In this document: positions 1-64,000 of the stretch, in pieces | Numbering within the stretch: position 1 is the first letter of the stretch | How the letters are laid out: every line of letters begins with the position of its first letter | Virus record (IMG/VR): IMGVR_UViG_3300050821_009094 | Location: 1,544 to 65,543 of that record | Direction: 5' to 3' (one strand) | DNA from: a virus | Taxonomy: Duplodnaviria > Caudoviricetes | Length of the DNA stretch: 64,000 nt | Position numbers and translations under genes: made by a program | Notes under the pieces: model-generated | The model's input: the letters and a program-made list of their open reading frames with translations, nothing else | Told to the model about the DNA's origin: nothing | Database searches by the model: none

Positions 1-293
1 CGCTTCTCCAGATCCTCGACCTTCTTGCCGTCACTGTCCGGCTTGGCGACGATCTCGGCGATGCGGGTGGCGTGGGTATCACGGTCCTGGGCCAGCGAGC
101 CGATCGAGACGCCATGAGCATGTTGCGTTGCGTCAAGAACGCTAACAGCGTGCTTATAGCCAAGGCTGGAGGCTTCGAGGTTCTTGATGCGCTCGTTCTG
201 TTCTACCATGAGTTCAAGGACTTGCAGCATGTCGGGAGACTCGAAGTGTTGGGCTTTGAGGGCGGTAACCGCGTCCTCGAATTTGGTAGGCAT
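1..293 (-). CDS. hypothetical coiled-coil protein, runs off the window start
   Basis: ATG at 293 preceded by GAGGA; reads MPTKFEDAVTALKAQHFESPDMLQVLELMVEQNERIKNLE... with no stop before position 1; not in the ORF track. Confidence 0.65.
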   Translation of the reverse strand, partial: MPTKFEDAVTALKAQHFESPDMLQVLELMVEQNERIKNLEASSLGYKHAVSVLDATQHAHGVSIGSLAQDRDTHATRIAEIVAKPDSDGKKVEDLEK

Positions 294-421
294 TGGGTTT
301 TCCTCTTTCGGTATAGCTCTGGTCCGTGGATAACGCCGAAAGTTAAAATTGGTTCCAGGAACTTATAAGGCATTACCGTGTTGTAGCTATGCGCCCCCCT
401 GTGGGGGCAGGAGTTCTCAAA

Positions 422-691
422 ATGTGCTTCTCATGGGATTTCATCAGGCAGTGCTTGATCTTCCTGGTGGTGATTTGTGCCATTATTGCTATCTTGCAGA
501 TTATCATTCCATACGTCTTCAGTAAGATTGGCTTTACGGGCGGCGCCGGTTGGAACGTCGTTGTCCAGGTCGTTCGCATCTTCATCTGGGCGCTCGTCGC
601 CATCTTCGTCATTATTTTCTGTTTCGAGATCATCGCCTGCCTGTGGTCGTATGTGGGCGGGGTGCCGCTGTTGCATAGAGGCAATTATTGA
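422..691 (+). CDS. small 2-3 TM membrane protein
   Basis: AGGAG upstream of ATG 422; MCFSWDFIRQCLIFLVVICAIIAILQIIIPYVF... with long hydrophobic stretches. Confidence 0.7.
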   Translation: MCFSWDFIRQCLIFLVVICAIIAILQIIIPYVFSKIGFTGGAGWNVVVQVVRIFIWALVAIFVIIFCFEIIACLWSYVGGVPLLHRGNY

Positions 692-810
692 TGAACACGA
701 CGGCACTTATCGGCTTGATTCTGGCGGTTGTAGCTGTGGCTATCGGTTTGGAGCAGCTAACCGCCTGGATCTGGCCGCCGCCCGTGATCGGCGCCTGCCT
801 GTGTTGCTAG
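691..810 (+). CDS. 39-aa membrane peptide
   Basis: TGATG overlap with the previous stop; MNTTALIGLILAVVAVAIGLEQLTAWIWPPPVIGACLCC. Confidence 0.5.
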   Translation: MNTTALIGLILAVVAVAIGLEQLTAWIWPPPVIGACLCC

Positions 811-881
811 AACCGTGAAATGGCGCCGTCAATTTGCAGGAGCTGCCCAGCGCCTCGCCCTTGGCTTCGGCATCGTCGCTC

Positions 882-1061
882 TTATTCTTTTGGCGGCTTG
901 GTTCGCAGGTCAAACACCTTGACCAGGACTTCTCCGCACTTGGCGCAATCATAGTAGTGAAATGCGATCGGCTCTGTCTGGTGCCGCTCAATTCTCGCGT
1001 CTGGAATTGTAGTCCCGCATTTCGGGCATTTACCATTGGCGGGAAAATAGACACTTGGCAC
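882..1061 (-). CDS. 59-aa zinc-ribbon protein
   Basis: GTG start just after the upstream stop; MPSVYFPANGKCPKCG...HYYDCAKCGEVLVKVFDL has two CxxC pairs; below the ORF-track cutoff. Confidence 0.65.
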   Translation of the reverse strand: MPSVYFPANGKCPKCGTTIPDARIERHQTEPIAFHYYDCAKCGEVLVKVFDLRTKPPKE

Positions 1062-1065
1062 AGCG

Positions 1066-1485
1066 TCACGCTGGTTTGTGCAATAATACCGCCGAGATCA
1101 ATGACACAATACCAATAGCTCCAACAATATAAGCTCCGACAGTTGCCCAATCCTTACGGCCAAGATCGGAAACCCGGTCTTTCAAATCGTCGATCTTTTC
1201 ATCCAAGCTTTCAATCTGCTTGGCAAACGCCGCGCTCATCTTGTCGTTGGCAATATTGTTGCTGTCATTTTGCTGCTTGACTAGCTCCTGCGCAGCCTTC
1301 AAGGCTGCAGCGAGCGCCGTATCGCGGCCGTCGAATTTCTCGGTAACAAGTTCCTTAAAACCGCTTAGCTTGGTATCAAATAGCTTTTCAATATCGTTTT
1401 TTGCCGCTGTGACTGCATCCGTTGTTAGTTTGGTCGGATCAGGAACTGGCACAAATCCTGTTGTCTGTATTAGTTTCTCAGCCAT
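1066..1485 (-). CDS. coiled-coil protein with C-terminal TM helix (lysis-region accessory)
   Basis: helical acidic/basic body, ends WATVGAYIVGAIGIVSLISAVLL. Confidence 0.75.
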   Translation of the reverse strand: MAEKLIQTTGFVPVPDPTKLTTDAVTAAKNDIEKLFDTKLSGFKELVTEKFDGRDTALAAALKAAQELVKQQNDSNNIANDKMSAAFAKQIESLDEKIDDLKDRVSDLGRKDWATVGAYIVGAIGIVSLISAVLLHKPA

Positions 1486-1490
1486 AGCAC

Positions 1491-1934
1491 TTAGTGTTTC
1501 GTTTGAAACCCGCCACCAACCGCTACCCCACCCCCCGATCCAGGACCAGAGATCGGCGCTGCCACGCGCAGCGCATCCACCTGGTTCGAGATCTTGGTGA
1601 GCGTGTCGGCAATCATCTGTTCCCGCTGTTCTTCCAGGGCTAGTTTCGAGGTCACATCGCTGACCTTTTGATCCAGCGCCCCCCGCTTGTTGTCCTGGTC
1701 CTTGAAGGCGTCCTTGATGTCCTTGATAGCAGTTTCGAAGGTGTTTTTCACTGACGAAATGTCGCGATTACCCTCGACCTGGCCCCAGACCACGAACCCC
1801 CAACCCGCCGCGACCGACAGCATGATAATACCTCCGATCACCATCTGCTTGACGCTCATACTGACGGTCGAGTCGGGCGAGATGGTGCCGCCCCCATTGC
1901 GTCCTTGACGTTTCTGGGGGCGGCGCCTGGGCAT
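1491..1934 (-). CDS. single-TM plus coiled-coil protein (i-spanin-like topology)
   Basis: TM MVIGGIIMLSVAAGWGFVVW followed by heptad-like region; lies downstream of the lysis genes. Confidence 0.65.
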   Translation of the reverse strand: MPRRRPQKRQGRNGGGTISPDSTVSMSVKQMVIGGIIMLSVAAGWGFVVWGQVEGNRDISSVKNTFETAIKDIKDAFKDQDNKRGALDQKVSDVTSKLALEEQREQMIADTLTKISNQVDALRVAAPISGPGSGGGVAVGGGFQTKH

Positions 1935-2750
1935 TTAGAAGTCGTACCGGATGTACGCCTTGTACTGGGTGCCGATGTTGGCGCTTGCGTTGAGCGTCAG
2001 CGGAGCGCCATTCGTGGCAAACACGTTGTCGAAGGTGAAGCCGCGGGTTGGCCAGTCCACGGCCACGCCGAGATCCAGTGCGCCGCCGTTGGGCTTCCCG
2101 GTGGAGTCGATCGTCTGCCACAGGTAACCGGTACGGATGCCAGGAGCGACGCCAACGGACGTGCCGGCGCCTTGGGCAAGTCCGGTGCCGCTGATGCCGA
2201 ACTCGGTCACAAACGCCCCGAAGTACTCTCGCGGTGTGACCGCAACGGCGACGTTAGATGGGAGCTGCGGCGTGAACGCCGGGAACGGATTGGCGATACC
2301 AAGCCGGGTCATGAGCAGCGATACCAGGTCGGCGCCAACGTCAACGCCCTGCATCGAGGACCAGCGCGAGGCCACCCCAAAGCTTGCCGCACCCGTAGTG
2401 GGGGTCGCAGAAGTACTCACGCCACCACTGATGTTCTGGAAAGAACCGCTGACATAAACGCGCGCCCATTGGGCAATGCCCGCGATGGAGGCGTTTCCCC
2501 AAATATAGCCGCCTTCGAGATCAATCGACTGGCCGGCAGCGACAAGGTTGTTGCTGACAAGTGAAGTGGCAAACACGTTGTTATTGACGTTGGCCTGATC
2601 GACGCCGGACGTAGTACCGACGCCCCAGTACCAGCCGGATCCAGTGACGGTGAGGAACGGGGTAGGCGCTGCTTTGACAGCCATATCGGCCGCCACGGCA
2701 GGAAGAACCAGCGCAATCAGTGCGGCGCTGGAAAGCAAGAATTTACGCAT
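1935..2750 (-). CDS. outer-membrane beta-barrel protein, rhizobial Omp25/RopB-like leader
   Basis: signal peptide MRKFLLSSAALIALVLPAVA then ADMAVKAAP..GWYWG; alternating strands; ends YIRYDF (BAM-type terminal Phe); AGGAG RBS. Confidence 0.8.
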   Translation of the reverse strand: MRKFLLSSAALIALVLPAVAADMAVKAAPTPFLTVTGSGWYWGVGTTSGVDQANVNNNVFATSLVSNNLVAAGQSIDLEGGYIWGNASIAGIAQWARVYVSGSFQNISGGVSTSATPTTGAASFGVASRWSSMQGVDVGADLVSLLMTRLGIANPFPAFTPQLPSNVAVAVTPREYFGAFVTEFGISGTGLAQGAGTSVGVAPGIRTGYLWQTIDSTGKPNGGALDLGVAVDWPTRGFTFDNVFATNGAPLTLNASANIGTQYKAYIRYDF

Positions 2751-2807
2751 GGTGTATCTCCTGAAAGGGGCCTGATGCCCGAGGGGATACTACCTGCGAT
2801 CTTAGTG

Positions 2808-2957
2808 TCATTTCCGCAACACCGACACTTTATCTGTTAGATAAGCCGTGCCCGCCGGCCCGGCCGGCGGCTTCTTTTTGTGCGGGACCGGCAGGTCGGC
2901 GGCATAGGCCGACGTCACGAGCAAGGCGGTGATCAGGAGCACCATAAATCTGAGCAT
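2808..2957 (-). CDS. 49-aa secreted peptide with porin-type AADLPV leader
   Basis: MLRFMVLLITALLVTSAYA-ADLPVPHKKKPP...; starts 2 nt after the holin stop. Confidence 0.5.
   Translation of the reverse strand: MLRFMVLLITALLVTSAYAADLPVPHKKKPPAGPAGTAYLTDKVSVLRK
2852..2880 (+). terminator. possible intrinsic terminator, antisense to the late operon
   Basis: CCGCCGGC-CCG-GCCGGCGG inverted repeat followed by CTTCTTTTT. Confidence 0.35.
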
Positions 2958-2959
2958 GA

Positions 2960-3280
2960 TCAGCTACCAATCGCGCCGCCGCCGACTACGCCAGGAGCTG
3001 CGGCGCCAACCGGAGCCGCCTTAGCAGCTACCACTGCCGCCGCGCTCGTGTGCTTGGCCGTCAGCTTTTTCAAAAGACTGTCGGCAATGATGTAACCGCC
3101 TGTTGTCCACCACCCCCAGGCAATGCCGCCCAGCGTCATACCGGCGCCAATGAATGCCGTCACCTGAGCTTCATCAGTAATGATGCCTCTGGCGAGCAAG
3201 TACATCCCGGCGGTGCGCAGTACGTCACGCGCGCCTTGAGCTACTAACGGCTGAAGTGCACTCCAAGTGGTTTGGTCCAT
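2960..3280 (-). CDS. putative holin
   Basis: 106 aa, two hydrophobic segments ending GGIAWGWW, close to the endolysin. Confidence 0.6.
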   Translation of the reverse strand: MDQTTWSALQPLVAQGARDVLRTAGMYLLARGIITDEAQVTAFIGAGMTLGGIAWGWWTTGGYIIADSLLKKLTAKHTSAAAVVAAKAAPVGAAAPGVVGGGAIGS

Positions 3281-3287
3281 TTTAGCC

Positions 3288-3527
3288 TCACTGGTTTCCT
3301 TGGTTGACTGGTTTAAAGGACACTATGCCACCCCACCAAAAATGACAGCACAAAAAGCCGGTAAGGAAGCCAGCAATCCATGGGAATGGAGGGAAATCGG
3401 CTGTAACAGTCCAGACGAAACGCGAGAGTGTCGAAGTATTCTCGTGCAGCGACCAGCCCTCCATGATTGAGAAACTGACCACAATCAGGAGCAACCAGAC
3501 TGCCCATTTGATACTGCCTTTCATCAT
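3288..3527 (-). CDS. small 2-TM membrane protein (second holin or antiholin candidate)
   Basis: 79 aa, two TM stretches, overlaps the endolysin stop. Confidence 0.6.
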   Translation of the reverse strand: MMKGSIKWAVWLLLIVVSFSIMEGWSLHENTSTLSRFVWTVTADFPPFPWIAGFLTGFLCCHFWWGGIVSFKPVNQGNQ

Positions 3528-4102
3528 GTCACTACCCCCGTTGAAGCCATTTTAAGCGCCTGCGTCCCGATCTCCTTCGACCGGCGAATCCAGTCAGTAC
3601 CGAAATACTTGAACGTTGTCAGTGAGCGGTAGTACGCCTCGCGCGCTGCGGTGAAAGCGTTGATCATGCCGGTTACGTTAGAGATGGCAGCAACTGCAGC
3701 ATCCGTCTGCGATCCCCACATACCATCGGCCGCAATGTTGAGGGAGCGCTGCAACAGGATCGTGGACCTGCGTGGCCCGGCGTTCACGTTCTCATCGAAC
3801 ACGCATAGATTAAAGCCAGCCGGCAGCTTGTCGCAATTGGGCTGCCAGTACGAATCTAGGTAGATCGTCTCGCCTTGTATCTGCGTGATCTTGCGCACAT
3901 CGACGATCGGCAAGCCTTGGGCTTTCAGCCACAGATCGTACTCGTTGCCGGTGATCCCGCATTGCGTCTCACCGCCGGGATCGTGCGGGTCATCGTCGAA
4001 ATTGCGCGGGTTGGACCAGTCGGCGGCCGTGCCAGTGTAGACGTTGCATTCCTGTTGCAACGTGAACGGCAGGCAGGCGAGGAAATTTTTAAGGTCAGCC
4101 AT
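3524..4102 (-). CDS. endolysin, glycoside hydrolase family 108 with C-terminal PG-binding region
   Basis: DDPHDPGGETQCGIT, FDENVNAGP, LQRSLNIAADGMWGSQT and FGTDWIRR motifs typical of GH108. Confidence 0.9.
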   Translation of the reverse strand: MADLKNFLACLPFTLQQECNVYTGTAADWSNPRNFDDDPHDPGGETQCGITGNEYDLWLKAQGLPIVDVRKITQIQGETIYLDSYWQPNCDKLPAGFNLCVFDENVNAGPRRSTILLQRSLNIAADGMWGSQTDAAVAAISNVTGMINAFTAAREAYYRSLTTFKYFGTDWIRRSKEIGTQALKMASTGVVT

Positions 4103-4214
4103 TTTTCCTCACCCACGCAGCGAAATGCTCGTTCTTCATGTGCTCATGCCATTGCTTCTCGGTCATCTGGCCGGACAAATAGCAGGCGAGGATGAGATCA
4201 TAGCGGTGGCTCAT
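4095..4214 (-). CDS. 39-aa hypothetical protein
   Basis: MSHRYDLILACYLSGQMTEKQWHEHMKNEHFAAWVRKNG; fills the gap, overlapping both neighbours. Confidence 0.55.
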   Translation of the reverse strand: MSHRYDLILACYLSGQMTEKQWHEHMKNEHFAAWVRKNG

Positions 4215-4411
4215 TTGGGCGCCTCACATTTAGCTTTCGCTTCGTCTAACTGCTTTTGCAAGTCGACGATTTGTTTGGCCTGGGCTTCGACTGTCAGCGC
4301 CCATTGAGCGATGACACCATTGATTGCCAGCGCGGTTTGCGACGGGGTGCGTTGCTCTTGCGCTAACGCCGGGGAGCTGAATAGTAAGGCCACGCCAATT
4401 AAGAATTTCAT
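4211..4411 (-). CDS. small secreted coiled-coil protein
   Basis: signal peptide MKFLIGVALLFSSPALA-Q. Confidence 0.7.
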   Translation of the reverse strand: MKFLIGVALLFSSPALAQEQRTPSQTALAINGVIAQWALTVEAQAKQIVDLQKQLDEAKAKCEAPK

Positions 4412-4418
4412 ATTTCAC

Positions 4419-5813
4419 CTAGCAGTGCGTGACGATGCCGTTGACGCTGGCGAAACTTGAAGTTGGCGACCCAGTGCAAGACAGACCAGTATGGGCGCCC
4501 ACAATAAAAGCCTGTCCTGTGACTACTCCCGTGGGACTAACCACAAATCCAGGCGTAAAGATCGCTGCGGTCGTGAATGTAGCGCTGCCCCATTGTAGCC
4601 CATAGCTGTGGGTTCCAGACGGGGCAAGCCACATATTCGTTGCGCTGCTGTTCGATTGAATATCGGCAGTGTTGATACTGGCAGCATAAAAAGCGAGGCC
4701 AACATCCCAGTATGCAACGAAATCTGCTGAACGTATTTCGACGCCGACGCCACCGTTATTGTGCCCTGTACCGCCATAGTAGGCCAGGTCAAGCCCGACA
4801 AAAAGATTTGGGGTGCCAACTGGATTAAACAGCGCCGGTGCCCCAGTTAAGTTCTGTATATCGCCACTGAGAAAAACAGCACCGTTGCCAACAGTCGTCG
4901 CTTCCGTCACCCCAAACATATCATAGCCGATATGACCTTGGTTGACATCGCCTGACTGTACCGACGCGGCGTAAAAAGCCACGTTGTCGTTCGTGGATCC
5001 CGTGCCGCTTGTGTTGGTGGTGACGAAAACTTTCAGCCCGTTTAATTGCTGGGTGTTGTTGGTGGTAGCGTCAATTCGCATCACTGAACCAAGCGAACCA
5101 TCGCCCGAACTCGTTCCATTGACGATGCTCTCGGTTCTGCTGATCTGTACGGTTGGCGTGTTGCCCGCAATAATCGGGTGCGCAGAACTGCCCGACTCGA
5201 TCAGCAATTCGTTTGGTGTATTGGCGGAAGGCAGCAGCGTGCTGTTCGGTCCAAGAATGGAGAATAGATCGGGGCTGACGACATTCGTACCCGAAAAGGT
5301 GTTGTTGCCCGTAAGCGTATTATTACCATCGAGAAGTACGAGATCACTTCCCAACACGCCCGAGTCGCTCAACAATGACCCAGATGTGTTGTTGAACAAG
5401 GCGACATCTCCTACTGTCGATGAAACCGGTCCAACAATTCCGCCAACGGTGTAGGGAAAATTATAAGTCGTGCCGTTGAGCACGATCGAGAACGGCTGTG
5501 GCGTGTCGGTGCCGAAATTCTGGATGACCAAGCTCACGCCGGTTGCGTCGCTGATGTTCCAACAGACCTGCTGATAGCCCGGCGCTGTCGGCGGTGCGGT
5601 ACTCTGGCAGATCGTCTGGCCTTGTCCGACCACGCCAAGGCTGGTCAGGAAGCCGTTAGCAGCGGTACCGGCGTCCTGGATGATGCCATTGGTCGTCCAG
5701 GATGCTGCGTGGCCCGGCGTGACGTTACCCGATTGTTTGACCGCATTACCGGTTTGACCAAGCGCCGGCAGGCACGTCGCCAGCAACAGAAAGACACTAA
5801 GGAAGCGGCTCAT
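4419..5813 (-). CDS. signal-peptide fibre/adhesin-like protein
   Basis: MSRFLSVFLLLATCLPALG-Q; G/S/T/N-rich; fibre-shaft-like GPVSSTVGDVALFNNTSG..DSG and NNTLTGNNTFSG; ends NGIVTHC. Confidence 0.75.
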   Translation of the reverse strand: MSRFLSVFLLLATCLPALGQTGNAVKQSGNVTPGHAASWTTNGIIQDAGTAANGFLTSLGVVGQGQTICQSTAPPTAPGYQQVCWNISDATGVSLVIQNFGTDTPQPFSIVLNGTTYNFPYTVGGIVGPVSSTVGDVALFNNTSGSLLSDSGVLGSDLVLLDGNNTLTGNNTFSGTNVVSPDLFSILGPNSTLLPSANTPNELLIESGSSAHPIIAGNTPTVQISRTESIVNGTSSGDGSLGSVMRIDATTNNTQQLNGLKVFVTTNTSGTGSTNDNVAFYAASVQSGDVNQGHIGYDMFGVTEATTVGNGAVFLSGDIQNLTGAPALFNPVGTPNLFVGLDLAYYGGTGHNNGGVGVEIRSADFVAYWDVGLAFYAASINTADIQSNSSATNMWLAPSGTHSYGLQWGSATFTTAAIFTPGFVVSPTGVVTGQAFIVGAHTGLSCTGSPTSSFASVNGIVTHC

Positions 5814-6288
5814 AGAACACCGTGATGTTGGCTGTTGCGGCTGCGCCCTGGGCGTTTTGCAGTTGGAAGTAGATCACGGTGTCCGAGAACACCATTGTAT
5901 CCTGACTGTTGATTGTCAGCGACTGAGCGTTATTGTTGGTATCGGCGTTCGGCGTCGTGATGGTGATGGCCGATCCGGCAGTGACGATCGCAACACCGCC
6001 TTGTTGGATACCGGTGAACACGCCGCACGTCGCCATGGTCAGTGCCGACGAAGACCCTGAGATAACGATTCGATCGCAGCGCCAGCGGGTGAACCCGACT
6101 GGCAGATTGATCAGGATCGGGTTGTCGAAGTTGGTTTGATTAAAGTTGACGTTGGTGATTGACTGCGAGAGCAACCCCTGGGTATTAAGCAGGATCGCGG
6201 TCCCGCCGTCGCCAACCACTTCATTGGTCGTCCAGACCGCCAGATGCCCTGGAGTAACCCTGCCTGACTGGAGAACCCGGTTGCTCAT
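5797..6288 (-). CDS. fibre-block protein without signal peptide, paralog of 12194..12745
   Basis: shares QSGxVxPGHLAxW, RWRC, ATCGVFTG, NAQSLTIN and VFYEPLP with 12194..12745. Confidence 0.8.
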   Translation of the reverse strand: MSNRVLQSGRVTPGHLAVWTTNEVVGDGGTAILLNTQGLLSQSITNVNFNQTNFDNPILINLPVGFTRWRCDRIVISGSSSALTMATCGVFTGIQQGGVAIVTAGSAITITTPNADTNNNAQSLTINSQDTMVFSDTVIYFQLQNAQGAAATANITVFYEPLP

Positions 6289-6301
6289 GGTTCGAGCTAT
6301 A

Positions 6302-7666
6302 TCACATATGGAACAAGCAGTGATAGACGAGTTTTGTGCCGCTGATTGAACCGCTGGTCACCGACCATCCCGTGTATGGGCTGGAACCAATGGGCGTAAC
6401 CGCAAGTCCTCCCGTGACGATGCAATCCGGCAATTGCAACCACGTTTGAGATTGGAACGTTACCGTACAGCCCGTAGCACCAGACCCCACGGTAATCGTA
6501 CCGCTGGTGTCGGTATCATTGGTATCGATGCTTGCTCCCGATCCGCATGAACTAACAGCAGGTGGTGACGCGCTCGGTGACTGGTTATAGGGGTAATGGG
6601 TAGCCAAACCCGACGCGGTGAAGTAGCCCTGAAAATTGGTGCCTTGATACACTAAACTCGACGCGACGGAACAGCCGGAAACGATTTGCTGTTTCATCAC
6701 GCCATTGTTGGCGCCCGCCAGGTTGGTGCTGCCGACCAGCCAATAGCACGGGCCGCCGACGCTACCAGTTATGGTATCGTACGACCCGAATGTGTTTATC
6801 CCGGTGCTGTCACCCCTGATAACGCCGGTCTGCCCGCCGCCGAGTATTGTACCCGATCCGATGAAATTGATCGTCGCGCCGTCATCCAGCCACTGCCCGC
6901 CGTTGAATATGTCAACGACTGATTGTGTAAGTCCGGTCCCAACCGTGATATTGGCGACGCCGGTAACAAAAACCTCGCCGCCGCCTTCAAGGTTGAAAAT
7001 ATCACGGCCGGATGACGGCCCAAAATTATTGGTGCCACTGAACTGGACCTTGGTGCCAGTCCACGCGCTCACGATATTGCAAACATAGGTCGCTTCACTG
7101 GTTGCGTTGGCGCTTATGCCGTGGAGATTATAATTGCCGGAGTAGAACAATAAGACTGCGCCATCGCCGCCCCAATCGCCCTTGTTGCAGGTCCCGTTCG
7201 GCGGCGAGATGACGACACTGGACGGCGATGCGTCGTTGCCGAAAATCTCTATCTGGCTGTAGCCATAATTGGCGTTGCAAGTGAAGCATTTCGGAAAGCC
7301 AATAGGCGATCCAAATTGTGGTGTCTCGGGATAGGTGCCATTGCCCGTGTATATTACGGCGCTGCCGACATTGAAACTCCAGAGCAGCGTCTGGTTCATA
7401 ATATAGAGAGCATTCTGGAGTGTCTTGCATGGCGCGGCGATCGTCAGACACGTATTTGAGTCGCTTCCTGCCTGACAGGTCGATCCACCGTTGACACCAC
7501 ACGGCGTCGTGCCACTGCCGGATGGGTTGACGTAAAGAGCGACATTGCCGGTAACCAGCGAGATCAGACTGGCGATGGCAGCACCCCGGATCCAGCCCGG
7601 CGCCACTTGCGGGACCAGAACAAGCGCAACCGCTGATGCAATTAGAAACGTTCGCAGTGCCTTCAT
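6302..7666 (-). CDS. signal-peptide beta-helix-like receptor-binding/depolymerase-like protein
   Basis: MKALRTFLIASAVALVLV leader; YVNPSG..GSDSNTCLT.AAPCKTLQNA..GNGTYPE motif typical of pectin-lyase-fold N-termini; 14 Cys. Confidence 0.7.
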   Translation of the reverse strand: MKALRTFLIASAVALVLVPQVAPGWIRGAAIASLISLVTGNVALYVNPSGSGTTPCGVNGGSTCQAGSDSNTCLTIAAPCKTLQNALYIMNQTLLWSFNVGSAVIYTGNGTYPETPQFGSPIGFPKCFTCNANYGYSQIEIFGNDASPSSVVISPPNGTCNKGDWGGDGAVLLFYSGNYNLHGISANATSEATYVCNIVSAWTGTKVQFSGTNNFGPSSGRDIFNLEGGGEVFVTGVANITVGTGLTQSVVDIFNGGQWLDDGATINFIGSGTILGGGQTGVIRGDSTGINTFGSYDTITGSVGGPCYWLVGSTNLAGANNGVMKQQIVSGCSVASSLVYQGTNFQGYFTASGLATHYPYNQSPSASPPAVSSCGSGASIDTNDTDTSGTITVGSGATGCTVTFQSQTWLQLPDCIVTGGLAVTPIGSSPYTGWSVTSGSISGTKLVYHCLFHM

Positions 7667-10600
7667 GGGATAACCTCGACGATTTGAGCATCGGCTGCAA
7701 GCGATACCGAAACCGATGACGTTGAGTGAGTTGTAGTTGGGGTGGTGCTGACTATGGGATCGTAGACGTTGACGGTCGTCGCCGTGATCGGCAGCGTTAC
7801 CGTAAGCGACGATGTGGAAGGTGTTACTTGGCTATGGGTTGTATCGTTCCATATCGTCGGTTCCTTCCAGATCACGATTTCCCATGTGCCATTTGATTTC
7901 TCCAGCAGCAAGGAATTGCCGCCGCCTGCCCCTGCCGCAGGCAACCCGGAAATCGAATAATTGAACTGGCCAGGCGTAAACGTTAGAGCCGTACCGCCGG
8001 TGTCATTGAGTATCGTGTAGGTGTTTTTTACCGCGGTGCCATTCACCTTAATGGTCGCCTGATCGCTCTGATAAAAACCGTAGTTATCGATGCAAGCACC
8101 ATCGCCGGTGTTGAAGTCAAAAAGTGTATAAAGCGTCGTGTAGGGAACGCCTGCGGTAAACATATCGAAATAGATATTCATCTCCAATCGCGCCTGCGTG
8201 GTCTGATCGACCGCGCCAGTCTGCGCCGAAGGCGTGCAATAGCCGCCCTCGGTTATGACAGTAGGCGCGCCAACAATCGGCTGGTTGGCCGGATTGAGCG
8301 CCGCCACCATCGTTGAGCCGACATAGGTCGTCGGCTGCGTGCCGCTGAATGGATAAAAATGGATGTTGTTGTAATTTGCCGTGCCGGCAATGCTCGGCGG
8401 CTGCGGCACCGTGTTGCCGAAGTAGCTGGTGTAATTTGCTACCTGGACGCCGGCCCCGGTCAGGGTCGCATCGGCTTGCGTGACGTTATAAATCAACGCC
8501 TGCCATAACAGACTGGAGGCCACCGATGCTTCGAGTTGCGCCAGCGGCGCGGCAGATGGGCCTGTGACGCCCTGTGCCGAGAACTGGATAAGATCGCCAC
8601 TTTTTACACCACCATTGATGGCGTTGGCGCTCATCGTCAGCGTGGTGCTGGTGGCTGATACGACCGTGGTGCCCGGCGCTATCGCCGGCAAAACGGCGGC
8701 AGCATTGAGCACAACGGCATCCGCTATGGCGCCGTTAGCATTGCCGGCGCCGGTCCCGATCGTGACCGACAATCCCGACTGGGTGGATGTGAATGTCTGG
8801 TATTCGTTAAGCGTGTAAAAGCCGTTGCCGAGCTGTGTATAACCCGAGCCGGCTGTTGGTGCCGCGGTCGAGGCCATGCGGAAACCGCCGAGAACAACCG
8901 TGTTGTTATGCGAAGTCGAGATGGTAAGAGGATCGGTTGTCCCCGTAATGGGGGAGCCATCGAAAGGCGACGACGTATTGCAATTGACAATTCCAACGAC
9001 ACCAGCCGCGACAAAACCGGGAGGATTGCTAAACGTAATGGTGTCGGTCTGAGGAAATCCACCGCTTGACGGTCCTATGGCATAGAATTCCTGCTCTGGC
9101 TGTCCTGTGCCGGCAGTTGCTCGCAACGCCCAGCTCAAACTCAAAGAATCGTTTACCGCAGAGATAGCGCCGGTATTTGTCGCCGTGAACGCCACCAGAC
9201 ACTCGTTCGGCGAGTTTATTGTAATGGGAACCTGAAAACCCGTACTGCAACTGGCACAAGAAAGATAGTTGCTCCCTGGATCAACGGTTTGAGAAACATC
9301 TGTTACCGTTATGCCGGTGCCGGCATTGACCGTTCCGGTCCCGCTGAGTGTAAAGCTGTAGTTGCCGACCGACTCGACTTCGGCAGGCGTTGCGGCGAAG
9401 TGCAGTACGGCGCTGCTGGTGGACGTGGTGTTGTTGGTGGTGCCAGTGTTGACATAGCAAATCGGGAAATTGTTGGTCTCGTTCGGTCCCTCGTTCGCCA
9501 GCATCTTGCCGGGGTAAGTGGTAACAAACGTATTCATCAAGGCAATGGATGCAGCCGCACCGGTTGACGCATTATCACAGTCAATGGTCGGAAAACTGAC
9601 CGGGCCGTTGATCCAAAGGAAATTAAACCTGACGTTATCGTTTGCTGCGAGATAATTATAATTGCCACCGCCGTCGCCTGGCGTCGGCATGACGGCGCGC
9701 GCTACCGTCATCCCCATATTCGACATCGCGGTTCCGGCTGCGGCGGCAGGTGTGCCAAGAGGATCAACAACGCCGACCGAATTGGTGAAGTTCTTGGCGC
9801 GTTGCGCCTGCGCTCCAATGGTGCAAGGCGAACTCCCAATGCCCCCGACTGCAATCAAATAATTGGCAAAGGCACCGCAGGTGTTTGAAACATCTTGGGC
9901 AGTCATTTGACTGCCCCAGAATGCCATGGCTACTATTGACGTGGAATCCGAGAATGCGCCGCCGGCGCCATAATAATTAAGCAGGTTTGCAGTACCAGTT
10001 CCAACGCTGTTCGAAGTAGAATTCGGCGAACCTATTGCAGTGTTGTTAAAATACAGCGTAGTTGCCGATACTCCGGTACGTACCGCAACGGCATAACCTG
10101 ACTGAGATGCTTCGGTTTCTTGATCGAATCCTAAACTATTGGAAAGTTGAGCAAGCAAAGTACCAGCGCCGGCATTGTTTTCCACCAATGCGTAGACAGC
10201 GGTATTAGCCGAGCCGCCTAGCATTATACCGCCGTTTGTTGGAGCAGTCCCCAACAACCAACCGCCGAGGCTGACACTGTTCTGCGTCAACTGAGTGCCG
10301 GAAGTAAATGAAACTCCGCTGGCTAAATAGCTGGTTGAACCATCCGAATTATAGCCTTCATTGGCTGTGAAAGTCGGCGAGTTGACCGCAGTCAAAGTTG
10401 CCGTGCCGGGATTTTTCCAATTGATCAGGGCCGACTGACTATCGGCTGCCGCCGGAACATAGAGGTAATCCATCTTCCCCCAAACATTCGATGGATTCGC
10501 CAAAAGTGCCGCAACCAGATTGTTGATCGCGGTTTTGTATGCTGTCGTTGGCGGGGTATTAAACGCTGCAAAAATTGCACACGATTGTGCGAGGTACGGA

Positions 10601-10704
10601 CAAACTGTGCCGGGCACAGTATGATTATAACTAGAATCACGACCAGGCGGCAGGCCGGTCCCACAAAGAAGAACAACAAGCAGTACCAGAAACGCGCGCT
10701 TCAT
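7663..10704 (-). CDS. large exported multidomain protein: LamG-like N-terminal domain plus clan GH-A-like glycoside hydrolase with inserted beta domains
   Basis: start MKRAFLVLLVVLLC at 10704 (TGATG overlap); EGPNE, HFYP and ITEGGY motifs fit GH-A acid/base and nucleophile positions. Confidence 0.7.
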   Translation of the reverse strand: MKRAFLVLLVVLLCGTGLPPGRDSSYNHTVPGTVCPYLAQSCAIFAAFNTPPTTAYKTAINNLVAALLANPSNVWGKMDYLYVPAAADSQSALINWKNPGTATLTAVNSPTFTANEGYNSDGSTSYLASGVSFTSGTQLTQNSVSLGGWLLGTAPTNGGIMLGGSANTAVYALVENNAGAGTLLAQLSNSLGFDQETEASQSGYAVAVRTGVSATTLYFNNTAIGSPNSTSNSVGTGTANLLNYYGAGGAFSDSTSIVAMAFWGSQMTAQDVSNTCGAFANYLIAVGGIGSSPCTIGAQAQRAKNFTNSVGVVDPLGTPAAAAGTAMSNMGMTVARAVMPTPGDGGGNYNYLAANDNVRFNFLWINGPVSFPTIDCDNASTGAAASIALMNTFVTTYPGKMLANEGPNETNNFPICYVNTGTTNNTTSTSSAVLHFAATPAEVESVGNYSFTLSGTGTVNAGTGITVTDVSQTVDPGSNYLSCASCSTGFQVPITINSPNECLVAFTATNTGAISAVNDSLSLSWALRATAGTGQPEQEFYAIGPSSGGFPQTDTITFSNPPGFVAAGVVGIVNCNTSSPFDGSPITGTTDPLTISTSHNNTVVLGGFRMASTAAPTAGSGYTQLGNGFYTLNEYQTFTSTQSGLSVTIGTGAGNANGAIADAVVLNAAAVLPAIAPGTTVVSATSTTLTMSANAINGGVKSGDLIQFSAQGVTGPSAAPLAQLEASVASSLLWQALIYNVTQADATLTGAGVQVANYTSYFGNTVPQPPSIAGTANYNNIHFYPFSGTQPTTYVGSTMVAALNPANQPIVGAPTVITEGGYCTPSAQTGAVDQTTQARLEMNIYFDMFTAGVPYTTLYTLFDFNTGDGACIDNYGFYQSDQATIKVNGTAVKNTYTILNDTGGTALTFTPGQFNYSISGLPAAGAGGGNSLLLEKSNGTWEIVIWKEPTIWNDTTHSQVTPSTSSLTVTLPITATTVNVYDPIVSTTPTTTHSTSSVSVSLAADAQIVEVIP

Positions 10705-12197
10705 CAGATCGAGTATCCCCACGCCGTTACTGAAACTACGCCGCCGGTGCTTGCAGCCGACGAAATGACGGCAATCGAGGTTGATACGGCACTCGCCGGA
10801 ATGCAGGGGCTAAATACTTCCTCGGTAACACCTAACCCGGAAGCATTCGGCGCGGTCCACTGCGTGAAATTAAGTGTTCCTGTCACAGTGCCCGTCACCG
10901 TCGCATTGCCGGTCACAGCCGCGGTTGCGTTGGCGCGGATAGAGAAGCCACAAATATACGTCAAATGCCCGGATACGTTGGTCAGCGTCGCCGTCGTCGC
11001 CGCAGTCGTGCCGGTAGTAGAGGCCGTGATGGGCACGGCAGTTGCCGGATATGGGCTGATCGAGTCGACCGCACCGATGTTTACCGTATGCGATACTTGT
11101 GCCGGGATCGGTTGCCCGGTATTGGTCGCAATCGCCGCAAGTGAAGAATTGCCGGTCGTCTGCAGCGCTGCAGTCGCCGCCGATCCAAGCGTGGTGTTGA
11201 TCGTGCCGAGCGAGGTGTTGATAGTGGTCAGCGTCGAGTTGCCGGTGGTCTGCAGCGATGAAGTTGAGGCACCGGTTGGCAACGGAAATGCCGACGCGAT
11301 ACTGACCGGTTGCGTGGTGGCAGAGGCATCGACCAGCAGCGCATTTCCGACCGTGACATTGGCCGAATTGCTGCCCTGATGGATCGTCATCAACCAGGGC
11401 GACGTGTTTGGGGTATTGCCCGGCTGTACCGTCCAGGTGCCCGACTCAGTCGCCGGGAAGGTACCGCCCGTGCCGGTCGTTAAGATCGCCGTGCCATTGG
11501 CCCCGGTGTTGGCCAGACTGACCTGCGCAGGAGAAGCCGCAGTACCGATCTCAGCACCAGCCGCGGTGCGCAAATTGACCATGCCAGCGCGATAGGCTGT
11601 CATCTGCCATGCACCGGTCTGGCCCGTCGTCAAGGGATTGGAGGTCGCCGTGGTCTGGAACACGCCGCCGGCAGGGGTCAGCGCCGTGGTGCCGAACGTG
11701 AACGCGGACTCGTCCACAACCGCCGTACCGCCCGAGCCGGCGCAGCCGGTCACGCAGTTGACGATCAGGCGCCCCGAGGCGTCGAGCTGCAACCCCTCGA
11801 ACTGACCAGTCGAAGGACTGGGCAGTGACGAGTTGTACACGCCGCCAATGAACAGTCCCTTGGCCGGGGCGGTAGCACCTGGCGCGACTTGTACGGCAAT
11901 CTGATTAGCTGCTGTTCCCGCTCCAGTCGGTAACGGCCACGACACAGCACTGACAGGCTGGGTCGTGGTGCCTGTCGGGTCAGTACGCAGGGGGGCGCCA
12001 GCAGTGGCGACTTCGGTGCCGGACGAGTTTTCCAGCACCATGGCGGTGTAATATGGCCCGGAGCCGAAGATCTGGATCAAGAAGGTATTGAGGGCCGCGT
12101 CCTTGTAGGTGTAGGTCGTGGATGCCGCTAGCGCCACCTCCACCGTTACGGCCAGAAACAGAGCGGCGCCGGCCGCGATCTTCTGCAAGCGGGTCAT
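10704..12197 (-). CDS. signal-peptide Thr/Ala-rich fibre-like protein
   Basis: likely start MTRLQKIAAGAALFLAVTVEVALA-A overlaps the upstream stop; repeats TQPVS..PLPTGA and ALQTTGNSSL. Confidence 0.75.
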   Translation of the reverse strand: MTRLQKIAAGAALFLAVTVEVALAASTTYTYKDAALNTFLIQIFGSGPYYTAMVLENSSGTEVATAGAPLRTDPTGTTTQPVSAVSWPLPTGAGTAANQIAVQVAPGATAPAKGLFIGGVYNSSLPSPSTGQFEGLQLDASGRLIVNCVTGCAGSGGTAVVDESAFTFGTTALTPAGGVFQTTATSNPLTTGQTGAWQMTAYRAGMVNLRTAAGAEIGTAASPAQVSLANTGANGTAILTTGTGGTFPATESGTWTVQPGNTPNTSPWLMTIHQGSNSANVTVGNALLVDASATTQPVSIASAFPLPTGASTSSLQTTGNSTLTTINTSLGTINTTLGSAATAALQTTGNSSLAAIATNTGQPIPAQVSHTVNIGAVDSISPYPATAVPITASTTGTTAATTATLTNVSGHLTYICGFSIRANATAAVTGNATVTGTVTGTLNFTQWTAPNASGLGVTEEVFSPCIPASAVSTSIAVISSAASTGGVVSVTAWGYSI

Positions 12198-12745
12198 GGC
12201 ATACCTAGTGGTTGTGAGTCGGGAGTGCCTGTGGGTGGCGGGGGTACGATGGTGGCGGACAAGGGTAGTGGCTCGTAGAACACGTTGACGTCGGCATAGG
12301 CCGCGTTGCCTTGCGGGGTTTGCAGACGGAAGTAGATGGCCGTATCCGACAATGCTTCGGTATTCTGGTTGTTGATCGTGAGCGACTGGGCGTTGTCGTC
12401 GGTATCGATCATGTTCGTCGTGATGGTAATCGCCGTGCTGCCGGACACGATCGCGGTGCCGGTCCCGCCGACACCTGTGAACACACCGCACGTTGCCGTG
12501 CTGAGATTGCCGGATGGGTTGGAAAGCACGATGCGGGAGCAACGCCAACGGCCATAGGTTGCCGGCAGCTTGATGAGAATGAGGTTATCGACGTTGGCCT
12601 GGTTGAAGTTGACTGCCTTGATGGTGGACAGAAATTTGGCGTAGGTGTTAACAATTGTAACCCCGGCATCATCAATCACGCCATCGGTCAACCAGGCCGC
12701 CAAATGACCTGGCACGACGCTGCCACTTTGCAGAATTTGGTTCAT
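12194..12745 (-). CDS. fibre-block protein without signal peptide, paralog of 5797..6288
   Basis: MNQILQSGSVVPGHLAAWLTDG...VFYEPLP. Confidence 0.8.
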   Translation of the reverse strand: MNQILQSGSVVPGHLAAWLTDGVIDDAGVTIVNTYAKFLSTIKAVNFNQANVDNLILIKLPATYGRWRCSRIVLSNPSGNLSTATCGVFTGVGGTGTAIVSGSTAITITTNMIDTDDNAQSLTINNQNTEALSDTAIYFRLQTPQGNAAYADVNVFYEPLPLSATIVPPPPTGTPDSQPLGMP

Positions 12746-12978
12746 TTATCAGCCGGTTTAGGCGCTTCTTCAGATTTTACCTGCGCCGCTGCCTTCACGC
12801 GCGTCTGCCAGTTGACGCACCACGTCGCGATATAGGCGGTTACCGCAATATCGACGGTCGGCGATTTGGCCGCCAGCGCACACATCGAGGCAATATTGTT
12901 CTGATCCTCGTCGGTGACGGGAAAAGGAGCGGCGAAGGCCGTTGATGTTAGAACTAAAAGCGCGACGATTGTTTTCAT
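12742..12978 (-). CDS. small secreted protein with two Cys
   Basis: MKTIVALLVLTSTAFA-APF. Confidence 0.7.
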   Translation of the reverse strand: MKTIVALLVLTSTAFAAPFPVTDEDQNNIASMCALAAKSPTVDIAVTAYIATWCVNWQTRVKAAAQVKSEEAPKPADK

Positions 12979-14543
12979 AATGCTGAAAATCCCGATGGTG
13001 GGCTATAGAACGGCGAGGCACCCGAATAAGTGAAAGAACCTCCAGCGTAATTTAGCCCCAAAGCCGCATAGATTGTGTAACTGCCGCTCCATGTCAGCCA
13101 CGGGTTGGCACCAGTCGCTGGATTGCCGCTCGCGCCCCACACATTGTTGATGCCGAGCCACGCTTTTTTCGCGTCCGCATCAAACGCAATCATGATCCGG
13201 TCGCCGAGTCCCGGCGTTATCGTCACCGCATTTGCAATGGTGAAGCCCGTAATATTCGGTGTGCCGCCTGATGCTACGCTGTTGGCATAGGTGCCAAGAT
13301 CGAAACTGAGTGGCATGTATTGCAACTGCGTATCATCACAAATGCCATAGCTGTATGCCGCCCCCGTTCCAGCAACCAAAAATTCGAAATACCATTTGCC
13401 GGTTGACTTGCCGATCAGGGAACGAGCCACGTTCTCTATTGCGCCGGTCGGATTCGATGTAGCCGTAAGGTTGCTGTTCGACAGCGTAAATATGGGCGTA
13501 GCAGTGAGATTATCGAGCGTGTCCGGCAACGTGGTGAGCGTTGCCGTCATCGCCTTGAATATGTAAGGCCCTTGTCCTAGCGTGCCTGTTGGGGCAATGC
13601 GGACATCGTAGGCAGTGGCCGCCGAAAGTCCCGTCAGCAGAACAGAGGGATTGCGCGACGCGGTATGAGAGAACGATGTCCAGCTTCCAGAGCCGTGAAC
13701 GGCGTATTGAATTGAATAATCCGAATAATATCCGCCGGAACTGGGAAACGACCACGACAACGCAATCGAAATGTTTTTGGTTGCTCCTTGCTGGATATTG
13801 AAAACAGAACCGGGGGTTACCGCACCAGCAATCAGGCTGTTAATGGTCGCCGCGTACATGCACTCCATGTATGTCTGACCAAGATTGGTCGGGTGAGTGC
13901 CGTCGCTGAATAGGTTTGTGAACAGCGATATTCCGGGGATGCCTACCGACGCGCTGCTGCCGTAGTCAATCAAGGCATCGCAGTGCGTCGGGACCAATGC
14001 AGAAATGGCGGCATTGAGCGTTGCCCGCCATGTCTCATGGGCTTGATCGCTATCGAAATCGGTTAAAGTCGAAACTACAGCATAGGTAAAACCCCCAGAT
14101 TTAACGCTGTCACACACCCCACCGATGGCTGTGGCAAGACCTGCAGCATTGTTTGGATAGTAGGTTGCGTTGCTTGAGTCATTGACCCCAATCAGAATCG
14201 TATAGATGTATTTGCTAAAACCTGGGTTTGAACTGATAAGAGCAATGTCGGATGACTCGCGCGAGACAGGTCCAGCAACCCCATCGCCGGAGTGGCCATT
14301 ATTCTGCAAAGTAACCAGCGACGTATTCGGAGCATACAAATTAGGATAGCTGGTGACTCCCGTGGCACCGTGATTTTGAGTGATGCTGTCGCCTTCGGCT
14401 ACAATGAAGGTGCTGCTGGCGGTCGGAGCGACGTGGCACGGACATGTGCCGCAGTTGTCAATGAAGAAAACTTGCGAGGATGATTTACTATAGAATAGCG
14501 CCGCACAAGCAACAGCAAGCGCGGCTATCACAAACTTTCGCAT
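12975..14543 (-). CDS. exported SGNH/GDSL esterase plus FN3 plus SPRY-like domain protein
   Basis: signal peptide; GDSIT, GVND and DGTHP SGNH blocks; LSW..Y.IQY..LTGLSAATAYDVRI (FN3); GKWYFEF (SPRY-like). Confidence 0.85.
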   Translation of the reverse strand: MRKFVIAALAVACAALFYSKSSSQVFFIDNCGTCPCHVAPTASSTFIVAEGDSITQNHGATGVTSYPNLYAPNTSLVTLQNNGHSGDGVAGPVSRESSDIALISSNPGFSKYIYTILIGVNDSSNATYYPNNAAGLATAIGGVCDSVKSGGFTYAVVSTLTDFDSDQAHETWRATLNAAISALVPTHCDALIDYGSSASVGIPGISLFTNLFSDGTHPTNLGQTYMECMYAATINSLIAGAVTPGSVFNIQQGATKNISIALSWSFPSSGGYYSDYSIQYAVHGSGSWTSFSHTASRNPSVLLTGLSAATAYDVRIAPTGTLGQGPYIFKAMTATLTTLPDTLDNLTATPIFTLSNSNLTATSNPTGAIENVARSLIGKSTGKWYFEFLVAGTGAAYSYGICDDTQLQYMPLSFDLGTYANSVASGGTPNITGFTIANAVTITPGLGDRIMIAFDADAKKAWLGINNVWGASGNPATGANPWLTWSGSYTIYAALGLNYAGGSFTYSGASPFYSPPSGFSAL

Positions 14544-14546
14544 GGC

Positions 14547-16262
14547 CTACCGGACCTTGCGTTTGAGTTGCTCGATTTCGGCTTGTTGCTCTTGCAGCGC
14601 CTTTACTAGAACCGGCACGACGCCTAGATAGTCAAAGGTGTTGGGTTGGCCTTGGTCGTCAAGACCGGCGAGTTTCGGAAGCACCTTGATGCCCTGCTCG
14701 GCTGTGAACCCATAAAGCAATTTGTCCGGATCACCATGATCGGAATTTAGCTTGTACTTTACCGGCTCCAATTTCATGATCTCGGCCAGCCCAACGTCTA
14801 AATCACCAATATCATGCTTGTACCGCGTGCTCGACGTGCCGAGGCAAATTCCCAGAGTGCCCGATCCAGAATAGAACGCATGGCTCGTAGTATCTTCACA
14901 TACCGTCGCGTCGGTATGCGTTGCGTCGCTGCTAATCTGCGGAAGTTCAAATAAACCGGCGGAAGTAATCACAGCCAAATTGCTACCGTTGTTGACAAGA
15001 AATGTGAACCCGCCAGACGCACCTGGTGCGTTGAAGTAAACCGTGTTGTTCATCCCTGCTGTCTGTATCAAAGCGGTCGAAGTCGTGAAGGTACTTTCTC
15101 CAAGCCAGAGCGCGTAATAGCTATTCGCAATGACGTTCGGCGACGACACCGCGAAAACTGGCGTATAGCCACCACCAGCAAGTTGTGACGACATCACCAA
15201 ATTGCTGCCGACGCGCGTCACCACACCTTGAACCGGCTGATTCTCGATGATCCAATCCACTTCGTTCGTAGCCGCTGTGGCGGTCGTGTTCCAAGCCTGC
15301 CCGCTAAGACGCAACCGGGGCGACCATTGCTGCGCACCGGAAGCAGCCGCGGTTGTGTTGGTCAGCACATAACCGTCAGTCGAGGTCGCACCGATGCTTT
15401 GTGTATTGATCTCATGGCTGGCAGTATAAGTGATGCCACTTGTTGCCTGTATTACTGATCCATCCGTATAAAGCAGGTTACCCGCGCTGCCGCCGCTGAC
15501 GGTGGTTGAATTGATCGTAAGGCCGCCACCGCTCTGCGCCACGCAGGCGGGCAAACCGCCAGAAGCGCCGAGGACATTCGTTCCGGTGCAAACCGCAAGC
15601 CGCGTCAGTACGCCGGATGAATTCCGATAGTAGAGGTCGCCAGTGGCATCAGACCCCAGCGTCATGGTGACGCCGCCGATCACGTCCGAGGTATTGTTCA
15701 ACGTAACCGATGTCGGCGTTCCGAGAATGGGCGTGACCAGCGTCGGCGACGTGGCATAGACCAGATTGCCGCTGCCGGTCGTGCCGAACGTTCCTGCGCC
15801 AACGGTCTGATAATTGGTGCCGTCCGATACCACGCGGTAGCACTGGCCCTTAATGATCGGCAGCGTCGCCGCGCCATTGATGGTCGAAGTCGCGGGGGTT
15901 AGCGTCTGCGTGCCGGCGCCGATATTGCAGATGTCAGCGTACCAGTTCGCAGCGAAGTTACCGCCAGTGCCAGCTTGAGCAATCGTTGGAATTTGGGCCG
16001 ACCCATTGGATAGATCGACTAGCTTGCCGCAATCGGTATTGTTGATCGGGTAATTGGCGCCGGTCTGCAGATTCACCACTTCAGCCGTTGAAATCGTTCC
16101 GGTCGTCGTGATTGGACTCGGGCTTACTACACCAGCGCAGCCTGCGGATATGCTGGTGACGGTGCCGGAACCGCCACCAGAACTTCCTCCCGGCAACACA
16201 ATCTGGGCATTTGCAGGTGTGATAAAACAAAGCGCAAAGCAAACTGCAAGAATCTTGCGCAT
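14547..16262 (-). CDS. tail fibre with C-terminal intramolecular chaperone (peptidase S74-like) and N-terminal signal peptide
   Basis: MRKILAVCFALCFITPANA-Q; ATSPTLVTPILGTP fibre motif; SSTRYKHDI..L.PVKY..GFTAEQ..DY..VPVLVKALQEQQAEIEQLK. Confidence 0.85.
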   Translation of the reverse strand: MRKILAVCFALCFITPANAQIVLPGGSSGGGSGTVTSISAGCAGVVSPSPITTTGTISTAEVVNLQTGANYPINNTDCGKLVDLSNGSAQIPTIAQAGTGGNFAANWYADICNIGAGTQTLTPATSTINGAATLPIIKGQCYRVVSDGTNYQTVGAGTFGTTGSGNLVYATSPTLVTPILGTPTSVTLNNTSDVIGGVTMTLGSDATGDLYYRNSSGVLTRLAVCTGTNVLGASGGLPACVAQSGGGLTINSTTVSGGSAGNLLYTDGSVIQATSGITYTASHEINTQSIGATSTDGYVLTNTTAAASGAQQWSPRLRLSGQAWNTTATAATNEVDWIIENQPVQGVVTRVGSNLVMSSQLAGGGYTPVFAVSSPNVIANSYYALWLGESTFTTSTALIQTAGMNNTVYFNAPGASGGFTFLVNNGSNLAVITSAGLFELPQISSDATHTDATVCEDTTSHAFYSGSGTLGICLGTSSTRYKHDIGDLDVGLAEIMKLEPVKYKLNSDHGDPDKLLYGFTAEQGIKVLPKLAGLDDQGQPNTFDYLGVVPVLVKALQEQQAEIEQLKRKVR

Positions 16263-16768
16263 TATTCATAATCCGCTGAGATGTACCCCGTGTCAGTCCC
16301 GGTCGTATAAGTGAACGGCGTGGTTGCCGAAGTCATCAAAATGACAATTCCAGTACCATACGCGACGGTGCCATTGATGTGTGCCAACGAGCAGCCGCGC
16401 GCTGTCGTATCGAAATAGCAAACATCAAGAACTGCCGCGCCCGTCAAAGCCCCCGTGCTTGGCGCCGATGCTGCATTATAAGCAATACAGTAACCTGCAG
16501 CACCACCTGTGATCGCCGTGCAATTAAACCCTGCCAGATCACCTGCCGCAGCTTTGACGACAAGAGATGTACCTAAACTTGTCGTAACCGCATGACTTAA
16601 AACCACTGCTGAAGCAGCGGCGGAAGTCGGAAATAAGTTCGTGGTATTGCACGGGACGTAGCGATTTGCACCCGCTGTTCCAGTATCGCAGTAAACGACA
16701 ACGGGAGTTTGTGCATCGACTAAGGTTGGTGTCAGCAGGATGGCGAGAAAGACGAGGATCTTAATCAT
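16262..16768 (-). CDS. signal-peptide small beta protein with 6 Cys
   Basis: MIKILVFLAILLTPTLVDA-Q; overlaps the upstream stop. Confidence 0.75.
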   Translation of the reverse strand: MIKILVFLAILLTPTLVDAQTPVVVYCDTGTAGANRYVPCNTTNLFPTSAAASAVVLSHAVTTSLGTSLVVKAAAGDLAGFNCTAITGGAAGYCIAYNAASAPSTGALTGAAVLDVCYFDTTARGCSLAHINGTVAYGTGIVILMTSATTPFTYTTGTDTGYISADYE

Positions 16769-17040
16769 CTCATTCTCACCAGCCAGCACGCGGTCAGAAC
16801 GAACAGCGCGTAGATCGTCAGCGAGACGATCTGGAACACGTCGGGTTTTGGCGTGAGGTACCAGAGCCAGAACGCGGAGCCTACGGCGGGCACCGCGAAC
16901 AGCGCCGGCATGGCCGCAAGCGCACGCTTCGACAGGGCGCCAAGCCCCATCATTAGCATGGTCATGCCGGCGTCAGTGCCGGACTTGGTTTCGGATTCTT
17001 CAGTTTCGGGAACGACTTCGAGTTTGAACGGCTCTGCCAT
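16765..17040 (-). CDS. 2-TM membrane protein
   Basis: two hydrophobic helices in the C-terminal half. Confidence 0.7.
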   Translation of the reverse strand: MAEPFKLEVVPETEESETKSGTDAGMTMLMMGLGALSKRALAAMPALFAVPAVGSAFWLWYLTPKPDVFQIVSLTIYALFVLTACWLVRMR

Positions 17041-17254
17041 TCCCTGTCTCCTGATCGTTGATCTGCTGGCGCATATCGTCCATCGTCGGCTCGTTCGACT
17101 CCTGGACGTCCTGGCCAGCGGCTTTCTTCAGCGCGGTATAATAGAGTCCCAAAACCTTCAATGCGTCTATACGCTTTTCAAGCGGAGTATCTTTATCCAA
17201 CGCATCGCAGGCAGTCTTTTGCGCCAGTTTCTCGATGTCGGAAAGGGTGGTCAT
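17000..17254 (-). CDS. hypothetical protein
   Basis: coupled ORF within the operon. Confidence 0.65.
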   Translation of the reverse strand: MTTLSDIEKLAQKTACDALDKDTPLEKRIDALKVLGLYYTALKKAAGQDVQESNEPTMDDMRQQINDQETGNGRAVQTRSRSRN

Positions 17255-17463
17255 TGTTTACCGGTCATAGGGATAGCGTGCCGCTTAAGCTGATCTATTG
17301 CTGTCGCAAGCAACGCAGGCCCATCAGGGTCTGGATATAGCACCATGCAAAGGGCTGTTACAAGAATCGCAAATCTTTCGCTGGGCGCTGTATCAGCAAG
17401 TGATTCGACTATTTCTTGTGCTGTTTTAGCGCAATTTTCTGATCGCGTTATAAAATTGGTCAT
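17251..17463 (-). CDS. hypothetical protein
   Basis: coupled ORF within the operon. Confidence 0.55.
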   Translation of the reverse strand: MTNFITRSENCAKTAQEIVESLADTAPSERFAILVTALCMVLYPDPDGPALLATAIDQLKRHAIPMTGKQ

Positions 17464-20393
17464 GGCAACAACACGCTCTGATTTGGGGTTTGGAATTGCG
17501 ACTGCCCAACGCCCGCGCCGGCAGCGCCGCCGATCTTCATGCGTCTTTGCACCAGTTCTTTCACCATCTCGCGCGCCTGATCGTCACCCTTAAGTCCCTT
17601 CTCAATCCAGCGCAAAAACGCTGGGTTATTTGCCATATCAGTTACAAATTTATAGTATTTGCCCAAAATAAAACGCCCGACAGCATCGGCGAATGGAGCC
17701 TTTGGTAGATATTCGCCGCCTTTGCCAACTACCGCGCTCCAAGGATGTTCAACATGAGACATGGCCGCCATACCGCCAGCCATCGACGAACCGCCAGCAC
17801 CCCCTCTTGTAGCTAAAAGAAAGTCCATCTCTTTAGCTAGAGTCCGCATCTGATCTAGGCTCGTACCCGGGAACATAATACGCTGAACTTCTTCAGATAC
17901 TTTCGCCAGTTTTCCGCTCGGCTGCAAGGTATTTGTCAAAAGTTTTTGCGCCCAAGTCTGGCGCAGCAAGTTGAATTCCGGCGAGTCGGGGCCGAACTTC
18001 GAAGCGGCGGCGATGATCAAATCCTCACTGCCGAGAATCTTGTCCACGGCTTCCGAAGCACCGACCGACTCGTCATACAGGAAGTCGAGCGGGTTGTTGG
18101 CCTTGAGCTTCTGCCGCGCCAGCTTCTGGGTGTTTTGCAATTTTGCTTCAATGCCGCGCACTTCCTTGGTGATCGTACCCAGTGGATCAGCCTTGGCTGC
18201 GGCCTTCGCCGCGTCGGCAGCCATCTTGGCCTTGGTTATGATATCGCCGATCGTGTCGCCGGGCTGAGCAGGGATGGTCAAGCGGCCGGACAGCGCCTCG
18301 ATGTTCTGTGCCTGCTGCAACAACTTCTGTGTGACTGCTTTGCCGTGAACCGCTTCGAGCATCCCGCTGCGGTAACGCTCCAGCACCTGCGAGACAAACC
18401 GTCTGCCGTCGATCTGTCCTGTCAACGACTTCGACTGCTCCAGCATATCGCGCACATCGGCCGCCTTGACCCCGGCCCACAGATTCGGGCCGACCATATT
18501 GGCAACCTTTTGCGTCAAGTCTGAGCGACCTTCCTTGACGATGGTGTCGAACAGCACCTTGGGATCGGCCGGCAGCCCGGCGTCCAGACCATCCATCACC
18601 GCCTGGATACGCTTGTCGTTGAACGCGCCCATATTCTCACGATAAAAGTTGTCGGCCTCGCGAAGTTGTTTGGCTGCCGCCTGCAGCTCGGGCACAGCAT
18701 CCGCATCGTTGAGGATTTCATCAACGCGATTGGCGAAGAATTTGAACGTGCCCTGCTTCACGTCGGGCGTCAGATCGAGGCGGTTATAATTCTGGCGCAT
18801 CACCGAGCGCAGATTATGCAATTGCGCCCATGTCGGCTGCACCGGCTCGCGAACAACCTTACCTTCTTCGTCCACCTCGCCAGCCATATCACGTAATTGC
18901 TTAACAATCGTCGGGTACTTGCCCTCAAAACCTTCCGGTAATTCGTTGAGAAATTCCTGCGCGCGTTCCGGCAAACCGCTGATGTCCGGTTTCAGCCCGC
19001 CGGCCAGCGAGTCGGCTTCCGAATACATCTTGTTGGCCCGCGCCATAATACCAGCGCGTGTTTTCTGGATTTTCTCGGCAACCTGTTGCCAGAGACTGCC
19101 GCTGTTGTGCCCGGCCTTGACAGCATCCATGGCCGCCTGGCTCGACTTGTCGATCTCGCTGAAACCGGCGTCGATCACCTTCTGGGCGGCGTTGCGCGCG
19201 TCGGTCGCGGCTGCTTCGAGCTGTCGGGTTTGACCTTCCTTGGCAGCAATGCGCTCTTGCATTCCGGTCGTCAGTTCGGTGCGGCGCGCTTCGAGCGCTG
19301 CGCGCAACGCTTCATCTGCCTTGCGCAATTCCTCGCGCGTGCGGCCCAGCACAGCCTCACCGGCGCGTTCGGTGGACACCGCAGCTTCAGGGTCGGTCAG
19401 CAACTTGACGTTTGGAGGACCGGCGTCACCGGAAAGCGTGTTGAGAATGTCCTTACCGGACTTCTCGTAATGCCCAGTCGCCGATTGCAGCAGCGGATCC
19501 TGTGTGCGAAATGCTGGATCAAATCGTTCATTGATATTGATAACGTGCGGCGCCTCTTTCATATGCGCTGACGCTGGCACTAAAACATCCTTATCCCGCA
19601 AAGCAACAGCTTGTGATATATTCTCTGGTGTTTCACCAAGAAAGTCGCCCACAGCTTTGGGCAATGCCGTTTTGATCGCACCCTTAATCGCAGGCGCGGC
19701 AGCGGCGAGACCACGGCCGATGCCGGCACCGGCGCCGCCAAACAGGCCCGAGAGGGTCACTTCGTCCGCCTCCTGCGCGCCGGTACGGTCGTACACGCCG
19801 GCCAGCGCCATGATCGCGTCGTTGAAACCCTGCCCCGCAGCACCGCCGGCAGCACCGCCAGCTACGGCACCGCCGAACACGCCGGGAGGGCCGGCAGGAG
19901 CACCCGCCACGCCACCGCCGACCTCGCCAGCGATCGAGCCAAGGACCGGCGCTGCCTGGGAGGCCATGAACGATAGTGGCGAGCGCTGGAAGCCGCGAGA
20001 GCGGCGCAAGGTGCCGTCCTCATCGACGTACATCTCGCCGGTCTGCTTGTTTTCCTTGACTTTGCCGGGATAACCGCGCTCCAGCGCTTTCTTGCGCTCG
20101 GAATCAGTCACGCTCATGTTGTAGAGCGTCTGGGTGGTGAAATCCAAGTCCTCATATTTCGGACTTGTGCGCGTGTTGCCTTCAGGATCGACGTAAGGCA
20201 CGCCCTCGGGCAGTCCTGCGTAGTCGCTGGCATCTTTGACGCGGTACGGCTTGGTGCGCTTCTGCCCCTTGGGATCGATGTAGTCCATCCCAGGACCGAT
20301 GGCCTCATAAGACGCGGTATCGGTCACCGCGGGAGGCGCTTTGTCCAGATCCGGGGTGACGCCTTCAGGCCCTATATTGGCAAGATCGACCAT
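17460..20393 (-). CDS. large internal virion/ejection protein
   Basis: 977 aa, helical and Ala-rich, Gly-rich GGAVAGGAAGG segment, duplicated Y(I/V)DPxGxxR N-terminal motif; position after the nozzle. Confidence 0.7.
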   Translation of the reverse strand: MVDLANIGPEGVTPDLDKAPPAVTDTASYEAIGPGMDYIDPKGQKRTKPYRVKDASDYAGLPEGVPYVDPEGNTRTSPKYEDLDFTTQTLYNMSVTDSERKKALERGYPGKVKENKQTGEMYVDEDGTLRRSRGFQRSPLSFMASQAAPVLGSIAGEVGGGVAGAPAGPPGVFGGAVAGGAAGGAAGQGFNDAIMALAGVYDRTGAQEADEVTLSGLFGGAGAGIGRGLAAAAPAIKGAIKTALPKAVGDFLGETPENISQAVALRDKDVLVPASAHMKEAPHVININERFDPAFRTQDPLLQSATGHYEKSGKDILNTLSGDAGPPNVKLLTDPEAAVSTERAGEAVLGRTREELRKADEALRAALEARRTELTTGMQERIAAKEGQTRQLEAAATDARNAAQKVIDAGFSEIDKSSQAAMDAVKAGHNSGSLWQQVAEKIQKTRAGIMARANKMYSEADSLAGGLKPDISGLPERAQEFLNELPEGFEGKYPTIVKQLRDMAGEVDEEGKVVREPVQPTWAQLHNLRSVMRQNYNRLDLTPDVKQGTFKFFANRVDEILNDADAVPELQAAAKQLREADNFYRENMGAFNDKRIQAVMDGLDAGLPADPKVLFDTIVKEGRSDLTQKVANMVGPNLWAGVKAADVRDMLEQSKSLTGQIDGRRFVSQVLERYRSGMLEAVHGKAVTQKLLQQAQNIEALSGRLTIPAQPGDTIGDIITKAKMAADAAKAAAKADPLGTITKEVRGIEAKLQNTQKLARQKLKANNPLDFLYDESVGASEAVDKILGSEDLIIAAASKFGPDSPEFNLLRQTWAQKLLTNTLQPSGKLAKVSEEVQRIMFPGTSLDQMRTLAKEMDFLLATRGGAGGSSMAGGMAAMSHVEHPWSAVVGKGGEYLPKAPFADAVGRFILGKYYKFVTDMANNPAFLRWIEKGLKGDDQAREMVKELVQRRMKIGGAAGAGVGQSQFQTPNQSVLLP

Positions 20394-21986
20394 TTAATGA
20401 CTCAGCGGGTCGTTTTCCCAAGGTCTGTCGTCAGGATCGGCAGGAGCAGCGGCAGGAGCTGGAGTGCCGCCCGGAAGTTGCGCCTTGTCACGATCGCGGA
20501 TCGTGCTCAATCGCTCTCTAAGCTCTTTCATCGCACGCAAAGTGTTTGCCGTGGTATCGCCAAGACTTAAACCAGCAATAACATCGCTAATCTTGCCAGC
20601 TTCAACCGATAGCGGGCGACCTGTTTTCTGGTCAAGCAAAAGCCGCGGCGCCATAATCTGCAACTGCTCAATATCGCGCATCATCTGCTTACGATCACTT
20701 TTGTTAGAACCGAGAATATTACTAACTACTTCTCCTAATCGCGTGGCACGTCCCGCCACACCTGCAGCGCCGGCATATTTGTTCAGCGTCTTATCGATGC
20801 CGTCGATCAATTTCAACGCATCATCGTACTGGCCGATGTGCGACTCCATATCGACGCGCTTGTTGCCGGTAACCGGCGGGGCCTTGGCCTCTTTCATTGC
20901 CTTGTCTGTTTCCAATTCCAGTTTATCGGCGGGCCAATCTGGATTCTTTTGCCGCAAACCATCCTTTACCACCTGCCGCTCGCGAATTTCCTCGGCAGCT
21001 TTGAGTCCCTTCGCCTGAAAAGTCGTCGCAGCATCAACGATCCGTCTAGTCTGTTCCTCTCCGGGCAACTCCATGAATCCTGGCTGTGTAATTACACTGG
21101 CAACAGCCAGTTCTTGAGGTGTCTTGGCTCCAGGCGACGACAAAAAATCAGCGTACATTAACGCTTGGGAGTCGTGTGCAGCCTTCTTAATTTTTTCTGG
21201 ATCCTTGCTATCACCGAGAAACGCAGAAAATACTTGTCTGCGGACTTCATTTTCCTGCAAACGCTGCGTCGCATCCGCCAACTCGACCTTCGACTTGGCC
21301 AGCGCGTCGCGCGCTTCCAATGCCTGCTGGTCGTACCCGTTCGCCAGCATGATCTGCAACCGCTGATCATTGAACCGTGCCGCCAGCGCGCTCGCCGAGG
21401 CCCGCCACGACTCCATGTTCTTGGTGCGCAGGTGGTCGATCTGCTCGAACTCGTGTTCCTCGATATCGAGGCGCTTTATTGTCAGGTTCGAGTTCTCTTT
21501 CCAGGCGTCAAATGCCTTGTTGTAAGAATCCATATCATTCTGGTTGATGGCGTTCATCGCCGCAGCGCCGGCATTGAGCGCAGAATTCATCGGCATGGCG
21601 GTGAAGGTCGAGGCCAGCATGGCGACAATGAAACCCGGAGAGCCGAACTGCTCCCACAGATCGGTCTTGCGGCTGTTCAACTCCTTCGCGGCGTTCCATG
21701 GCTTCAAATCCTCCATGGTGGCGCCTTCTTGCGCCAGCATCCGCTCCTGCCGGGCGGCGTAAGCATCGTCGGAGCGCTTGCGCTGCGCTTCCATCCCGGC
21801 TTCGGCGCCGATCTTCTTTGTGGTTAGCGCCAAATCGGCCTTGGTGATCGCGTCGTACTGCGCATCACCGCTCCCCGTCATATCATCAAGACTTTTCGGC
21901 GGCGCGTCGCCTTTGCCGGTAGAACCCGTTACCGCTGGAGGAAGCGGTGGGGAAGAGTCCGGTGCGTCAAATGCAGGTTCAGGCAT
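20394..21986 (-). CDS. internal virion/ejection protein
   Basis: 530 aa coiled-coil with one hydrophobic segment; podoviral position. Confidence 0.65.
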   Translation of the reverse strand: MPEPAFDAPDSSPPLPPAVTGSTGKGDAPPKSLDDMTGSGDAQYDAITKADLALTTKKIGAEAGMEAQRKRSDDAYAARQERMLAQEGATMEDLKPWNAAKELNSRKTDLWEQFGSPGFIVAMLASTFTAMPMNSALNAGAAAMNAINQNDMDSYNKAFDAWKENSNLTIKRLDIEEHEFEQIDHLRTKNMESWRASASALAARFNDQRLQIMLANGYDQQALEARDALAKSKVELADATQRLQENEVRRQVFSAFLGDSKDPEKIKKAAHDSQALMYADFLSSPGAKTPQELAVASVITQPGFMELPGEEQTRRIVDAATTFQAKGLKAAEEIRERQVVKDGLRQKNPDWPADKLELETDKAMKEAKAPPVTGNKRVDMESHIGQYDDALKLIDGIDKTLNKYAGAAGVAGRATRLGEVVSNILGSNKSDRKQMMRDIEQLQIMAPRLLLDQKTGRPLSVEAGKISDVIAGLSLGDTTANTLRAMKELRERLSTIRDRDKAQLPGGTPAPAAAPADPDDRPWENDPLSH

Positions 21987-23177
21987 TTATGCCGTCGCAG
22001 TTGGAGAACTGACGAGCTTGCCGCCATTCATCGCCGCGGCGAAGTTCGAGATCGACTGCATCATCGACTGGTTGAGCTGCTGGTTGAGCTTCGAGATCTG
22101 GATCGGAATCTGCGATTCGAGACTGGTCGCCGAAACGCCGGTGGCCAGCATCTGGTTTGCCGTGTTGACCATGTTCTGGCCAGCGGTCGCAAGCTGCGAC
22201 TCAAGCTGGGTCATCAGCGTGTTGCGTGAGTTGTCAACCGCTGCCAGATCCTGCTGGAGCTGCGAGTTCTGCTGTGGATTGGTGGACATGCCGCGCGACG
22301 CATAGCCCTGGATGATGCCGGCCTTCTGGCTGGCGATCGTCTGGTCAACCTGGGTCTGGAACTGGGGCGGCAGCGTGCCGCTGGTCAGATATGTCATCAG
22401 GGTCTGGCCCTGGTTGATCAAAGGTGCCGCGGTCTGCTGGGCGATTGCTGCCGTACTTGCCGCCTGTGCCGTTGCAGCCGCTTCCTGCTTGTTGGTGGCG
22501 TTGAGCGCCTGCTTCTGTTCGTAGCCCTCGAACAGACTGCCGGCGACGCCCGCCGCGCCCACGAAGGGCGCTGCAGCCTTAATATCGGACCCGATGGTCG
22601 AGAGGATGCCGGTACCACCTCCTCCTGCAGCGCCGCCGCCCGCGCTGCCAGCTCCTACCGTGGAAGCTGTATCCAGAGCCGAGGTGCCACCCCCTGCCCC
22701 GCCCGCCGCGGTCGCCAGGTCGCCTCCAGGTGTGCCCGCAATCACACCCCCGCCTACCCCTGACGTGGTACCCGAGCCGGCCCCCGCAGCATCAAAGGCG
22801 CCTGCAAACGCATCAGGGGTGGTCCCGGCGGTCAATGTAGCCCCTTGGGGCAACGCTGCGGCCGTGTCGGCCGCCGTCTGCCCAGCGATCCCGGCATCGC
22901 CGAAGATATCGGTACCAGTCCCGGCAAGATCGATGGCTGACCCGCTATCGGCCGCCAGACCAGCGCCACCAAACAGGCTGCTAAGCCCGGCCCCTTCGCC
23001 CAGGAGGCCGAAGCCGCCGGTTGCCACGGCGCCGAGCGCCAGCGGGGCGGCAATCTCAAGGTCTTTGGCCCAGGAAGGTTGTTTCGAGAAGTCAGCACTG
23101 GCGTCGTCCAGCGGGTTGGACAGGTCGTGGCCGAGGTTCGAAGTCTTGCCCTCGAATAAATCAGTTAGGAAACTTAT
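21987..23177 (-). CDS. Gly/Ala/Gln-rich DNA-transfer (pilot/ejection) protein, probable ATA start
   Basis: AGGAGG 7 nt upstream of in-frame ATA-AGT-TTC; composition typical of small ejection proteins. Confidence 0.65.
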   Translation of the reverse strand: MSFLTDLFEGKTSNLGHDLSNPLDDASADFSKQPSWAKDLEIAAPLALGAVATGGFGLLGEGAGLSSLFGGAGLAADSGSAIDLAGTGTDIFGDAGIAGQTAADTAAALPQGATLTAGTTPDAFAGAFDAAGAGSGTTSGVGGGVIAGTPGGDLATAAGGAGGGTSALDTASTVGAGSAGGGAAGGGGTGILSTIGSDIKAAAPFVGAAGVAGSLFEGYEQKQALNATNKQEAAATAQAASTAAIAQQTAAPLINQGQTLMTYLTSGTLPPQFQTQVDQTIASQKAGIIQGYASRGMSTNPQQNSQLQQDLAAVDNSRNTLMTQLESQLATAGQNMVNTANQMLATGVSATSLESQIPIQISKLNQQLNQSMMQSISNFAAAMNGGKLVSSPTATA

Positions 23178-23188
23178 GACACGACCTC

Positions 23189-23752
23189 CTACCCTATCCT
23201 CAGAGCACTGCAGATCGTCTGATGCTCCGCGGCATTCTGATTGAGCCATTCCTCGAACTGGTCTGGATCGCTCCAATCGTAATCTAGCAGGTTGAACCCC
23301 TGGGTGCCAAGGACCGCGTTGATCTGATTATGCATTGTCTGGTGAACATAAAACCACATGCCCATGCTCTCCGGGTCAATCGGACTGAGCTGAAACTGGT
23401 CCAGCGCCTTGACGTTCGCCCCTGGGTAAAACTGGATGGTAGCGCCACTCGAAATATTGCTAGTCAGCGCCAAACCGATCTGCGCTTCGGTCGCGTTCAA
23501 CCCGACCACCTCGGCGCCATCTGGAATGCCCGTGCTGCTCACGATCATCCCGATCTGAATACCGGTTGTGGAAGCAAACCCCAGCACAAACCCGCCGGCC
23601 AACGATCCGATATTGGTCGTTAGCGTCGGCGAGGTCTGCTGAAACATCGTACCTGCAGTTACAATATCGAAATGATTGGCCTGATGATTCCACGCCCACG
23701 CCCGCAGCGAGGCTTCATCGGTCGGCTTCACGTAAAGCGCAGGCAAGCTCAT
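23189..23752 (-). CDS. virion-associated protein with WxxxHxxxH repeats and an inserted beta domain
   Basis: WAWNHQANH, WFYVHQTMH, WLNQNAAEH. Confidence 0.7.
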   Translation of the reverse strand: MSLPALYVKPTDEASLRAWAWNHQANHFDIVTAGTMFQQTSPTLTTNIGSLAGGFVLGFASTTGIQIGMIVSSTGIPDGAEVVGLNATEAQIGLALTSNISSGATIQFYPGANVKALDQFQLSPIDPESMGMWFYVHQTMHNQINAVLGTQGFNLLDYDWSDPDQFEEWLNQNAAEHQTICSALRIG

Positions 23753-26655
23753 CCGCGATACTGCACATCTTCAGCCGCCATCTTTGCGCTGATCAGCGCC
23801 ACGTCGGCGGCATTTGTTGAAAGCGTCATTCCGGTCAGGACACCCTGCTGGCCGACCGCCAGCGATTGCGTGACGTAATAGCCGGTGTTCGCGGGACCGA
23901 TAATCGTATAGGGTTGTGAATTGGTGTATTGGCTGCCATTGGGTCCAACCCCCACACCGTCAACAGTTAGATTGATATTGGTGGCGGCAAACGGGTTTGG
24001 ATAGACGAAAGAGCCGAGCGTGTTGATCGTCACAGACGGCGTATCGCTTGGAGTCGTGCCCACTATTGCCAAAGTAAAATACAAAGGATCATGATTCGAA
24101 TTAGGGCCAGTTGCACCTGCAGAAGTCGGAAAGTTGATGCCGCCAACGCCAGTTGCCGGGTTGGCTGCCGGATTGCCGTTCCAAGGGGCGCCCGCGACGG
24201 AAAACCAGGCGAGCGCTGTTGTGGCGTTCAAGGCTACCCTGAGAATCTGACCGTTAATATTACCGATGGACGCGACAAGTGTCTGGTGACCGAGAGTACC
24301 GGTAAAAATCTCGCCTCCATCGGCGCTGATGACAACGCCGCTGGTCGATACGAAGTCGATGACCGCCAGTTCGCAGGCGGGCTGCGAAAAATCAGCCGTA
24401 CAAGTAAACTCGGCATAAACAATTCCAGCAGTATAAGGATCAACACTAAGAGCTTCGCCGGTCGAATTAGCAACCAATGTCGCGGTATGATTGGTGTTTG
24501 ACAAGGTGATATTGGTAGGGGTTCCCCATGTATTATCGAGTTGCGGCGCTATCCCGCCAACGCTGTAATACTGCCACAGACTCCAAAACCGTGAATCGGC
24601 TTTGCTCGACTCGATACCGCCCGGATCGTCCCACAGCTTGGTCTGCGCCAGCTTGGTAAAATTAACCGAAGCGGTGTTGAACAACGGGTAGAGATGCGTG
24701 CCGTCCGTGCCCCAGGCAGTGTAAACCGAGTTGATTTCCTGGCCACCGATGAACGTCAGAGCTACGTCTTGCAGCGATGAAAACCAACGCTCGGCTCGGC
24801 CGGACCCCATGAACATCAAAATTTTATTCTGCTGCGTGTTCGCGACTGGATCGATGATTGGAACCAGAACCATCCACACTCGCTTGCCGAAGATCGTCGC
24901 CTTAGCTGCACTGAGTTGGTTGCCGCCAAAGTTGGGAACCGTGTTATATACACCATCCATCGCTTCAGACTTTTTCACATACGCGCCGCCGGACGACACG
25001 GAAATGCCAGTCGAATTTGCAAGAAAAATTTCCTGTCCTAACGTCGTCACCGCGGCCGGATAGGGCGTACCCACCTCGGGATCGCTGTTGTTCTGAGTAT
25101 AGGTCGTAGTCGGATTGCCGCCCTGCGGCGTGGTGGTAACGACGCCCGAGATATAGTCCATCGAGTTGTCACCGATGAGGAACAGAAAGCCGTTGGTCGA
25201 GACGAGCTGGGTATAGCCGACCTTGGTGTATGAATTGTTAGTCTGGTCCGAACCGCCGCCCGCCGACGTCGCGAAATTCGAAACCGAACCTGGAGCGCTG
25301 AAATTGATAACCGTGCCATCCGCCACCCAAACATGGCCCTGGTAGGTCTCGACCGCCGTGCCTTGAATACCGAACGGCATGAGGATGACGGTACCGGCGG
25401 CAGTGACTGCAGTATCCGTCACTGTCAATGTTGGAGCTGTGTTCGAATCATAGATGCCACCATTCGTAATAGTGGTCCCGGTGATGACCCCTGCGGTAAT
25501 AATTGGAATAATCGTCGCCTGTGTGATCGGAGTCCCACCGGCAGAAGCGGTGATCTTCGTACCAGGACTATAATTAGATCCGCCGCTGCCGATCGTGACG
25601 CTGGAAACATAGTAATAACCCGTGTCGGCAATGGTTATTGTGGGAAATGCCGGTGAGGCGGTTGGCGTCGAGTACAAACCAAGCGGATTGCTAGGCGCTT
25701 GAACGCCGTTGGCACCGGTAATCGCACCACCGGTTTCAGTGACTTGGATAGCGGGTGTGGGGGCGATAGACGTTTCACCCCAATATGAACCAGTCGGTGG
25801 TGGATTGAACCCAGCAACAACATTCGCACTGTAACCAGTGCCAGGAGCGGTAATTGTAATATTTGTCCACGAGTAAACATTATTGGGACCGTCAGTGCCG
25901 ATCAACGTAAACACCGGCGTAAGCACGCCTCCAGAACCAGGCGCAGCGTGAGTGAGAACTGCCGTGAGCGATGCGCCGCTGCCCGCGAGCGTGCCACCTG
26001 AGAAAACCAAAGTAACGACATCACCGGGCAAATACCCCGAACCCGGATTCGTCTCGGTAACGTTGGTGACCACGCCGCCGCCGATCGTAGCGACGAAGGT
26101 AGCGCCACTGCCGTGACCACCGCTTGCCGTCACCGAGGGCACGGTCTGATAGGCAGAACCAGGATTGGTCAGTGTAACACCGGGGCCAAGTGTGCCTGCC
26201 GCGTAAAGCAAATTGCCATCCCAGACCCAGTAGCCGTTCGACTGATTGGCAACAATGATCAGATACTGGTTGCCATATTGGGTAATGCCAAGATCAACGA
26301 TACTGGGGGCAAGGATCGTGCCGGCGGGCAAAATTGTCACCACGGCGCCCGTGATGGTGTTGACCTGAACCGCGGAGCCATCCGAGATAAACACGACTGC
26401 GTAGGGCGTGGCGCCCAGATTGTAGAAATAGAAGCAGACTATGGTGGTAGGATTGGTTGCAGTGAATTTCGCGGCACCAATGCCGTAAAGCGTGCGAAGA
26501 TTGCCTGAAGCAAGCGGTATAAAGCCATCGAGCCAATAAGCCATCTCATCCGGCACACCCAGACGAGTCGTAGCCGTATTGACGCCGGCGAACTGATTGA
26601 AGGTCAGGCCAGCTTCATTGCCCTGTTGGGGCTGCTGTTGCTGGTTGGGCGGCAT
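23749..26655 (-). CDS. tail nozzle/tail tubular B-like protein with inserted GSGY-repeat and SPRY-like domains
   Basis: FAGVNT N-terminus, propeller-like segments, position after the adaptors; inserts TNPGSGY and TLSNTNHTAT..YAEF. Confidence 0.7.
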   Translation of the reverse strand: MPPNQQQQPQQGNEAGLTFNQFAGVNTATTRLGVPDEMAYWLDGFIPLASGNLRTLYGIGAAKFTATNPTTIVCFYFYNLGATPYAVVFISDGSAVQVNTITGAVVTILPAGTILAPSIVDLGITQYGNQYLIIVANQSNGYWVWDGNLLYAAGTLGPGVTLTNPGSAYQTVPSVTASGGHGSGATFVATIGGGVVTNVTETNPGSGYLPGDVVTLVFSGGTLAGSGASLTAVLTHAAPGSGGVLTPVFTLIGTDGPNNVYSWTNITITAPGTGYSANVVAGFNPPPTGSYWGETSIAPTPAIQVTETGGAITGANGVQAPSNPLGLYSTPTASPAFPTITIADTGYYYVSSVTIGSGGSNYSPGTKITASAGGTPITQATIIPIITAGVITGTTITNGGIYDSNTAPTLTVTDTAVTAAGTVILMPFGIQGTAVETYQGHVWVADGTVINFSAPGSVSNFATSAGGGSDQTNNSYTKVGYTQLVSTNGFLFLIGDNSMDYISGVVTTTPQGGNPTTTYTQNNSDPEVGTPYPAAVTTLGQEIFLANSTGISVSSGGAYVKKSEAMDGVYNTVPNFGGNQLSAAKATIFGKRVWMVLVPIIDPVANTQQNKILMFMGSGRAERWFSSLQDVALTFIGGQEINSVYTAWGTDGTHLYPLFNTASVNFTKLAQTKLWDDPGGIESSKADSRFWSLWQYYSVGGIAPQLDNTWGTPTNITLSNTNHTATLVANSTGEALSVDPYTAGIVYAEFTCTADFSQPACELAVIDFVSTSGVVISADGGEIFTGTLGHQTLVASIGNINGQILRVALNATTALAWFSVAGAPWNGNPAANPATGVGGINFPTSAGATGPNSNHDPLYFTLAIVGTTPSDTPSVTINTLGSFVYPNPFAATNINLTVDGVGVGPNGSQYTNSQPYTIIGPANTGYYVTQSLAVGQQGVLTGMTLSTNAADVALISAKMAAEDVQYRG

Positions 26656-27114
26656 TTACACCCGCGCAAACCGCAGTTCGCGAGTGAACACCCGGCCGAT
26701 GTGTTCCTTGATGATCTCGTGCGGCACGTCGCTTAATTCTTCGACCCACACCTTCTCGATACCTTGTGGCTTGGCCCACCGCGCCACTTCCTCGTAGAAC
26801 GCGCCGCCTTCCTTCTGGAAGCCTTCCTGACAGAACACGAAGCGCTCGATGATCTCGGGTTTCGGCGCCAGCGAGTATATGTTCGTGAGCTGAAACAGCG
26901 CGACACTGTGATCTTGGTAGAGAAACAGATTGGCGTTGTCGTACAGCAAGGTGCGGATCCAGCCGAGGATGAAGCGGTCGTTAAGATGCGTGTAAGCCGC
27001 CTTCAGGCGGGTCAAAAGGAAACCGCCGTGCGTGTCGATGTCGGGAAGCGCGAAGCGGCGCAGCGTGGAGATCGGGGTGATTTCAGTTGTTTCAGCGAGG
27101 GCAGCTTGAGCCAT
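26656..27114 (-). CDS. hypothetical protein, possible GNAT-like fold
   Basis: 152 aa between adaptor and nozzle, where podoviruses often carry GNAT-like genes; FYEEVARWAKPQGIEKV. Confidence 0.55.
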   Translation of the reverse strand: MAQAALAETTEITPISTLRRFALPDIDTHGGFLLTRLKAAYTHLNDRFILGWIRTLLYDNANLFLYQDHSVALFQLTNIYSLAPKPEIIERFVFCQEGFQKEGGAFYEEVARWAKPQGIEKVWVEELSDVPHEIIKEHIGRVFTRELRFARV

Positions 27115-28037
27115 TAGTATCTCCCGTATGGATTGGTTGCACGACCGGCCCGCGCGTAGTTCGAGTAACCAAGCGCACGACGGTTGAACTGGTCTTCGTA
27201 ATATTTCGCAGCATTGAGATTTTGCAGTTCCTCAAACGCCATCTTAGTAGCAAAGTATGGCACTGCGTCGGTCCAAGGGGCAGGAATTGCTTCAACGCTC
27301 TGATCATCTATGAGGTCAGAAGGAATACAACAGCAGTCAAGTTCAACTTGGTATGATTGACTTGGATATGGATAAAAAAACAAACTGCCTGCTGCACCCT
27401 GACCGAATTGAGAAAAAAACGTAGGAACGTATGAATATTGGTAAGGAAAACTTCGGATTGTCGATTGATATACTGAGAAAGCGTAGCACGGAAGCGAATA
27501 CCGATAATTTGCATAAATGATCGAAGCCGAACGCACAAAATAAATTTCTTTCACGCCGGGAAACGTACTCAAATCGAAATCAGAGAAGTTATATACTTCG
27601 CGAGCCTCCGTTACTTGAGAGATCGGCGTCATGATCGGTGTTGCCGTTGCGCCAGTGCCAGTCGAATCCGTGATCGTCATGATCGGCTGGAAATAGCCAT
27701 AACCACCAAACGCACTGAAGATCGAGACAATCTTACCGCCCGACACAACGCAGGTAGCCGTCGCCTGCGCACCGCCAGGACTCGGCAATTGCCCACTAGG
27801 AAAATCGGGAGGTGTGATCGTTAAGGTCGGCGTCAACGAATAACCCGAACCACCATTCGTCACATTCCAACCAATGATCGACCCAGAAACAGGTGGCACA
27901 GCGCGAATACACTGCGTCCGCATCGCCACTTCACGACGTGCCTGGTTGATGTAGTCAGTGAGGTTACCGACATCGAGGTACTGCTGCTTCTGATCGCGAG
28001 CAAAGCGCTGACATTGAGCGATGTAATTATTGAGCAT
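27114..28037 (-). CDS. head-tail adaptor paralog 2, with GSGY insertion
   Basis: MLNNYIAQCQRF..YINQARREVA..LFFYPYP..AVPYFA. Confidence 0.7.
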   Translation of the reverse strand: MLNNYIAQCQRFARDQKQQYLDVGNLTDYINQARREVAMRTQCIRAVPPVSGSIIGWNVTNGGSGYSLTPTLTITPPDFPSGQLPSPGGAQATATCVVSGGKIVSIFSAFGGYGYFQPIMTITDSTGTGATATPIMTPISQVTEAREVYNFSDFDLSTFPGVKEIYFVRSASIIYANYRYSLPCYAFSVYQSTIRSFPYQYSYVPTFFSQFGQGAAGSLFFYPYPSQSYQVELDCCCIPSDLIDDQSVEAIPAPWTDAVPYFATKMAFEELQNLNAAKYYEDQFNRRALGYSNYARAGRATNPYGRY

Positions 28038-28809
28038 TGCCACTGGCCTGTTGCACTGGACCACCGAAGCGATTGGCTCTGGTTGGATCCTGCGATTGCG
28101 GGAATGCGAAATTGTTCAGGTCAGGATTGGCGAAGTCACGCGCTCGCGCTACGAACTGCTCGTAAAGTGCATAATACTGCTGCGCCTGCTGGACCCGCGT
28201 CGAGGTTTGTGCCGATAGCAGTGCAAGATAAGCAGCAAAGTAAGGCACTGAATCGGACCACAAGTATGGCACAGCCTCGATGTCAGTATCGAGCACCAGT
28301 GCTTGCGGGTAGCACACGCAGTCGCAATTCAACACATAGGCATAATCCGGCAGCGGATCGAGGTAGAAACTGCCACTGAGAATCGTTCCAGCTCCTTCAT
28401 TGGTAATCGCGCCAATACCCGCCGATCCAGCACCATATTGCGCCCACTCGGTCGGCGGGCCACTGGTTGGAACCGGATTGTTAAAGCGCTGGAAGTCGAA
28501 CCATGGCCAGCTCTTGCCCTTGATCCATTTTTGCCCCTGGCCGACGTTGTATTGGATGCGCTGCACGTTGATCGCACCTGCAATGCCGGTCGCAGATGGC
28601 GTGCCGAAGCTGATGCCCGAGAAATTGTAGTTGCGCTGGCCGACTACGGTCGAAATTGTGCCGATCGAGCGAACACAACGGCCCTCGCCAGCCACCTGAC
28701 CGCGCGCTGTGTTGATGTAGCTGGTAATATCCGCGGGAGAATACAGCGAAACTGGAGCGCCGGGATTCTGAAGCAACCGTTGCGTCTGAGTGATGTAGTA
28801 GTTCAACAC
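28027..28809 (-). CDS. head-tail adaptor paralog 1
   Basis: MLNYYITQTQRL..YINTARGQVA..FYLDPLPD..SVPYFA. Confidence 0.7.
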   Translation of the reverse strand: MLNYYITQTQRLLQNPGAPVSLYSPADITSYINTARGQVAGEGRCVRSIGTISTVVGQRNYNFSGISFGTPSATGIAGAINVQRIQYNVGQGQKWIKGKSWPWFDFQRFNNPVPTSGPPTEWAQYGAGSAGIGAITNEGAGTILSGSFYLDPLPDYAYVLNCDCVCYPQALVLDTDIEAVPYLWSDSVPYFAAYLALLSAQTSTRVQQAQQYYALYEQFVARARDFANPDLNNFAFPQSQDPTRANRFGGPVQQASGNAQ

Positions 28810-28834
28810 GGCAAGCTACCTCTGCCGCGTTATA

Positions 28835-29092
28835 TCATGGACCGCGGTAGCGAAGTACAGGGTTGGCGGCAGTCGATCGCTCGGGATCCAGCTCGTACCA
28901 GTGCAGAGACCCGTCCGGCCCCTTGACCAGCATCTGATCGGCAGTCTGCATCGCTTTGGCTTGGCCGCCACCGCCGACCGCGCCGGTCATGATGCTCGAC
29001 GCGCTGAGATCGGGAATGTCATAGATCTTAGTGGTCGATAGGTTTTGTCCACCAACCACCACACCCGTTGCGGCAAGCGAGTATGTCGCCAT
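28835..29092 (-). CDS. small structural-region protein
   Basis: 85 aa ORF directly abutting the upstream gene. Confidence 0.65.
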   Translation of the reverse strand: MATYSLAATGVVVGGQNLSTTKIYDIPDLSASSIMTGAVGGGGQAKAMQTADQMLVKGPDGSLHWYELDPERSTAANPVLRYRGP

Positions 29093-30241
29093 TTACGGCG
29101 CCGGCTGGATGACGGCGATATCCGGCGTGCTACCCATGACAAATGCCACCGTGCCGATCGTACCCGCAGCACCGCTAGTCGGTAGGAAAACCGCCGTGGG
29201 GGCCGCAAGGAACAGGCCACCATCGTAGATCGTGCCGGGAGCTGCCGACGTACCGGCGGCAAACGAGATGTTGACCGGCCGCGGGAACCAAGCCAGATAC
29301 TTGCTTTCCGGTGAACCGGTAATTGAACCCTGCGGCGGCACGCCGCCGACCGCATAAGCTGGCGACCCAGCACCATACCCGATGCCAGCGCCCGACACCG
29401 TAGCAGCCGTGATCGTCTGCATGACGATCGCCGACACCGTGCCGGTCACACCCGCGCCGGCCACCGCCAACGTGATATTGGCCGGTGTGATCGGAACGCC
29501 AGGATTGGTGCAAAACACGGCAGTCAACAAGCCCGAATTGGTCAAGCTGAACGCCACCGTGGCAAGCGTGATGCCGGTCGCGAGGTTCGGATCGGTCGGA
29601 ACCGGGAGCAAAGCGAAGTTCGCAGGCGCACTCGGGTAACCGGCGCCCTGGTTGGTGAAGGTCACACCGGTCAGAACCACCGTGCCGCTGGCGATGCCCA
29701 CATAAGCGCTTGCCGCTACGCCGCCAACGCCGTTCGCGTTGTTCGAGGGGCCGGGAGGGGCCGGGATGAGAACCAGCGGAGCCACCCCGTAACCACCACC
29801 AACCGATGCGACCGAGCCGCCGGTAAAGGCAAGTGCGCCGCCGACGATCGGCTGCCAGGTCGAGGTGCCGCCTGTTGCGGTAACCGTGGTCGTGGATTGG
29901 ACGTAGCTCGCGCCCTGACTGGTGATGAACGCGCCGACCGGGCAGCCGGTCAGATTGGCGATGCGGACGTTGAATCCATCGCTTTTGACGAACTGAAGCC
30001 CGCGGTTGTAAGCGGCGCCAGAACCGAACGCCCAGAGATTAGTAATCGGATCCCGGTACTGCAACACCAGATAGCCGCCCATGCCGACGAACCAGTCGCC
30101 GGCCGGAATGACGATGTTCTCGCCCGGCGCAAGGCAGACCTTGTTGGTCGCGAAGTCGTAGGGCGCGTTGTTCAGTTCGGAGGGATAAAGGTTAACGGGC
30201 GGGGGCAAGCCTAGCCCAGGCCCACTGAGCGGCGAATTCAT
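29093..30241 (-). CDS. capsid decoration/structural protein with GxGY repeats
   Basis: follows the MCP; QGASY, GGGY, QGAGY and GIGY repeats. Confidence 0.65.
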   Translation of the reverse strand: MNSPLSGPGLGLPPPVNLYPSELNNAPYDFATNKVCLAPGENIVIPAGDWFVGMGGYLVLQYRDPITNLWAFGSGAAYNRGLQFVKSDGFNVRIANLTGCPVGAFITSQGASYVQSTTTVTATGGTSTWQPIVGGALAFTGGSVASVGGGYGVAPLVLIPAPPGPSNNANGVGGVAASAYVGIASGTVVLTGVTFTNQGAGYPSAPANFALLPVPTDPNLATGITLATVAFSLTNSGLLTAVFCTNPGVPITPANITLAVAGAGVTGTVSAIVMQTITAATVSGAGIGYGAGSPAYAVGGVPPQGSITGSPESKYLAWFPRPVNISFAAGTSAAPGTIYDGGLFLAAPTAVFLPTSGAAGTIGTVAFVMGSTPDIAVIQPAP

Positions 30242-30298
30242 ACCTTTACCTCATCCTCTTGGTGTGGTACATTTGTACTGATCATAGAGGTACACTCC

Positions 30299-30994
30299 AT
30301 GAGCAACGTTGAACGGCATTCGCTTGGACAAGCGAAAGAAGGTACTTGCAAGTGCGGAGCCGTTTTTCAAAAGAAACGGTTTGACCAGATATTCTGCTCG
30401 CCAGATTGTCTACGGGAAGACAAAAAGCAAAAACGGCGTGTACCTTGGGAATTGCGTGCTGACCGTGAGCAACGTAATAAGGAGCGTAGCGAACGGTACT
30501 ACGCAAATCGAGAAGCACATCTCGCAAAGCTGCGAGAATGGCGCAAAGCAAACCAAGAAGAAGCACGAGCGAGAGACCGAGCAACGTATCATAGAAATAA
30601 AGCAAGCCGAGCGATAGCAGCAAAAAAATACCGAGCAAAATATCCAAGAAAGCGAACTGAGGAATACAAAAAAGCGCGACAACGCCGGCCGTGGATGATG
30701 GCCTTAACAAACGCAAAACATAGATCGACGAAAAAGAGCTGGGCATTTGATCTCACGAGAGAATGGTGCGAACAAAACTGGACCGGTCACTGCGCTGTCA
30801 GCGGCCTACCGTTCGTTTTTGGCACTCAAACCCATTTTCCTTTCTCTCCTAGCATTGACCGTATTGACAGTACGAAGGGCTACACTCAAGGCAACTGCCG
30901 TTTCGTACTATTTGCCATAAACTCCTTCAGAGGTACAGGCACCGATCAAGACATGCTCCACATTGCCCGTGCCATTATCCAATACAACCAGTAG
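30299..30994 (+). CDS. HNH-like homing endonuclease, antisense insertion
   Basis: C-terminal CAVSGLPF..PSIDRIDSTKGYTQGNCRFV..IN; N-terminal Cys cluster FCSPDC; basic linker. Confidence 0.8.
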   Translation: MSNVERHSLGQAKEGTCKCGAVFQKKRFDQIFCSPDCLREDKKQKRRVPWELRADREQRNKERSERYYANREAHLAKLREWRKANQEEARARDRATYHRNKASRAIAAKKYRAKYPRKRTEEYKKARQRRPWMMALTNAKHRSTKKSWAFDLTREWCEQNWTGHCAVSGLPFVFGTQTHFPFSPSIDRIDSTKGYTQGNCRFVLFAINSFRGTGTDQDMLHIARAIIQYNQ

Positions 30995-30995
30995 T

Positions 30996-32036
30996 TTAAA
31001 ACTGATTATTTTGGATATTATAGATATGTGCCCCGGATACCGACTTAGCCGTCACCACATCGTAACCGACAACCACGACACCTTGCTGGCCGATTTGCCC
31101 CAAGGGCACCAGCGAGTAGAACCCGCTGAAGTCAAACGCAGCATCTTCAGACAAGTACATAGCGGTGTACTTGGTGTTGACGGCGTAGGCGTGATTGGTT
31201 GGACAGAAGTGATCCTGGAAGATCGGAATACCCGAGACATTGAGGTTCGGGAAGCTCGACCGCACCGCGGTGTCCATCGTGTAGGTCATGCCAGGATTGA
31301 CGTAGATATTCTCAGTCCCGATGAACGAGAGGTTCAGCGTCGCGTAGTCGCCGGGCGACATGACGATGAAGCTCGGAGCCTCGCCGCCGGCGGCATTGGT
31401 GATGTACGACAACATTGTCGCCATGTTCTGACGGGTGAAGCCCGACGAGAACGAGAACAGCGCCGCATTGTTGGTGTTGATGTACTGACCCTTGAACGCC
31501 GAATTACCCTGGGCGTTGCGGTTGATGCCGCCGTAATTCGGTACGTTGGTGCCGTCGTCAAACGCATTGTAAAAGCTGTCGGGATAAAGCGCGTTCGCCG
31601 TGTTGTTGGTGAAGAACAAGTTGGCGAAATTCTGTTTGGTCACCGCCGCGACGTCGTTCATGCGAGCTTTGAGCAGGCTGATCTCGCGGTCGGTCGCCTG
31701 GATAATCGTCTCGCCGAAAGGCAGCGGAACCGGCACAACCCAGTACGCCAGATTCCATTGGCCGTTCTGGATCGCCGGAATGATCTGCGGTGAGTTGAAG
31801 CCGCCGCCATAGCCGGTGAACTGGCCCTGCACCATCGACTGGCCCTGCAAGGGCACAGTGATCTGGTTGAGGCCGCCCGCCGCTTTCTGCGCATTGCCCA
31901 TCATGTAGAACAGCGTGGGCGAGCCGAAGTAGATTTGTACAAAGAGACGCGGCACGAACGTGCGCCGTGTGGTCGAAGCCAGCTCGGTGTAAAGACTGCC
32001 GGCTGCCGGCGCAACGCCAATACCTGGAAGGGGCAC
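30996..32036 (-). CDS. major capsid protein
   Basis: 346 aa, strong codon bias, AGGAG RBS, follows the scaffold; YGGINR and GIPIFQDHFCP HK97-like motifs. Confidence 0.85.
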   Translation of the reverse strand: MPLPGIGVAPAAGSLYTELASTTRRTFVPRLFVQIYFGSPTLFYMMGNAQKAAGGLNQITVPLQGQSMVQGQFTGYGGGFNSPQIIPAIQNGQWNLAYWVVPVPLPFGETIIQATDREISLLKARMNDVAAVTKQNFANLFFTNNTANALYPDSFYNAFDDGTNVPNYGGINRNAQGNSAFKGQYINTNNAALFSFSSGFTRQNMATMLSYITNAAGGEAPSFIVMSPGDYATLNLSFIGTENIYVNPGMTYTMDTAVRSSFPNLNVSGIPIFQDHFCPTNHAYAVNTKYTAMYLSEDAAFDFSGFYSLVPLGQIGQQGVVVVGYDVVTAKSVSGAHIYNIQNNQF

Positions 32037-32051
32037 GGTTGGAACTCCTTA

Positions 32052-32651
32052 TTAGCGTCGATTGTTGCCGCGGAAATCGTTCAGCGATTTCATCGCCTGA
32101 TTCATGACAAGCGATTCACTGTCACCACGAGTCTCCAAAAGCTTCTTGGTGTAGTCCTCGTCTTCCTTCGCCGGCGTGGTGAAGTCCCAGCCGCCGATGT
32201 GACTGGAAGGCGTGGCCGGAGCGACCTGCGAACCGTGCAATTTCTCATACACGGCCGCGGCGTGAACCGGATCGAGGATGCCTTCCTTTTCGCGGAATTC
32301 GTCGAGCGCCTTGAGACCGTCTGCCGTCCAGCCCTCGGAGAGCAGCTTCGAATTGCCCCGCTCAACTTTCGCAGCGAGCGCGGATAGCTTCTCGTTCTTC
32401 TCGCGCTCGGCATCTTTCTCCGCGAGCGACTTCTTCAGCTCGGCGATCTCGCCGTGAAGCTTCTCGATCGGCTCGTTCACCTGTTTGTGAGCGTCAAGCC
32501 GCGGCGTCGGCGCGTCCGGCTCGACGAGCTTGCGCGCCTTCTCAATCAGAAGCGAAGCCTCGGGATGAGCCATCAGCTTGCGAACGGCGGCAATGGTCTG
32601 CTGGCCGTTGGCAAATTCGGTTTCGTCAACCTCGATGACCTTGGCCATCAC
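32052..32651 (-). CDS. putative scaffolding protein
   Basis: charged coiled-coil immediately upstream of the MCP. Confidence 0.65.
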   Translation of the reverse strand: MMAKVIEVDETEFANGQQTIAAVRKLMAHPEASLLIEKARKLVEPDAPTPRLDAHKQVNEPIEKLHGEIAELKKSLAEKDAEREKNEKLSALAAKVERGNSKLLSEGWTADGLKALDEFREKEGILDPVHAAAVYEKLHGSQVAPATPSSHIGGWDFTTPAKEDEDYTKKLLETRGDSESLVMNQAMKSLNDFRGNNRR

Positions 32652-32833
32652 TTGCCGCCCACGGTCGAGCCAGCGTTCGGAACGTGGCTGAGGGTCAGCG
32701 CGCCGGACTTGTCAGTAGCCGGCAGATGGCTTTTCCGGCCGCCAATCTCGTTCACGTCGAGATCGACGCGAATGGTCTGGTCGTCGGCCTTCATCGGCAC
32801 GGTCTTGGCCGGATTCTGGAAGATATTAACCAT
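32648..32833 (-). CDS. small hypothetical protein
   Basis: AGGAG RBS; MVNIFQNPAK... Confidence 0.65.
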   Translation of the reverse strand: MVNIFQNPAKTVPMKADDQTIRVDLDVNEIGGRKSHLPATDKSGALTLSHVPNAGSTVGGK

Positions 32834-33009
32834 CACGATTCTCCTGATTTTCTGCGAACCGCCCCGCGCTGAATATTCTGAACATCCATCTCGGATGTCT
32901 TCTTCAAGCCCGGAAGGTGCTGCGCTGCGGAATGATCGATCGTTGCGCTGACGACGCTATCGGTCGAAAGCACGATCCCCGGAGCCACCTCGGTTTTGAA
33001 GATACTCAT
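32833..33009 (-). CDS. 58-aa hypothetical protein
   Basis: MSIFKTEVAPGIVLSTDSVV...; overlaps both neighbours; absent from the ORF track. Confidence 0.6.
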   Translation of the reverse strand: MSIFKTEVAPGIVLSTDSVVSATIDHSAAQHLPGLKKTSEMDVQNIQRGAVRRKSGES

Positions 33010-33392
33010 GCGGCCTTCGGTTGCTGCTGCGCCCCGGCGCCCGGTTGGCCCTGCATCTGCATTTGCTTGAGCGCCTGCATCTGCTGATTGTTCTGTCCCT
33101 GCTTCATCGCCGTGGCTTCGAGCTGGTTGCGGTTGGCAGCCGGCGTCATCGTGCCAGGCGGTACGAACTTGGCCAGTTTCTTGATCATGTCGAGAATGGC
33201 TTGTCCCGGTTCGGAACTGGCGCCGACCAGCGGGAGTGCATCGGTGAGACTCTGGAGAGCAACCCCCAGCTTCTGCAGTCCGGCAGCCTCATGGCCACGG
33301 TTCGGCGACGGCGACACGGCCGGCGTCGATCCGAAAGGTGCTTGTGGTTGCTGCGGTTGACCGGGAACAGAAGCGGGGGTGCCTTCAGGCAT
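33006..33392 (-). CDS. Pro/Gln-rich head-region protein
   Basis: 128 aa, located between portal and scaffold. Confidence 0.7.
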   Translation of the reverse strand: MPEGTPASVPGQPQQPQAPFGSTPAVSPSPNRGHEAAGLQKLGVALQSLTDALPLVGASSEPGQAILDMIKKLAKFVPPGTMTPAANRNQLEATAMKQGQNNQQMQALKQMQMQGQPGAGAQQQPKAA

Positions 33393-33396
33393 GGGC

Positions 33397-33441
33397 TTAC
33401 TTGCGGCCCTTGCGATGCTTGCGACGAGATCGGGTAAACAT
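33397..33441 (-). CDS. 14-aa basic peptide MFTRSRRKHRKGRK
   Basis: AAAGGGA RBS, ATG...TAA ending 4 nt before the next ATG. Confidence 0.55.
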   Translation of the reverse strand: MFTRSRRKHRKGRK

Positions 33442-33578
33442 GTGCGTCCCTTTCAAGGTTGCATCAATCAGGCCCACCATAGGCACCGATGCGCCACCTT
33501 AAGGGCGACCCTCTTGCCAAAGCCATCGTTTGAAACTATCGTGCTTCATACGCTTTTATCGATAATTCAAGGCGCCTC

Positions 33579-33785
33579 ATGGCCAATATGGATTCGAACG
33601 CATTCCTATCTGTCAAGGAAGCTGCGAGTTACCTGCGCATCCATGCCAACACTTTCTATATTTGGATGCGCAAAAAGGATGGACCACCGGTCATAAAATT
33701 ACGCCGGTCACGCGCCAGAATCCCGAAAGAAGAATTCTTGAAATGGGTGGACGGCCAACGACTCAGGAGCAAAAAACGTGCATAG
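33579..33785 (+). CDS. excisionase-type helix-turn-helix DNA-binding protein
   Basis: FLSVKEAASYLRIHANTFY...GPP.IKL...RIPKEEFLKW. Confidence 0.85.
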   Translation: MANMDSNAFLSVKEAASYLRIHANTFYIWMRKKDGPPVIKLRRSRARIPKEEFLKWVDGQRLRSKKRA

Positions 33786-34116
33786 CATCACCGTCATCGT
33801 CGGCCCCGCCTCGCTCCGCTTCCTGTTCAGAACCAAAGAAAAAGCGGAAGTCTTCAAAAACTTCAAAACCGATCATCCAACGCAAGATCTCCATATCGAT
33901 GATGATTTCGGTCAGCACGCCGAGTTCAAGGCGCTGTCAATCCACGGCATCCTCATCGAGGACATGGACCAGTCAAAGCTGGCAGCAGTCGAGTTGATGT
34001 TGCACAACACCAGAATTCAGAACACCGCCCAGCACCGCGCCCAGAGCGATCCGGGCATTGCCAGAACTGGCCCAAGAGTGCTCAGCCCGATCCCTGGCGG
34101 CATGAACGGCAGCTAG
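33778..34116 (+). CDS. hypothetical protein
   Basis: coupled to the HTH gene; stop overlaps the portal stop. Confidence 0.7.
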   Translation: MHSITVIVGPASLRFLFRTKEKAEVFKNFKTDHPTQDLHIDDDFGQHAEFKALSIHGILIEDMDQSKLAAVELMLHNTRIQNTAQHRAQSDPGIARTGPRVLSPIPGGMNGS

Positions 34117-35870
34117 TGGTGGCCGTGGCCGCCCTTGCTTATTGACTTGATCGCCGCTTCAGGGTCGATCTTAAGAAGCTGCTCAAACATCTGCTTCTCC
34201 CCTTCTTGTTTCTTTCGGAACGCCTGAATCGCGGTTTCCTTGTTGGGAGCATCCGTGTTGTTGATGACGTATTCTCCATCGACAATGCCTCGTCCGTTAA
34301 GCGCGAGCACCAGTTGAGCATTCTCGTCGGCGAAGATCGGCGACGACGAGTGACTGTCAACGGTAACGCGCCAGTCATCCGGCAAATCTGAAAGCAAAAA
34401 CTTCGTCTTCTCGATATCCTCGATCGGATTGTCGGCCTTAGTCCAATAGAACCGCTCGTCCTTCAGCTCCATCAGCGTCAAGGTGAGATCGGCAGCGGCA
34501 GCGCATTGCTGTTCGACCAGCAGCGAGCGGTCACGCAAGTCCGGGGATGCGGTTTTCATCAGCGTATTGGCGTGTGAACCAGCCCGCACCCCCGGTTCCC
34601 CCTGGCCTTGCATGATTGGCGGGAAACCGAGGATAACGTTGACCGTTTCCATCAACCATTTCACCATCGGCAGCAATTGTTCCGGGAATTTTGGTGTTAA
34701 ATCGCTAATCGTCGAGCCTTGAGCCAGATTAGCATACCCGGCCATGCGCGCCTGGGCATAAAGCTCATCGGTCATGCTATTTTCACCGATAAACCCGAGG
34801 AATTTGTCGATCTGCAAACCAACCAAACGCTTGGCATCGTCGCACCACGTTGCCAGAAGCTGCTGTGGCTCAATCACATCGACCAACTCCGAACGGCCCC
34901 AGATCCAATCGGTCGTTTCGTTGGGCTGAATGATGCGATAAGGCTGCAAACGGCTGTTCGCGCCAAGCGCATTCTGCTTTTTCATCATGATATCGCGCTT
35001 CTCGACGCGACTGAACAGCGGCGTGATGAGAACATCTGGCATGATCATCTGAATCGTGGTGTAATCATGCTCGTCCTGCACCCACAATTCATGGAACTCG
35101 ACCACTTCAGCAGCAATAGTCGGACCCATCAGCGCATAATTAGGGTCGCTGTTGAGCTGAACAATGCCGCCGGGCACCGGGCTAACCATTCCCTGTACGC
35201 CGGTATTCAATTGCGAGGTTGAAAGCACTTGATGAAAGAAGCTGTTTGGTTCGGATCCGGCACTGCCAAGCGCCGCGTGTGATTTGATTCGATCAAACAG
35301 CTTCTCAGCGTTCGGAAATTTCCAAATCTTCTGCCATACTTCCGGCAAGGTAAGCGAAGTTGTCTCACAGATGATCGGCTGCTCGTCGAGAGCACGATCC
35401 TCGCGGTACACGCCCATGTTCCACGGCATCACCAGCCGATCTCTCAGCATCAGATGATCGTCGGAATCCCGCTCGGTCCATTGCTTGAGGAAGGCAGCGC
35501 CGTATTTCAACGATTCGAACGCGCCGCGGCCAAACGTATTGCCGGTGCCATTGCGCTCCCAGTTCAAGGTGAGCTGCTTTGCCACCTCCTGGCCACGCTG
35601 GTAGGTCGTCGGCGCCTGTGGGTGGTCGAAGCTCATGGCGAACTTCAACTCGACCGGGCTGAAAAGGTGTGCCGCCGTCCGCTTCAAGGACGGATTCATC
35701 ATGTTTACCAGCGCTTTGGTGCCGTCATACTTGCCGGTCTCGGCGATGGCGTTGAGGATGCGGTAGTACGACTTGCGCATCCCGACACTGACACGACAAA
35801 TCTCGATCCACTCATTGACTTGGGTGATGAGCTTTTCATGGTCGGAGGGAATACCGCCGGGCAGGATCAT
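34113..35870 (-). CDS. portal protein
   Basis: 585 aa, helical, between terminase and head genes; QGQGEPGVR motif. Confidence 0.8.
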   Translation of the reverse strand: MILPGGIPSDHEKLITQVNEWIEICRVSVGMRKSYYRILNAIAETGKYDGTKALVNMMNPSLKRTAAHLFSPVELKFAMSFDHPQAPTTYQRGQEVAKQLTLNWERNGTGNTFGRGAFESLKYGAAFLKQWTERDSDDHLMLRDRLVMPWNMGVYREDRALDEQPIICETTSLTLPEVWQKIWKFPNAEKLFDRIKSHAALGSAGSEPNSFFHQVLSTSQLNTGVQGMVSPVPGGIVQLNSDPNYALMGPTIAAEVVEFHELWVQDEHDYTTIQMIMPDVLITPLFSRVEKRDIMMKKQNALGANSRLQPYRIIQPNETTDWIWGRSELVDVIEPQQLLATWCDDAKRLVGLQIDKFLGFIGENSMTDELYAQARMAGYANLAQGSTISDLTPKFPEQLLPMVKWLMETVNVILGFPPIMQGQGEPGVRAGSHANTLMKTASPDLRDRSLLVEQQCAAAADLTLTLMELKDERFYWTKADNPIEDIEKTKFLLSDLPDDWRVTVDSHSSSPIFADENAQLVLALNGRGIVDGEYVINNTDAPNKETAIQAFRKKQEGEKQMFEQLLKIDPEAAIKSISKGGHGHH

Positions 35871-36481
35871 GCGCGAGACCTATACCCCGGCTGTTGCGTT
35901 TCCAACGCGGGCATGTCGCTCGTTGCCGAGCCATGACTTAGTTGTTCATGATGCTGGTGCAAAACTTTGCGCATCCGCGCGCCTGCACTTGGCTCAAGCC
36001 CGTTCACGAGCGGGCGGCCATTCAACTCGATGGCGCCCGTCATAATGTTTGGACCAAACTGACTCGCATCTGCTCCAAAACCAACACTACCACCCCGCGA
36101 CTTTATGTAATCCATTTGGCGAGTAACATCGTTAACCACCGGCATCGCCGCCACTTCCCCCGATCGAGTATTATCACGCAGGTTCGTCACCTTGAGATGT
36201 GACATTTCGGAAACGGGAACACCTGCCATCTCGGCAGCAAGTTGCGCGCGGATCTCCGACGACCTTTCAAGCTCGCGATAAACGCCGTCATTTGCCTTCA
36301 TGACATGGCTGCGCAGGAATGGCGCGGCAATCACGATCTCGCCGTTCTCGTCCACCTCGGGATCGCGCTTCTTTGCCACATAGCCGCAACCCTTGAGCGG
36401 ACAGCGCTCGGGCAAATCGATGGCAGGATCCCAAGGGAAAGGTTTGCGGCAGCCGGGACAGCGGATCTGGAATCTAGCCAT
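35867..36481 (-). CDS. zinc-ribbon (FmdB-like) protein
   Basis: N-terminal CPGC...CPLKGC; typical neighbour of terminase and portal. Confidence 0.7.
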   Translation of the reverse strand: MARFQIRCPGCRKPFPWDPAIDLPERCPLKGCGYVAKKRDPEVDENGEIVIAAPFLRSHVMKANDGVYRELERSSEIRAQLAAEMAGVPVSEMSHLKVTNLRDNTRSGEVAAMPVVNDVTRQMDYIKSRGGSVGFGADASQFGPNIMTGAIELNGRPLVNGLEPSAGARMRKVLHQHHEQLSHGSATSDMPALETQQPGYRSRA

Positions 36482-36728
36482 CCTGCAAACTCAAATATTC
36501 CTGCTGCATTTCCATTTGTGTTACTGCAAGCTTGCCAATGGCATCAATATAGCCAAACGACCCAACCCACTTGTTAAGCCAATGCTTATCAGGATCTGTA
36601 AATACCATGACAAGTCCGGTTAACCGCCCGGCTTCTGCTTCTACCAACGCATTGCGTAGCAATTCCACAACCTTATCCTGATCGGTCGGTTCTGCTTTAC
36701 GCTTATCTGCCAAAGAGACAACGGTCAT
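36474..36728 (-). CDS. hypothetical protein
   Basis: MTVVSLADKRK start overlaps the terminase stop. Confidence 0.65.
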   Translation of the reverse strand: MTVVSLADKRKAEPTDQDKVVELLRNALVEAEAGRLTGLVMVFTDPDKHWLNKWVGSFGYIDAIGKLAVTQMEMQQEYLSLQDG

Positions 36729-38641
36729 CGGTACCGCCAGTTTTGTCGTATCTGAAGTCGCCGCTGGTTCAACCGCTGCATCGTTTTTGCCTTGAAGAAC
36801 TGGCCCAACTGGTTTTGCTGGAATAGATACACCTGATCGGTCAAGGTCAACCTCTGCCGCGCAGCTTCCGATTCTCTGGTCCGGTTGGTATTGATCAAGT
36901 TGCGCCTGACTTTTTCTTCCCAGCAATGAACTGCGAAGGCCATTGCCATCACGCGATCGTCCTTCGAACCGGACGGAACGCCGATCAGATCCCCGTCGCC
37001 GGCATCCCGCGTAACCCTCGTCATCTCCTTGAGCAATTCGGCCGACCGAATGCGCAATTTACCAACGGAAACCACGTTGCGCAACTGTTCCAGCATCTCG
37101 GCCTTGGTTCGCCGGTTGGTCAGAATGTGGTAATTCGACCCCTGTCCGATCGAGTCGGTGCGGTTGTAAATATAAGTCCGCACGTTGCGAAACACGTCCT
37201 GCAGGCCCTTCTCGCGCACTTCCTTGGACTGGTGGCCGTTCTCCAACTGGAATTTCAAGCTCTTGAGCGCGCTGAAGACCGCGCTGCCGGGGCCGTTGAG
37301 TTCGAGCGCATAGCGCACTTCGTTGCCGGCCGAGCCATACCAGCCGAGCAGGCTGGCGACGACCCAGGCCAGATGCTGCGCCGTGATCAATGGCCACGCA
37401 TACTCAGCCACCTGGTCAAGACCATCAGCATAACACCGGCATACCTGGATTGCCGAGCGGGCGTTGGACTCGGACGTGCCAAAAGCCGGATCGACGCCGA
37501 TGACATAGACACCATCGTTTGTTGCGGGTGGGGTCCACACCTTAAGCTCGACCATCTTGGCGTTGGGCGCCTTGAGAACCTGCGTATAAGCAAACTCGTC
37601 AAGCACGATGTACATATGCGTCTGAAAATCATCGCTGACATTTTGGTTGAACTGATCCGTCAGTTTTTCAGGAGCAAAGAAAACCGAGCCAGTTTGTTGA
37701 AAAGCTTCCTGTTCAGTCCAAGGTTGTTCCTGAATCCGGTTGGGGTTGCCCTCGAACTTGGCTACAGCATCACCTTCCGGCTGGGCGGTAGGGTCCATCT
37801 TCCGCCGGATCCAGGCAAGCTGTTCTGGCGTAATGTCATGATCATATAGTTCCTTGACCTGTTTGATCTTGCGCGCTTCTTCCTCGCTCGGCGGCGCCTC
37901 GCCATAGAGCTGGAAGTCGCGATGATTGCGCGGCACCTGCTGGCTTTCCTTCGACCACCAGCCGAGGAAGATGCACTTGCAGTGATAAGGATCGTTGCGC
38001 GCGTCCTCCCACATCTGGTTCCACGAATTGAACCCGCGAGCGGTAGACTCGTAGATGTAAAGCCGATCAGGGTTGACATCGGACAGCGAGTTGCGGAACG
38101 ATTCCAAACCCTCGTCATTGTCCCACGAACACAGCTCGCTGCAATGCGCCAGCGACAAGCCGACCGATCGGCCCAGCGTGCCACTGGTCTTAGTCCGCTT
38201 CACGCCGGCGGACATGAACAAGACCTTCGAGTCGCTACTGAGCGTCAGCCCGCCGCGGTTGTTCTGCTTGATCGAGGGAAATTTCAGGCTGTTGGGCAAT
38301 TCCTCGATCATCACCTCGATCTCGGATCGCGCCTCGTTCTTGTTTTCGGCCGAATCGAAGACGATAGCACCTTTCAGCCCTGGATGGATGCCGATCAGGA
38401 AGATGCAAAGCGCGCGAATGATGGTCGAGATGCCGAGCTGGCGGGATTTCAGAATGTAAATGTCGTGAATATCGTCTTCGAGTGCGTCGAAGATCTCGGT
38501 GATTGCCCGGCGCTGGCCGTCATACAGGCTCTTACCCAGACAGATGCGGCCGGAATCCTTAGAATTGACGTAGCAGCAATTCAGGAAGGTGTAGAACGCC
38601 CGTTCAACGGTGTCGCGCTTGTGGGGTGACCAGCCTGCCAT
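36725..38641 (-). CDS. terL: terminase large subunit
   Basis: ILKSRQLGIST Walker A, HCSE Walker B variant, YESTARG coupling motif, IGVDPA and DDRVMA nuclease motifs. Confidence 0.95.
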   Translation of the reverse strand: MAGWSPHKRDTVERAFYTFLNCCYVNSKDSGRICLGKSLYDGQRRAITEIFDALEDDIHDIYILKSRQLGISTIIRALCIFLIGIHPGLKGAIVFDSAENKNEARSEIEVMIEELPNSLKFPSIKQNNRGGLTLSSDSKVLFMSAGVKRTKTSGTLGRSVGLSLAHCSELCSWDNDEGLESFRNSLSDVNPDRLYIYESTARGFNSWNQMWEDARNDPYHCKCIFLGWWSKESQQVPRNHRDFQLYGEAPPSEEEARKIKQVKELYDHDITPEQLAWIRRKMDPTAQPEGDAVAKFEGNPNRIQEQPWTEQEAFQQTGSVFFAPEKLTDQFNQNVSDDFQTHMYIVLDEFAYTQVLKAPNAKMVELKVWTPPATNDGVYVIGVDPAFGTSESNARSAIQVCRCYADGLDQVAEYAWPLITAQHLAWVVASLLGWYGSAGNEVRYALELNGPGSAVFSALKSLKFQLENGHQSKEVREKGLQDVFRNVRTYIYNRTDSIGQGSNYHILTNRRTKAEMLEQLRNVVSVGKLRIRSAELLKEMTRVTRDAGDGDLIGVPSGSKDDRVMAMAFAVHCWEEKVRRNLINTNRTRESEAARQRLTLTDQVYLFQQNQLGQFFKAKTMQRLNQRRLQIRQNWRYR

Positions 38642-38649
38642 GCCACAGT

Positions 38650-38892
38650 CTAGCGTACCCCGAACGTCCTGTTAACCTGCTTTTTCTGGTCATTCTCGTT
38701 GATCGCCATCTGGATCCGGGTCATAATCGTTGCCCAAAACTGACCTTCATCCTCGGCGGTATCGAGCATCAGCAACTCAACCGGTTTACCACCTCCAGGC
38801 GGAACAATCACACACGCGCCCCCGAACGGATCATTAATACTACGCTGGATGCGCTGATCCATTGCGCGAAAAGCTTCTGAAGGGTCAGACAT
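38650..38892 (-). CDS. hypothetical protein
   Basis: MSDPSEAF start overlaps the KTSC stop. Confidence 0.65.
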   Translation of the reverse strand: MSDPSEAFRAMDQRIQRSINDPFGGACVIVPPGGGKPVELLMLDTAEDEGQFWATIMTRIQMAINENDQKKQVNRTFGVR

Positions 38893-39100
38893 AGCGGTGC
38901 GCGTAGACGGGTTTGATCTCGCTGTTGAGAAATTGGCCAACACTGGGTGCGTTCGCGCAACTATGTGCGACATCCTCCGGCACCCCCGAGTAGGCCGAGG
39001 TCTTACCACTTTTCCACGTCACCAGCAATTCCTCCCGGTCGGCGTCATAGGCGACTTCCGACACGTTGGAACTGAAGACGGATTGGGACCAAGTGACCAT
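38885..39100 (-). CDS. KTSC domain protein
   Basis: SSNVSEVAYD...L.V.WKSG...Y.GVP......APSVGQFLNSEIK. Confidence 0.9.
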   Translation of the reverse strand: MVTWSQSVFSSNVSEVAYDADREELLVTWKSGKTSAYSGVPEDVAHSCANAPSVGQFLNSEIKPVYAHRYV

Positions 39101-39480
39101 CACAGTTTCCCCATGTTGTCTCGCATGATGCCGTCAATAATGGGCAAAAGAATATCGTCTCGATCCTCGATCGATTCGTCGGCAAAGGCAAGCATGGGGA
39201 TCTTCAAGATCGCCGGCTTCTTCGGATCGTAGAACACGTTGTCCGGCGGTACTTTCCACAACAGGATGCGGCGACGATCCCTGTCATGATCACCCAGTGA
39301 GAAGAACTCGCCAGCACACTCGTCAGTGAAGCGCGTGCCAAATCGCCGGTCGATCTCCATTTGCCGAATTGGCTCGCGGATATGGGCGGTGCGATCCGGG
39401 TGATCATGAAACCACTGGCCATCTTCATCGAGTTTGCGCAAGGTGACAGTCACGCGTAACTCAACACCGCTCGCGGCCAC
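39100..39480 (-). CDS. hypothetical protein
   Basis: coupled ORF; exact start uncertain. Confidence 0.65.
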   Translation of the reverse strand: MAASGVELRVTVTLRKLDEDGQWFHDHPDRTAHIREPIRQMEIDRRFGTRFTDECAGEFFSLGDHDRDRRRILLWKVPPDNVFYDPKKPAILKIPMLAFADESIEDRDDILLPIIDGIMRDNMGKL

Positions 39481-40262
39481 GCGTTACTGACAGCTTCCAC
39501 CGTGGAGAACAGCACGTTCACCGTGCCGTTGGATTCCTCGGCCTCAAAGATCGTCGTCTTGTCCGGCACCAGACACGGCAACTGGCCGTCACGAAACAAG
39601 ATGAACGCCGAGTAACCCCACTCGCGCATGAACCTGCGCAGCGATTCTTGGCTCGATCCCAACGCCTTGAGCGCTGGCTGGTTCAACTCGCAGATGATGT
39701 AAGGAACGTGATCAGCCAGATGCTTGCTGGCACCGCGCAAGGCGTGTTCCTCGGCACCCTCAATGTCGAGTTTGATCAGGCGCGGCGTGGTGTACCAAGT
39801 GTTGAGCGTGATGCCCTCCATCTCCTTCTTACCCATCATCGGCGCCTGACAGCCCAGCGAGTTCAAACCGCCGTGCTCGTGGTAGTGCAGAAACACATTC
39901 TCGTTGGACGACCAAAGCGGGCGATTGCAAATCTCGAAATTGGTCAGCTTGTTGAGCTTGAGATTATCACGCAACTTGAACAGATTGTTCTCGCCCGGCT
40001 CGACCGCAAGCACGATGCCATTGATATCGACGAGCTGCGCCATGACGTTCGTAAAAAACCCGACGTTGGCACCACCGTCGATAGCGAAATCGCCGGGCCG
40101 CAACACGCGGGTCATCAGATGGACGATCTCCGGTTCGGGGCAACCGTAATTCCTGATGCAGATCATCATGTCGCGATCAATTAGAGAATTGGGATCGTGC
40201 GTCATCTGAAACGCAAACTTGCGTTTGTTGATCGTGAAATTGATGTTAACGGTTTGGAGCAC
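39450..40262 (-). CDS. FkbM-family methyltransferase
   Basis: IDGGANVGFF, AVEP and IKLDIEGAE motifs; GTG start after GAGG. Confidence 0.9.
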   Translation of the reverse strand: MLQTVNINFTINKRKFAFQMTHDPNSLIDRDMMICIRNYGCPEPEIVHLMTRVLRPGDFAIDGGANVGFFTNVMAQLVDINGIVLAVEPGENNLFKLRDNLKLNKLTNFEICNRPLWSSNENVFLHYHEHGGLNSLGCQAPMMGKKEMEGITLNTWYTTPRLIKLDIEGAEEHALRGASKHLADHVPYIICELNQPALKALGSSQESLRRFMREWGYSAFILFRDGQLPCLVPDKTTIFEAEESNGTVNVLFSTVEAVSNAWPRAVLSYA

Positions 40263-40263
40263 G

Positions 40264-40446
40264 CTAAACCTCAGTATGCAGGTGATTGTCAGCGATGCCC
40301 CAGATAAAGTTGACGGCCATCGCGTGATTGCATCCTGCGGAAGTATTGTCCTCGCAAACATCTTTGATTTGCTGTAGCGCAGCTCGTAGCCGCTTGATTT
40401 CGGCCTCTAGCTCTCCACAAACGCGGGCCATGGGCATATCGGTCAT
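40264..40446 (-). CDS. small hypothetical protein
   Basis: EIKRLRAALQQI coiled-coil. Confidence 0.6.
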   Translation of the reverse strand: MTDMPMARVCGELEAEIKRLRAALQQIKDVCEDNTSAGCNHAMAVNFIWGIADNHLHTEV

Positions 40447-40682
40447 TTTTGCCTCCGCGCCTTGGCAACCGCTTTTGCGGTTCTGCGACGCTCAAATGTG
40501 CGGTCCAACAATTTCCAGGGTATATGCCAGGCGGGCCAAGCGAGTAAAAGTTCACCTTTTGCGTCGCGCGGCTGAAAGATGCAGCATAAGCCTCTCTTGT
40601 CCTCATAGTACCAAAAGTTCTCGCTCACATTCTGCGGCGAGAGAGAATAGCCATGCTTATCTAAGCGATCAGAGTGGCCCAT
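40443..40682 (-). CDS. hypothetical protein
   Basis: coupled ORF with GGAG RBS. Confidence 0.55.
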   Translation of the reverse strand: MGHSDRLDKHGYSLSPQNVSENFWYYEDKRGLCCIFQPRDAKGELLLAWPAWHIPWKLLDRTFERRRTAKAVAKARRQK

Positions 40683-40683
40683 T

Positions 40684-40851
40684 TCATTCTCCCGACATTG
40701 CAGAAGTTAGCGCCTGTAATGCCTTCGTTGCTTCCCGCAGCAAGTCGCACAGCTCCACCATGTCACAGTCGTACTCAGCGCCGTGCCACCGCTCGCGGTC
40801 CATGTCGTCCGACCATTTTCTGAGTTTGCTCACCAGGGTTTCCAAGCGCAT
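40684..40851 (-). CDS. hypothetical protein
   Basis: MRLETLVSKL start with GGAGAGG RBS inside the GT gene end. Confidence 0.5.
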   Translation of the reverse strand: MRLETLVSKLRKWSDDMDRERWHGAEYDCDMVELCDLLREATKALQALTSAMSGE

Positions 40852-42223
40852 CGATCCTCTCCTGCAAAGCCGTCGTGATCCGGGCGAACACCTTGTCCCA
40901 CCGCATGTCGCGATCCTGGATGAACAGGCGATGGGTCTTGCCGTACCACAGCATCGACTTGCCGTCGTGACCAAGACGGTAGTCGTGGGCGTGGTACGAG
41001 TACGGAATCCACACCTCCTTGCCGATAGCGCCGGCGATATGCGCCAGCGCCGACTCGCAGGTGATGACCAGATCCAGGTGCTGCAGCATGGCCACGGTAT
41101 CGACCACATCGGACACCCAGCCGCTCATGTCACGCACCAGCGACTCGGCGCCGAAATGGCCGAGGTCGAGCTTGCGGTCGTCGAGCTGCAGCGAATAGAG
41201 CTGGATGCCGGGCACTTTGTAGAGATCGAGGAAGTGAATCATCGGAAACGAGCGCCACTTGTCGAGATCGTTGAGCGCCGATCCGGCCCAGGCAATGCCG
41301 ATATGACACTTGATGTCCGGCATCTTCCAGGTATCCGACATGCCGTACACCGGCAGCCGCGGGTGCGGCGCGTTCTTGATCTCGTCATTGGTCAATTGCA
41401 AAGCGAACGGCAGCGAGACGAACGTGGTCCAGGCGTCGGCCTGCGGGTACGACGTCGAAATCGGCGTAAAATTCACGTTGGGCAGATGCGCGAACGTCTC
41501 GGTGAATGCCCGCAACAATGCCGGCTGCACCATGGCGTGAATATATTTGGCGCGTTTCGAAGCGTGTTCAAGGAAGCGCGAGAACGACAGCGTGTCGCCC
41601 ATGCCCTGATCAGCCACCAGAAACACCGTCGCGTCCTTCTCACCCTCCCACTTCGGGTAAGGATAGGTCAGGTAGTTCTTCAGGCGATGCTCGAAGCGTG
41701 ACTCCAGAAACTTGAACCCCTCGGCGTAGTCCTCGTTGAACAACAGCGCGAACGCCAGATTAAACTGGGTCGCGGTATCGCTCGGCTTTAACTCATAAGC
41801 CTTGCGCGCTGCCGCCAACGCGGCCACGCGCTCGCCGAAGGCACCGTGCGCTTGCGACAGGTTCACCCACGGATACGCCTCGTGCGGACCCAACTCAACT
41901 GCGCGCTGCGCAAACGATAACGCTTCCTCGAACTCGCCAAGTTGGTTGAGCCGCCAAGAGGTATTGGACAGCACCTCGATCCGCTTGTCGGTGCCCAGGT
42001 CGCCGTCGAGCGCGCGGCGATAACAGGCGACCGCGGCGTGCAGCCGGCTGATGTCGCCGTTCGAGTTCGCGTTATCCGCCCACGCCTGCCCGAACGTCGG
42101 ATCGACGATGCAGGCGGATTGCAGCAGACCATAGGCGTGGACCGCCCAGTCTTTGTAATTCTGGTTCTTCACCGCCTCGAAGGCGGCGTTGTACATTTTC
42201 AGTGCGGCCGGACGATCACCCAT
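40775..42223 (-). CDS. TPR-repeat glycosyltransferase (GT9-like C-terminus)
   Basis: N-terminal TPRs; DQGMGDTL.F.RF, GIAWAG and LDLVITCESALAHIAGA.G motifs. Confidence 0.9.
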   Translation of the reverse strand: MGDRPAALKMYNAAFEAVKNQNYKDWAVHAYGLLQSACIVDPTFGQAWADNANSNGDISRLHAAVACYRRALDGDLGTDKRIEVLSNTSWRLNQLGEFEEALSFAQRAVELGPHEAYPWVNLSQAHGAFGERVAALAAARKAYELKPSDTATQFNLAFALLFNEDYAEGFKFLESRFEHRLKNYLTYPYPKWEGEKDATVFLVADQGMGDTLSFSRFLEHASKRAKYIHAMVQPALLRAFTETFAHLPNVNFTPISTSYPQADAWTTFVSLPFALQLTNDEIKNAPHPRLPVYGMSDTWKMPDIKCHIGIAWAGSALNDLDKWRSFPMIHFLDLYKVPGIQLYSLQLDDRKLDLGHFGAESLVRDMSGWVSDVVDTVAMLQHLDLVITCESALAHIAGAIGKEVWIPYSYHAHDYRLGHDGKSMLWYGKTHRLFIQDRDMRWDKVFARITTALQERIDALGNPGEQTQKMVGRHGPRAVARR

Positions 42224-42236
42224 TATTAAACCTCAG

Positions 42237-42404
42237 TCAGTCGGTAAGTGCTTCGCGGGCGATCTGCATAAATTTCTTGGCGCCGTCGAAAAAAGCATCA
42301 CCATCTGCGATTTTAGAGAGAGCGGCGCGCAGCCGATCATTTTCCTTATTTAGCTCGATGACCTCTGCGGCCTCGGCCTCGTAAAGCGCGCGGTAGTCGG
42401 CCAT
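42237..42404 (-). CDS. 55-aa hypothetical protein
   Basis: MADYRALYEAE...ENDRLRAALSKIA; fills the gap. Confidence 0.6.
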   Translation of the reverse strand: MADYRALYEAEAAEVIELNKENDRLRAALSKIADGDAFFDGAKKFMQIAREALTD

Positions 42405-42405
42405 T

Positions 42406-43416
42406 TCATTTCTCCGAAATTGCAGAAGTCAGTCGCACCCTGTCAATCGCGCGCCGGATACCCTCGGTCAAGGTAATCCGGCACTGATAGAGTTGCGACA
42501 TCTGGTAGATGTCAGCCACCCGCGAGAACACCCCCTCGGGTTTGAGCGGGTCGTTACGCACGCTGGCACCTGTGCTGGCATAAGCCAGAACTTGTTCGGC
42601 AAGATCGAAGAACGACGTGGAAATGCCGCGGCCGAGGTTCAGCACCTTACCGTAGAGCTTCGGATAGGTCTGCAGCACACATTCCACGATATCGTCGATG
42701 TGGATCCAGTCGCGCTCCTGGTCGCCGGACCCCCACACGATCACCGGGTTCTCGCCATCGAGAACGCGCTTGACGATCGCCGGGAACGGGTAGGTCTTGG
42801 GATCCTGGTCCTCGCCATATCCCCCAAATGGCCGGTAGATCGCAACGTCGAGGCCATACTTCTCCTGGGCAAATCTTGCCAGGTACTCGCCGGCAAACTT
42901 GACGAAGCCGTAGGTCATGTCCGGCTTGCTCCACCGGTTCTGTGCGAGATCGACGTATGATTCGGAAAGTGCGACGTGCTTGTCCCTGGTCTGCAGCTCC
43001 AGCGGGTAGACCGCCGATGACGAGAAATAGATCACCTTCGGATATGGTTTGCGGTCGGTAACCCAACGGAAGAACTCGGAGTCGATGGCCATATCGAGCG
43101 CCACTTCGAGCGGATGATCCTCGATCTTGATCCGACCGCCGACGATCGCCGCGCAATGAATGACCAGATCAAAGCGGTTGGCTGACCAGACGTCGCCCGA
43201 TGAAGCGAAAAAGGACCGACAGTCGCCGATCATGAGCTGAAGATTTTTAACAGAACGGGTGTTGGGATCCCAGGCGTTGGGCTTGAACTCCCAGTCATAC
43301 AGTTCCTTGCCGGCGTACATATTGTCGATCGCGGTCACGATATGACCGTCGTCGAGCAAGCGCTTGACGAAGTGTCGGCCGACGAAGCCGCAGGCGCCTG
43401 TCACAAGGACTTTCAT
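42406..43416 (-). CDS. NAD-dependent nucleotide-sugar epimerase/dehydratase
   Basis: VTGACGFVG, SSSAVY, YGFVK and GSGDQERDWIHIDD motifs. Confidence 0.95.
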   Translation of the reverse strand: MKVLVTGACGFVGRHFVKRLLDDGHIVTAIDNMYAGKELYDWEFKPNAWDPNTRSVKNLQLMIGDCRSFFASSGDVWSANRFDLVIHCAAIVGGRIKIEDHPLEVALDMAIDSEFFRWVTDRKPYPKVIYFSSSAVYPLELQTRDKHVALSESYVDLAQNRWSKPDMTYGFVKFAGEYLARFAQEKYGLDVAIYRPFGGYGEDQDPKTYPFPAIVKRVLDGENPVIVWGSGDQERDWIHIDDIVECVLQTYPKLYGKVLNLGRGISTSFFDLAEQVLAYASTGASVRNDPLKPEGVFSRVADIYQMSQLYQCRITLTEGIRRAIDRVRLTSAISEK

Positions 43417-43417
43417 G

Positions 43418-43810
43418 CTAGGATCCCAACTGTCGTTTTTTGTTACTGATTGGAATTACCTTAGCTCTACTGTCGGCCACAAATTCAGGATGTTGGTGCT
43501 TCATGTGGACAGCCATGTTTGAAAATGTGCGCTGACAGCATGGGCAAGTTCCGGCAGCCGCTCGCTTTTTGATCCTGTTAATCTCTTGCTCTTTTGCCGC
43601 AAGCGCCTCGCGTTTTTCATCCTCGACCCTGGCAAGCTCCTGCTTGAGCTGATCGCGCTCCCTTCGCAACTGTTCCGAAATGGACGTTGTAAAAGACTGC
43701 TCATGTCCATTGGGGCACCAGAAAATCCTGCGGTCATCACGGCGATGGGTACACCACTGATCGGGCACACTAAACGTGATTCCACATTCGCAGCAATTCA
43801 AATAGGCCAT
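43418..43810 (-). CDS. zinc-finger plus coiled-coil protein
   Basis: CCECG, CPNGH, CPCC...HMKHQH. Confidence 0.75.
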   Translation of the reverse strand: MAYLNCCECGITFSVPDQWCTHRRDDRRIFWCPNGHEQSFTTSISEQLRRERDQLKQELARVEDEKREALAAKEQEINRIKKRAAAGTCPCCQRTFSNMAVHMKHQHPEFVADSRAKVIPISNKKRQLGS

Positions 43811-43829
43811 GAAAGTTGCCCTCTAACAA

Positions 43830-45131
43830 TTACAACTCTACGCGCCCATGCGGCAACGTATTCCAGTCGAACCTCCAGCTCGGCATACGCGGCTGCTCGC
43901 GCTGGCAGCGCACGCCGTAGAATATGGTGCCTGGATTGAGCATGTTGATGCGAATGGTGCGGTACGCGATGTTGCCCGGCAGGTTCACCGTGATGATCGT
44001 GCCGTCCTTGCCCTCGGGCGGCAGCACCGGGCGCGCGGTCCAGCCGGACTGCTCGTCGATGATCATCACCTCGCCGCCAACCGTGCCGCCGCTCACCATG
44101 ATCTCGGCAGGGCCGAAGATGGGGACAAACGCACGCGGATCCCAGTCCTCACTGGCCGAGTCGGCGATCCAGCCGAACGGGCCGAAGCCTGGTGAGTCTT
44201 TCAGTTTCCAGTTGCCCTGGTAATGGCCGCCGATGGCACCGATCTGGTGGGCAAAAATGGTATGGCCGCCTTGCTGGTCGTGGAAGAACAAGGTGTCGGG
44301 CAATCTGAAATTGCCTTGCCGGATACTCGTGAGAGTGTCGCGGTAACGGTTGAATCCCTCGCTCAAACCCCCCTTGTGCGTTACAAGTTTCAGTCCTTGC
44401 TGCTCAAGCGGCGGGATCTGCCCGATCATCTCGACGTGCGAGGGCGTCAGAGCGAGGGAGGCGAGACCGTGGCTGGCCAAGAGGGTGTCCCACCGCCAGT
44501 CGGCTACCAGGAAATGCTCCTGGCCGCGGAATGCCCAGTATTTGCCAATGTCGGTTCCGGTCAACATGGCGAACGCCGCGCGGTTCTCGCTGGTCCATTG
44601 CGTGCGGTAGTGCTTGAGAACTAGTTCTGCGGCCTCGCGGGTGAAGATGATCATGCCGGCGCCGAGGTTGTGGCAGATGGCGTAATCCGGGCGCTGGATC
44701 AGGACGCGATCCTCGTAGCAGCGTGCGGACACGGCACCGACTTCGAGGCCATCGGCTTTGCCCTGCTCGAACAAGGCCATGGTCGGCTCGAACCAGTCCT
44801 TCGGCAGCACCACGTCATTCTCGACGAGACCGATGTAATCGTAGATCTGATCCTTGAAAGTGAAGCCCTGAGAGCGATGATTCACACCCTCTCCTGCGTT
44901 GAGCATCATGGTCAGCGCGTAGATGATCGCTGGTCCTGAGCCGCCACGCACATGATTGTGCATATATAAATTATCGCCATAATGCTCATTAGCAAAATTG
45001 AATCCTTCAAGGTACTTACTGCCATCCACCCAATGCAAATCAAACTTGTCAGGCTGCAAAAGCGGCTCGATCGACTGACGCGACAGTTCGACGCGATCGC
45101 AGGTCGAGAAGGCTATGGCGACGCGGTTCAT
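43830..45131 (-). CDS. GT-A (GT2-like) glycosyltransferase
   Basis: FSTCDR, WVDGS and GLVENDVVL motifs. Confidence 0.75.
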   Translation of the reverse strand: MNRVAIAFSTCDRVELSRQSIEPLLQPDKFDLHWVDGSKYLEGFNFANEHYGDNLYMHNHVRGGSGPAIIYALTMMLNAGEGVNHRSQGFTFKDQIYDYIGLVENDVVLPKDWFEPTMALFEQGKADGLEVGAVSARCYEDRVLIQRPDYAICHNLGAGMIIFTREAAELVLKHYRTQWTSENRAAFAMLTGTDIGKYWAFRGQEHFLVADWRWDTLLASHGLASLALTPSHVEMIGQIPPLEQQGLKLVTHKGGLSEGFNRYRDTLTSIRQGNFRLPDTLFFHDQQGGHTIFAHQIGAIGGHYQGNWKLKDSPGFGPFGWIADSASEDWDPRAFVPIFGPAEIMVSGGTVGGEVMIIDEQSGWTARPVLPPEGKDGTIITVNLPGNIAYRTIRINMLNPGTIFYGVRCQREQPRMPSWRFDWNTLPHGRVEL

Positions 45132-46135
45132 AGTACGTCCACGCAGTCGTTTAACCACGCCTCCCAGAAGGCAGGTGGAAACAGTTTCTGGTCAAACCCA
45201 GCTACGAGAATCCCAACGTCGGTCACGACCGACTCGCCGGGGATCGGCGCACGGTCCAGGTACTCGGCAAACTCCGCGATCCGCTCGTTGCCGATCATCT
45301 CGTTGCGCAGGTCGGGCAACAGCGGTCGGGACTGGCGGGCGTGAAAGGCGGCTGGCGGGCCGAAATAGGTGTACAGGTTGCGCTCGCGCATGATCCTGCG
45401 CATTAACAGGGAAGCGAAGATGTCGGTGTTGCGGCCTTGCGCGGAGTAGAGCTGGGCGAAGGCGGGGGCCAGCTCGCGCCGGAATGCGGTGATTTGCGAG
45501 TTGAACACGGCTCTGGCGGCCGGATCCACCACGAAACCAGCGCGGAGCACGTCGCTGGTATTGATAATCATGGGTTTGTTAGTAATGGCATTTGCAGCAT
45601 CGCAATCCGGGACGCCAAGGATGATGCCTTGGGCCACGCCGATCTGAGCATCGGTTATAAAAGTAACATCAGTGTAGAACAGCGTATCGTAAGGCAATCC
45701 ACGTTGGTTAGTGACCGGCGTTGCGCACGCACCAACGTTGAACCATTGCTTGGCAAAGCCGAGCTGGAGACCGTGATAAGGATTACCAAGTAACCCATAC
45801 CACCCCCAAAAAAACGACCAGTTTGAATTCATCGGGATCATATCGTCATCGATACTCACGATAATGTCAGCGCCCCACTTCAGGGCTTCGAGCAGTGCGA
45901 TGTTGCGGCGGCTGTCGGTGTTCCACCCGATCAGCTCGGATGATTTGTATTCCATGTGCTTCTGCTGCGCGCAGCCATAGGCCCAGCAGTTCGGCAGCGC
46001 GTCGCAGAACTCATAAGCCTCCTGCGGCGTCTTTTGATCGCCGGCGACGAAGAACATCACGTCGGGATCGTGGGCGCGGTACAAGGAGAGGACACGCGGC
46101 ACGTTGATGGTGGTGGTGATTAGCGCGACCTTCAC
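45128..46135 (-). CDS. STELLO/DUF288 / reversibly glycosylated polypeptide (GT75)-like protein
   Basis: ITTTIN.P, AGDQKTP, RRNIALL, SIDDD, PDCDA, FNSQ and RNTDI motifs; GTG start overlaps the upstream stop. Confidence 0.8.
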   Translation of the reverse strand: MKVALITTTINVPRVLSLYRAHDPDVMFFVAGDQKTPQEAYEFCDALPNCWAYGCAQQKHMEYKSSELIGWNTDSRRNIALLEALKWGADIIVSIDDDMIPMNSNWSFFWGWYGLLGNPYHGLQLGFAKQWFNVGACATPVTNQRGLPYDTLFYTDVTFITDAQIGVAQGIILGVPDCDAANAITNKPMIINTSDVLRAGFVVDPAARAVFNSQITAFRRELAPAFAQLYSAQGRNTDIFASLLMRRIMRERNLYTYFGPPAAFHARQSRPLLPDLRNEMIGNERIAEFAEYLDRAPIPGESVVTDVGILVAGFDQKLFPPAFWEAWLNDCVDVL

Positions 46136-46293
46136 GACGGATCTTCCTTCCTCGACTTGAGATAAGCCAGCCGCCACTGCTCCAGGATGCGGATGATGAT
46201 CTGCGACACGGTACGACCTTCCTCACTGCCGCGGCGGCGCAGGAAATCCTTGAGTTGCTTGTCGAGACGGATCGAAGTCGGAGATTCGGACAT
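46132..46293 (-). CDS. ribbon-helix-helix DNA-binding protein (53 aa)
   Basis: PTSIRLDKQLKDFLRRRGSEEGRTVSQIIIRILEQW; below the ORF-track cutoff. Confidence 0.75.
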   Translation of the reverse strand: MSESPTSIRLDKQLKDFLRRRGSEEGRTVSQIIIRILEQWRLAYLKSRKEDPS

Positions 46294-46414
46294 CACGGCT
46301 CGTCGAAAAAGATGAAGGCCGGGCGGGTGGCGTTTGGAGGGCTGAGTAAATGCCGCCCGGCCTGCCGCCCACCCCGTTGCATTGGGGAATGGTCCTGAGA
46401 GGGCAGCGGCCGGC

Positions 46415-46443
46415 AGTAGAAACTACAATGTAGTAACTGTCAA
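46415..46443 (-). promoter_or_regulatory. sigma70-type promoter with palindromic operator in the spacer
   Basis: TTGACA-17 nt-TCTACT; ACTACA-T-TGTAGT at 46422-46434. Confidence 0.6.
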
Positions 46444-46451
46444 CTACAAAA

Positions 46452-46784
46452 TCACGCGACCGTCGAATTAATGACGACGCTGGTCGGTACCTGCGGCGCC
46501 GCGGCAATCACGATGCCCTCGGTCGCGGTGAACGGGCCGGACGCGCCGGTCACCGTCAACGACAGGCTGAGCGTGTCGGTGGACGCGGCGTCGGTCGCCA
46601 ACGTGGTAAGCGTCGAGGTGGTGCCATCGGGGGAGACAGTGAGCGTGTCGATGCCCGGTGCGCTCGGCGCGTTGGTCCAGGTTGCCGGCGCGGCGAGGAC
46701 CGGCGGCGTGAGCATCGGATTGCCGTTGGCATCAAGGATGGTGTAGGTCGAGGTGACGGTGTGGCCGGCATTGACGGTAAGCAT
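46452..46784 (-). CDS. Ig-like Thr-rich small protein
   Basis: AGGAG RBS; D.NGN......TW..S......VSPDG pattern; an in-frame upstream ATG exists at 46916. Confidence 0.7.
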   Translation of the reverse strand: MLTVNAGHTVTSTYTILDANGNPMLTPPVLAAPATWTNAPSAPGIDTLTVSPDGTTSTLTTLATDAASTDTLSLSLTVTGASGPFTATEGIVIAAAPQVPTSVVINSTVA

Positions 46785-46948
46785 GACGTAGGTTCTCCTG
46801 TTGGGGTGCAGCTCGTACAGACAAGGTTCGAAACCATCGACGGATACTATCAGAAACACGCGGAAGTGGCGTCGCCGATAGGGGTGGTAGCGTTTCTGAT
46901 GGAAAAGTTCGAACATCGGTACAAGGTAACATAGTGTTGAAGCTGTGG

Positions 46949-47449
46949 CTAGAACAGATCTACCAGCATATCCGCAGTACGGCGCATCAGCTCAGCATAT
47001 GCGGGACGCGTTACAGGATTGCCGGCCGAGAAGTTGGCAATGCGCAAAGCCTCGTCCTCGCGCTGTTCCAGCATGATCTTCTGCGCCAGCATGATGTCGC
47101 CGGTGGTGTAGGCGCCTTGAGGGACGAAGCAGAGGCTGCGTACCACCTGGTTCTGGTTGTTCAGCTCGCGCACATTGAAGGTTGTTCGGCGCTCGATGCG
47201 GTACTTTTTGCAGGTGACGTTGCCGATGACGTGGAAATAACCATGCTTGTCGAAGTCCTGGTTTTGTTTCTTGGTTAGCCAGGATTGCAGAAGTTCGATC
47301 GACTTGTGCTCGGCTTCGGCCTCATTGTAGGTGTAGGTCGTGGCGTTCACCGGCTGCGCCACGTAACCACTTCCAGCGTTGAGAATAGTCACTTCGGTCA
47401 CAGCACCAACGTCGTCGTATTCAATCAGTGCCGAAGCAAAGACGGCCAT
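46949..47449 (-). CDS. hypothetical protein coupled to the GG-terminal protein
   Basis: TAATG overlap; ELLQSWL...YF.VIG...YRI...LCFVP...GDIMLAQK.MLE. Confidence 0.75.
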   Translation of the reverse strand: MAVFASALIEYDDVGAVTEVTILNAGSGYVAQPVNATTYTYNEAEAEHKSIELLQSWLTKKQNQDFDKHGYFHVIGNVTCKKYRIERRTTFNVRELNNQNQVVRSLCFVPQGAYTTGDIMLAQKIMLEQREDEALRIANFSAGNPVTRPAYAELMRRTADMLVDLF

Positions 47450-47655
47450 TAGCCGCCCTGCATCCGCGGCACGAACAGCGTCTCGTCGGCGGTCGGATCG
47501 AACTGGCGGGTGACCGTGTAGTCCTTTTGATCGGCCTTGCGCGTGGCTGCGGTCGAGCCGAGGCCTACGAGTTCGTTGAACTTTTCCATCGCATCGTTGG
47601 TGTCGGTGATGTCGAGCGTGGTGTGGCCGGTGTGGTCGAGGATCTGGAATTTCAT
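47449..47655 (-). CDS. 68-aa protein ending in Gly-Gly
   Basis: AAGGA RBS; ends FDPTADETLFVPRMQGG. Confidence 0.8.
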   Translation of the reverse strand: MKFQILDHTGHTTLDITDTNDAMEKFNELVGLGSTAATRKADQKDYTVTRQFDPTADETLFVPRMQGG

Positions 47656-47678
47656 CTGGTGTCCTTTCGGGTTGCAGT

Positions 47679-47888
47679 TTAGCGAGGTGGATTGAGTTTT
47701 TCAATAACTTTGGATGCCTGGTCGTAGGCGTCGAGCACGATCTTGACGATATGCTCGAAGCGCTCGATCGGCGTGGACTTGTCGTAAGCGTTGTAGGTGG
47801 GTGCCACGAGCTGCGCGACGAGATTGTTGAATTGGTTCTCGATTACGGATTGGAGCGCTTTGTCCAGGGCGTGTTTGAGGTCGGGCAT
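47679..47888 (-). CDS. hypothetical protein
   Basis: TAATG overlap with the MTase gene. Confidence 0.65.
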   Translation of the reverse strand: MPDLKHALDKALQSVIENQFNNLVAQLVAPTYNAYDKSTPIERFEHIVKIVLDAYDQASKVIEKLNPPR

Positions 47889-48376
47889 TACTGTATTTCC
47901 CAACTTGTTACGAGATTGCCCTTTAATTTCGAAATGCGCAAGGCATCGGCGTTAAACTCGCCAAATGCCACCAAGCAAGCGGGAGCACCAGAGTTTGCTT
48001 CTGCGCGTTCACCGCTCGGATAGTGGAAGTACAAGCGATCGGCGAGAAACAAAATTGCACTGGCAAATTCCCAACACGGCTCGAACCATTCTGCTTCGGT
48101 CCTGGCGTGCAGCAGCGCGATCCCATTACCATGCGTCGCAAGCTTCGCGATCCACTTGCCGACTTGGTAGCGATCAAACGGCGGGTTCAAATAGACGCGC
48201 CCGTCCCATTCAAAATCGAGACCATGACTGAAATGCTGAACAGCAGCGCATTTCCACGGTGCGATCGGCGAAGCGCACGGATCGAGATCAAAAGGACCGA
48301 GCGCTTCGAGAATATGCTTCGGCGTGATCCAGTTTTGTGAAGCGCCGACAGTTTTTTGGTGGGAGCCGAGGGTCAT
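47888..48376 (-). CDS. phage DNA N6-adenine methyltransferase (Dam-like)
   Basis: WITP, FDLDPCAS, VYLNPPF and LLHARTE motifs. Confidence 0.9.
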   Translation of the reverse strand: MTLGSHQKTVGASQNWITPKHILEALGPFDLDPCASPIAPWKCAAVQHFSHGLDFEWDGRVYLNPPFDRYQVGKWIAKLATHGNGIALLHARTEAEWFEPCWEFASAILFLADRLYFHYPSGERAEANSGAPACLVAFGEFNADALRISKLKGNLVTSWEIQ

Positions 48377-48382
48377 TTGACG

Positions 48383-48410
48383 AGTGTAAGCCAAACTACA
48401 AGGTAGTCAA
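48383..48410 (-). promoter_or_regulatory. promoter with a second copy of the ACTAC-TGTAGT operator
   Basis: TTGACT-16 nt-TACACT, ending 6 nt before the MTase ATG. Confidence 0.55.
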
Positions 48411-48763
48411 GAGGCGGGTTTTTGGGGCTGGGAACGGGGAATTTTTTTGGGGTTTTTTCCGGGGGGCGTGAAGGGTGCGCTACCCAGAATTCTACTTCAC
48501 GTTGGGCCGAAGGGGGTTGCACAACCGCACAATGCGCGGATAGGTAAGGTATATCCCCACCCCTATCGCTAAGTGTTCCCAGCCCGCCAGGTATCAACCG
48601 AGACCTATTAGGAGCAGGAATCATAGCACCTAACCCGTTGATATTGCTTACGTGATATGTTCCCGCTGTTACCTACGGTCAACATAGATAACACGGCGCC
48701 AGGCGCCAGGAGTTGCGCGTTCGGCGCCAAACGTTTAGAGGTGCTTTGATCGGAGGATCGGAC

Positions 48764-49150
48764 ATGGACGACGGAACCCGGAATTCGGCGTCGAGCGCCG
48801 AACGCATCGAACCGGAAAGCTACCCCGAATCGTTCGCTCGACAAGACGCTTCGCCTACTTTCAATGCTGTTTTACGGCGCCTAGGCCATACCGGGACACA
48901 CCGCCAAATCATGCGCTTATTCCCTGGTGCCGCACACTTTCAAATCAGGGATTGGCGCAATGGCCGGCGCCTCGCGCCACGATGGGCATGGGACAGGCTT
49001 GGCCAGCTGCTGGATATCGAGGTTGCTAAAGCAAACGACGTTCTAGCGCGGCTGCGCGCACTACCGCCAGCGGCCGGCCGCGGCTCTCACAACAACATCG
49101 CCAAATGGAATGCGCGCCGCTTTGCCGAAAAGAAAAAGCCCGGGGTCTAG
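48764..49150 (+). CDS. hypothetical protein, possible HTH
   Basis: GGAGG RBS; IRDWRNGRRLAP resembles an XRE-type recognition helix. Confidence 0.6.
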   Translation: MDDGTRNSASSAERIEPESYPESFARQDASPTFNAVLRRLGHTGTHRQIMRLFPGAAHFQIRDWRNGRRLAPRWAWDRLGQLLDIEVAKANDVLARLRALPPAAGRGSHNNIAKWNARRFAEKKKPGV

Positions 49151-49163
49151 CCCCGGGCTTCTC
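49131..49163. terminator. hairpin terminator between convergent genes
   Basis: AAGCCCGGGG-TCTAG-CCCCGGGCTT with an A-tract on the left (U-tract on the minus strand). Confidence 0.7.
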
Positions 49164-49184
49164 GCTGGTCGTGTCTGGCGCTAA

Positions 49185-49838
49185 CTAGGCAGCTTTCTCC
49201 GCGCTAGTCTTGGCATAGAACCATTCCGGCGCTACCGTCGTCGCCTCGCCGCGCACTGGCATAAGCACACCAAAGGCGTGAGGCGAATTCGCGAACAGCA
49301 CAAGCGCCGGCGAATTGCAGTCCGATCCACAGAATAGCAATTCCCCGTTACGGCCGGTATCGCTTACCTTTTCCAATTCGATCGCCGCCGTCGCGAACGA
49401 GGCCATATACCGGCCGCGAAACCAGGGATGAAGCGTCTTTGTCGGGTCAATCTTCACGTCCGGCACCACGCGCCGATAGTCAGGAAACGTGCCATCGACA
49501 AACACTTTTGCCGATAGGCCGATCGATTCCCACGTTTCGCCGCTATCGAGGCTTTTCTCAATCAAAGCATCCTGGCCGTCGATCGTCACGCGCCGAGTCT
49601 CGCGCGGCTTGCTCTTACAAAGCTTCATGGCGTCCGGCGAAAGCTGCACAATGCCGGACTGGTCGGCGCTGCCCGTTTCGTCGCGAACGCAAATCAGCCG
49701 ATGGCCATCTGTCACCGTCATGGTCACACCGCCAGCCGCACAAGGCTCGACATACACACCAATCAAGTAATAACGCGTCTGTTCGTCCGATTCGAACGCT
49801 GTTACGATTCGGTAGAGATCCGCGTTGAATTTCATCAT
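49185..49838 (-). CDS. DNA polymerase III beta-clamp-like protein (truncated, about two domains)
   Basis: RYYLIGV, VTDGHRL, GTFPDYRRVVP and VLMPVR motifs. Confidence 0.85.
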   Translation of the reverse strand: MMKFNADLYRIVTAFESDEQTRYYLIGVYVEPCAAGGVTMTVTDGHRLICVRDETGSADQSGIVQLSPDAMKLCKSKPRETRRVTIDGQDALIEKSLDSGETWESIGLSAKVFVDGTFPDYRRVVPDVKIDPTKTLHPWFRGRYMASFATAAIELEKVSDTGRNGELLFCGSDCNSPALVLFANSPHAFGVLMPVRGEATTVAPEWFYAKTSAEKAA

Positions 49839-49876
49839 CACACCCTCCATTGTCCCGCCATCATTGGCGTCTGCAT

Positions 49877-49905
49877 TCTTTACTCTCTATCAACCCAAGA
49901 GTCAA
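49877..49905 (-). promoter_or_regulatory. promoter copy A: TTGACTC..TTGATAGAGAGTAAAG
   Basis: near-identical to the copy at 50576-50604. Confidence 0.6.
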
Positions 49906-49949
49906 CAGCAAAAAGCCCGCCGGTTAGGACGTGCTTCCTGGCGCATGGC

Positions 49950-50237
49950 TCACCCTGCATTGGCTTCGGCTTGAAGCGCCTCCGATAGGCGCATTGCAAT
50001 GCCCACCGCATCGCGCGGCATGACGCGGTATGCCTCCAATGCCGCCTGATACAGCTCCCGGCGCACGGCGTCGTGCGGGTCGCCATAAAGACGTCGATAC
50101 CGGCGCGCAGCTTCCGCATAGCGTTGCTGTGACAAACAAGTCACATCCTCACCATATCGACGCACGATGCTTTCCGAGCGACGCGCAACCACCCAATTCT
50201 TCCCAAACTCCGCTTCTAGGAACTCTAAATAACCCAT
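49950..50237 (-). CDS. hypothetical protein
   Basis: GGAGGG RBS. Confidence 0.6.
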   Translation of the reverse strand: MGYLEFLEAEFGKNWVVARRSESIVRRYGEDVTCLSQQRYAEAARRYRRLYGDPHDAVRRELYQAALEAYRVMPRDAVGIAMRLSEALQAEANAG

Positions 50238-50328
50238 GACCGCCCTCCATTAACGCTAGAACCTATCCCAAACCCATTCTAAGAGGCACCCAAGGGGGTT
50301 TGCCGGCCGTTGGGTACCCTGGTAGCCG

Positions 50329-50544
50329 CTAAACGCCGCACGCCTTCATGAAGCGCCCAAAGTCAAAACGCGGGTTACTCCGCGAGCACGCATCGCCAAA
50401 CCGTTGCGCCATCGCATAACGCTGCTCTAGATCGGGTATATCCCGGATCACAGCCGCAATAAACGAAAAGTGCCGGTGTTGCAGCTCAACGCCATGCCGG
50501 GCTGTGCTCACGTCCTTCCGATTTGCGCTTTCCACTGTCAGCAT
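50329..50544 (-). CDS. hypothetical protein
   Basis: GGAGAG RBS; HF.FIA.VI...NPRFD..RF..AC. Confidence 0.65.
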   Translation of the reverse strand: MLTVESANRKDVSTARHGVELQHRHFSFIAAVIRDIPDLEQRYAMAQRFGDACSRSNPRFDFGRFMKACGV

Positions 50545-50575
50545 TTCACTCTCCATTGGTTTGACCGCGCCTTTT

Positions 50576-50604
50576 CCTTTACTCTCTATCAAAAGGGGAG
50601 TCAA
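50576..50604 (-). promoter_or_regulatory. promoter copy B: TTGACTC..TTGATAGAGAGTAAAG
   Basis: shares the -35, a 17-nt spacer and a 16-nt identical block with copy A. Confidence 0.6.
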
Positions 50605-50629
50605 GCAGGAATTTTCAAAATCGACCGGC

Positions 50630-50820
50630 TGAAGGGATGAAGGGATGAAGGGTTGATTCCACATCGCTAACTTTTTCTCCGATTCGCGCTTTATGCCGCG
50701 AAGATAAGAAAGCGAGAATTGGCCTCACATGTAACCATAAACTATTCAGAACTATTCAACTATTCAGACTATAATAATATCAATGGCTTATCCTGAACAG
50801 TCCTGAAGCGTATGAAGGGT
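50630..50820. repeat. iteron-like direct repeats, candidate replication origin
   Basis: TGAAGGG(A) x3 at 50630-50652, AACTATTCA x3 at 50740-50766, AT-rich tract, IHF-consensus match at 50778-50790. Confidence 0.6.
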
Positions 50821-53192
50821 TAGCCATGCCAATCGGTCAAACTGTTGCGCCACGGCCAAGCGCCGAATTTGTCAGTCCATATCTTCCTGGCATCAATTAA
50901 AGCCGGAAAACGCCAATAATTACCATTTTCGCGGTGCAACCCTTCAGCCCCAAGGCTCCTAAGGAACCTCCCCAAAGCCGTCACCGAGGCCTCTTTTAGC
51001 TTGGGCACATCATCGCGTGCCCGGTCATAAACGACGACCGCCGGAATGACGCCGTGCGTGTCGCGCCGACCTGGCAACACGCCGCTTTGCAGTACTGATT
51101 CCCACCATTCATGCCGCGGATCCAGGCTGCGGGCTTTCTGTTCTGCGAGCGCGACCGTGCGCACGATCTTGCGCGGATGCCAGTCCTTCAAATCGAGGTG
51201 TAGTAAGTCGTGGAGCATCGCTGCCAATCCGCCTCCCCGCATTTCGGCATATAACTCTCTAAAGTATGCTTCATCGTTCATCCGTGCGCCCGACACCTCG
51301 AACACGGCATAACGCCGTTCATCGTGACTCGCCGGCACCACCCACTCGGCATTTGCAGCCATGATGACATGCAGCCGGTTTTTCCACGCGGTCGCATCGA
51401 TTCCCTTCTGCTCGATCATCAATACAGGCTCGGTGAGCATCCCTTTAAGGACTGCCTCGCCGTGCTTGTCGCCGGCCCAGAACGCTTCATCCGCGAACAG
51501 GAACAGGCAATTGCGCAAATGGCCGTTGAACGCGCCGACGAGGTGCTTTGAATTGAAGATATGCAAACCGTGTTGCCCGAATATCACGCGCATGGCGTCG
51601 GCAAAGGTGCCCTTGCCGCTTCCCTTGCCGCCTTTGAGCACCAGCGCTGCCTCCGCGCGCTCGCCGGGATGCTGGACCGCCCAGGCGGCCCACCGCGCGA
51701 TATAGTCCGCCGAAGGCCGGTCGCCGGCCGCCAGCACGTCGAGGATATGCCGCTTCATCAACGGCCACGCGCCGGGCTTTGGCTCGATCGCAAACCCCTG
51801 CCATAGATTGAGCACCTTGCCGGGCAGCTCGCGCTCGCCGTTCGGCACCAGGTCGATCCCCTCGAAGGTGCGGCGATGGCCCCATTTGAGCCAATAGGCG
51901 CCCAGCGCCTTGACGTCCTCGACCACCTCCCCGTTGTCATCTGTGCTCTTGAGCGTCACATATTTGTGTGCATAACGTTCGGTAAAGCTTTTAAAGGCTT
52001 GAAACGATGGCACTTTGACCGCGCGCTCGACCTTCGACTCGACCCACGACATAACTAGGCATTTACCGCCCAGATCGCCTATGACCGCATACTTTTCGTT
52101 AAGCTTTATGAGGGGGTTGCCGGGTTTGTCTAAATCTATTTCCGCGAATAATTGTGCTAAACTCTTGTGACCGTTTACCTCTTGCTCGCTTTGCTCGAAA
52201 AAGTCCTTTTCTTGCGGCACCTCTTTAGCTTCTGGCTCTAAGTCTTTGGACGCTGCCGCTTTTGGCTCTCGACTTGGTGGCACCCAGCCCGGAATTACCT
52301 GCCGGATCCAGAATATGATCGAGCCGAAACCCCAATCGGTCGGCGGGGACGTGGGATAATGCCGCCAGCGATCCTCGACAGCTTCCGCGTCATATTTCCG
52401 CGACTTACGAGAAAATGTGTGAGCGGCTTCTAAGCCTACAGGCGAGCCGCGCGAGGCGACCCACAAGGCCATAAGGCGATCATTCCAATCGGCCCATTCC
52501 AGTTCGGGGTTAGGCAATAGCTTGCCGGCCGCCTCTATATCCTCATCCGGCACATCATCCATACCGGCCGCCGCGCGATCGGCCAGGCGGGGCAGGTTGC
52601 TCTTGCGAAGGTGCTCGGGCACACTCTTGGCATTGATCGCTTTGCGCCTTCCCTTGCCCTCCCGCGGCCGCGCGTTGAGCGCTTCGACCAGCCAAGGCTC
52701 GATCGGCATGATGGGTGTTTCTAGGCCATCTCGGTCTCTTATCCACTCGTAACGTTTGCCCGATTTGTGCAGGGAGGGCGGGGCGACGACGAAATGGCCG
52801 GTATATTGGACCTCAATTCCGCCTCCGCGGCTACTGGCCAGATCCATACCCTCGGGTACGCTGTAATAGGCGTGCTGGCCGCCTTCCGCGCGCCCGCTGC
52901 GTGATCGCAGCGTGTTCGGCATGGGTTTGCCGCCCAGCACGTTCTTGAGCGTCTGTACGGCTCGCTGGCCGTCTAAATCGACCACCACCAGCCAATCGCC
53001 GCATAAAATCGCGATATTGGCTTTGGGCCATTGCTGCCACCAGGCCTCGATCTGCTCGGGATCGGTAGTGGCCTCGATCTGCCACGCCCTGATGCAGGGA
53101 ACCTTGTTCCTATAGACCGGAAACACCCGGAATCCGCGCGCCGCGAGGTGCAGCGCCTCATCGACCATAGTGAAGGTGTTTGATTGAGCCAT
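50820..53192 (-). CDS. bifunctional primase/polymerase plus PriCT-2 plus SF3-type helicase
   Basis: VFPV, NIAI, VVDLD, H.YY and VVAPPSLH (Prim-Pol); GGKGSGKGT, FADEA and DERRY (helicase). Confidence 0.92.
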   Translation of the reverse strand: MAQSNTFTMVDEALHLAARGFRVFPVYRNKVPCIRAWQIEATTDPEQIEAWWQQWPKANIAILCGDWLVVVDLDGQRAVQTLKNVLGGKPMPNTLRSRSGRAEGGQHAYYSVPEGMDLASSRGGGIEVQYTGHFVVAPPSLHKSGKRYEWIRDRDGLETPIMPIEPWLVEALNARPREGKGRRKAINAKSVPEHLRKSNLPRLADRAAAGMDDVPDEDIEAAGKLLPNPELEWADWNDRLMALWVASRGSPVGLEAAHTFSRKSRKYDAEAVEDRWRHYPTSPPTDWGFGSIIFWIRQVIPGWVPPSREPKAAASKDLEPEAKEVPQEKDFFEQSEQEVNGHKSLAQLFAEIDLDKPGNPLIKLNEKYAVIGDLGGKCLVMSWVESKVERAVKVPSFQAFKSFTERYAHKYVTLKSTDDNGEVVEDVKALGAYWLKWGHRRTFEGIDLVPNGERELPGKVLNLWQGFAIEPKPGAWPLMKRHILDVLAAGDRPSADYIARWAAWAVQHPGERAEAALVLKGGKGSGKGTFADAMRVIFGQHGLHIFNSKHLVGAFNGHLRNCLFLFADEAFWAGDKHGEAVLKGMLTEPVLMIEQKGIDATAWKNRLHVIMAANAEWVVPASHDERRYAVFEVSGARMNDEAYFRELYAEMRGGGLAAMLHDLLHLDLKDWHPRKIVRTVALAEQKARSLDPRHEWWESVLQSGVLPGRRDTHGVIPAVVVYDRARDDVPKLKEASVTALGRFLRSLGAEGLHRENGNYWRFPALIDARKIWTDKFGAWPWRNSLTDWHG

Positions 53193-53239
53193 GCCGACAA
53201 CCCGTTGACAGTGTGGGTCCGCTCGGCTAAATGGAGGGC

Positions 53240-53296
53240 TGCGACGCGCTCACATTAACCGATCTGAGACACCCCGCCCTCGTGGCGGGGTTTTTC
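53240..53296 (+). ncRNA. candidate antisense RNA to the primase leader
   Basis: TTGACA (53205)-17 nt-TAAATG promoter; terminator ACCCCGCC/GGCGGGGT plus T-tract. Confidence 0.5.
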
Positions 53297-53396
53297 ATGG
53301 TCGTCCCGATTCACATTTTCGTCAAGACTTAAGTCTGACACGCCTCTTGCGGGTCAGTAGGCTTGCGTTAACGCCAGACCTGTGCCAGCATCGGCG

Positions 53397-53476
53397 CCGG
53401 TGGACCTCCCTCCACCGACTGTGCAACACTCAGCAGACCACGAACCTAACCCCCGCCTCGCCAGCGGGGGTTTTTT
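53397..53476 (+). ncRNA. candidate sRNA with CCUCCC loop
   Basis: CGGTGGA-CCTCCC-TCCACCG hairpin; terminator AACCCCCGC/GCGGGGGTT plus T-tract. Confidence 0.5.
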
Positions 53477-53480
53477 ATTC

Positions 53481-53514
53481 TTGACACTGTTGTCAGGCTA
53501 TGCTAGAGAGTAAA
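53481..53514 (+). promoter_or_regulatory. rightward promoter
   Basis: TTGACA-17 nt-TAGAGA; contains TAGAGAGTAAA, shared with promoter copies A and B. Confidence 0.6.
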
Positions 53515-53535
53515 AATCAGGCAAGGGAGCAGGTA

Positions 53536-53730
53536 ATGGCTTGGAAGTCCCACTGGCAACCGAAAGATCGTAAAGAGGATATGGCAAACGATATTCTCGA
53601 ATGGGCGCGGCGCGTATCGGGCGACGATAAGCTCGAACTACCTACACTCACCAACATGAGTTACCGTGATCTTTCGAATTTCATGCTAGCGGTACGACAG
53701 GCGGAAATTGCATATGACCGTTGCGCATGA
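53536..53730 (+). CDS. hypothetical protein
   Basis: GGAG RBS; first gene of the rightward operon. Confidence 0.6.
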   Translation: MAWKSHWQPKDRKEDMANDILEWARRVSGDDKLELPTLTNMSYRDLSNFMLAVRQAEIAYDRCA

Positions 53731-53971
53731 CAAAGCCCGGCAGTGGCGCGAGTCGCTCAACCTCTCGGTTGCCGATCTAGCGCGTTTGAGCGGGTATAGC
53801 ACCGTTAGCATTTGGTGGGCAGAGCAGGGCCTTACCCCGCCTCGCACTAATAAGCATGTGGCGGGTGCCGCCAAGTCGGGCAAGATTAAAGGTGCAGTTT
53901 GGCAACGCTATCGTAATGTGTGTGCGGGCGTTGAATATCAGCTCAAAAATGGCAGGAGGTTCGATTGGTAA
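53714..53971 (+). CDS. XRE/Cro-like HTH regulator
   Basis: WRESLNLSVADLARLSGYSTVSIWWAEQG. Confidence 0.8.
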   Translation: MTVAHDKARQWRESLNLSVADLARLSGYSTVSIWWAEQGLTPPRTNKHVAGAAKSGKIKGAVWQRYRNVCAGVEYQLKNGRRFDW

Positions 53972-54156
53972 CGGACACTGAACGAATCGATTTCATCGAG
54001 AAAATCGCAAAACGCAGCCGGACAGGAATTTCGTTCGATTGGGTACCTTCCGATGAAGGGGAGCATTCGGGCTATCGGATGATGAGCAGTCATCTTATTC
54101 GGCAAAGCTATGAAAGCCTCCGCGATTCTATAGATGCAGCCATGCAGGCAGTTTAA
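53965..54156 (+). CDS. hypothetical protein
   Basis: TDTERIDFIE...LRDSIDAAM pattern common in small phage proteins. Confidence 0.6.
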   Translation: MVTDTERIDFIEKIAKRSRTGISFDWVPSDEGEHSGYRMMSSHLIRQSYESLRDSIDAAMQAV

Positions 54157-54170
54157 TTGGGGAGAATGAC

Positions 54171-54359
54171 ATGACTCGTCGCAAGCATCGGCTTTACATC
54201 GACGTGACTTACAGTTCGAAGCTTCCACCGCGCGAGGCTGCTCAGGGCTTGCAGCTTTTTCTCGACACGCACCTGGATTTGGCGAAGTGCCCGGTGTGGG
54301 CGTATTATGATTCTCTTTACATCGAGAAACTGCAAATTGTGGAGAATAACCAGCGATGA
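54171..54359 (+). CDS. hypothetical protein
   Basis: GGAG RBS. Confidence 0.55.
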   Translation: MTRRKHRLYIDVTYSSKLPPREAAQGLQLFLDTHLDLAKCPVWAYYDSLYIEKLQIVENNQR

Positions 54360-54542
54360 TCTACTTCCTCATCGCTCACCTGATCTCGGCCGCGCTGGTC
54401 ATCGGCTCGGTCTGGCTGTGTTGCACATTCCCGACGAGGGCAAAGCCATGACCGAACTCCTGAGCTGGATCCTGGTTTTCATTGTGTGGGCGATATTTGT
54501 CGCTATCCTGCTGCGTTGGAACTACAACGCCCACCGCAACAA

Positions 54543-54866
54543 ATGACCCGCCCCCGCAAAGTGCAGACCAGGTGCCCGTGCTGTGGCCAGCCTCTGGCCA
54601 AGCCGATCGCCATTGCTGATCCGGCCATTCCGTACTTGCACACCCAGCGCCAGGCCCTCTTCAACCTGCTCAAGGCCAACCCGCAGGGGCTGACCGCGGA
54701 ACAGATCCGTGCCCGCATCTTTCACACCAAGCGCAACGGCGAGCCGTACTGCGAGAAGGTGGTCAGCGTGACCTTGCATCACCTCAACAAGAAGATCGCG
54801 CCGTGGGGCCTGAAGGTCGCGGCGACCGGTGGCTGGGGGTCGGTTTATCGGCTGGTGCAGTTGTGA
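54543..54866 (+). CDS. Zn-knuckle plus winged-helix-like protein
   Basis: CPCCG; V.V.LHHLNKKI...GSVYRL resembles an OmpR-type wing. Confidence 0.7.
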   Translation: MTRPRKVQTRCPCCGQPLAKPIAIADPAIPYLHTQRQALFNLLKANPQGLTAEQIRARIFHTKRNGEPYCEKVVSVTLHHLNKKIAPWGLKVAATGGWGSVYRLVQL

Positions 54867-56665
54867 ATTTCCTCACATTAGATTTTGAGACGATGTACTC
54901 GGACGACTTCACGTTGAAGAAGCTCAGCACCGAGGAATACTGTCGCGATCCGCGATTCGAGGTGCATGGTTTTGCTGTTAAGGTAAAGGATGAGGATCCA
55001 TATTGGACTCCACAGCAATACGCACGTCACTACCTCTCACGTATAAACTGGAATACTACAGCTCTCATCTCCTGGCACGCCCAGTTTGACGCATTCATCC
55101 TCAACCACACTTATGGCATAAAACCAAAATTCATCATCTGCCCGATGAGCATGGCGCGGCTGATGCTGGGCAACCACGTCAGCGTGTCGCTGGACTCGGT
55201 GCGCGCCCAGTTCGGCCTGTCGCCAAAGACCACGCCTTACAACCTGTTCAAGGGGCTGCACTGGAACGAGATGACGCCGGACGTGCAGCGCCAGGTCGGG
55301 GAGGGTGCGTGCGACGAGGTGAACAGCATATGGACGATCTTCAACAAGCTCATGGCCATGGGCTTTCCCAAGGAGGAATTGCGTCTTATCGATCAGACCG
55401 TCAGAATGTTCACCGAGCCGGCACTGCGCGGCGACGTGAACCTGCTGGCCGACCTGTGGGAACGTGAGAACAATGCCAAGCAAACTCGACTGGGTCATCT
55501 CGGGATTGACGCTTCTGAGCTTCAGTCTAGTGCTAAGTTTGCCGATTTGCTCGCTGCTGAAGGCGTTGAGGTTGAGACGAAAGCGGGCAAGAATGGCCCA
55601 ATTCCGGCGTTTGCTAAGACAGACGAATTCATGCGCGGCCTGCTCGAACACCCTTCCGAGCGAGTTAGAGCACTGGCGGAAGCAAGGCTGGGTGTGAAGT
55701 CCACGCTGCTGCAGACGCGAGCAGCAACATTTGGATGGACAGCGCGCCGTGGTCCGTTGCCAGTGTATCTGAAATACTGCGGCGCCAAGACTCTGCGTGA
55801 TTCGTCCGGCGATGACATGGGCTGGCAGAATCTCAAGCGTGGCTCAGATCTGCGCCGGGCCGTCATGGCACCAAAGGATCACAAAATAGCAGCGGTAGAT
55901 GCCAGCCAGATCGAGTGCCGCGTGCTCAACACTCTAGCCAACCAGGAGGACGTCGTTGCGCGATTCCGGGACGGACACGATCCATACATTCCCATTGCCT
56001 CCGAGTTCTACGGCCGACCTATTACTCGAAGCGATACGCTTGAACGTGGAACTGGCAAGCAAGCTGAACTCTCTTGTGGCTACGGCTGCGGGCCACCCAA
56101 GTTTAGGGACACAGCTCGCTTGGGAATCTATGGCCCTCCTGTTGACCTTACAATTGATCAAGCTGGAAAATTTGTTGATCTCTACCGCCGCTCGCACCGG
56201 CAGGTTGTAGATTACTGGGCCGAGGGCAATTACTGCCTGCGCCGCATGGCCGATGGCATCGACTACAACTGGGGCATCTTCAAGGTCCGCAACAAGCGCA
56301 TTTACCTGGAAGGCCGACCGCTGATCTACGACACGCTGGAATGGCACGTCGACGAGGACGGCGAGAAGTATTGGCGGGTCAAGACGCGCAAGGGCTGGGA
56401 GAAACTGTACGGTGCGAAATTGATTCAGAATCTATCAGAAGCTGTCGCTAGGCTGGTGGTGTTCCAGGCGGGTTTACGAATTCAGGATAAAGGGCACAGG
56501 ATTTTGTGCAGGACGCACGACGAGCTTCTGATTCTGCTTGCCAACGATGGCAAACAGGAGCAACATCTTCAAGACTGCATTGCGGAATTCACGCGAGAGG
56601 TGCCTTGGTTGCCAGGTTTGCCCCTTGCTGCGGAAGGATCGTTGGGAGAGAGGTATAGCAAATGA
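54863..56665 (+). CDS. polA: family A DNA polymerase with 3'-5' exonuclease domain
   Basis: DFET, HAQFD, DASQIECR (motif A), RGTGKQAELSCGYG (motif B), THDE (motif C). Confidence 0.95.
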   Translation: MNFLTLDFETMYSDDFTLKKLSTEEYCRDPRFEVHGFAVKVKDEDPYWTPQQYARHYLSRINWNTTALISWHAQFDAFILNHTYGIKPKFIICPMSMARLMLGNHVSVSLDSVRAQFGLSPKTTPYNLFKGLHWNEMTPDVQRQVGEGACDEVNSIWTIFNKLMAMGFPKEELRLIDQTVRMFTEPALRGDVNLLADLWERENNAKQTRLGHLGIDASELQSSAKFADLLAAEGVEVETKAGKNGPIPAFAKTDEFMRGLLEHPSERVRALAEARLGVKSTLLQTRAATFGWTARRGPLPVYLKYCGAKTLRDSSGDDMGWQNLKRGSDLRRAVMAPKDHKIAAVDASQIECRVLNTLANQEDVVARFRDGHDPYIPIASEFYGRPITRSDTLERGTGKQAELSCGYGCGPPKFRDTARLGIYGPPVDLTIDQAGKFVDLYRRSHRQVVDYWAEGNYCLRRMADGIDYNWGIFKVRNKRIYLEGRPLIYDTLEWHVDEDGEKYWRVKTRKGWEKLYGAKLIQNLSEAVARLVVFQAGLRIQDKGHRILCRTHDELLILLANDGKQEQHLQDCIAEFTREVPWLPGLPLAAEGSLGERYSK

Positions 56666-56799
56666 TGGTTGCGATTTTTCCGTCAGTGCTGATTCTCTTG
56701 GACATGGGAGCGTCCATTGTCTACGCGACGCAATACGACTGGCGACGCTCGATCTACTGGCTCGCAGCAGCTGTGTTAACAACTTGTGTGACGATATGA
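56662..56799 (+). CDS. 45-aa 2-TM membrane protein
   Basis: MMVAIFPSVLILLDMGASIVY...DWRRSIYWLAAAVLTTCVTI; overlaps both neighbours. Confidence 0.6.
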   Translation: MMVAIFPSVLILLDMGASIVYATQYDWRRSIYWLAAAVLTTCVTI

Positions 56800-56969
56800 G
56801 CTACAGCATCGTAGACGACGGCGACGAGATCAACATCCGCGCGGTGATCACCCAGCGCTGGGAACTAGCCGAGCTGGTTCTGAAGCTGCAGCAGCGTGTG
56901 GACGGCAAGCCGGTCAACTTGACCACCTACCTTTTCGACAACCAGGATGTGGAGCAACCCAATGAATGA
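56796..56969 (+). CDS. hypothetical protein
   Basis: ATGA overlap with the upstream gene. Confidence 0.5.
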   Translation: MSYSIVDDGDEINIRAVITQRWELAELVLKLQQRVDGKPVNLTTYLFDNQDVEQPNE

Positions 56970-57294
56970 CGATCCGTTTGCCGCGTTCAAGGAAGGCGAG
57001 CCGCCGGTCGAAGACAAGCCGAAGAACGGGCGGAAGAAGCGCAAGATCCCGCCGAAGAAAACTGCCGAGGCTGCGCCGAAGAAGACACGCAAGAAATGGA
57101 TAAAATCGGGACCAGTTAAGGGCTGGGCGCGTAGCGCTAAAGAAGTAATGATACCGATCAGCACCTTGCTGGAACTCGGCCCGATGACCGGCGAGGAAGC
57201 CGGTGTACTGCTGGAAGTGTCGGCCAAGCTGCGCGGCTTCAGCAAGAAGTCGCGGCAGCGGGTTGCACTGGCCTTGGGCAAGCTGTTTTCATGA
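56962..57294 (+). CDS. Lys-rich hypothetical protein
   Basis: GGAG RBS; basic low-complexity N-terminal half. Confidence 0.65.
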   Translation: MNDDPFAAFKEGEPPVEDKPKNGRKKRKIPPKKTAEAAPKKTRKKWIKSGPVKGWARSAKEVMIPISTLLELGPMTGEEAGVLLEVSAKLRGFSKKSRQRVALALGKLFS

Positions 57295-57373
57295 CCGTCA
57301 TAGATTACATCAGTTTGGCAGCGGTCGGGATATCGATTGTGTCGGTGGCATTGTCTTTGTGGACGATCAACCA

Positions 57374-58081
57374 ATGACCCTGCAGGAATTCCACCCCGGC
57401 GACATCCCGGCCGAACTCGATCGCCGGCCGTTCATTGGCACCTACACCAACCTGCACACGTTTCGGGATGTGTGCGAGCACCAGGCCTATCGTCGTTACG
57501 TTATCAAGGACCAGCCGTTTTTCGAAACCGAGGCGATGCGGTTCGGCAAGGAAGCTCATACCGCACTCGAAAAGCGAGTAGGGAAGGGTCAGGTGCTGCC
57601 GGACAATTTCCGCGATTGGGAGAAACATTGCACCCAGTTCGACAAGTACGAAGTGATGACCGAACAGAAGCTGGCGATCAACGACCGCGGGCAGGCCACC
57701 GGCTACTGGGATGTGGACTGTTATTTCCGCGGTCAGGCCGACGTCGTAGTGATGCTCAACGACAAGGCGCTGTTCACCGACTGGAAAACAGGTTCACCGC
57801 GCTACGCCGAGACGTTCGAGCTGGCGACCGGCGCGCTGCTGCTCAAGGCGAAGTATCCGAACCTGCGCACGATCGCCGGCCGCTTCATCTTTTTGAAGGA
57901 TGATCAGGTTGGACGGATGCAGGATCTGTCCGACTTCCAGGCGACGTGGCTGGAAATTAATCGGCTGATGAACCTGATTGCCGAGAAGCGCAAGAGCGGG
58001 GTTTGGGTCAAGAAGAAGTCGGGGCTGTGCGGGTATTGCAGCGTGTCGGATTGTGAGCATTATTATGTAGCGAAGCCATGA
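57374..58081 (+). CDS. PD-(D/E)XK Cas4/RecB-like exonuclease
   Basis: H.ALE, RGQADVV, DWKTG and C-terminal CGYC...C. Confidence 0.88.
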   Translation: MTLQEFHPGDIPAELDRRPFIGTYTNLHTFRDVCEHQAYRRYVIKDQPFFETEAMRFGKEAHTALEKRVGKGQVLPDNFRDWEKHCTQFDKYEVMTEQKLAINDRGQATGYWDVDCYFRGQADVVVMLNDKALFTDWKTGSPRYAETFELATGALLLKAKYPNLRTIAGRFIFLKDDQVGRMQDLSDFQATWLEINRLMNLIAEKRKSGVWVKKKSGLCGYCSVSDCEHYYVAKP

Positions 58082-58401
58082 AAACCCCCGAATCACACGA
58101 GAAGGACGACATCTGCAAATACCTCACCGGCATCGCGAGCTGGTTCTTCCGGCCATACATGGCCGGGTTCGGCAAATCCGGCGTGCCCGATATCGTTGCC
58201 TGTGTGCCGATCACAATCGAGGCCCACATGATTGGGATGCGCGTGGGCGTGTTCGTCGGCGTCGAGGTTAAAAGGGACGGCAAGACTCCGACCGCGTTGC
58301 AGACCTCGCGCATGGGTGAGATACAAGACGCCGGCGGCTTCGCCTGTTGGGGCACCGCCGAGCGCGTCATACCGATCTTGAAGAAGTTGCCTTATGCGTA
58401 A
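58078..58401 (+). CDS. VRR-NUC nuclease (resolvase-like)
   Basis: GVPDI, VEVK, PTALQ and AGG motifs. Confidence 0.9.
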   Translation: MKTPESHEKDDICKYLTGIASWFFRPYMAGFGKSGVPDIVACVPITIEAHMIGMRVGVFVGVEVKRDGKTPTALQTSRMGEIQDAGGFACWGTAERVIPILKKLPYA

Positions 58402-58555
58402 ACAGCTTATCGAGAAAATGGATCAACTTTTAGAATATGTTGATGGCATTAACGATGAGCGCGATAGCGTGCCGATTTTAATAGCTGTGCGCGAGTGTTG
58501 GCAAGAGGTTAAATCTGACTTGGAATTGTTTCGTGAATGAACACAGGAGGGTGAG

Positions 58556-58789
58556 ATGTTGAAATTTATGTGTGGTGTAATTGTTGGTGCAACCATCTCT
58601 GCCGCATACGCACAAGATGTAAGCCAACAATTAGAGCAAATAAAAAAGGATGTGACTACTGCGATCCCAAACACTCCAGTCACGGCGCCCATGAATTATA
58701 TTTACGCGCTGGCCCACGGCAAAGATGCGGGTGGGCATATCAATCTTCTTACTGTGAACGAAGATGGCAGTGTGAACTGTGCCAAATGA
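58556..58789 (+). CDS. small secreted protein
   Basis: GGAGG RBS; MLKFMCGVIVGATISAAYA-Q. Confidence 0.6.
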   Translation: MLKFMCGVIVGATISAAYAQDVSQQLEQIKKDVTTAIPNTPVTAPMNYIYALAHGKDAGGHINLLTVNEDGSVNCAK

Positions 58790-60398
58790 ATTCTACCACG
58801 ACCGCGCTAGGAATCTGTTAGTCTACAGGAACACCTCGCAGTTCCTGACCGACCAGGTGCGCCAGGCGATCCCCGAGGCGCGCGAGATCAACGGCCATTA
58901 TCTGGCGGTGCCGCGCAATTTGCACACATCTCAAGTCCTTCGGCACTTCAACTATCCGGTCCCGCCGGTTTTGACCGACTCGAACTACGCCTGGCCTCGT
59001 CATCCTTCGATTTCAAAACCCTACGAGTCGCAGAAGCTGACCACCAATTTCATGATTCTGCACCCGCGATGCTTTGTGCTCTCCGATATGGGCGTCGGCA
59101 AGACGCTCTCGACCTTGTGGGCCGCCGACGCGGTGATGCGGATGCACAAAACCGGTACCTGCCGGGCACTGATCGTCTGTCCTCTCTCAATCATGCAAAG
59201 GGTGTGGAGCGATGGGATATTCAAGAACTTCCTCGGAAACCGCACGTGTCGAATCCTTTATGGCGACAGTGCTGTTCGACTTAAGGCGCTCGCAACAGAT
59301 TCTGATTTCTATATCATCAATTTTGACGGAGTCGGAATTGGCGCTCATACTCGAAAGCGCTTCGAACTTGACGGCTTTAGTAAGGAGCTTGCAGAACGAT
59401 CCGACATCAGAATTGCAATTGTTGACGAGGCTTCCGCGTACAAGGATTCCACAACCAAGCGACATCGTATCGCCAGACTTGTCTTCGGCAAAAAAGATTA
59501 CCTCTGGCTCCTGACCGGTACACCTACGCCCAACGCACCCACAGATGCCTACGGTCTTGCCAAGCTTGTGAACAACGCGATGGGCAAGTCCAACCAGTCG
59601 TTCCGGATGGAGACGATGTACCAGATCCAGCCCAACAGCTTCAAATGGCTGCCGAGGAAGGACGGCTACGACAAGGCTCGCGCACTGCTCAAGCCGTCGA
59701 TCCGCTTCGAGATCAGCGACGTGTGGGACGGTCCCGAGCTGACTACCCAGCAGCGCGAGGTGGAGCTGACGGCCGAGCAGAAAAAGCTGATGCTCGACTT
59801 GAAGAAGGATTTCGTGGTCACGGTGAAGTCCGGCGCCGCGATCTCGGCGGTCAACGAGGCTGCTGCCAGGATCAAGTTCGTACAGATCAGCCTGGGCGCC
59901 ATCTATGACCAGAACCACAAGGTCCACGCGATCGACGCCAAGCCGCGGTATGCCGAGCTGGAGGATGTGCTGGAACAGGCCCCCGGCAAAAGTCTGATTT
60001 TTTGCCCCTTGACAAGTGTCATCAACATCATCTACAAGAACATCAACAAGCGATGGAACACAGCGATCGTCAATGGCGAAGTTACGCAAAACCAGCGGTC
60101 GGAAATCTTCCGAGACTTTCAGGATGGTGATCTACGGGTCATTATTGCCGATCCAGGAACGATGGCTCATGGACTGGATCTATACGCAGCTCGAAGTGTC
60201 ATCTGGTTCGGCGTTACGGAAAAACCTGAACTCTACGCACAAGCAAACGCTCGTGCGCATCGACCTGGACAGAAATTCCCCGTAACCGTGGTGCAGCTCG
60301 TGAGCAATCCATTGGAACGCGAGATTTTCCGCAGGCTTGAGAATAACTTGGCGCTGCAAGGCGCGCTGCTCGATCTTGTGAAGGCGAATGCGCTATGA
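58779..60398 (+). CDS. SNF2-family helicase
   Basis: DMGVGKT, VDEAS, LTGTP, HGLDL and QANARAHRPGQ motifs. Confidence 0.93.
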   Translation: MPNEFYHDRARNLLVYRNTSQFLTDQVRQAIPEAREINGHYLAVPRNLHTSQVLRHFNYPVPPVLTDSNYAWPRHPSISKPYESQKLTTNFMILHPRCFVLSDMGVGKTLSTLWAADAVMRMHKTGTCRALIVCPLSIMQRVWSDGIFKNFLGNRTCRILYGDSAVRLKALATDSDFYIINFDGVGIGAHTRKRFELDGFSKELAERSDIRIAIVDEASAYKDSTTKRHRIARLVFGKKDYLWLLTGTPTPNAPTDAYGLAKLVNNAMGKSNQSFRMETMYQIQPNSFKWLPRKDGYDKARALLKPSIRFEISDVWDGPELTTQQREVELTAEQKKLMLDLKKDFVVTVKSGAAISAVNEAAARIKFVQISLGAIYDQNHKVHAIDAKPRYAELEDVLEQAPGKSLIFCPLTSVINIIYKNINKRWNTAIVNGEVTQNQRSEIFRDFQDGDLRVIIADPGTMAHGLDLYAARSVIWFGVTEKPELYAQANARAHRPGQKFPVTVVQLVSNPLEREIFRRLENNLALQGALLDLVKANAL

Positions 60399-60793
60399 CA
60401 ACCGCCGTTGAGCTTATCACAGAATTCACCAAGTTAGACGATTGGATCGCTAGCGAGACTAAGCGGTTCACCGACCACCTCGCGCCGCACAAGAAGCGCA
60501 TGGACGAAATCAAGGCAACGTTGCTCGGCATGATGACGGAGCAACGGCTGAATTCCATGCCGACCGACGTAGGCACTGCTTACATCTCGACGATCACCAC
60601 ACCGAAGGTGGTCGATCGCGACAAGTACCTCGATTTCGTCAACGAGAAGTGGGACGAGATCGGCAATGAATTGCTGCAGGTAGGCGCACCGCAGAAGGAT
60701 GCGCTCAAGCAGTACCTCGAAGACAACAAAAACCAGCCGCCTCCTGGGATTGAGGTGACTTATTTCAACCGCTGCAACATACGGAGATCATAA
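60395..60793 (+). CDS. hypothetical replication-module protein
   Basis: coiled-coil, T..GTAY and PPPGI; typical neighbour of SNF2/PolA. Confidence 0.75.
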   Translation: MTTAVELITEFTKLDDWIASETKRFTDHLAPHKKRMDEIKATLLGMMTEQRLNSMPTDVGTAYISTITTPKVVDRDKYLDFVNEKWDEIGNELLQVGAPQKDALKQYLEDNKNQPPPGIEVTYFNRCNIRRS

Positions 60794-61705
60794 ATGGCCG
60801 ACCAGATGAACCTGCCCGCACACCTGCGCAAAACCCAACTGCCTCGCCTGTCCGACCGTGCCACCGAGGGCATGGGATCGGCACTGCCACCGCACATCTC
60901 GATCCGTGGCAACGAGTTCACCCTGGTCGATGCCGCCGGCGAGAAAACGTCGGTCGAGACCAAGCACCTCGACGTGGCATTCATCGATATGTCCGACGTG
61001 ATGTGCAAGTTGTATTATGACAAGGACTGGAACCCGGACTCCAACGATCCGCCCATCTGCTGGTCGGCTAACGGCATCGGTCCTTCCAAGGAAGCCATGA
61101 CGCCGCAATCGCCCACCTGCCAGCAATGCCCAAACAACGTCCGCGGCTCGGCGGTGTCGAAACTGTCAGGCGCCTCGATCAAGGCGTGTCGTGACGAGAA
61201 GTGGCTGGCGGTACTGGTAGAGGGTTACAAGGATCTGATCTTCCAGTTCCGTGTTACCCCCGGCTCGTTCAAGAACTGGTCGGCATACTCGGAGAAGTTC
61301 AAGAAGCAGCCGTTCGACATCCGCGATGTTGTCACTCGGCTGCAGTTCGAGAAGGACAAGAACGGCGTGGTGACGTTCACGCCGACCGGGTGGCTGCCGG
61401 TGCCCATGACCGAGCTGCGCGACAAGCTGGTGACGTCGAAGGCGACGGACGGCATTGTGGGCCGGCTGGATCAGCCAATACAAGGAGCGATTGCGGCGCC
61501 CGTGCAGACCCAGCAGGCACTGCCAACGACCGAGCCTAAACCCCGTGGTCGTCCGAAAAAGCCTGAAGCTGCGGTGGCACCCGAGAACGGCCAGACCACC
61601 ATGGCCCCGTTCCGGCCCGAGGTCGCGCCGACGTTCGGCGTGCAGGATGCTCCTGCGCCGCCTGCTGACCTGGCCAACGAGATCGATACGTTCTTCAAGT
61701 CATGA
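60794..61705 (+). CDS. putative ssDNA-binding/annealing protein with Cys cluster
   Basis: PICWS.NG..P, CQQCP, KACR and an acidic C-terminus. Confidence 0.65.
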   Translation: MADQMNLPAHLRKTQLPRLSDRATEGMGSALPPHISIRGNEFTLVDAAGEKTSVETKHLDVAFIDMSDVMCKLYYDKDWNPDSNDPPICWSANGIGPSKEAMTPQSPTCQQCPNNVRGSAVSKLSGASIKACRDEKWLAVLVEGYKDLIFQFRVTPGSFKNWSAYSEKFKKQPFDIRDVVTRLQFEKDKNGVVTFTPTGWLPVPMTELRDKLVTSKATDGIVGRLDQPIQGAIAAPVQTQQALPTTEPKPRGRPKKPEAAVAPENGQTTMAPFRPEVAPTFGVQDAPAPPADLANEIDTFFKS

Positions 61706-61971
61706 CCTTTCAGGCCCGACTCAAACACTGTATGGCGAAGGGCAACCTGACCGTCTCGGACCTTGCCCGCTGGTTCGATCGCCCGAACCCAACCATGCGA
61801 TCATGGGTGGTGGATGGCATCGAACCAAACGGTGCTCCACTTGATGCAGCGCTGGCCTGGGCTACTTTGGTCAAGTTGGAGAAGCTGATCACGAAGAATT
61901 CGAAGTTTCCGGTACCGCGATTGTCACCGCGGGATCGGATTACGTACCTGAAAGAGATTCGCGGTGAGTGA
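61702..61971 (+). CDS. HTH DNA-binding protein
   Basis: LTVSDLARWFDRPNPTMRSWV. Confidence 0.75.
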   Translation: MTFQARLKHCMAKGNLTVSDLARWFDRPNPTMRSWVVDGIEPNGAPLDAALAWATLVKLEKLITKNSKFPVPRLSPRDRITYLKEIRGE

Positions 61972-62144
61972 CGACAGGATAGCAGGCAAATGAAAAACAG
62001 AGTTGGGATGACCGGGCCGGTAACGGTTGCCATAACAGAGCGGAGGACTCCGATGCTGAAGGCCGCTCGAACTCCTAGGCGTCATCGGAAGGCGCGCTAG
62101 GCATCCCATTCGGCTGTTTTCAACAAGTTAACCGGGAAAATCAG

Positions 62145-62543
62145 ATGGCGGAGACACCAAAAACACCCGTTTTGTCTGTTGTGGACTACGACGCCTGGAA
62201 CCGAGGATACATGCCGCCGTCAGAGCACATCCTGATCGACCAACTCGCCTATCGTGGTGCTCGCGTGAAGCTCGCCAGCGATTGGGGCGAACAGGGCGCA
62301 ATTTGGATTGTCGTTCGCGGCGACAAGAATTGGACTCGTGCGGTGAGAAAAGCGACCCGCGAAATGATTGATTTGTTTTTCGAGGACGACGAACCAGCCG
62401 AAAAACTAGCGGATGATCCGGCCGCTCAGATTCCAGAAGGTCATACAGCGCCGCTGGATGACCGGACGACCGCAGAAATAATGGCAGAGCGAGACGCGCC
62501 GCACTTATCGCGCCGCCTCGCGGATGGCACACCAAGCGACTGA
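62145..62543 (+). CDS. hypothetical protein
   Basis: ORF in operon orientation. Confidence 0.6.
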   Translation: MAETPKTPVLSVVDYDAWNRGYMPPSEHILIDQLAYRGARVKLASDWGEQGAIWIVVRGDKNWTRAVRKATREMIDLFFEDDEPAEKLADDPAAQIPEGHTAPLDDRTTAEIMAERDAPHLSRRLADGTPSD

Positions 62544-62555
62544 TACGGAATTAAC

Positions 62556-62849
62556 ATGGCAAAATATCGCAAGAAACCAGTTGTGATTGATGCGTGGCGA
62601 TTGCCCATGTCGGACGGCGCGAGCCGTTGCTTCGACGGCGATCCCAACATTATTTTCAAGCGTGAGAATGGCGCAATCGTCGAGGCGATCATTTCTACTC
62701 TTGAGGGAACGATGACCGCCAGTAATGGCGACTGGATCATTCGCGGCGTGAAGGGAGAGCTGTACCCATGCAAGCCCGACATCTTTGCGGCCACTTACGA
62801 ACCTGCGCCCAAGCCGACGACCTTAAGAGAGCCGCTTGGCGCTGAGTAA
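62556..62849 (+). CDS. conserved phage protein (PGDYG-like)
   Basis: KYRKKPVVIDA, TLEG.M, GDWIIRGVKGELYPCKPDIF..TYE. Confidence 0.85.
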   Translation: MAKYRKKPVVIDAWRLPMSDGASRCFDGDPNIIFKRENGAIVEAIISTLEGTMTASNGDWIIRGVKGELYPCKPDIFAATYEPAPKPTTLREPLGAE

Positions 62850-63057
62850 TGACAGATATGTGGGGAATCTTATGAGCCTGACCGGACCCTATTGGAAATG
62901 CCAGCACGGTGCCCGCTGCATGGTGCCGTGTCCCGGCTGTCCTGGCGCCAATCCTCGCGCGCTACACAATCGAATGATGGTTGACCGGATCAAAGGTATT
63001 CCGGCACAGCCGGCGACAGACGAAACCGAAAGCGATCCCGCAAACCCGAACGAGTAA
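62836..63057 (+). CDS. small Cys-rich hypothetical protein
   Basis: CQHG..C..PCPGC; start uncertain. Confidence 0.45.
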   Translation: MALSNDRYVGNLMSLTGPYWKCQHGARCMVPCPGCPGANPRALHNRMMVDRIKGIPAQPATDETESDPANPNE

Positions 63058-63187
63058 GCAATGGCGAGCCGCCGCGTTTTAAAGGTCTCTGCTCAACGGA
63101 CTATAAGGGTGGGAGAGATTGATCCTAGCGAGAGCCTGGATTGGGCGGCGGCTCACCATTGCCAGCTAACTTCTGCTTAGACAGGAA

Positions 63188-63517
63188 TTGAAAATGGATA
63201 CTGCACAATTTCTGAAAGACTTTGCCGAGGAACTTTACTATCGTGCGGCAAGCGCCAAGAGCCGCGACGAGCGCATGGCCATTAAGGGCGTCCAGCATTC
63301 TCTTGAGCGCGCCTTACTGAAACATAATCCAGCCACGGCCTTCGCTCGGCCGCCCGCCTGCCCCGTATCGGGCTGTGGCTTTGAGCCGGGGCAACCATAT
63401 GCAGGGCGGCATCATAGTAATGGCGCTGGCCTTTGCCGCCTACATCGGCCACTAACCGCCGATAAGAGGACAGAAGATGACAGCACAGAAACCCCTCGAA
63501 CGGTTCACGCAAGGTAG
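63188..63517 (+). CDS. hypothetical protein
   Basis: AGGA RBS; Cys/His cluster. Confidence 0.55.
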   Translation: MKMDTAQFLKDFAEELYYRAASAKSRDERMAIKGVQHSLERALLKHNPATAFARPPACPVSGCGFEPGQPYAGRHHSNGAGLCRLHRPLTADKRTEDDSTETPRTVHAR

Positions 63518-63713
63518 CCAGCCCTGCCGCACGTTTTTACGGGGTGACGCTGACATTGCCGCGCTCGGTGAAGGGAATAGGCGCAACCTGCATCAATGCC
63601 CTAAGTGTTATGGAAACCGCGCATGGTGCGACGCCTGCCATAGCGACCACCACGACGGCGGGTGGGAGACTTGCAAGTCCGGCGCCTATGATTATCGGGA
63701 AGATGACGAGTAA
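63477..63713 (+). CDS. small zinc-binding protein
   Basis: CPKC, CDAC; GAGGA RBS. Confidence 0.6.
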   Translation: MTAQKPLERFTQGSQPCRTFLRGDADIAALGEGNRRNLHQCPKCYGNRAWCDACHSDHHDGGWETCKSGAYDYREDDE

Positions 63714-63738
63714 CCCGTCCACACTCCGGAAAAACGCT

Positions 63739-63912
63739 ATGATCGATGATGACGATACGGATAAAAAACTTGAGCTTGAATATCGCTCAACTTGGATGTG
63801 TTCCAACTGCGGCCGGCGCTATTCGATGACGGTCAATGTTTGCGAGTGCTGTATGGATAGGGCCTTGGAGGCAGACGAAGAAAAGCTGCGTCAATTAGGC
63901 GTTAATCAGTAG
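63739..63912 (+). CDS. small zinc-ribbon protein
   Basis: WMCSNCG...CECC. Confidence 0.55.
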   Translation: MIDDDDTDKKLELEYRSTWMCSNCGRRYSMTVNVCECCMDRALEADEEKLRQLGVNQ

Positions 63913-64000
63913 TCAGGGGGAAAGATGTATAGCTGGGATTGGAAGTTTTGGCGGCGCTGGGTGGACTTCTATCGTTCCGAATGCGGCGGCTGGTATTTGA

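What the first reader, a model, noticed from the sequence alone, without database searches (positions are those of the whole stretch)
4211..16768. Fibre block of Sec-exported, Cys-paired proteins: a possible periplasmic arm of virion assembly
Seen: the block between the ejection genes and the lysis cassette is where tail fibres normally lie. Here 8 of 10 consecutive genes start with a basic-hydrophobic signal-peptide-like leader (starts 16768, 16262, 14543, 12978, 12197, 10704, 7666, 5813); 4411 is a ninth just downstream. Hand counts of Cys in the predicted mature chains are mostly even (6, 8, 7, 2, 4, 12, 14, 4). I see no Cys in the 977- and 530-aa ejection proteins and one in the capsid protein. 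The cargo is typical of receptor-binding proteins: S74-chaperoned fibre, SGNH esterase, beta-helix, glycoside hydrolase, LamG/SPRY/FN3. Established: tailed phages assemble in the reducing cytoplasm and their fibres normally lack signal peptides. Inference: this phage exports its appendages for DsbA-dependent folding and attaches them when the inner membrane fails at lysis. Alternatively it deploys them on or from the infected cell.
Basis: partly seen in the sequence, partly recalled or inferred. Interest (0 to 1): 0.93.

Follow-up and report, generated by a model that had tools for sequence, protein, structure and literature searches.

The report
Phage tail fibres carrying export signals
A soil phage and about forty uncultured relatives put secretion signals and paired cysteines on most of their tail-fibre-type proteins, which suggests that part of the virus particle is folded outside the cytoplasm, something not described for tailed phages.

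Summary
The window is nearly all of a complete 65.5-kb podovirus-like phage genome. Between the ejection-protein genes and the lysis genes lie 11 tightly coupled minus-strand genes, and 9 begin with a signal-peptide-like leader.

The pattern is not chance and not a start-codon artefact:
- All starts are ATG and overlap or abut the previous stop.
- In 27 related IMG/VR loci, 0 of 168 core-gene ORFs carry such a leader, against 39 of 87 fibre-zone ORFs.

The best-studied protein, J (4419-5813), belongs to a family with a leader, a conserved ~130-aa N-domain and swappable C-terminal parts.
- 51 of 59 unique N-domains follow a leader and 8 do not.
- The conserved Cys pair is present in 47 of 51 leader-bearing forms and 0 of 8 leaderless forms. 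This argues for real export and oxidative folding.
- In several relatives the leader-bearing or leaderless ortholog sits between the adaptor and nozzle genes, inside the tail module. This argues that they are virion fibres.

Attachment to virions after the holin opens the inner membrane remains inference. The main rival is display or release off the virion, as with the Bdellovibrio MAT fibres, which share the architecture. Seven full-text searches found no paper on the phenomenon. Interest is high.

The parts
16262..16768 (-). A: 168-aa protein. 19-aa leader ending VDA before Gln; 6 Cys in the mature chain.
   Evidence: Homologs in L001 and L004 keep a leader and the Cys-bearing mature N-terminus. 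No Pfam, PHROG or NCBIfam family.
14547..16262 (-). B: 571-aa fibre. Leader ending ANA before Gln; C-terminal Peptidase_S74 intramolecular chaperone; 8 mature Cys.
   Evidence: Pfam PF13884, 36.3 bits against cut-off 22, residues 477-531. phrog_8443 tail fiber protein, 1.5e-07. S74 fibres with leaders also occur in L007, L010 and L029.
12975..14543 (-). C: 522-aa GDSL/SGNH-type esterase with an FN3-like middle and an unassigned C-terminal domain. Leader with a weak c-region; 7 mature Cys.
   Evidence: Lipase_GDSL_2, 38.9 bits against 32.9. fn3, 23.9 against 25, below cut-off. A GDS motif is seen in the translation.
12742..12978 (-). D: 78-aa protein with a leader ending AFA; 2 Cys.
   Evidence: No family.
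12194..12745 (-). E: 183-aa leaderless mini-fibre. The N-terminal QSGxVxPGH motif starts at residue 6, followed by a jelly-roll tip domain.
   Evidence: The tip domain has 958 representative relatives at E<=1e-3. E is a paralog of I.
10704..12197 (-). F: 497-aa protein with a leader ending ALA; 4 mature Cys.
   Evidence: A segment is shared with a 570-aa protein of L021.
7663..10704 (-). G: 1013-aa protein with a leader. No canonical lipobox (Leu at -1 of Cys14); 12 mature Cys.
   Evidence: phrog_26223 (unknown function), 6.1e-17 on residues 37-241. Homologs in L002, L005 and L006 keep a leader.
6302..7666 (-). H: 454-aa Cys-rich protein (14 Cys) with a leader that has a weak c-region. Its N-terminal Cys-rich module recurs as an internal module of J-type fibres.
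   Evidence: blastp matches to P0006-P0009 and P0017.
5797..6288 (-). I: 163-aa leaderless mini-fibre. Motif at residue 7, then a jelly-roll tip. It is the usual upstream partner of the J-type gene.
   Evidence: AF2 model at pLDDT 88.6. Best PDB matches are generic jelly rolls, E about 1e-3.
4419..5813 (-). J: 464-aa fibre. 19-aa leader (ALG before Gln), then the motif, a conserved ~130-aa N-domain with the Cys69-Cys84 pair, and a variable C-terminal part.
4211..4411 (-). K: 66-aa protein with a leader ending ALA before Gln and a helical, charged body with 1 Cys. It may belong to the lysis genes instead.
   Evidence: No family.
16765..17040 (-). Conserved 91-aa small membrane protein directly upstream of the distal fibre locus.
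   Evidence: Homologs hold the same position in L017, L022, L023, L026-L029, L043, L044 and L049.
27114..28809 (-). Two paralogous SU10-type adaptor genes (27114-28064, probable start 28037; and 28027-28809). They are the candidate docking partners of the motif-bearing fibres.
   Evidence: PF24175 SU10_adaptor, 36.4 bits against 27. In relatives a motif-bearing fibre gene follows directly.
23749..26655 (-). 968-aa nozzle-like tail protein.
   Evidence: Position and conservation. The name is an inference from gene order.
17460..21986 (-). 977-aa and 530-aa ejection-type proteins; both have 0 Cys.
1491..4102 (-). Lysis region. Leaderless GH108 endolysin (3524-4102), holin-like 79-aa protein (3288-3527), 49-aa leader-bearing protein (2808-2957), 271-aa OMP-like beta-barrel with leader (1935-2750), and a 147-aa membrane protein (1491-1934).
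   Evidence: Glyco_hydro_108, 61.7 bits. phrog_315 endolysin. Atlas OMP_b-brl clusters, score 0.95..

Best explanation
The leaders are genuine Sec (signal peptidase I) signal peptides on tail-fibre or receptor-binding-type proteins of a lytic, SU10-adaptor-type podophage of a Gram-negative soil host.

Proposed course, with my odds for each step:
1. Late in infection these proteins are translocated unfolded into the periplasm. The leader is cut, often leaving an N-terminal Gln. The proteins fold there with disulfide bonds (about 0.9).
2. They are homologous to, and interchangeable with, cytoplasmic virion fibres (about 0.85).
3. The capsid, tail and the small leaderless fibres E and I assemble in the cytoplasm. 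When the holin opens the inner membrane for the leaderless endolysin, periplasm and cytoplasm mix while the outer membrane still holds. The mature fibres then dock by their N-terminal motif and domain onto the adaptor region of finished particles (about 0.5).

Shown: the leaders, their conservation, the link between leader and cysteines, the fibre modules and the synteny. Inferred: export itself, the disulfides, and above all post-holin attachment.
For: (1) Leaders and starts. Uncharged runs are 13-18 residues, too short for membrane anchors.

(2) Family-wide restriction to the fibre zone. 0 of 168 core-zone ORFs of at least 100 aa carry a leader, against 39 of 87 fibre-zone ORFs. This is in the 27 of 47 loci that held both a core gene and a J-type gene. 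L004/L017 are the same contig and L025/L026 are near-identical.

(3) All six relatives found through the 977-aa protein (51-82% identity) have leader-bearing genes in the block, although the mature parts differ.

(4) J-type family. 51 of 59 unique N-domains follow a leader. The -3 Ala and +1 Gln are at least 90% conserved in alignment A1. The motif lies 3-8 residues after the predicted cut, or 4-16 residues from Met in leaderless forms. So the mature N-termini are equivalent.

(5) Leader and cysteines go together.
- The Cys69/Cys84 pair is present in 47 of 51 leader forms and 0 of 8 leaderless forms.
- Domain Cys counts are even in 46 of 51 leader forms. Leaderless forms have 0 (seven cases) or 1 (one case).
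- An extra C-x9-C pair inside the motif occurs in 7 of 51 leader forms, 0 of 8 leaderless forms, and in none of the 10 leaderless I-type partners.
- In the unrelated set of 143 tip-domain proteins, those with a leader have even rather than odd Cys counts 21 to 5, against 41 to 52 without (Fisher 0.0015).

(6) Virion link.
- Motif-bearing fibre genes lie directly after an adaptor gene and before the nozzle gene in L034 and L037 (with leader), L024, L041/L042 and L057 (without), and L016 (one of each).
- In L023, L026, L029 and L043 a leader-bearing J-type gene is the first large gene after the ejection genes.

(7) Modules of B, H, E and I recur as C-terminal parts of J-type fibres.

(8) The endolysin has no leader or SAR-like N-terminus. 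It therefore needs a hole-forming holin. That step rests on established lysis biology.
Against: - No virion data exist for any member. The family has no cultured representative.
- The leaderless E- and I-type proteins carry the same motif. They could be the only fibres on the particle.
- Seven of the nine leader-bearing proteins in the window (A, B, C, D, F, G, H) lack the docking motif. How they would attach is unknown.
- The architecture of signal peptide, conserved ~130-aa beta-rich N-domain, trimeric fibre, then S74 or beta-sandwich tip is exactly that of the Bdellovibrio MAT fibres. Those are cell-surface adhesins (PMC10769870).
- A Sec leader takes a protein only to the periplasm. Capture after membrane failure has no precedent in tailed phages and would compete with dilution.
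- The leader-cysteine link rests on few independent events: 3 label changes on the best tree, of which supported branches force only 1.
- E and I, which have no leader, also hold a Cys pair. Virion disulfides can also form without export, as in a siphovirus tail tube (PMC13576161; only the abstract start in the listing was seen).
- C, G and H have non-canonical cleavage regions.
- All leader calls come from a home-made heuristic, not a trained predictor.
Confidence: 0.45

Rival explanations
1. The proteins are exported but stay off the virion. The phage secretes a set of fibre-like adhesins and enzymes into the envelope of the infected cell. They either act there or are displayed or released as free trimers at lysis, like the Bdellovibrio MAT fibres. 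Acting there could mean stripping or masking receptors, removing acyl groups from polysaccharide or wall, blocking superinfection, or stopping progeny from sticking to debris. The particle itself would carry only the leaderless E/I-type fibres and the nozzle.
For: - The architecture is the same as in MAT surface fibres (PMC10769870, passages).
- Leaderless motif-bearing proteins accompany the leader-bearing one in at least 10 phages. They could suffice as fibres.
- C is an esterase.
- A, B, C, D, F, G and H have no recognisable docking motif.
- Leader-bearing non-virion genes in tail-fibre regions are known, for example lambda Lom (PMC12309495, passage).
Against: - The N-domain and motif are shared with leaderless orthologs that sit between the adaptor and nozzle genes. 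Leader-bearing orthologs occupy the same slot in L034, L037 and L016.
- A conserved N-terminal part with swapped C-termini is the pattern of particle-anchored receptor-binding proteins.
- There is no known route across the outer membrane.
- 12.5 kb, about 19% of the genome, would be spent on non-structural cargo.
- No integrase was seen among the proteins scanned, so expression from a lysogen is unlikely. Not every ORF was scanned.
Confidence: 0.33
2. Dual fate. The leaders are weak or are overwhelmed late in infection. An unexported cytoplasmic pool is built into particles in the ordinary way, while the exported pool acts in the envelope or as free depolymerase.
For: - C, G and H have poor c-regions.
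- From recalled general knowledge, phage depolymerases are known in both particle-bound and free forms.
Against: - The conserved Cys pairs and even Cys counts are specific to leader-bearing forms. This indicates that the oxidising compartment is where the functional form folds.
- A retained hydrophobic leader directly before the N-terminal motif would probably block docking (inference).
- No conserved internal start lies between leader and motif in J.
Confidence: 0.12
3. Artefact. The leaders are not translated because the true starts lie downstream, or they are hydrophobic N-termini with no export role.
For: - No trained predictor and no proteomics were available.
- The heuristic also fires on some spurious antisense ORFs at low scores.
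Against: - All starts are ATG and coupled to the upstream stop. Downstream starts would leave gaps of 60-200 nt in a gap-free operon.
- The n-h-c pattern is kept while the sequence diverges in 51 of 59 J-type proteins.
- The -3 and +1 positions are conserved.
- There are 0 of 168 such leaders in core genes.
Confidence: 0.04

Closest known systems
Podovirus tail fibres and tailspikes with a conserved N-terminal particle-binding part and swappable C-terminal parts, including S74-chaperoned ones (T7 gp17, K1F endosialidase; recalled knowledge, with K1F and T5 cited in PMC10769870)
   Same: - Gene position after the ejection proteins, or next to the adaptor and nozzle genes.
- A conserved N-terminus with mosaic C-termini.
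- The Peptidase_S74 domain of B.
- Jelly-roll tips.
   Different: - Those fibres have no signal peptide and fold in the cytoplasm.
- Here 9 of 11 genes carry leaders, and the leader-bearing forms have conserved Cys pairs.
- No sequence match to any isolate in the INPHARED collection.
Bdellovibrio bacteriovorus MAT (mosaic adhesive trimeric) fibres (PMC10769870; passages read)
   Same: - Signal peptide, then an invariant beta-rich N-domain of about 130 aa.
- Then a trimeric fibre with exchangeable tips, ending either in S74 or in a beta-sandwich.
   Different: - MAT fibres are encoded by a bacterium. They are located at the predator surface or vesicle and are not part of a virion.
- Homology between the two N-domains could not be tested. 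No MAT N-terminal sequence could be reached with the tools, and NCBIfam gave nothing.
- The phage genes sit in a tail module and have leaderless orthologs.
Filamentous phage (Inoviridae) coat proteins such as pIII and pVIII (recalled knowledge; the general point appears in the abstract of PMC4823517, listing)
   Same: Virion proteins are made with Sec-type leaders, cleaved, and for pIII disulfide-bonded in the periplasm before joining the particle.
   Different: - A different virus realm and morphology.
- Assembly by extrusion through the envelope without lysis.
- No cytoplasmic capsid.
Leader-bearing accessory genes in or beside tail-fibre regions: lambda Lom (PMC12309495, passage); T5 Llp and Cor (recalled)
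   Same: Signal-peptide proteins encoded among tail-fibre genes. The window's 271-aa OMP-like gene (1935-2750) fits this kind.
   Different: - Those are small outer-membrane proteins or lipoproteins with no fibre modules.
- They are not a run of large modular fibre proteins.

Membership tests
Sec / signal peptidase I secretory signal peptide | Positively charged n-region without net acidic charge | tested here: met
   All nine leaders have 1-2 Lys/Arg in the first 2-6 residues.
Sec / signal peptidase I secretory signal peptide | Hydrophobic h-region shorter than a membrane span | tested here: met
   Uncharged runs of 13-18 residues in all nine.
Sec / signal peptidase I secretory signal peptide | Small residues at -3 and -1 within a few residues of the h-region | tested here: inconclusive
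   Canonical in A, B, D, F, J and K (6 of 9). Weak in C, G and H. Across J-type homologs the -3 Ala and +1 Gln are at least 90% conserved.
Sec / signal peptidase I secretory signal peptide | Call by a trained predictor, and experimental export and cleavage | not testable with these tools
Lipoprotein (signal peptidase II) signal | Lipobox with Gly/Ala/Ser at -1 of an invariant Cys | tested here: not met
   Only G has a Cys near the end of the h-region, and it has Leu at -1.
Tat signal | Twin-arginine motif in the n-region | tested here: not met
   None of the nine window leaders has consecutive Arg.
S74-chaperoned phage fibre or spike (protein B) | C-terminal Peptidase_S74 domain above the Pfam cut-off | tested here: met
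   36.3 bits against 22, residues 477-531 of 571.
S74-chaperoned phage fibre or spike (protein B) | Catalytic Ser/Lys, self-cleavage and trimer formation | not tested
   The residues were not inspected against the profile, and no trimer model was made.
SGNH/GDSL hydrolase (protein C) | Pfam GDSL family above cut-off, with the GDS block | tested here: met
   Lipase_GDSL_2, 38.9 bits against 32.9. GDS is seen near residue 50 in the translation. The other catalytic blocks were not checked.
Virion tail fibre of an SU10-adaptor-type podophage (J-type, E/I-type) | Gene in the tail module or at the post-ejection fibre locus | tested here: met
   Adaptor, then fibre, then nozzle in L016, L024, L034, L037, L041/L042 and L057. 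Distal locus in the window and most others.
Virion tail fibre of an SU10-adaptor-type podophage (J-type, E/I-type) | Conserved N-terminal part with mosaic C-terminal parts | tested here: met
   Alignment A1, the sequences and module sharing.
Virion tail fibre of an SU10-adaptor-type podophage (J-type, E/I-type) | Physical presence on the particle, bound to adaptor or nozzle | not testable with these tools
   Needs particle proteomics or cryo-EM. There is no cultured member.
Bdellovibrio MAT fibre family | Signal peptide + ~130-aa conserved beta-rich N-domain + fibre + S74 or beta-sandwich tip | tested here: met
   The architecture of J-type proteins matches the description in PMC10769870.
Bdellovibrio MAT fibre family | Sequence or fold homology of the N-domain; cell-surface location | not testable with these tools
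   No MAT N-domain sequence or model was reachable. The location of the phage proteins is unknown.

The most novel reading that the evidence does not exclude
A large family of soil podophages builds its particle in two compartments. The head, tail and a small leaderless fibre assemble in the cytoplasm. Most receptor-binding fibres and spikes are Sec-exported, cleaved and disulfide-bonded in the periplasm. They snap onto the adaptor ring only in the seconds between holin triggering and outer-membrane rupture. That would be a periplasmic arm of tailed-phage morphogenesis. It could also give each burst a mixed set of fibre complements.
Probability: 0.42. Interest if true: 0.95.

Novelty: new variant of a known kind. 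Interest (0 to 1): 0.82.

Why it matters
Textbook morphogenesis of tailed phages takes place entirely in the cytoplasm. If receptor-binding proteins of a widespread soil phage family mature in the periplasm, several things follow:
- Particle assembly would depend on the host's Sec, signal peptidase and Dsb systems, which would be new host factors and new routes to resistance.
- Fibres could use disulfide-stabilised folds suited to soil.
- Lysis timing would become part of assembly.

There are practical consequences as well.
- Pipelines that discard signal-peptide proteins as non-structural, or that score them as secreted auxiliary enzymes, would misfile host-range determinants in soil viromes.
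- Heterologous production of such fibres would need periplasmic expression.

If the proteins instead stay off the particle, a phage-encoded secretome of MAT-like adhesive fibres is still a new kind of phage-host interaction.

Tried and rejected
- Near-identity and protein searches of the INPHARED phages. Megablast of 17460-40000 and of the block found no match. tblastn of J and E found no match. The portal matched only two uncultured records at 25% identity. No annotated relative was available.
- Structure of full-length J from alignment A1: pLDDT 49.6, with only residues ~70-120 above 80. The BFVD Foldseek search on it gave nothing at E<=0.001, so it was not used.
- Structure of I: a good model, but PDB Foldseek gave only generic jelly rolls at E about 1e-3. 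The fold class is noted and no function is drawn from it.
- Complex prediction of the 307-aa adaptor (A2) with J residues 20-160 (A1): verdict 'no answer', score 0.00 against a mark of 0.32. It counts neither for nor against binding.
- The look-up of sequencing runs: no RNA holder listed. The one full holder is a soil metagenome that may be the source. The other rows hold small shares that I did not lay.
- Host. The genome-contig scan with A1 gave 3 metagenome-assembled contigs, and binning of phage contigs is unreliable. The OMP-like gene points to Pseudomonadota only through Atlas cluster taxa.
- Link to Bdellovibrio MAT fibres. I tried to reach a Bdellovibrio genome through relatives of G001 with PF13884. 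4 of 61 genomes had a single match each, and none had many S74 genes. I dropped this route.
- NCBIfam: 0 families for 10 of 10 proteins.
- Pfam at E up to 5 added nothing for A, F, G, H or J.
- P0100 relatives in IMG/VR. By eye, most of the 27 matched ORFs are ordinary leaderless fibres and a few (L080, perhaps L071 and L082) start with leader-like stretches. Their context was not followed up.
- Similarity of the I and J motifs within a phage compared with between phages: 0.596 against 0.562, permutation p 0.04, n=10. This is too weak to use.
- A D-E frameshift fusion was considered and not pursued, because the pattern is not general in relatives.
- Literature. Seven full-text searches found no paper describing Sec signal peptides on tail fibres of tailed phages. 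An eighth search located the MAT fibre paper, PMC10769870. Passages were read in 10.64898/2026.09.13.751334, PMC10791045, PMC12309495, PMC13507307, PMC10769870 and PMC3517404. Supplements were closed and not seen. The MAT supplementary tables may list the N-domain sequences.

Full report
WHAT THE WINDOW IS

The window is bases 1544-65543 of a single 65,543-bp contig. The contig ends repeat exactly over 97 bp, so this is a complete, circularly assembled phage genome. It encodes:
- a terminase-like protein, and a portal 25% identical to portals of two uncultured phages;
- two SU10-type adaptor paralogs (PF24175, 36.4 bits against 27);
- a 968-aa nozzle-like protein and Cys-free 530- and 977-aa ejection-type proteins;
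- a leaderless GH108 endolysin;
- its own replication genes: a family A polymerase, a primase-polymerase and an SNF2 helicase.

Nothing in the INPHARED collection resembles it at DNA level. The only full holder among public runs is a soil metagenome.

THE OBSERVATION

Between the ejection genes and the lysis genes lie eleven minus-strand genes, which I call A to K (coordinates under parts).
- Nine (A, B, C, D, F, G, H, J, K) begin with a basic-hydrophobic leader. E and I do not.
- All eleven starts are ATG and are coupled to the previous stop. The next in-frame starts outside the leaders lie 20-68 codons downstream.
- The uncharged runs are 13-18 residues, which is signal-peptide length rather than membrane-span length.
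- Six leaders end in canonical small-x-small sites. C, G and H are weaker.
- A conservative automated count gives 7 of 10 block ORFs against 5 of 68 elsewhere. Four of those five lie in the neighbouring lysis genes or the small membrane protein.

S74 on B and GDSL on C are confirmed. The other cargo labels are not.

CONSERVATION

The 977-aa protein retrieved six IMG/VR contigs at 51-82% identity. In all six, the genes after it start with leaders although the mature parts differ.

J has 42 database relatives. They share a leader, a 25-residue motif (QSGxVTPGH...W...G...D.G), a conserved N-domain of about 130 aa, and unrelated C-termini (alignment A1).

A pattern scan with A1 found 41 IMG/VR loci, mostly on contigs of 62-67 kb. 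So this is a large uncultured phage family. In the 27 of 47 loci that held both a core gene and a J-type gene, 0 of 168 core-zone ORFs carry a leader by my heuristic, against 39 of 87 fibre-zone ORFs. That set includes two duplicate pairs, and I saw false negatives.

IS EXPORT REAL?

Among 59 unique J-type N-domains, 51 follow a leader and 8 do not. Sequences without the motif in their first 150 residues, or with fewer than 110 residues after it, were dropped before this count.

In leaderless forms the motif begins 4-16 residues from Met. In leader forms it begins 3-8 residues after the predicted cut. The mature N-termini are therefore equivalent, which only makes sense if the leader is removed.

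The cysteines follow the leader:
- The pair corresponding to Cys69/Cys84 of J is present in 47 of 51 leader forms and 0 of 8 leaderless forms.
- Cys counts in the domain are even in 46 of 51 leader forms. Leaderless forms have 0 or 1.
- Seven leader forms have an extra C-x9-C pair inside the motif. No leaderless form has it, nor does any of 10 leaderless I-type partners.

An independent check used the 150 best representatives of the E/I tip-domain family. Seven that did not start with Met were dropped, leaving 143. Among those with any Cys, leader-bearing proteins have even against odd counts 21 to 5. Leaderless ones have 41 to 52 (Fisher 0.0015).

Caveats. On the tree the leader state changes only about 3 times, and supported branches force only 1. 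The Fisher value of 2e-7 is therefore not phylogenetically independent. E and I, without leaders, also hold one Cys pair each.

ARE THEY VIRION PARTS?

Three lines point that way.
1. Modules. These are B's S74 and shaft segments, H's Cys-rich N-terminal module, and the jelly-roll tip of E and I (AF2 pLDDT 88.6). All recur as C-terminal parts of J-type proteins in relatives.
2. Synteny. In L034 and L037 a leader-bearing J-type gene lies directly after the adaptor gene. In L034 it also lies before the nozzle gene. Leaderless orthologs occupy the same slot in L024, L041/L042 and L057. L016 has, in order: an adaptor, a leaderless fibre, a second adaptor, a leader-bearing fibre, another leader-bearing protein, and the nozzle.
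3. Minimal members. In L023, L026, L029 and L043 the leader-bearing J-type gene is the first large gene after the ejection genes.

Against this, in at least 10 phages a small leaderless motif-bearing protein (I-type) lies immediately upstream of the leader-bearing one. It could be the only true fibre. Some relatives also have a further leaderless fibre-like gene after the nozzle.

MECHANISM

I commit to Sec export, cleavage and oxidative folding of fibre-type proteins (about 0.9).

With about even odds, I also commit to docking onto finished particles once the holin has opened the inner membrane. The endolysin has no leader. By established lysis biology it therefore needs holin lesions, which join cytoplasm and periplasm before the outer membrane fails. 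That step is inference.

The main rival is that the exported proteins stay off the particle and act in, on or from the envelope.

COMPARISON WITH WHAT IS KNOWN

Classical podovirus fibres share the position, the modularity and the S74 domain, but lack leaders.

The closest architectural match is the Bdellovibrio MAT family. It has a signal peptide, an invariant ~130-aa beta-rich N-domain thought to bind a surface element, a trimeric fibre, and S74 or beta-sandwich tips (PMC10769870; passages read). Those are cell-surface adhesins. Homology of the N-domains could not be tested here.

Filamentous phages export their coat proteins but belong to a different world. Lambda Lom shows that leader-bearing accessory genes can sit among fibre genes (PMC12309495, passage).

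A soil-prophage CAZyme survey reports signal peptides on 5% of prophage CAZymes and treats them as secreted auxiliary enzymes, after excluding tail fibres (PMC13507307, passages).

Seven full-text searches found no description of leader-bearing tail fibres in tailed phages. An eighth was the one that located the MAT paper.

VERDICT

Export is strongly supported, fibre identity well supported, and virion attachment open.
- The finding is a new variant of a known kind, tail fibres and receptor-binding proteins. There is a 0.42 chance that it reveals a categorically new two-compartment assembly route.
- Interest 0.82.

Noticed in passing
window 1935-2750 (-): A 271-aa outer-membrane beta-barrel-like protein with a leader sits inside the lysis region (Atlas OMP_b-brl clusters, score 0.95). 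Homologs hold the same place in L003, L004, L022, L036 and L050. It could be a Lom-like accessory gene or part of outer-membrane disruption.
   Followed up: partly
window 16765-17040 (-): A 91-aa protein with an acidic N-terminus and hydrophobic stretches lies directly upstream of the distal fibre locus. It is conserved in at least ten relatives. Its role is unknown; it could be a holin-like protein, an exclusion protein or a fibre-assembly helper.
   Followed up: partly
window 39450-46177 (-): A cluster of sugar-modification-type genes lies just upstream of the terminase. It holds an FkbM methyltransferase (39450-40361), a TPR protein (40775-42223), an NAD-dependent epimerase/dehydratase (42406-43416) and two unassigned proteins. 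It might glycosylate virion proteins or modify the host surface.
   Followed up: no
genome contig ends (outside and inside the window; window end 64000): The first and last 97 bases of the 65,543-bp contig are identical, so the genome is complete with a unique length of 65,446 bp.
   Followed up: yes
window 12194-12745 and 5797-6288 (-): The jelly-roll tip domain of E and I has 958 representative relatives at E<=1e-3 in metagenomes. It usually sits at the extreme C-terminus of proteins of 150-1500 aa. It has no tblastn match in 50,697 isolate-phage records.
   Followed up: partly
proteins P0050, P0097, P0100, P0130, P0154, P0162, P0179, P0180: A second set of tip-domain proteins has a leader followed by a different conserved N-terminal motif (roughly PxxLPxxxVxGRL). 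Leader-bearing fibre families may therefore be plural.
   Followed up: no
L023 19601-20008, L026 14971-15372, L027 16773-17276, L028 16007-16468: Relatives encode small leader-bearing proteins whose mature part is very rich in His and Arg. They lie downstream of the lysis genes.
   Followed up: no
L016 1734-3965: In this metagenome-assembled contig the capsid-protein homolog is a 743-aa ORF, about twice the usual length. This suggests a fusion with the following gene or a large insertion.
   Followed up: no
window 58556-58789 (+): A 77-aa ORF in the replication region begins with a canonical leader ending AYA before Gln. It is the only leader-like start on the coding strand outside the fibre and lysis regions, apart from a doubtful ORF at 30282-30746.
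   Followed up: no
L007 9317-10348 and L010 403-3462: Unrelated IMG/VR contigs also carry S74-domain proteins (343 and 1019 aa) that start with leaders. The trait is therefore not confined to this phage family.
   Followed up: partly

Follow-up and report, generated by a model that had tools for sequence, protein, structure and literature searches.

A Sec-type leader and a Peptidase_S74 domain on one tail-fibre gene of an uncultivated podovirus-like phage

The cytoplasm is the usual place of assembly for tail fibres, including the classical phage fibres that end in an S74 intramolecular chaperone and autoprotease. The K1F endosialidase (3gw6), the L-shaped fibre pb1 of phage T5 (4uw8) and the GA-1 appendage (3gud) carry this fold at the C-terminus, and to our knowledge none of the three has a signal peptide; we likewise know of no leader on CBA120 TSP4, T4 gp10 or T4 gp9. 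Export is established for pIII of filamentous phages, a receptor-binding protein that has a Sec signal peptide and periplasmic disulfides and joins the particle at the envelope. A signal peptide and S74 are combined in the mosaic adhesive trimer (MAT) fibres of Bdellovibrio bacteriovorus, e.g. Bd3182, a family in which 13 of 21 members possess S74 (PMC10769870). According to this description the MAT S74 fibres fold, cleave themselves and arrive at the surface of the cell, the S782A substitution blocks cleavage, and nothing in the PDB is structurally homologous to the N-terminal domain. The same work tabulates MAT-like proteins from other bacteria (Supplementary Tables 3-4), which could bear on how new the phage case is. 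The absence of a signal peptide has, on the other side, been used as a mark of phage origin (PMC6199706). The terms “signal peptide” and “Peptidase_S74” are both found in PMC9144972 and PMC12923769, but for unrelated proteins, and these candidates were set aside. Since leader and S74 are already described together in Bdellovibrio, the new element of the locus presented here is limited to their occurrence in the fibre modules of tailed phages.

The gene is located in a 64-kb window (positions 1,544 to 65,543 of IMG/VR record IMGVR_UViG_3300050821_009094) of a podovirus-like phage genome; the 65.5-kb record is rated 100% complete and possesses terminal repeats. The window encodes a terminase, an SU10-type adaptor, PolA, a primase, a GH108 endolysin and a holin-like gene. 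A block of leader-bearing ORFs lies between genes resembling those of internal virion proteins and the lysis genes, and the same module order is seen in a related contig of 64,877 bp. The layout of the target gene and its 571-aa precursor is as follows.

14547..16262, minus strand: whole gene, an intact ORF of 571 aa with ATG start; stop codon at 14547-14549
16206..16262, minus strand: signal peptide, residues 1-19, of Sec/SPase-I type by our own rule; predicted cut between A19 and Q20
16089..16205, minus strand: mature N-terminus, residues 20-58, a Gly-rich linker with the conserved GSGTVTSI and Cys42; pLDDT 52-76
15783..16088, minus strand: T4-gp10-like beta-sandwich domain, residues 59-160, pLDDT 91-96, with fold matches
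14940..15782, minus strand: presumed trimeric shaft or receptor-binding part, residues 161-441, overlapped by the phrog_8443 match
14835..14939, minus strand: conserved pre-cleavage segment, residues 442-476, with ..DATHTDATVCEDTT..GSGTLGICLGT and the Cys455/Cys473 pair
14550..14834, minus strand: Peptidase_S74 domain, residues 477-571, by Pfam and fold; predicted cut between T476 and S477

The ATG shares one base with the TAA of the upstream gene (TAATG), and the start is well defined because of this overlap. The assignment as a tail fibre is given by the position of the gene in the structural and tail module together with its family similarity: phrog_8443 (“tail fiber protein”) covers residues 203-569 with an E-value of 1.5e-7, and phrog_33119 is matched as well. 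The presumed shaft is poorly modelled, most of it having a pLDDT below 50 when the protein is modelled as a monomer, and residues 161-441 are alignable in only about 9-15 homologues.

The sequence-only reading had placed an S74 chaperone/autoprotease at the C-terminus; the Pfam HMM search proposed there as a check was run, and both it and the fold bear the assignment out. Residues 477-531 match PF13884 (Peptidase_S74) over profile positions 1-56 of 58 with an E-value of 6.8e-9 and a score of 36.3 bits (cut-off 22), and when the entire record is scanned in six frames, one S74 match only is obtained (41.1 bits). In the C-terminal sequence ...GTSSTRYKHDI...VKALQEQQAEIEQLKRKVR, Ser477 is situated at profile position 1 and Lys482 lies five residues downstream (GTSSTRYK), the same Ser-Lys spacing as in the SDxxxK motif described for MAT fibres (PMC10769870). 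S477, S478, R480 and K482 are all invariant in alignment A2; in alignment A1, K482 is invariant and S477 is at least 90% conserved. The domain is modelled with pLDDT 92-97. Residues 442-571 superimpose on the MyRF ICA structure 7dc3 with Z 9.1 (rmsd 2.5, 113 aligned; Foldseek probability 1.00), and further matches are the endosialidase chaperone 3gw6 (Z 7.2), the T5 fibre 4uw8 (Z 5.8) and GA-1 3gud (Z 5.5). PDB sequence searches return only chance-level matches, whether with the protein (DNMT1, E 0.7) or with profile A2 (uL6, E 0.03), and the tie to solved S74 structures comes from the fold search alone. Related loci were collected with alignment A1, as a search with the single protein gives distant S74 matches only. 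Like the classical S74 fibres and spikes, including that of the cultivated Synechococcus phage S-B28, the target occupies a tail-fibre module and would be expected to trimerise and then cleave itself; the S-B28 fibre, taken as a control, has no leader and no Cys.

At the other end, the precursor begins with MRKILAVCFALCFITPANA-QIVLPGG. The signal peptide claimed for this N-terminus from the sequence is supported by our own leader rule and by its conservation across the family. The rule asks for a positive n-region, an uncharged hydrophobic core, small residues at -3 and -1 and a length of 15-30, and is passed by the leader MRK / ILAVCFALCFI / TPANA preceding Q20, with a core hydropathy of 3.18; residues 2-13 are helical in the structure model. 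A lipoprotein leader was ruled out by inspection, a canonical lipobox being absent before C8 or C12, and so was a Tat leader, for which the twin-arginine motif is absent. With a refined rule, 105 of 120 homologues carry a leader (median length 20), and among these the n-region is positive in 104, alanine stands at -3 in 81 and at -1 in 93, and glutamine at +1 in 56; these are related sequences, and the counts in the homologue sets do not represent independent events. Of 118 additional cluster representatives, 98 satisfy the leader rule, and a strict rule flags the S74 ORF in 22 of 27 viral loci; in the locus L015 the leader begins at a later in-frame ATG. The subfamily comprises 378 clusters at 50% identity (E <=1e-30). 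When a fixed rule is applied at the first start of each ORF, 7 of 14 ORFs pass within 1.9-16.8 kb, as against 0 of 65 elsewhere in the window, and the leader of the target is beyond chance because the passes cluster in this way. In four homologues (P0024, P0032, P0066 and P0117) an N-terminal segment is followed by a hydrophobic stretch that resembles an uncleaved signal anchor.

The leader was also noted to stand where a virion-anchoring domain would be expected. The leader is indeed there, but it does not simply take the place of a virion-type N-terminus, since the Gly-rich linker and a T4-gp10-like domain are located behind it. The segment GSGTVTSI recurs right behind the leader in many homologues. 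Residues 59-160 align by VIA-align with 24qj (Z 12.7, rmsd 1.7, 91 aligned), with residues 80-180 of CBA120 TSP4-N, 7rej (Z 11.7), with the T4 baseplate chain 5iv5_AC (Z 10.0) and with T4 gp9, 1qex (Z 9.3). These four matches align 89-95 residues, i.e. the whole domain. About 55 of the 119 homologues listed align over residues 59-160 by BLASTP, some of them with tandem or internal copies. The fold is thus shared with CBA120 TSP4-N and T4 gp10/gp9 at Z 9.3-11.7, although sequence identity is merely 10-15%. As gp10-like domains belong to the N-terminal parts by which branched tailspikes such as CBA120 TSP4 assemble (PMC8825819), residues 59-160 of the model may serve in docking.

Comparison with the MAT fibres, as far as these are described, reveals the same outline, namely a signal peptide, a beta-rich part of ~100-130 aa immediately behind it, a long trimeric fibre and S74, in which Ser and Lys are five residues apart in both. 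The N-terminal domains differ, that of MAT being without a PDB homologue according to its description and that of the target having gp10-like matches of Z 10-12.7. MAT fibres are encoded in the chromosome of a predatory bacterium and are located on its surface or in an invasion vesicle (PMC10769870), while the target gene belongs to a fibre module in a complete tailed-phage record rather than being a cellular gene with a surface product.

The cysteines provide a signature that follows the leader. The mature part has an even number of Cys in 93 leader-bearing homologues and an odd number in 9, and among the new cluster representatives the counts are 95 even and 3 odd. Neighbouring leader-bearing ORFs that lack the S74 motif show the same bias (54 even, 7 odd, 7 with zero Cys; p 4e-10). 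This is in contrast to the leader-less ORFs (n=417), in which no even bias is present (131 even, 193 odd, 93 with zero Cys). Confinement of the bias to leader ORFs lends only indirect support to export and leader cleavage. Within the target, Cys455 never varies in A1 or A2, and Cys473 never varies in A2 and is conserved to 90% or more in A1; in alignment A3, 73 rows have both residues, 8 have one and 3 have neither. Judged by their order in the sequence and their co-occurrence, the cysteines might pair as Cys42-78, 112-141, 225-240 and 455-473, which is a guess. The pair alone is no proof of periplasmic folding because S74 homologues that are unflagged by the leader rule retain it.

Seven neighbouring genes of the fibre module bear leaders besides the target, and many fibre genes in one block are likewise found in phages with multiple receptor-binding proteins. 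The module comprises the following ORFs.

16262..16768, minus strand: g175, with leader and 6 Cys, 168 aa when begun at the ATG of MIKILVF; its translation is coupled to that of the target
12975..14543, minus strand: g522, with leader, GDSL/SGNH esterase, fn3 and C-terminal domain
12742..12978, minus strand: g78, a small protein with leader and 2 Cys
12194..12745, minus strand: g183, leader absent; QSGxVxPGH motif from residue 6
10704..12197, minus strand: ORF of about 497 aa starting MTRLQKIAAG, with leader; 4 Cys in the mature part
7663..10704, minus strand: ORF of about 1013 aa starting MKRAFLV, with leader and 12 Cys after it; phrog_26223
6302..7666, minus strand: g454, with leader and 14 Cys
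5797..6288, minus strand: g163, leader absent; paralogue of g183 sharing its N-terminal motif
4419..5813, minus strand: g464, with leader followed directly by the motif QSGNVTPGH; 4 Cys in the mature part

The esterase assignment of g522 is based on PF13472 (38.9 bits, cut-off 32.9); its mature part has 7 Cys, the sole odd count of the block. All 25 proteins among the matches listed for the N-terminal module of g464, g464 included, bear a leader just before the motif. QSGxVxPGH would then form the mature N-terminus either way, after leader cleavage in these 25 or after the initiator Met in g163 and g183. Leader-bearing fibre genes are also present inside the structural modules of other podovirus backbones, where they are flanked by adaptor and nozzle in L016, by major head protein and adaptor in L011 and, as eight genes in a row, by terminase and portal in L012. 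We also note that the same phage encodes g271, an OMP-like beta-barrel protein with a leader.

We propose that the product of this gene is a precursor, from which a trimeric receptor-binding fibre matures outside the cytoplasm. The late-expressed precursor would be exported by Sec and lose its leader between A19 and Q20, and disulfides would form in the oxidising periplasm. The S74 domain would then trimerise the fibre and cut itself off between T476 and S477 by means of Ser477 and Lys482. The mature fibre (residues 20-476) may form a branched complex with the seven leader-bearing proteins through gp10-like domains, and DNA-filled particles assembled in the cytoplasm would meet the fibres only at lysis, after the holin has broken through the inner membrane. 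We regard export together with S74 processing of the target as probable, and processing at both ends would follow if leader and S74 domain both work. The whole chain, including attachment to the virion after membrane breakdown, we rate at slightly less than an even chance. We put forward more tentatively the general form, that widespread uncultivated podoviruses build their virions in two compartments, with heads and tails made in the cytoplasm and a whole Sec-exported fibre set, which would lose its leaders to signal peptidase and acquire disulfides, trimerise and cleave itself in the periplasm, added only when the holin opens the inner membrane. In the literature searched, no tailed phage was found to draw parts of its virion from the periplasm. 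The comparison with pIII is of route, not of descent: inoviruses extrude through the envelope, the present phage is tailed, lytic and head-packaging, and homology between the two is not known. Against virion attachment stand the separation of fibres and particles in two compartments until lysis and the fact that MAT, as described the one family with leader plus S74, is a cell-surface adhesin and not a virion part.

The main alternative is that the target and the other leader-bearing fibre-like proteins are exported and act on the envelope of the infected cell as periplasmic or surface trimers. They might mask or destroy receptors, for superinfection exclusion or to spare progeny adsorption to debris, might loosen surface polysaccharide before release, or might act as adhesins like MAT, whose matching outline and proven surface location are the precedent (PMC10769870). 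The compartment problem is thereby removed, the neighbour g522 is a GDSL esterase with a leader, g271 is an OMP-like beta-barrel of the same phage, and the four anchor-like homologues appear membrane-anchored and fit a membrane tether better than a virion-borne fibre. Nevertheless, in several podovirus backbones unrelated to one another the genes fill the fibre slots of the structural modules, and no leader-less protein of a tail-fibre family is recognised in the 64-kb window, in which several structural ORFs are unannotated. The N-terminal domain has a virion-type gp10-like fold, the families are mosaic as in receptor-binding proteins, and about 12 kb, ~1/5 of the genome, would be spent on accessory envelope factors. 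We consider a non-virion role less likely than the virion fibre, while giving it real weight.

A second alternative dispenses with export, for which the support is indirect, and agrees with the normal cytoplasmic assembly of tail fibres; the hydrophobic N-terminus would then be a trimeric plug or anchor in the virion, or a peptide that inserts into a membrane at infection. Such an anchor needs neither the positive n-region of 104 of the 105 leaders nor their A-x-A pattern (alanine in 81 at -3, in 93 at -1), and it leaves aside the even-Cys bias seen only in leader-bearing ORFs and the single mature N-terminal motif that occurs with and without a leader. Leaders this hydrophobic would also be engaged by the host targeting machinery. 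We regard retention in the cytoplasm as improbable. An artefact, be it a wrongly called start, a chimera or a cellular gene carried into the viral record by mis-assembly, is very improbable. Although a metagenome assembly without an isolate, the record is rated complete with terminal repeats, the start codon overlaps the stop of the gene upstream, the 64,877-bp contig behind L029 repeats the module order, and in the genomes of 185,579 species the subfamily motif was confirmed in just 1 contig.

A whole fibre module is equipped with canonical leaders and the disulfide signature, likewise across the 378-cluster subfamily. If the fibres are virion parts, assembly must span two compartments, and infectivity would come to depend on lysis timing, DsbA and Sec as host factors; if the two-compartment reading is true, Sec-leader tail fibres mark an assembly route so far undescribed for tailed phages. 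If they are not virion parts, lytic phages devote ~1/5 of the genome to exported fibre-like envelope effectors. Predictors of receptor-binding proteins that discard leader-bearing proteins would overlook such genes. Periplasmic expression is probably needed for such fibres to fold, and both processing sites are predicted to residue level.

The phage is distant from cultivated ones. The closest cultivated matches of portal and terminase are below 35% identity, and the head module has no megablast match among cultivated phages. In that collection, tblastn with the 571-aa protein finds only an S74-domain match to S-B28 and one short match, and g464 and g183 are without a match. Because these matches are distant or absent, the collection holds no relative with proteomics. 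The search behind the figure of 185,579 species was made with profile A2, and its outcome makes a cellular origin of the S74 subfamily unlikely. The single MAG contig with the motif is labelled Fimbriimonas, is only 9.3 kb long and possibly is a binned phage fragment; it names no host. Weak as it is for host inference, the look-alike clusters of g271 in the ESM Atlas are most commonly from Pseudomonadota.

The open reading frame at 14547-16262 (-) is intact in the ORF listing of the window and encodes 571 residues, with the N- and C-terminal sequences quoted in the sequence-only reading. Its ATG shares a base with the upstream gene's TAA (TAATG), so the start is no longest-ORF artefact. The C-terminus had been assigned to the S74 chaperones, and Pfam agrees: residues 477-531 score 36.3 bits (cut-off 22) against PF13884 (Peptidase_S74), aligned from profile position 1. 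In the AlphaFold2 model (96 sequences), residues 480-570 have a pLDDT of 92-97. Structural matches to residues 442-571 by VIA-align are the MyRF ICA domain (7dc3, Z 9.1), the chaperone domains of endosialidase (3gw6, Z 7.2) and of the T5 fibre (4uw8, Z 5.8), and GA-1 (3gud, Z 5.5); a sequence search against the PDB found nothing. S477, S478, R480 and K482 do not vary among the 12 closest homologues; in a wider set of 38, K482 is again invariant, and conservation of S477 is at least 90%. The Ser-to-Lys spacing equals that of the SDxxxK motif given for S74 domains in the excerpted text of PMC10769870. Cleavage is predicted between T476 and S477, which would set free a 95-aa chaperone fragment.

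The N-terminus, MRK, ILAVCFALCFI and TPANA before Q at the predicted cut, contains all three regions of a Sec/SPase-I leader. The leader rule written for the analysis demands a core of 10 or more uncharged residues with a mean hydropathy of 1.8 or higher, a net positive charge ahead of it, and small residues at -3/-1. With the first start of each of the 79 called ORFs in the window, it picks out 7 of the 14 ORFs at 1.9-16.8 kb and none of the other 65; g175, g78 and an ORF starting MTRLQ, in the same block, satisfy it from an evident internal start. The target passes, in line with the proposed signal peptide, and 105 of its 120 best homologues satisfy a refined version (best 120 of 543 matches; word-indexed search, E up to 1e-3). 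These 105 leaders have a median length of 20, a positive n-region in 104, Ala at -3 in 81 and at -1 in 93, and Gln at +1 in 56. Among the 15 failing homologues, four (P0048, P0060, P0095, P0099) show a leader on visual inspection or from a Met further on, seven have none, and four (P0024, P0032, P0066, P0117) carry a conserved N-segment followed by a hydrophobic stretch. In the last group the segment ..F[ED]L.H.WHGI[DN].. takes the place of a cleavable leader, and the stretch resembles an uncleaved signal anchor, by which the fibre would be held at the inner membrane.

An exhaustive HMMER search with residues 436-571 returned 17,978 clusters (50% identity) at E up to 1e-3, 1,026 at E up to 1e-10 and 378 at E up to 1e-30. 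Among the matches listed, 98 of 118 additional cluster representatives satisfy the leader rule; three of the 20 failing ones show a plain leader by eye, and about 11, each under 300 aa, are probably truncated. For most homologues, similarity (60-76% identity) is confined to the C-terminal 135 residues, with different sequences upstream, so the leader goes together with the S74 module in proteins that are otherwise unlike.

Even cysteine counts are usual in exported, disulfide-bonded proteins, and parity provides an independent sign that would indicate extracytoplasmic folding. The target has 8 cysteines after the leader.

Cysteine counts (cut sites approximate, sequences related to each other; the 30 loci are counted after removal of four duplicates and of the locus from the window itself)
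Mature parts, 102 strict-rule homologues: 93 even, 9 odd, 0 zero
Mature parts, 98 new representatives: 95 even, 3 odd, 0 zero
Leader-bearing ORFs with S74 motif (21; window and 30 loci): 20 even, 1 odd, 0 zero
Leader-bearing ORFs without S74 motif (68; window and 30 loci): 54 even, 7 odd, 7 zero (p 4e-10)
Leader-less ORFs, same DNA (417): 131 even, 193 odd, 93 zero

C455 and C473 hardly vary, if at all, and go together: 73 rows have both, 8 a single one and 3 neither. The pair is also kept in S74 homologues unflagged by the leader rule. The S74 fibre of the cultivated Synechococcus phage S-B28, a control, has neither leader nor cysteine.

The leader had been seen as standing where a virion-anchoring domain is expected. 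It is present, but a virion-type domain still follows it. Residues 59-160 form a beta-sandwich (pLDDT 91-96) that matches, by VIA-align, an Acinetobacter phage tailspike domain (24qj, Z 12.7) and residues 80-180 of CBA120 TSP4-N (7rej, Z 11.7). The same residues match 5iv5_AC, a 602-residue T4 baseplate chain that we take to be gp10 (Z 10.0), and T4 gp9 (1qex, Z 9.3); the target thus combines a leader with a virion-type, gp10-like N-terminal domain. The excerpt of PMC8825819 describes TSP4-N as the part responsible for assembling the branched tailspike complex and for its attachment to the baseplate. The gp10-like domain also occurs at internal positions in other proteins, and in tandem. The leader-less homologue P0012 (907 aa) has five BLASTP-aligned tandem copies and only one cysteine, in contrast to the cysteine-rich leader-bearing forms.

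The target lies in a fibre module at 4419-16789 (-), in which eight of ten consecutive genes, given here in transcription order, carry Sec-type leaders:
g175, leader
14547-16262 (-), the target, leader
12975-14543 (-), g522, leader, GDSL/SGNH esterase, fn3-like domain and C-terminal domain matching phrog_10080
g78, leader
12194-12745 (-), g183, 183 aa, without leader
497-aa protein, leader
1013-aa protein, leader
g454, leader
5797-6288 (-), g163, 163 aa, without leader
4419-5813 (-), g464, leader, endolysin next after the module

Cysteine counts of the leader-bearing members are even except in g522 (7 Cys), a candidate exported, tailspike-like deacetylase. The head, internal-protein and replication genes of the window have no leader. 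Ahead of the module in transcription order come genes resembling those of internal virion proteins (429, 530 and 977 aa; hardly any cysteine), then three small ORFs (91, 84 and 70 aa; 16765-17463 (-)) between the 977-aa protein and the fibre block. The 91-aa ORF has two hydrophobic stretches and is kept in the related locus L029 (53% identity).

The paralogues g183 and g163 carry the motif QSGxVxPGH from residue 6. In g464 it begins 7 residues past the predicted cut, and in 25 of 25 proteins with the g464 N-module (among the matches listed, query included) the leader ends 1-8 residues before it. Both routes to a mature N-terminus, from the initiator Met and through leader cleavage, thus leave the motif at that end, an argument for removal of the leaders. 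g183 and g163 may serve the exported fibres as adaptors or be their counterparts in the cytoplasm; they share the extended motif QSGxVxPGHLAxW and a conserved RWRC...ATCGVF pair, and end in VFYEPLP.

A profile of the 38 aligned homologues retrieved 27 viral loci. L029, on a contig of 64,877 bp, is the sole relative of the phage among them, with a homologue of the 977-aa protein at 52% identity; the remaining loci bear the same S74 module on different backbones. In 22 of the 27 loci the rule flags a leader on the S74 ORF; in L015 the leader begins at an in-frame ATG further on, L024 is truncated at the contig end, and L019, L025 and L033 are ambiguous. Leader-bearing ORFs are grouped within structural modules. 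L016 has four of them between adaptor (phrog_12985/637) and nozzle (phrog_578), L011 has two flanked by the major head protein and the adaptor, and L023 and L026 have four following internal proteins; eight in a row (128-775 aa) stand between large terminase and portal at L012:5062-14826 (+). L012, a viral contig unrelated to the source phage, has the densest such block observed. Across genomes of 185,579 species the S74-subfamily motif was confirmed in one contig only; these genes are neither prophage nor cellular.

A full-text literature search brought up no account of tailed-phage fibres with Sec leaders, and absence of signal peptides is taken as support for phage origin of variable proteins in the excerpt of PMC6199706. 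The closest described system, as excerpted from PMC10769870, is the mosaic adhesive trimer (MAT) family of Bdellovibrio bacteriovorus. There, 13 MATs end in S74, S782A blocks self-cleavage, some MATs sit on the predator surface, and the leader-plus-S74 design works outside the cytoplasm. MATs are cellular, whereas the target comes from a phage genome; the MAT N-domain is described in that excerpt as without PDB homologue, whereas that of the target is gp10-like. S74 fibres and leader-bearing MAT-type fibres are known kinds; the new element is the combination as a family-wide trait of uncultivated podoviruses.

The finding of the sequence-only reading is real, and the S74 match, leader features and family conservation support its interpretation; export and processing at both ends are well supported in silico and probable. 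We tentatively favour, at somewhat under even chances, a virion fibre: the precursor would be exported, the trimer would mature in the periplasm, and particles would capture mature fibres once the holin breaches the inner membrane. This reading is favoured because the genes occupy fibre slots of several backbones, carry virion-type domains and are mosaic like receptor-binding proteins, and because no leader-less fibre was recognised in the remaining genome. The main rival, that the exported fibres act on the envelope and are never part of the virion, draws on the MAT precedent, the signal-anchor variants and the compartment problem of a virion fibre; set against the same fibre slots and virion-type domains, it is rather unlikely. 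A hydrophobic N-terminus that is not exported fits poorly with the A-x-A pattern and cysteine parity and is improbable. An assembly or annotation artefact is very unlikely; the IMG/VR source record (65,543 bp, direct terminal repeats), of which the window covers bases 1544-65543, is rated 100% complete.

The genome is that of a podovirus-type tailed phage, with the following landmarks:
36725-38641, large terminase
27114-28064 (-), SU10-type adaptor (PF24175)
3524-4102, GH108 endolysin
3288-3527, holin-like ORF, two TM
1935-2750 (-), 271-aa leader-bearing protein without cysteine, adjoining the lysis genes
39450-43416 (-), FkbM-type methyltransferase, TPR protein and NAD-dependent sugar epimerase, early or middle region

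Replication-type genes identified in the window include a family-A DNA polymerase, a primase-helicase and an SNF2 helicase; no tRNA genes were found there. INPHARED holds no cultivated relative: best matches to portal and terminase are all below 35% identity, and the head module gave zero megablast matches. The 271-aa protein has no Pfam match, and the clusters resembling it in the Atlas are beta-barrel proteins of the outer membrane, most often from Pseudomonadota (score 0.95). The genes at 39450-43416 are possible sugar- or DNA-modification genes. The adaptor ORF overlaps an adjoining ORF at 28027-28809 (-), and their N-termini are alike (..LNNYIAQCQRFARDQ.. versus ..LNYYITQTQRLLQNP..); the SU10 adaptor family matches only 27114-28064, and the pair may represent an adaptor duplication.

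Follow-up and report, generated by a model that had tools for sequence, protein, structure and literature searches.

African swine fever virus and baculoviruses bring their own E2 (UBCv1) or ubiquitin (v-ubi), respectively, and use the E1 of the host. The ubiquitin-like proteins (Ubls) ThiS, MoaD and TtuB, and those of the archaeal SAMP-UbaA system, are activated by one shared E1 of the MoeB/ThiF type, and a housekeeping E1 can serve several Ubls. To our knowledge, all characterised bacterial Ubl conjugation systems (Bil, Bub and CBASS Cap2) are host-owned, and an E1 is part of each of them. Bil and CBASS Cap2 defend against phages, which for Bub has only been suggested. The Bil system comprises the Ubl BilA, the E2 BilB, the JAB peptidase BilC and the E1 BilD, and carries out antiphage ubiquitination, with the E2 proteins proposed to choose targets directly, without an E3, as outlined in PMC11601596 and PMC10557695. 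Type I Bub, in the description given in PMC11601596, comprises a Ubl-E2 fusion (BubAB) with a glycine marking the junction, a peptidase-E1 pair (BubCD) and BubE, and proceeds through oxyester intermediates with the help of its E1 and peptidases. A phage Ubl has been described as well, in the form of a domain with a conserved C-terminal glycine within tail assembly protein I of phages lambda and T1 (account in PMC1779556).

We analysed a pair of small genes, A and B, on the minus strand of a 64,000-nucleotide stretch of phage DNA (the window). The original prediction had picked out this pair by its PRMQGG end, TAATG overlap and LCFVP/GDIMLAQK motif, all of which were recovered in two minus-strand open reading frames (ORFs), with the following features:

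47660-47666, minus strand: GAAAGGA, a likely ribosome-binding site lying a few bases before the gene A ATG, as judged by reading the sequence
47449-47655, minus strand: gene A (ORF and translation), 68 residues, predicted to be a ubiquitin-like (beta-grasp) protein whose C-terminal Gly-Gly is free
46949-47449, minus strand: gene B (ORF and translation), 166 residues, ATG at 47447-47449
47330-47449, minus strand: B residues 1-40, variable N-terminal region, pLDDT 40-57, no conservation among homologues
47024-47329, minus strand: B residues 41-142, conserved, predicted UBC/RWD/UEV-like domain, pLDDT above 90 over most of its length
47129-47131, minus strand: codon of Cys107, at the end of strand 4 and within the predicted interface with the A tail
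47066-47098, minus strand: invariant motif D118-x2-L-A-Q-K-x2-L-E128, on the helix after the Cys loop

Gene A ends in LFVPRMQGG, with the codons for Gly67 and Gly68 at 47452-47457 and a TAA stop at 47449-47451 (minus strand), which shares one base with the ATG of gene B to give TAATG. B carries LCFVP, which includes Cys107, and GDIMLAQK. An alternative longer frame over gene A would encode an Arg/His-rich protein of 251 residues from a TTG start; the closest B homologues, P0019 and P0022, begin with MAVFAS, as does the window's B.

The AlphaFold model of A (pLDDT 87) has the order strand-strand-helix-strand-strand-strand, which is that of a beta-grasp. All of the listed top matches of a Foldseek search of the PDB were beta-grasp proteins, at E 0.075 or worse; at E up to 0.001, neither the A model nor the B model had a match. 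By VIA-align, PB1 was the best match for A (Z 5.4, rmsd 2.8, 64 aligned), with TtuB at Z 4.2 and MoaD at Z 4.1, values that fall, like every VIA-align Z for A and B, under 8, the caution line set by the tool. The nearest named cluster in the ESM Atlas was a ThiS family, at a score (0.78) that the tool itself calls often chance, the remainder being unnamed clusters. No significant family was found for A and its homologues in Pfam (including ThiS, PF02597, and other Ubl families), NCBIfam, PHROG or PADLOC, and neither A nor B matched any Ubl or E2 family in these four collections at E up to 1, the rows returned for A, B and homologues being weak and no better than chance. A is predicted to adopt a ubiquitin-like beta-grasp fold, on structural scores that are weak.

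Residues 41-142 of B comprise two helices, a four-strand meander, two further helices and one strand, an order that fits the UBC fold. The best VIA-align match was Ubc9 (Z 5.2, rmsd 3.2, 83 aligned), with RWD at Z 4.4, Cap2 (7to3) at 3.1, the CdnG-bound E2 (8hsb) at 2.8 and BilB (8tyz_C) at 2.7, all under the same caution line; RWD and UEV chains, at Z 4.4 to 3.0, were counted as tied with the E2s. Judged by title, the 50 highest VIA-align matches of B include at least 30 E2, RWD, UEV, FANCL, Cap2 or BilB chains. Against Pfam, including UQ_con and Prok-E2, B matched no family at E up to 1, and for 75 long B homologues there was no match at E up to 0.001. When PDB sequences were searched with a B domain profile, no related chain came up, the two that did (E 0.2 and 1.9) being unrelated. 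Conserved across B relatives are Cys107, D118, Q123, K124 and E128, and the equivalent of Cys107 is present in 27/27, 35/35 and 148/149 B domain instances in three sets. In the model the site appears to lie off the canonical E2 position after the HPN motif; the window copy reads LCFVP, and many homologues read C-x-H-P. We predict, again with weak structural scores, that this region forms a UBC/RWD/UEV-like domain with an invariant cysteine, a residue whose conservation would argue against a purely silent domain of the RWD/UEV type.

The N-terminal region of B contains one VTxxTIxNxGSGYxxxP motif, also found in the cyanophage neck protein gp14. An identity of B as a head closure or neck protein (PHROG E 0.009; tblastn E 1) was rejected as an explanation of the module, because the BLASTP likeness to gp14 is confined to this short motif in the variable N-terminus. 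By hhalign, the conserved domain of B and gp14 are unrelated (probability 0.3%).

A free GG end occurs in 16/16 close homologues of A, in 7/7 distant phage homologues and in all 80 Bradyrhizobium copies. It is also found in 33 of the 37 A-like ORFs that lie beside B domains, with two of the others ending in AG and two fused with the GG internal; the two AG ends come from identical copies of A, each on a contig of its own. The third positions of the two glycine codons vary freely among relatives (GGC, GGA, GGT, GGG). Behind the arginine that precedes it, the tail reads MQGG in this phage and LVGG in Bradyrhizobium. A search for longer or fused forms of A returned four proteins, three of them A with an extended N-terminus and one running on past the GG, and none is an informative fusion. 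The GG end and the cysteine, whose invariance the original prediction had put up for checking, are near-invariant down to about 30% identity, a pattern far beyond chance.

Linkage across homologues, likewise put up for checking, was found as well: an A-like ORF accompanies B in 37 of 39 viral-contig loci, the two exceptions having less than 260 nt of upstream sequence, and in 80/80 Bradyrhizobium loci. In 28 of 31 related phage loci, -8 to +4 nt separate the A stop from the B start. B starts 30-87 nt from A in loci L020, L027 and L042, and in L040 the order is reversed, with A downstream of B. On two jumbo-phage contigs A and B are fused in frame (A-GG-B), which makes the GG internal; no JAB peptidase match occurs anywhere in that record (G412). 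Joining of A to B by recoding was rejected because the frame of B relative to that of A changes between loci, with three frames seen. Neighbour clustering of 40 loci, from which duplicate or same-contig loci (L001, L005, L016, L024, L032, L033, L035 and L037) had been dropped beforehand, found no third gene conserved beside the pair, and the adjoining genes vary between phages. A and B are a linked, translationally coupled and occasionally fused gene pair.

In the predicted A-B complex, the sheet of A packs against B and its tail reaches the cysteine loop. In three co-fold runs ipSAE was 0.74, 0.75 and 0.74, while the best of three controls scored 0.00; among solved complexes 58 of 80 attain the same ipSAE mark, and among mismatched pairs 2 of 110. 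The runs share at least 95% of contacts, with partner pLDDT of at least 86, and place B residues 46-60, 107-115 and 118-139 against A residues 4-11, 35-48 and 60-68. The A tail is predicted to lie on the 107-115 loop of B, and B residues 118, 121, 122, 125, 126 and 129 touch the sheet and tail of A. With its controls passed, the co-fold puts the GG tail on the cysteine loop, the point that the original prediction had put up for checking, and it could also echo fold-level memory, within the model, of E2-ubiquitin complexes.

No match to ThiF or Prok-JAB was found in the window, as first noted, nor in the entire 65.5-kb phage record. Of 11 phage records that carry the pair, 9 have no ThiF E1 gene, among them 6 of the 7 whose completeness is 90% or more. 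Prok-JAB was searched for in 6 phage records and is absent from 4. An E1-JAB cluster does occur in two jumbo phages, at a distance of 142-190 kb from A-B. One jumbo phage has a solo B paralogue about 1 kb away from its cluster of JAB, Ubl and ThiF-E1 genes; beside the same E1 cluster in the second, no B gene is present.

The pair resembles Bil in combining a beta-grasp protein that ends in glycine with a small E2-fold cysteine protein, both as predicted here. Bil, however, always has its own E1 and JAB, which most of the records searched here lack, and it resides in a host defence island, whereas the A-B pair is phage-borne and has no sequence similarity to it. The order of a Ubl followed by an E2, both by prediction in A-B, is shared with type I Bub, and the A-GG-B fusion of jumbo phages parallels BubAB as described in PMC11601596. 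Unlike Bub, the A-B family keeps an invariant cysteine, usually without an E1 or peptidase, and A, with GG as its usual end, requires no processing. In Cap2 of type II CBASS, an E1-E2 fusion, and in the short E2 that E2-CBASS uses, a bacterial E2 fold also has non-canonical active-site surroundings, as predicted for B, but there the cyclase's own C-terminus is conjugated, with no separate Ubl, and Cap2 has its own E1 domain. ThiS, MoaD, TtuB and the archaeal SAMPs share with A a small beta-grasp, predicted in A, and a GG end; their partners are not of the UBC fold, and A has no ThiS match in Pfam. Protein I of lambda and T1 is, like A, a phage-encoded Ubl with a C-terminal glycine, but its Ubl is linked to protein K (JAB plus NlpC/P60) within the tail cluster, in contrast to the UBC-like partner and variable neighbours seen here. 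The proposed logic of a viral modifier and E2 joined to a host E1 would be that of the eukaryotic viruses, whose proteins are clear sequence homologues of their cellular counterparts, whereas the phage pair is recognisable by predicted fold alone.

The profile of the B domain recovers 9,124 cluster representatives at 50% identity, and the family has no name in Pfam, PHROG, NCBIfam or PADLOC; PADLOC gave a single weak match (E 0.015), to one homologue of the pair. A tblastn search of 50,697 GenBank phage records with A and four B domain sequences found no clear relative: A and three of the B queries had zero matches, and the window's B had one, at E = 1. Megablast of 8 kb of the window against the GenBank phages returned nothing. 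A literature search covering the full texts of articles found no description of the A-B module. The pair is common in uncultured phages and uncharacterised.

Occurrence in Bradyrhizobium, put forward in the original prediction, proved correct: species genomes contain 436 confirmed stretches, and the best 80 come almost entirely from this genus. The pair there consists of conserved, single-copy, vertically conserved chromosomal genes, syntenic among housekeeping genes in most species examined, with a mean identity of 92% for A, and is also found on 13 Bradyrhizobium plasmids. Jumbo phages carry one A and one to four B paralogues with differing N-termini, an arrangement that fits a single modifier serving several carriers.

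We propose, at a probability of roughly 40%, that A is a ubiquitin-like modifier and B an E2-like carrier, dependent on an E1 supplied in trans. A and B would form a self-contained, co-translated two-protein module, in which the working part of A is its free Gly-Gly carboxyl end and B is E2-like, with a UBC-fold domain and an invariant cysteine following a variable N-terminal region. The two would bind 1:1, with the sheet of A on B helix 116-129 and the tail of A along the loop from Cys107. We infer that the C-terminus of A would be adenylated by an E1-type enzyme outside the module, most plausibly a host enzyme of the MoeB/ThiF type, that A may then pass to Cys107 of B as a thioester, and that from there it might be transferred to targets chosen by the variable N-terminal region of B. 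Points against the proposal are the missing E1 in most records, the lack of sequence matches to known Ubl and E2 families, the weak structural scores, the apparent placing of the cysteine, the model memory that may lie behind the co-fold, the internal GG of the fused copies in a record with no JAB match, and an E1 neighbour seen in one phage only. The original prediction of a two-gene tagging system is supported, genuinely if indirectly, as regards a ubiquitin-like module, by predicted folds, linkage and co-fold; 'minimal' conjugation is not supported, and 9 of the 11 records encode no E1. The most extended form of the proposal, an unnamed and very large two-gene ubiquitination-like family of phages and Bradyrhizobium in which a host MoeB/ThiF-type E1 charges the phage Ubl, the E2-like cysteine is loaded and host or phage proteins are tagged by way of the hypervariable N-terminus, is tentative and, taken whole, somewhat unlikely.

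The pair may instead be a stable non-covalent heterodimer without transfer chemistry, in which B is a silent UEV/RWD-like grip and the complex an adaptor, an inhibitor or a mimic of a charged E2; we consider this unlikely, with several observations in its favour. RWD/UEV domains tie with true E2s among the weak structural matches (Z 4.4 vs 5.2), the cysteine seems to be off the canonical position, the E1 is missing from most records, and the tight coupling and confident predicted interface would suit an obligate complex. The neighbours also differ from phage to phage, as expected of accessory or counter-defence genes, and one version of the idea, raised in the original prediction, would be a decoy that blocks host Ubl-based defences (Bil, Bub or CBASS Cap2). 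However, the near-absolute conservation of the free GG and the cysteine exceeds the usual needs of a binding role, in most of the Bradyrhizobium species examined the pair keeps a syntenic place between housekeeping genes, and neither protein matches a PADLOC model, apart from the weak homologue row at E 0.015. The decoy in particular is not supported, and it fits poorly with a vertically conserved Bradyrhizobium chromosomal copy and with jumbo phages that combine one A with several B paralogues. A pair of the toxin-antitoxin or enzyme-inhibitor type, in which an activity of B requires Cys107 and the A tail plugs the site, would account for a two-gene module whose small first gene is translationally coupled to the second, for the mobility of the pair among unrelated phage genomes, chromosomes and the 13 Bradyrhizobium plasmids, and for the A tail covering the Cys loop in the co-fold. 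We regard it as improbable: A has no DNA-binding fold, B has no toxin family match, a natural A-B fusion and several B per A would be unusual for such pairs, and we know of no toxin with a UBC-like fold.

The moaD-moaE pair, in which a small GG protein precedes a coupled partner some 150 residues long, resembles A-B in its layout, and A might likewise be a sulfur carrier akin to ThiS, MoaD and TtuB, its GG bearing a thiocarboxylate and B transferring sulfur via Cys107 for thio-modification of nucleic acids or a cofactor. TtuB (Z 4.2) and MoaD (Z 4.1) are among the structural matches of A, and the nearest named ESM Atlas cluster is ThiS, at its often-chance level of 0.78. The listed matches of B, a weak test, are nevertheless UBC, RWD and UEV rather than MoaE, rhodanese or PP-loop proteins, neither A nor B has a Pfam match to ThiS or MoaE, no sulfur-metabolism gene is linked to the pair and an adenylating enzyme would be needed here too, which leaves sulfur transfer highly improbable. 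Lastly, conservation of the GG codons could concern the DNA, with GGNGG serving as a Shine-Dalgarno-like site where translation restarts on B, and GGNGGN does lie 3-9 nt upstream of the B start in most loci, several of them with GGAGG. But GG is retained where B starts 30-87 nt away (L020, L027, L042), where A lies downstream of B (L040) and in the fused form; the commonest form, GGCGGC, is a poor match to the consensus, and a purine-rich site would allow other residues, of which AG alone was seen, in identical A copies. We disfavour this explanation and find it barely credible.

Since the B family is large, nameless and without clear relatives among GenBank phages, giving it a name would bring annotation to a considerable share of viral dark matter. 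Bradyrhizobium is culturable and non-pathogenic, and its conserved single-copy pair makes genetics and biochemistry directly accessible. A phage Ubl with an E2-like partner, usually without an E1, would invert the picture of bacterial Ubl conjugation as a property of hosts alone. If true, it would be the first protein-tagging system encoded by a bacteriophage and a bacterial parallel to the eukaryotic viruses that carry their own E2 or ubiquitin, and would suggest that phages tag proteins too, probably with a borrowed host enzyme.

The window covers nearly all of a 65,543-bp virus record that has direct terminal repeats and a completeness rating of 100%. On its minus strand, a small gene, A, whose product ends in Gly-Gly (GG), is coupled to a gene for a cysteine-containing partner, B, as the original prediction had stated; both open reading frames were confirmed, and in the TAATG overlap a single base is common to the TAA stop of A and the ATG of B. 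The neighbouring genes all lie on the strand of the pair.

Upstream neighbours, minus strand: primase; protein with RusA-like and clamp-like matches; Dam-type methyltransferase
A few bases 5' of the A start, minus strand: GAAAGGA, read from the sequence
47449-47655, minus strand: gene A, 68 residues, C-terminus LFVPRMQGG
46949-47449, minus strand: gene B, 166 residues
Downstream neighbours, minus strand: unassigned 154-aa protein; two unassigned proteins; sugar epimerase; TPR protein; FkbM methyltransferase; terminase-like protein

We placed the start of B at the ATG at 47449, because a 251-aa TTG frame overlapping A is Arg/His-rich and the closest B homologues, P0019 and P0022, open with MAVFAS, as does B in the window. 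Elsewhere in the neighbourhood, a 221-aa protein (49185-49850, minus strand) matches a PHROG annotated as RusA-like resolvase (E 4e-20) and, weakly, sliding clamps (PHROG E 6e-05; Pfam DNA_pol3_beta_2 E 0.006), two annotations that are in conflict. Downstream of the pair, a sugar-modification-type gene run (39450-46177, minus strand), positioned between the replication and packaging genes, holds an NAD-dependent epimerase and an FkbM methyltransferase, alongside a TPR protein that matches GT9 faintly and two large proteins with no assignment.

Neither A nor B had a meaningful match in Pfam, PHROG, NCBIfam or PADLOC. A word-based search returned 15 relatives of A at 56-96% identity, and all 16 sequences, including A of the window, end in GG. 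Seven remoter copies (29-57% identity) from a scan of viral contigs have the tails PQMKGG, PARQGG, PALMGG or PQLQGG, each directly followed by a B-like gene (7/7). Across 20 aligned A sequences, residues M1, D7, G10, H11, A22, F26, G33, A36, F52, P63, G67 and G68 are invariant. In B, the N-terminal part is variable and a domain of ~95 residues is conserved; L58, Q62, F72, C107, D118, L121, Q123, K124, E128 and E131 are invariant in 27 B sequences, and L58, C107, D118, L121, A122, Q123, K124, L127 and E128 in 35 phage domains. A profile of this domain, searched against 1.84 billion cluster representatives, matched 9,124 at E <=0.001 and 5,911 at E <=1e-10; the A-B module belongs to a very large unnamed family. 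Most of the best 150 of the 9,124, which are 101-516 residues long, have the domain at their C-terminal end or close to it, and the cysteine is kept in 148 of 149 domain instances (147 proteins). No Pfam domain was found in 75 long B-family members; P0051 (377 aa) and P0052 (516 aa) each contain two tandem B domains. The variable N-terminus of B in the window (residues 1-40; 47330-47449) contains a VTEVTILNAGSGYVAQP motif that is similar to a repeat in gp14, the neck protein of a T4-like cyanophage (25% identity across 146 columns by BLASTP); the likeness is to this motif, and the conserved domain is unrelated to gp14.

Scanning viral contigs with the B alignment yielded 39 loci, and an HMM of A detected an A-like ORF in 37; in the other two, L010 and L047, the B match lies within 260 nt of a contig end. 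In 32 of the 37, A is a separate upstream ORF with a GG end. Two loci from separate contigs are identical in sequence and end in AG, L040 has the order B then A with the GG end kept, and in two, of identical sequence on two jumbo-phage contigs, A and B share one open frame (...FVPPMQGG-LMVML...).

L028 3499-6315 and L035 3499-6315: A-B fusion on contigs of 435 kb and 231 kb; no stop after GG

The fusion-bearing 435-kb record had no ThiF or Prok-JAB match. With three duplicates, both fusions, L040 and both A-less loci left aside, 31 of the 39 loci were measured: the nearest in-frame B start lay -8 to +4 nt from the A stop in 28 of them, and the other three had distances of 30, 44 and 87 nt. A purely nucleotide-level reason for conserving the GG codons is disfavoured, since GG is kept even with a distant B start, with A and B in swapped order, and within the fusion. 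Eight loci that were duplicates or came from the same contig were set aside, and clustering of the neighbour ORFs at 40 loci then revealed no third conserved neighbour gene. Judged by eye, a pair-carrying phage (L004 and L005, 5315-5800) also encodes, just upstream, an HD-domain protein similar to a (p)ppGpp hydrolase.

The occurrence of both families in Bradyrhizobium-like genomes, stated in the original prediction, was borne out: scanning species genomes gave 436 confirmed stretches, and nearly all of the best 80 are Bradyrhizobium. In all of these best 80 an A-like ORF, with the tail PRLVGG, lies directly upstream of B, and with L059 as query the pair was present in the 79 other loci at mean identities of 92% (A) and 88% (B).

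L059 7767-8423: example of the Bradyrhizobium pair, at a syntenic chromosomal site (loci L048-L127)

In about 64-74 of the best-80 loci the pair is flanked by an SLT_2 transglycosylase on its upstream side and a MaoC-type dehydratase on the other; farther out are an acyl-CoA-type ligase, a flavoprotein, a shikimate-dehydrogenase-like gene and an AcrB pump. This site does not resemble a prophage. L049 and L048 have a different context in common, some Bradyrhizobium genomes have two or three copies of the pair, and 13 Bradyrhizobium plasmids carry one each. When 401 genomes were sampled evenly from the same phylum, only five, all of 7.2-8.9 Mb, contained the B domain. Of the checks named in the original prediction, those across homologues came out in its favour: the GG end is near-invariant (with two AG and two fused exceptions among the 37 viral loci), as is the cysteine, and the genes are linked.

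The A model, built from 20 sequences (pLDDT 87), runs strand, strand, helix, strand, strand, strand and finishes in a free tail. Foldseek returned nothing at E <=0.001; its top rows above that value were a ubiquitin variant, PB1 domains, Ras-binding domains, NEDD8, Ufm1 and TtuB. VIA-align gave PB1 (Z 5.4, rmsd 2.8, 64 aligned), TtuB (Z 4.2) and MoaD (Z 4.1), all below the tool's safe level. The B model, from 27 sequences, exceeds pLDDT 90 across most of residues 41-142.

B helices, predicted structure: 43-57, 60-69, 116-129, 131-137
B strands, predicted structure: 71-75, 82-86, 93-96, 102-107, 139-142

Foldseek found nothing significant for B. Against 48,161 chains, VIA-align placed Ubc9 first (Z 5.2, rmsd 3.2, 83 aligned; below the safe level), with GCN2 and further RWD domains (Z 4.4), VPS37A, FANCL and E2S next; lower in the list came Cap2 (Z 3.1), a CdnG-bound E2 (Z 2.8) and the Bil E2 (Z 2.7). 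At least 30 of 50 rows, judged by titles, are E2, RWD, UEV, FANCL or Cap2 chains. With Z values below the safe level, we base the fold assignment on this one-sided match list and the order of secondary structure, not on any single score. The cysteine is modelled at the end of strand 4, and a C-x-H-P at this position in many B homologues recalls the E2 HPN motif, yet is not identical to it.

Co-folding B residues 38-166 with A gave ipSAE values of 0.74, 0.75 and 0.74, versus 0.00 for the best of three controls; 58 of 80 solved complexes attained the ipSAE mark, as did 2 of 110 mismatched pairs. Contacts agreed to at least 95% between runs, with partner pLDDT of at least 86.

Modelled interface, B side: 46-60, 107-115, 118, 121-122, 125-126, 129-130, 133-139
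Modelled interface, A side: 4, 6-11, 35, 37, 44, 46-48, 60, 62-68

Residues 63-66 of A pack against B residues 108-110, 122 and 126, and Cys107 and the A tail (62-68) both fall within the predicted interface; in the model, this answers the question raised in the original prediction, whether the GG tail reaches the cysteine. By our reading the pose is similar to donor ubiquitin folded back on the E2 crossover helix, and the model may carry fold-level memory.

ThiF, the E1-type enzyme, was found in two of 11 pair-carrying phage records (one of the seven at least 90% complete), and Prok-JAB in two of six searched. Both positive records, of 436 kb and 407 kb, are from jumbo phages, which have in common a cluster of a VWA-like protein, an unassigned protein (305-385 aa), a JAB, a separate ubiquitin-like protein (Ubl) and a small ThiF E1.

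L147 (G411:C1:329000-343000) 3051-8382 and 9369-10343; L148 (G413:C1:230000-244000) 6719-10835: VWA/JAB/Ubl/ThiF cluster region, including a solo B in one phage

The cluster Ubl differs from A, with the tail PKTPFG and, in one copy, two extra residues, and the distance between cluster and A-B pair is 190 kb in the larger phage and 142 kb in the smaller. The 436-kb phage has a solo B paralogue ~1 kb past the E1 on the opposite strand; the 407-kb phage has no B gene near its E1-JAB cluster.

The known bacterial systems Bil, Bub and CBASS Cap2, as described in excerpts of PMC11601596 and PMC10557695, each include an E1, whereas the phage A-B module usually does not; type I Bub, in the same excerpts (PMC11601596), has a Ubl-E2 fusion cleaved after Gly. 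The excerpted text of a 2006 prokaryotic Ubl survey (PMC1779556) covers a lambda tail Ubl with a JAB and several E1-containing operons, and the A-B pair is not described there. A full-text literature search found no paper on the pair; operon lists in supplementary tables may mention relatives.

A conserved, co-translated pair with a free GG end and an invariant cysteine, usually without an E1, is established, and a Ubl fold bound to a UBC-like fold with its tail at the cysteine is predicted. The original proposal of a two-gene protein-tagging system is partly supported, by the coupled pair, GG, cysteine and predicted complex; the usual lack of an E1 weighs against it, and we infer the step from complex to conjugation. 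Our top-ranked reading, at a probability of roughly 0.4, is that B would be an E2-like carrier relying on an E1 supplied in trans. Next, as a rather unlikely but serious contender, comes a non-covalent Ubl-UEV-like complex, one version of which would be the earlier, speculative idea of a decoy against bacterial Ubl antiphage systems; a toxin- or inhibitor-like pair seems more doubtful, and a sulfur-carrier system is improbable.

For the E2-like carrier, gene numbers in the jumbo phages offer a further hint: three such records have four, two and one B genes and a single A each, and in G411 (contig 144517-147539) three B-domain genes lie within 3 kb around the lone A, which suggests one modifier for several B paralogues. 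Four B-domain queries against 50,697 GenBank phage records gave no clear relative (the sole row was a neck protein, E = 1), and three matches turned up in a viral structure library, among them an uncharacterised protein from Agrobacterium phage Atu_ph07; from the GenBank result, the family therefore resides mainly in uncultured viruses. We class the A-B module as a phage-carried Ubl plus E2-like module without an E1, a variant of the known Ubl/E2 systems.
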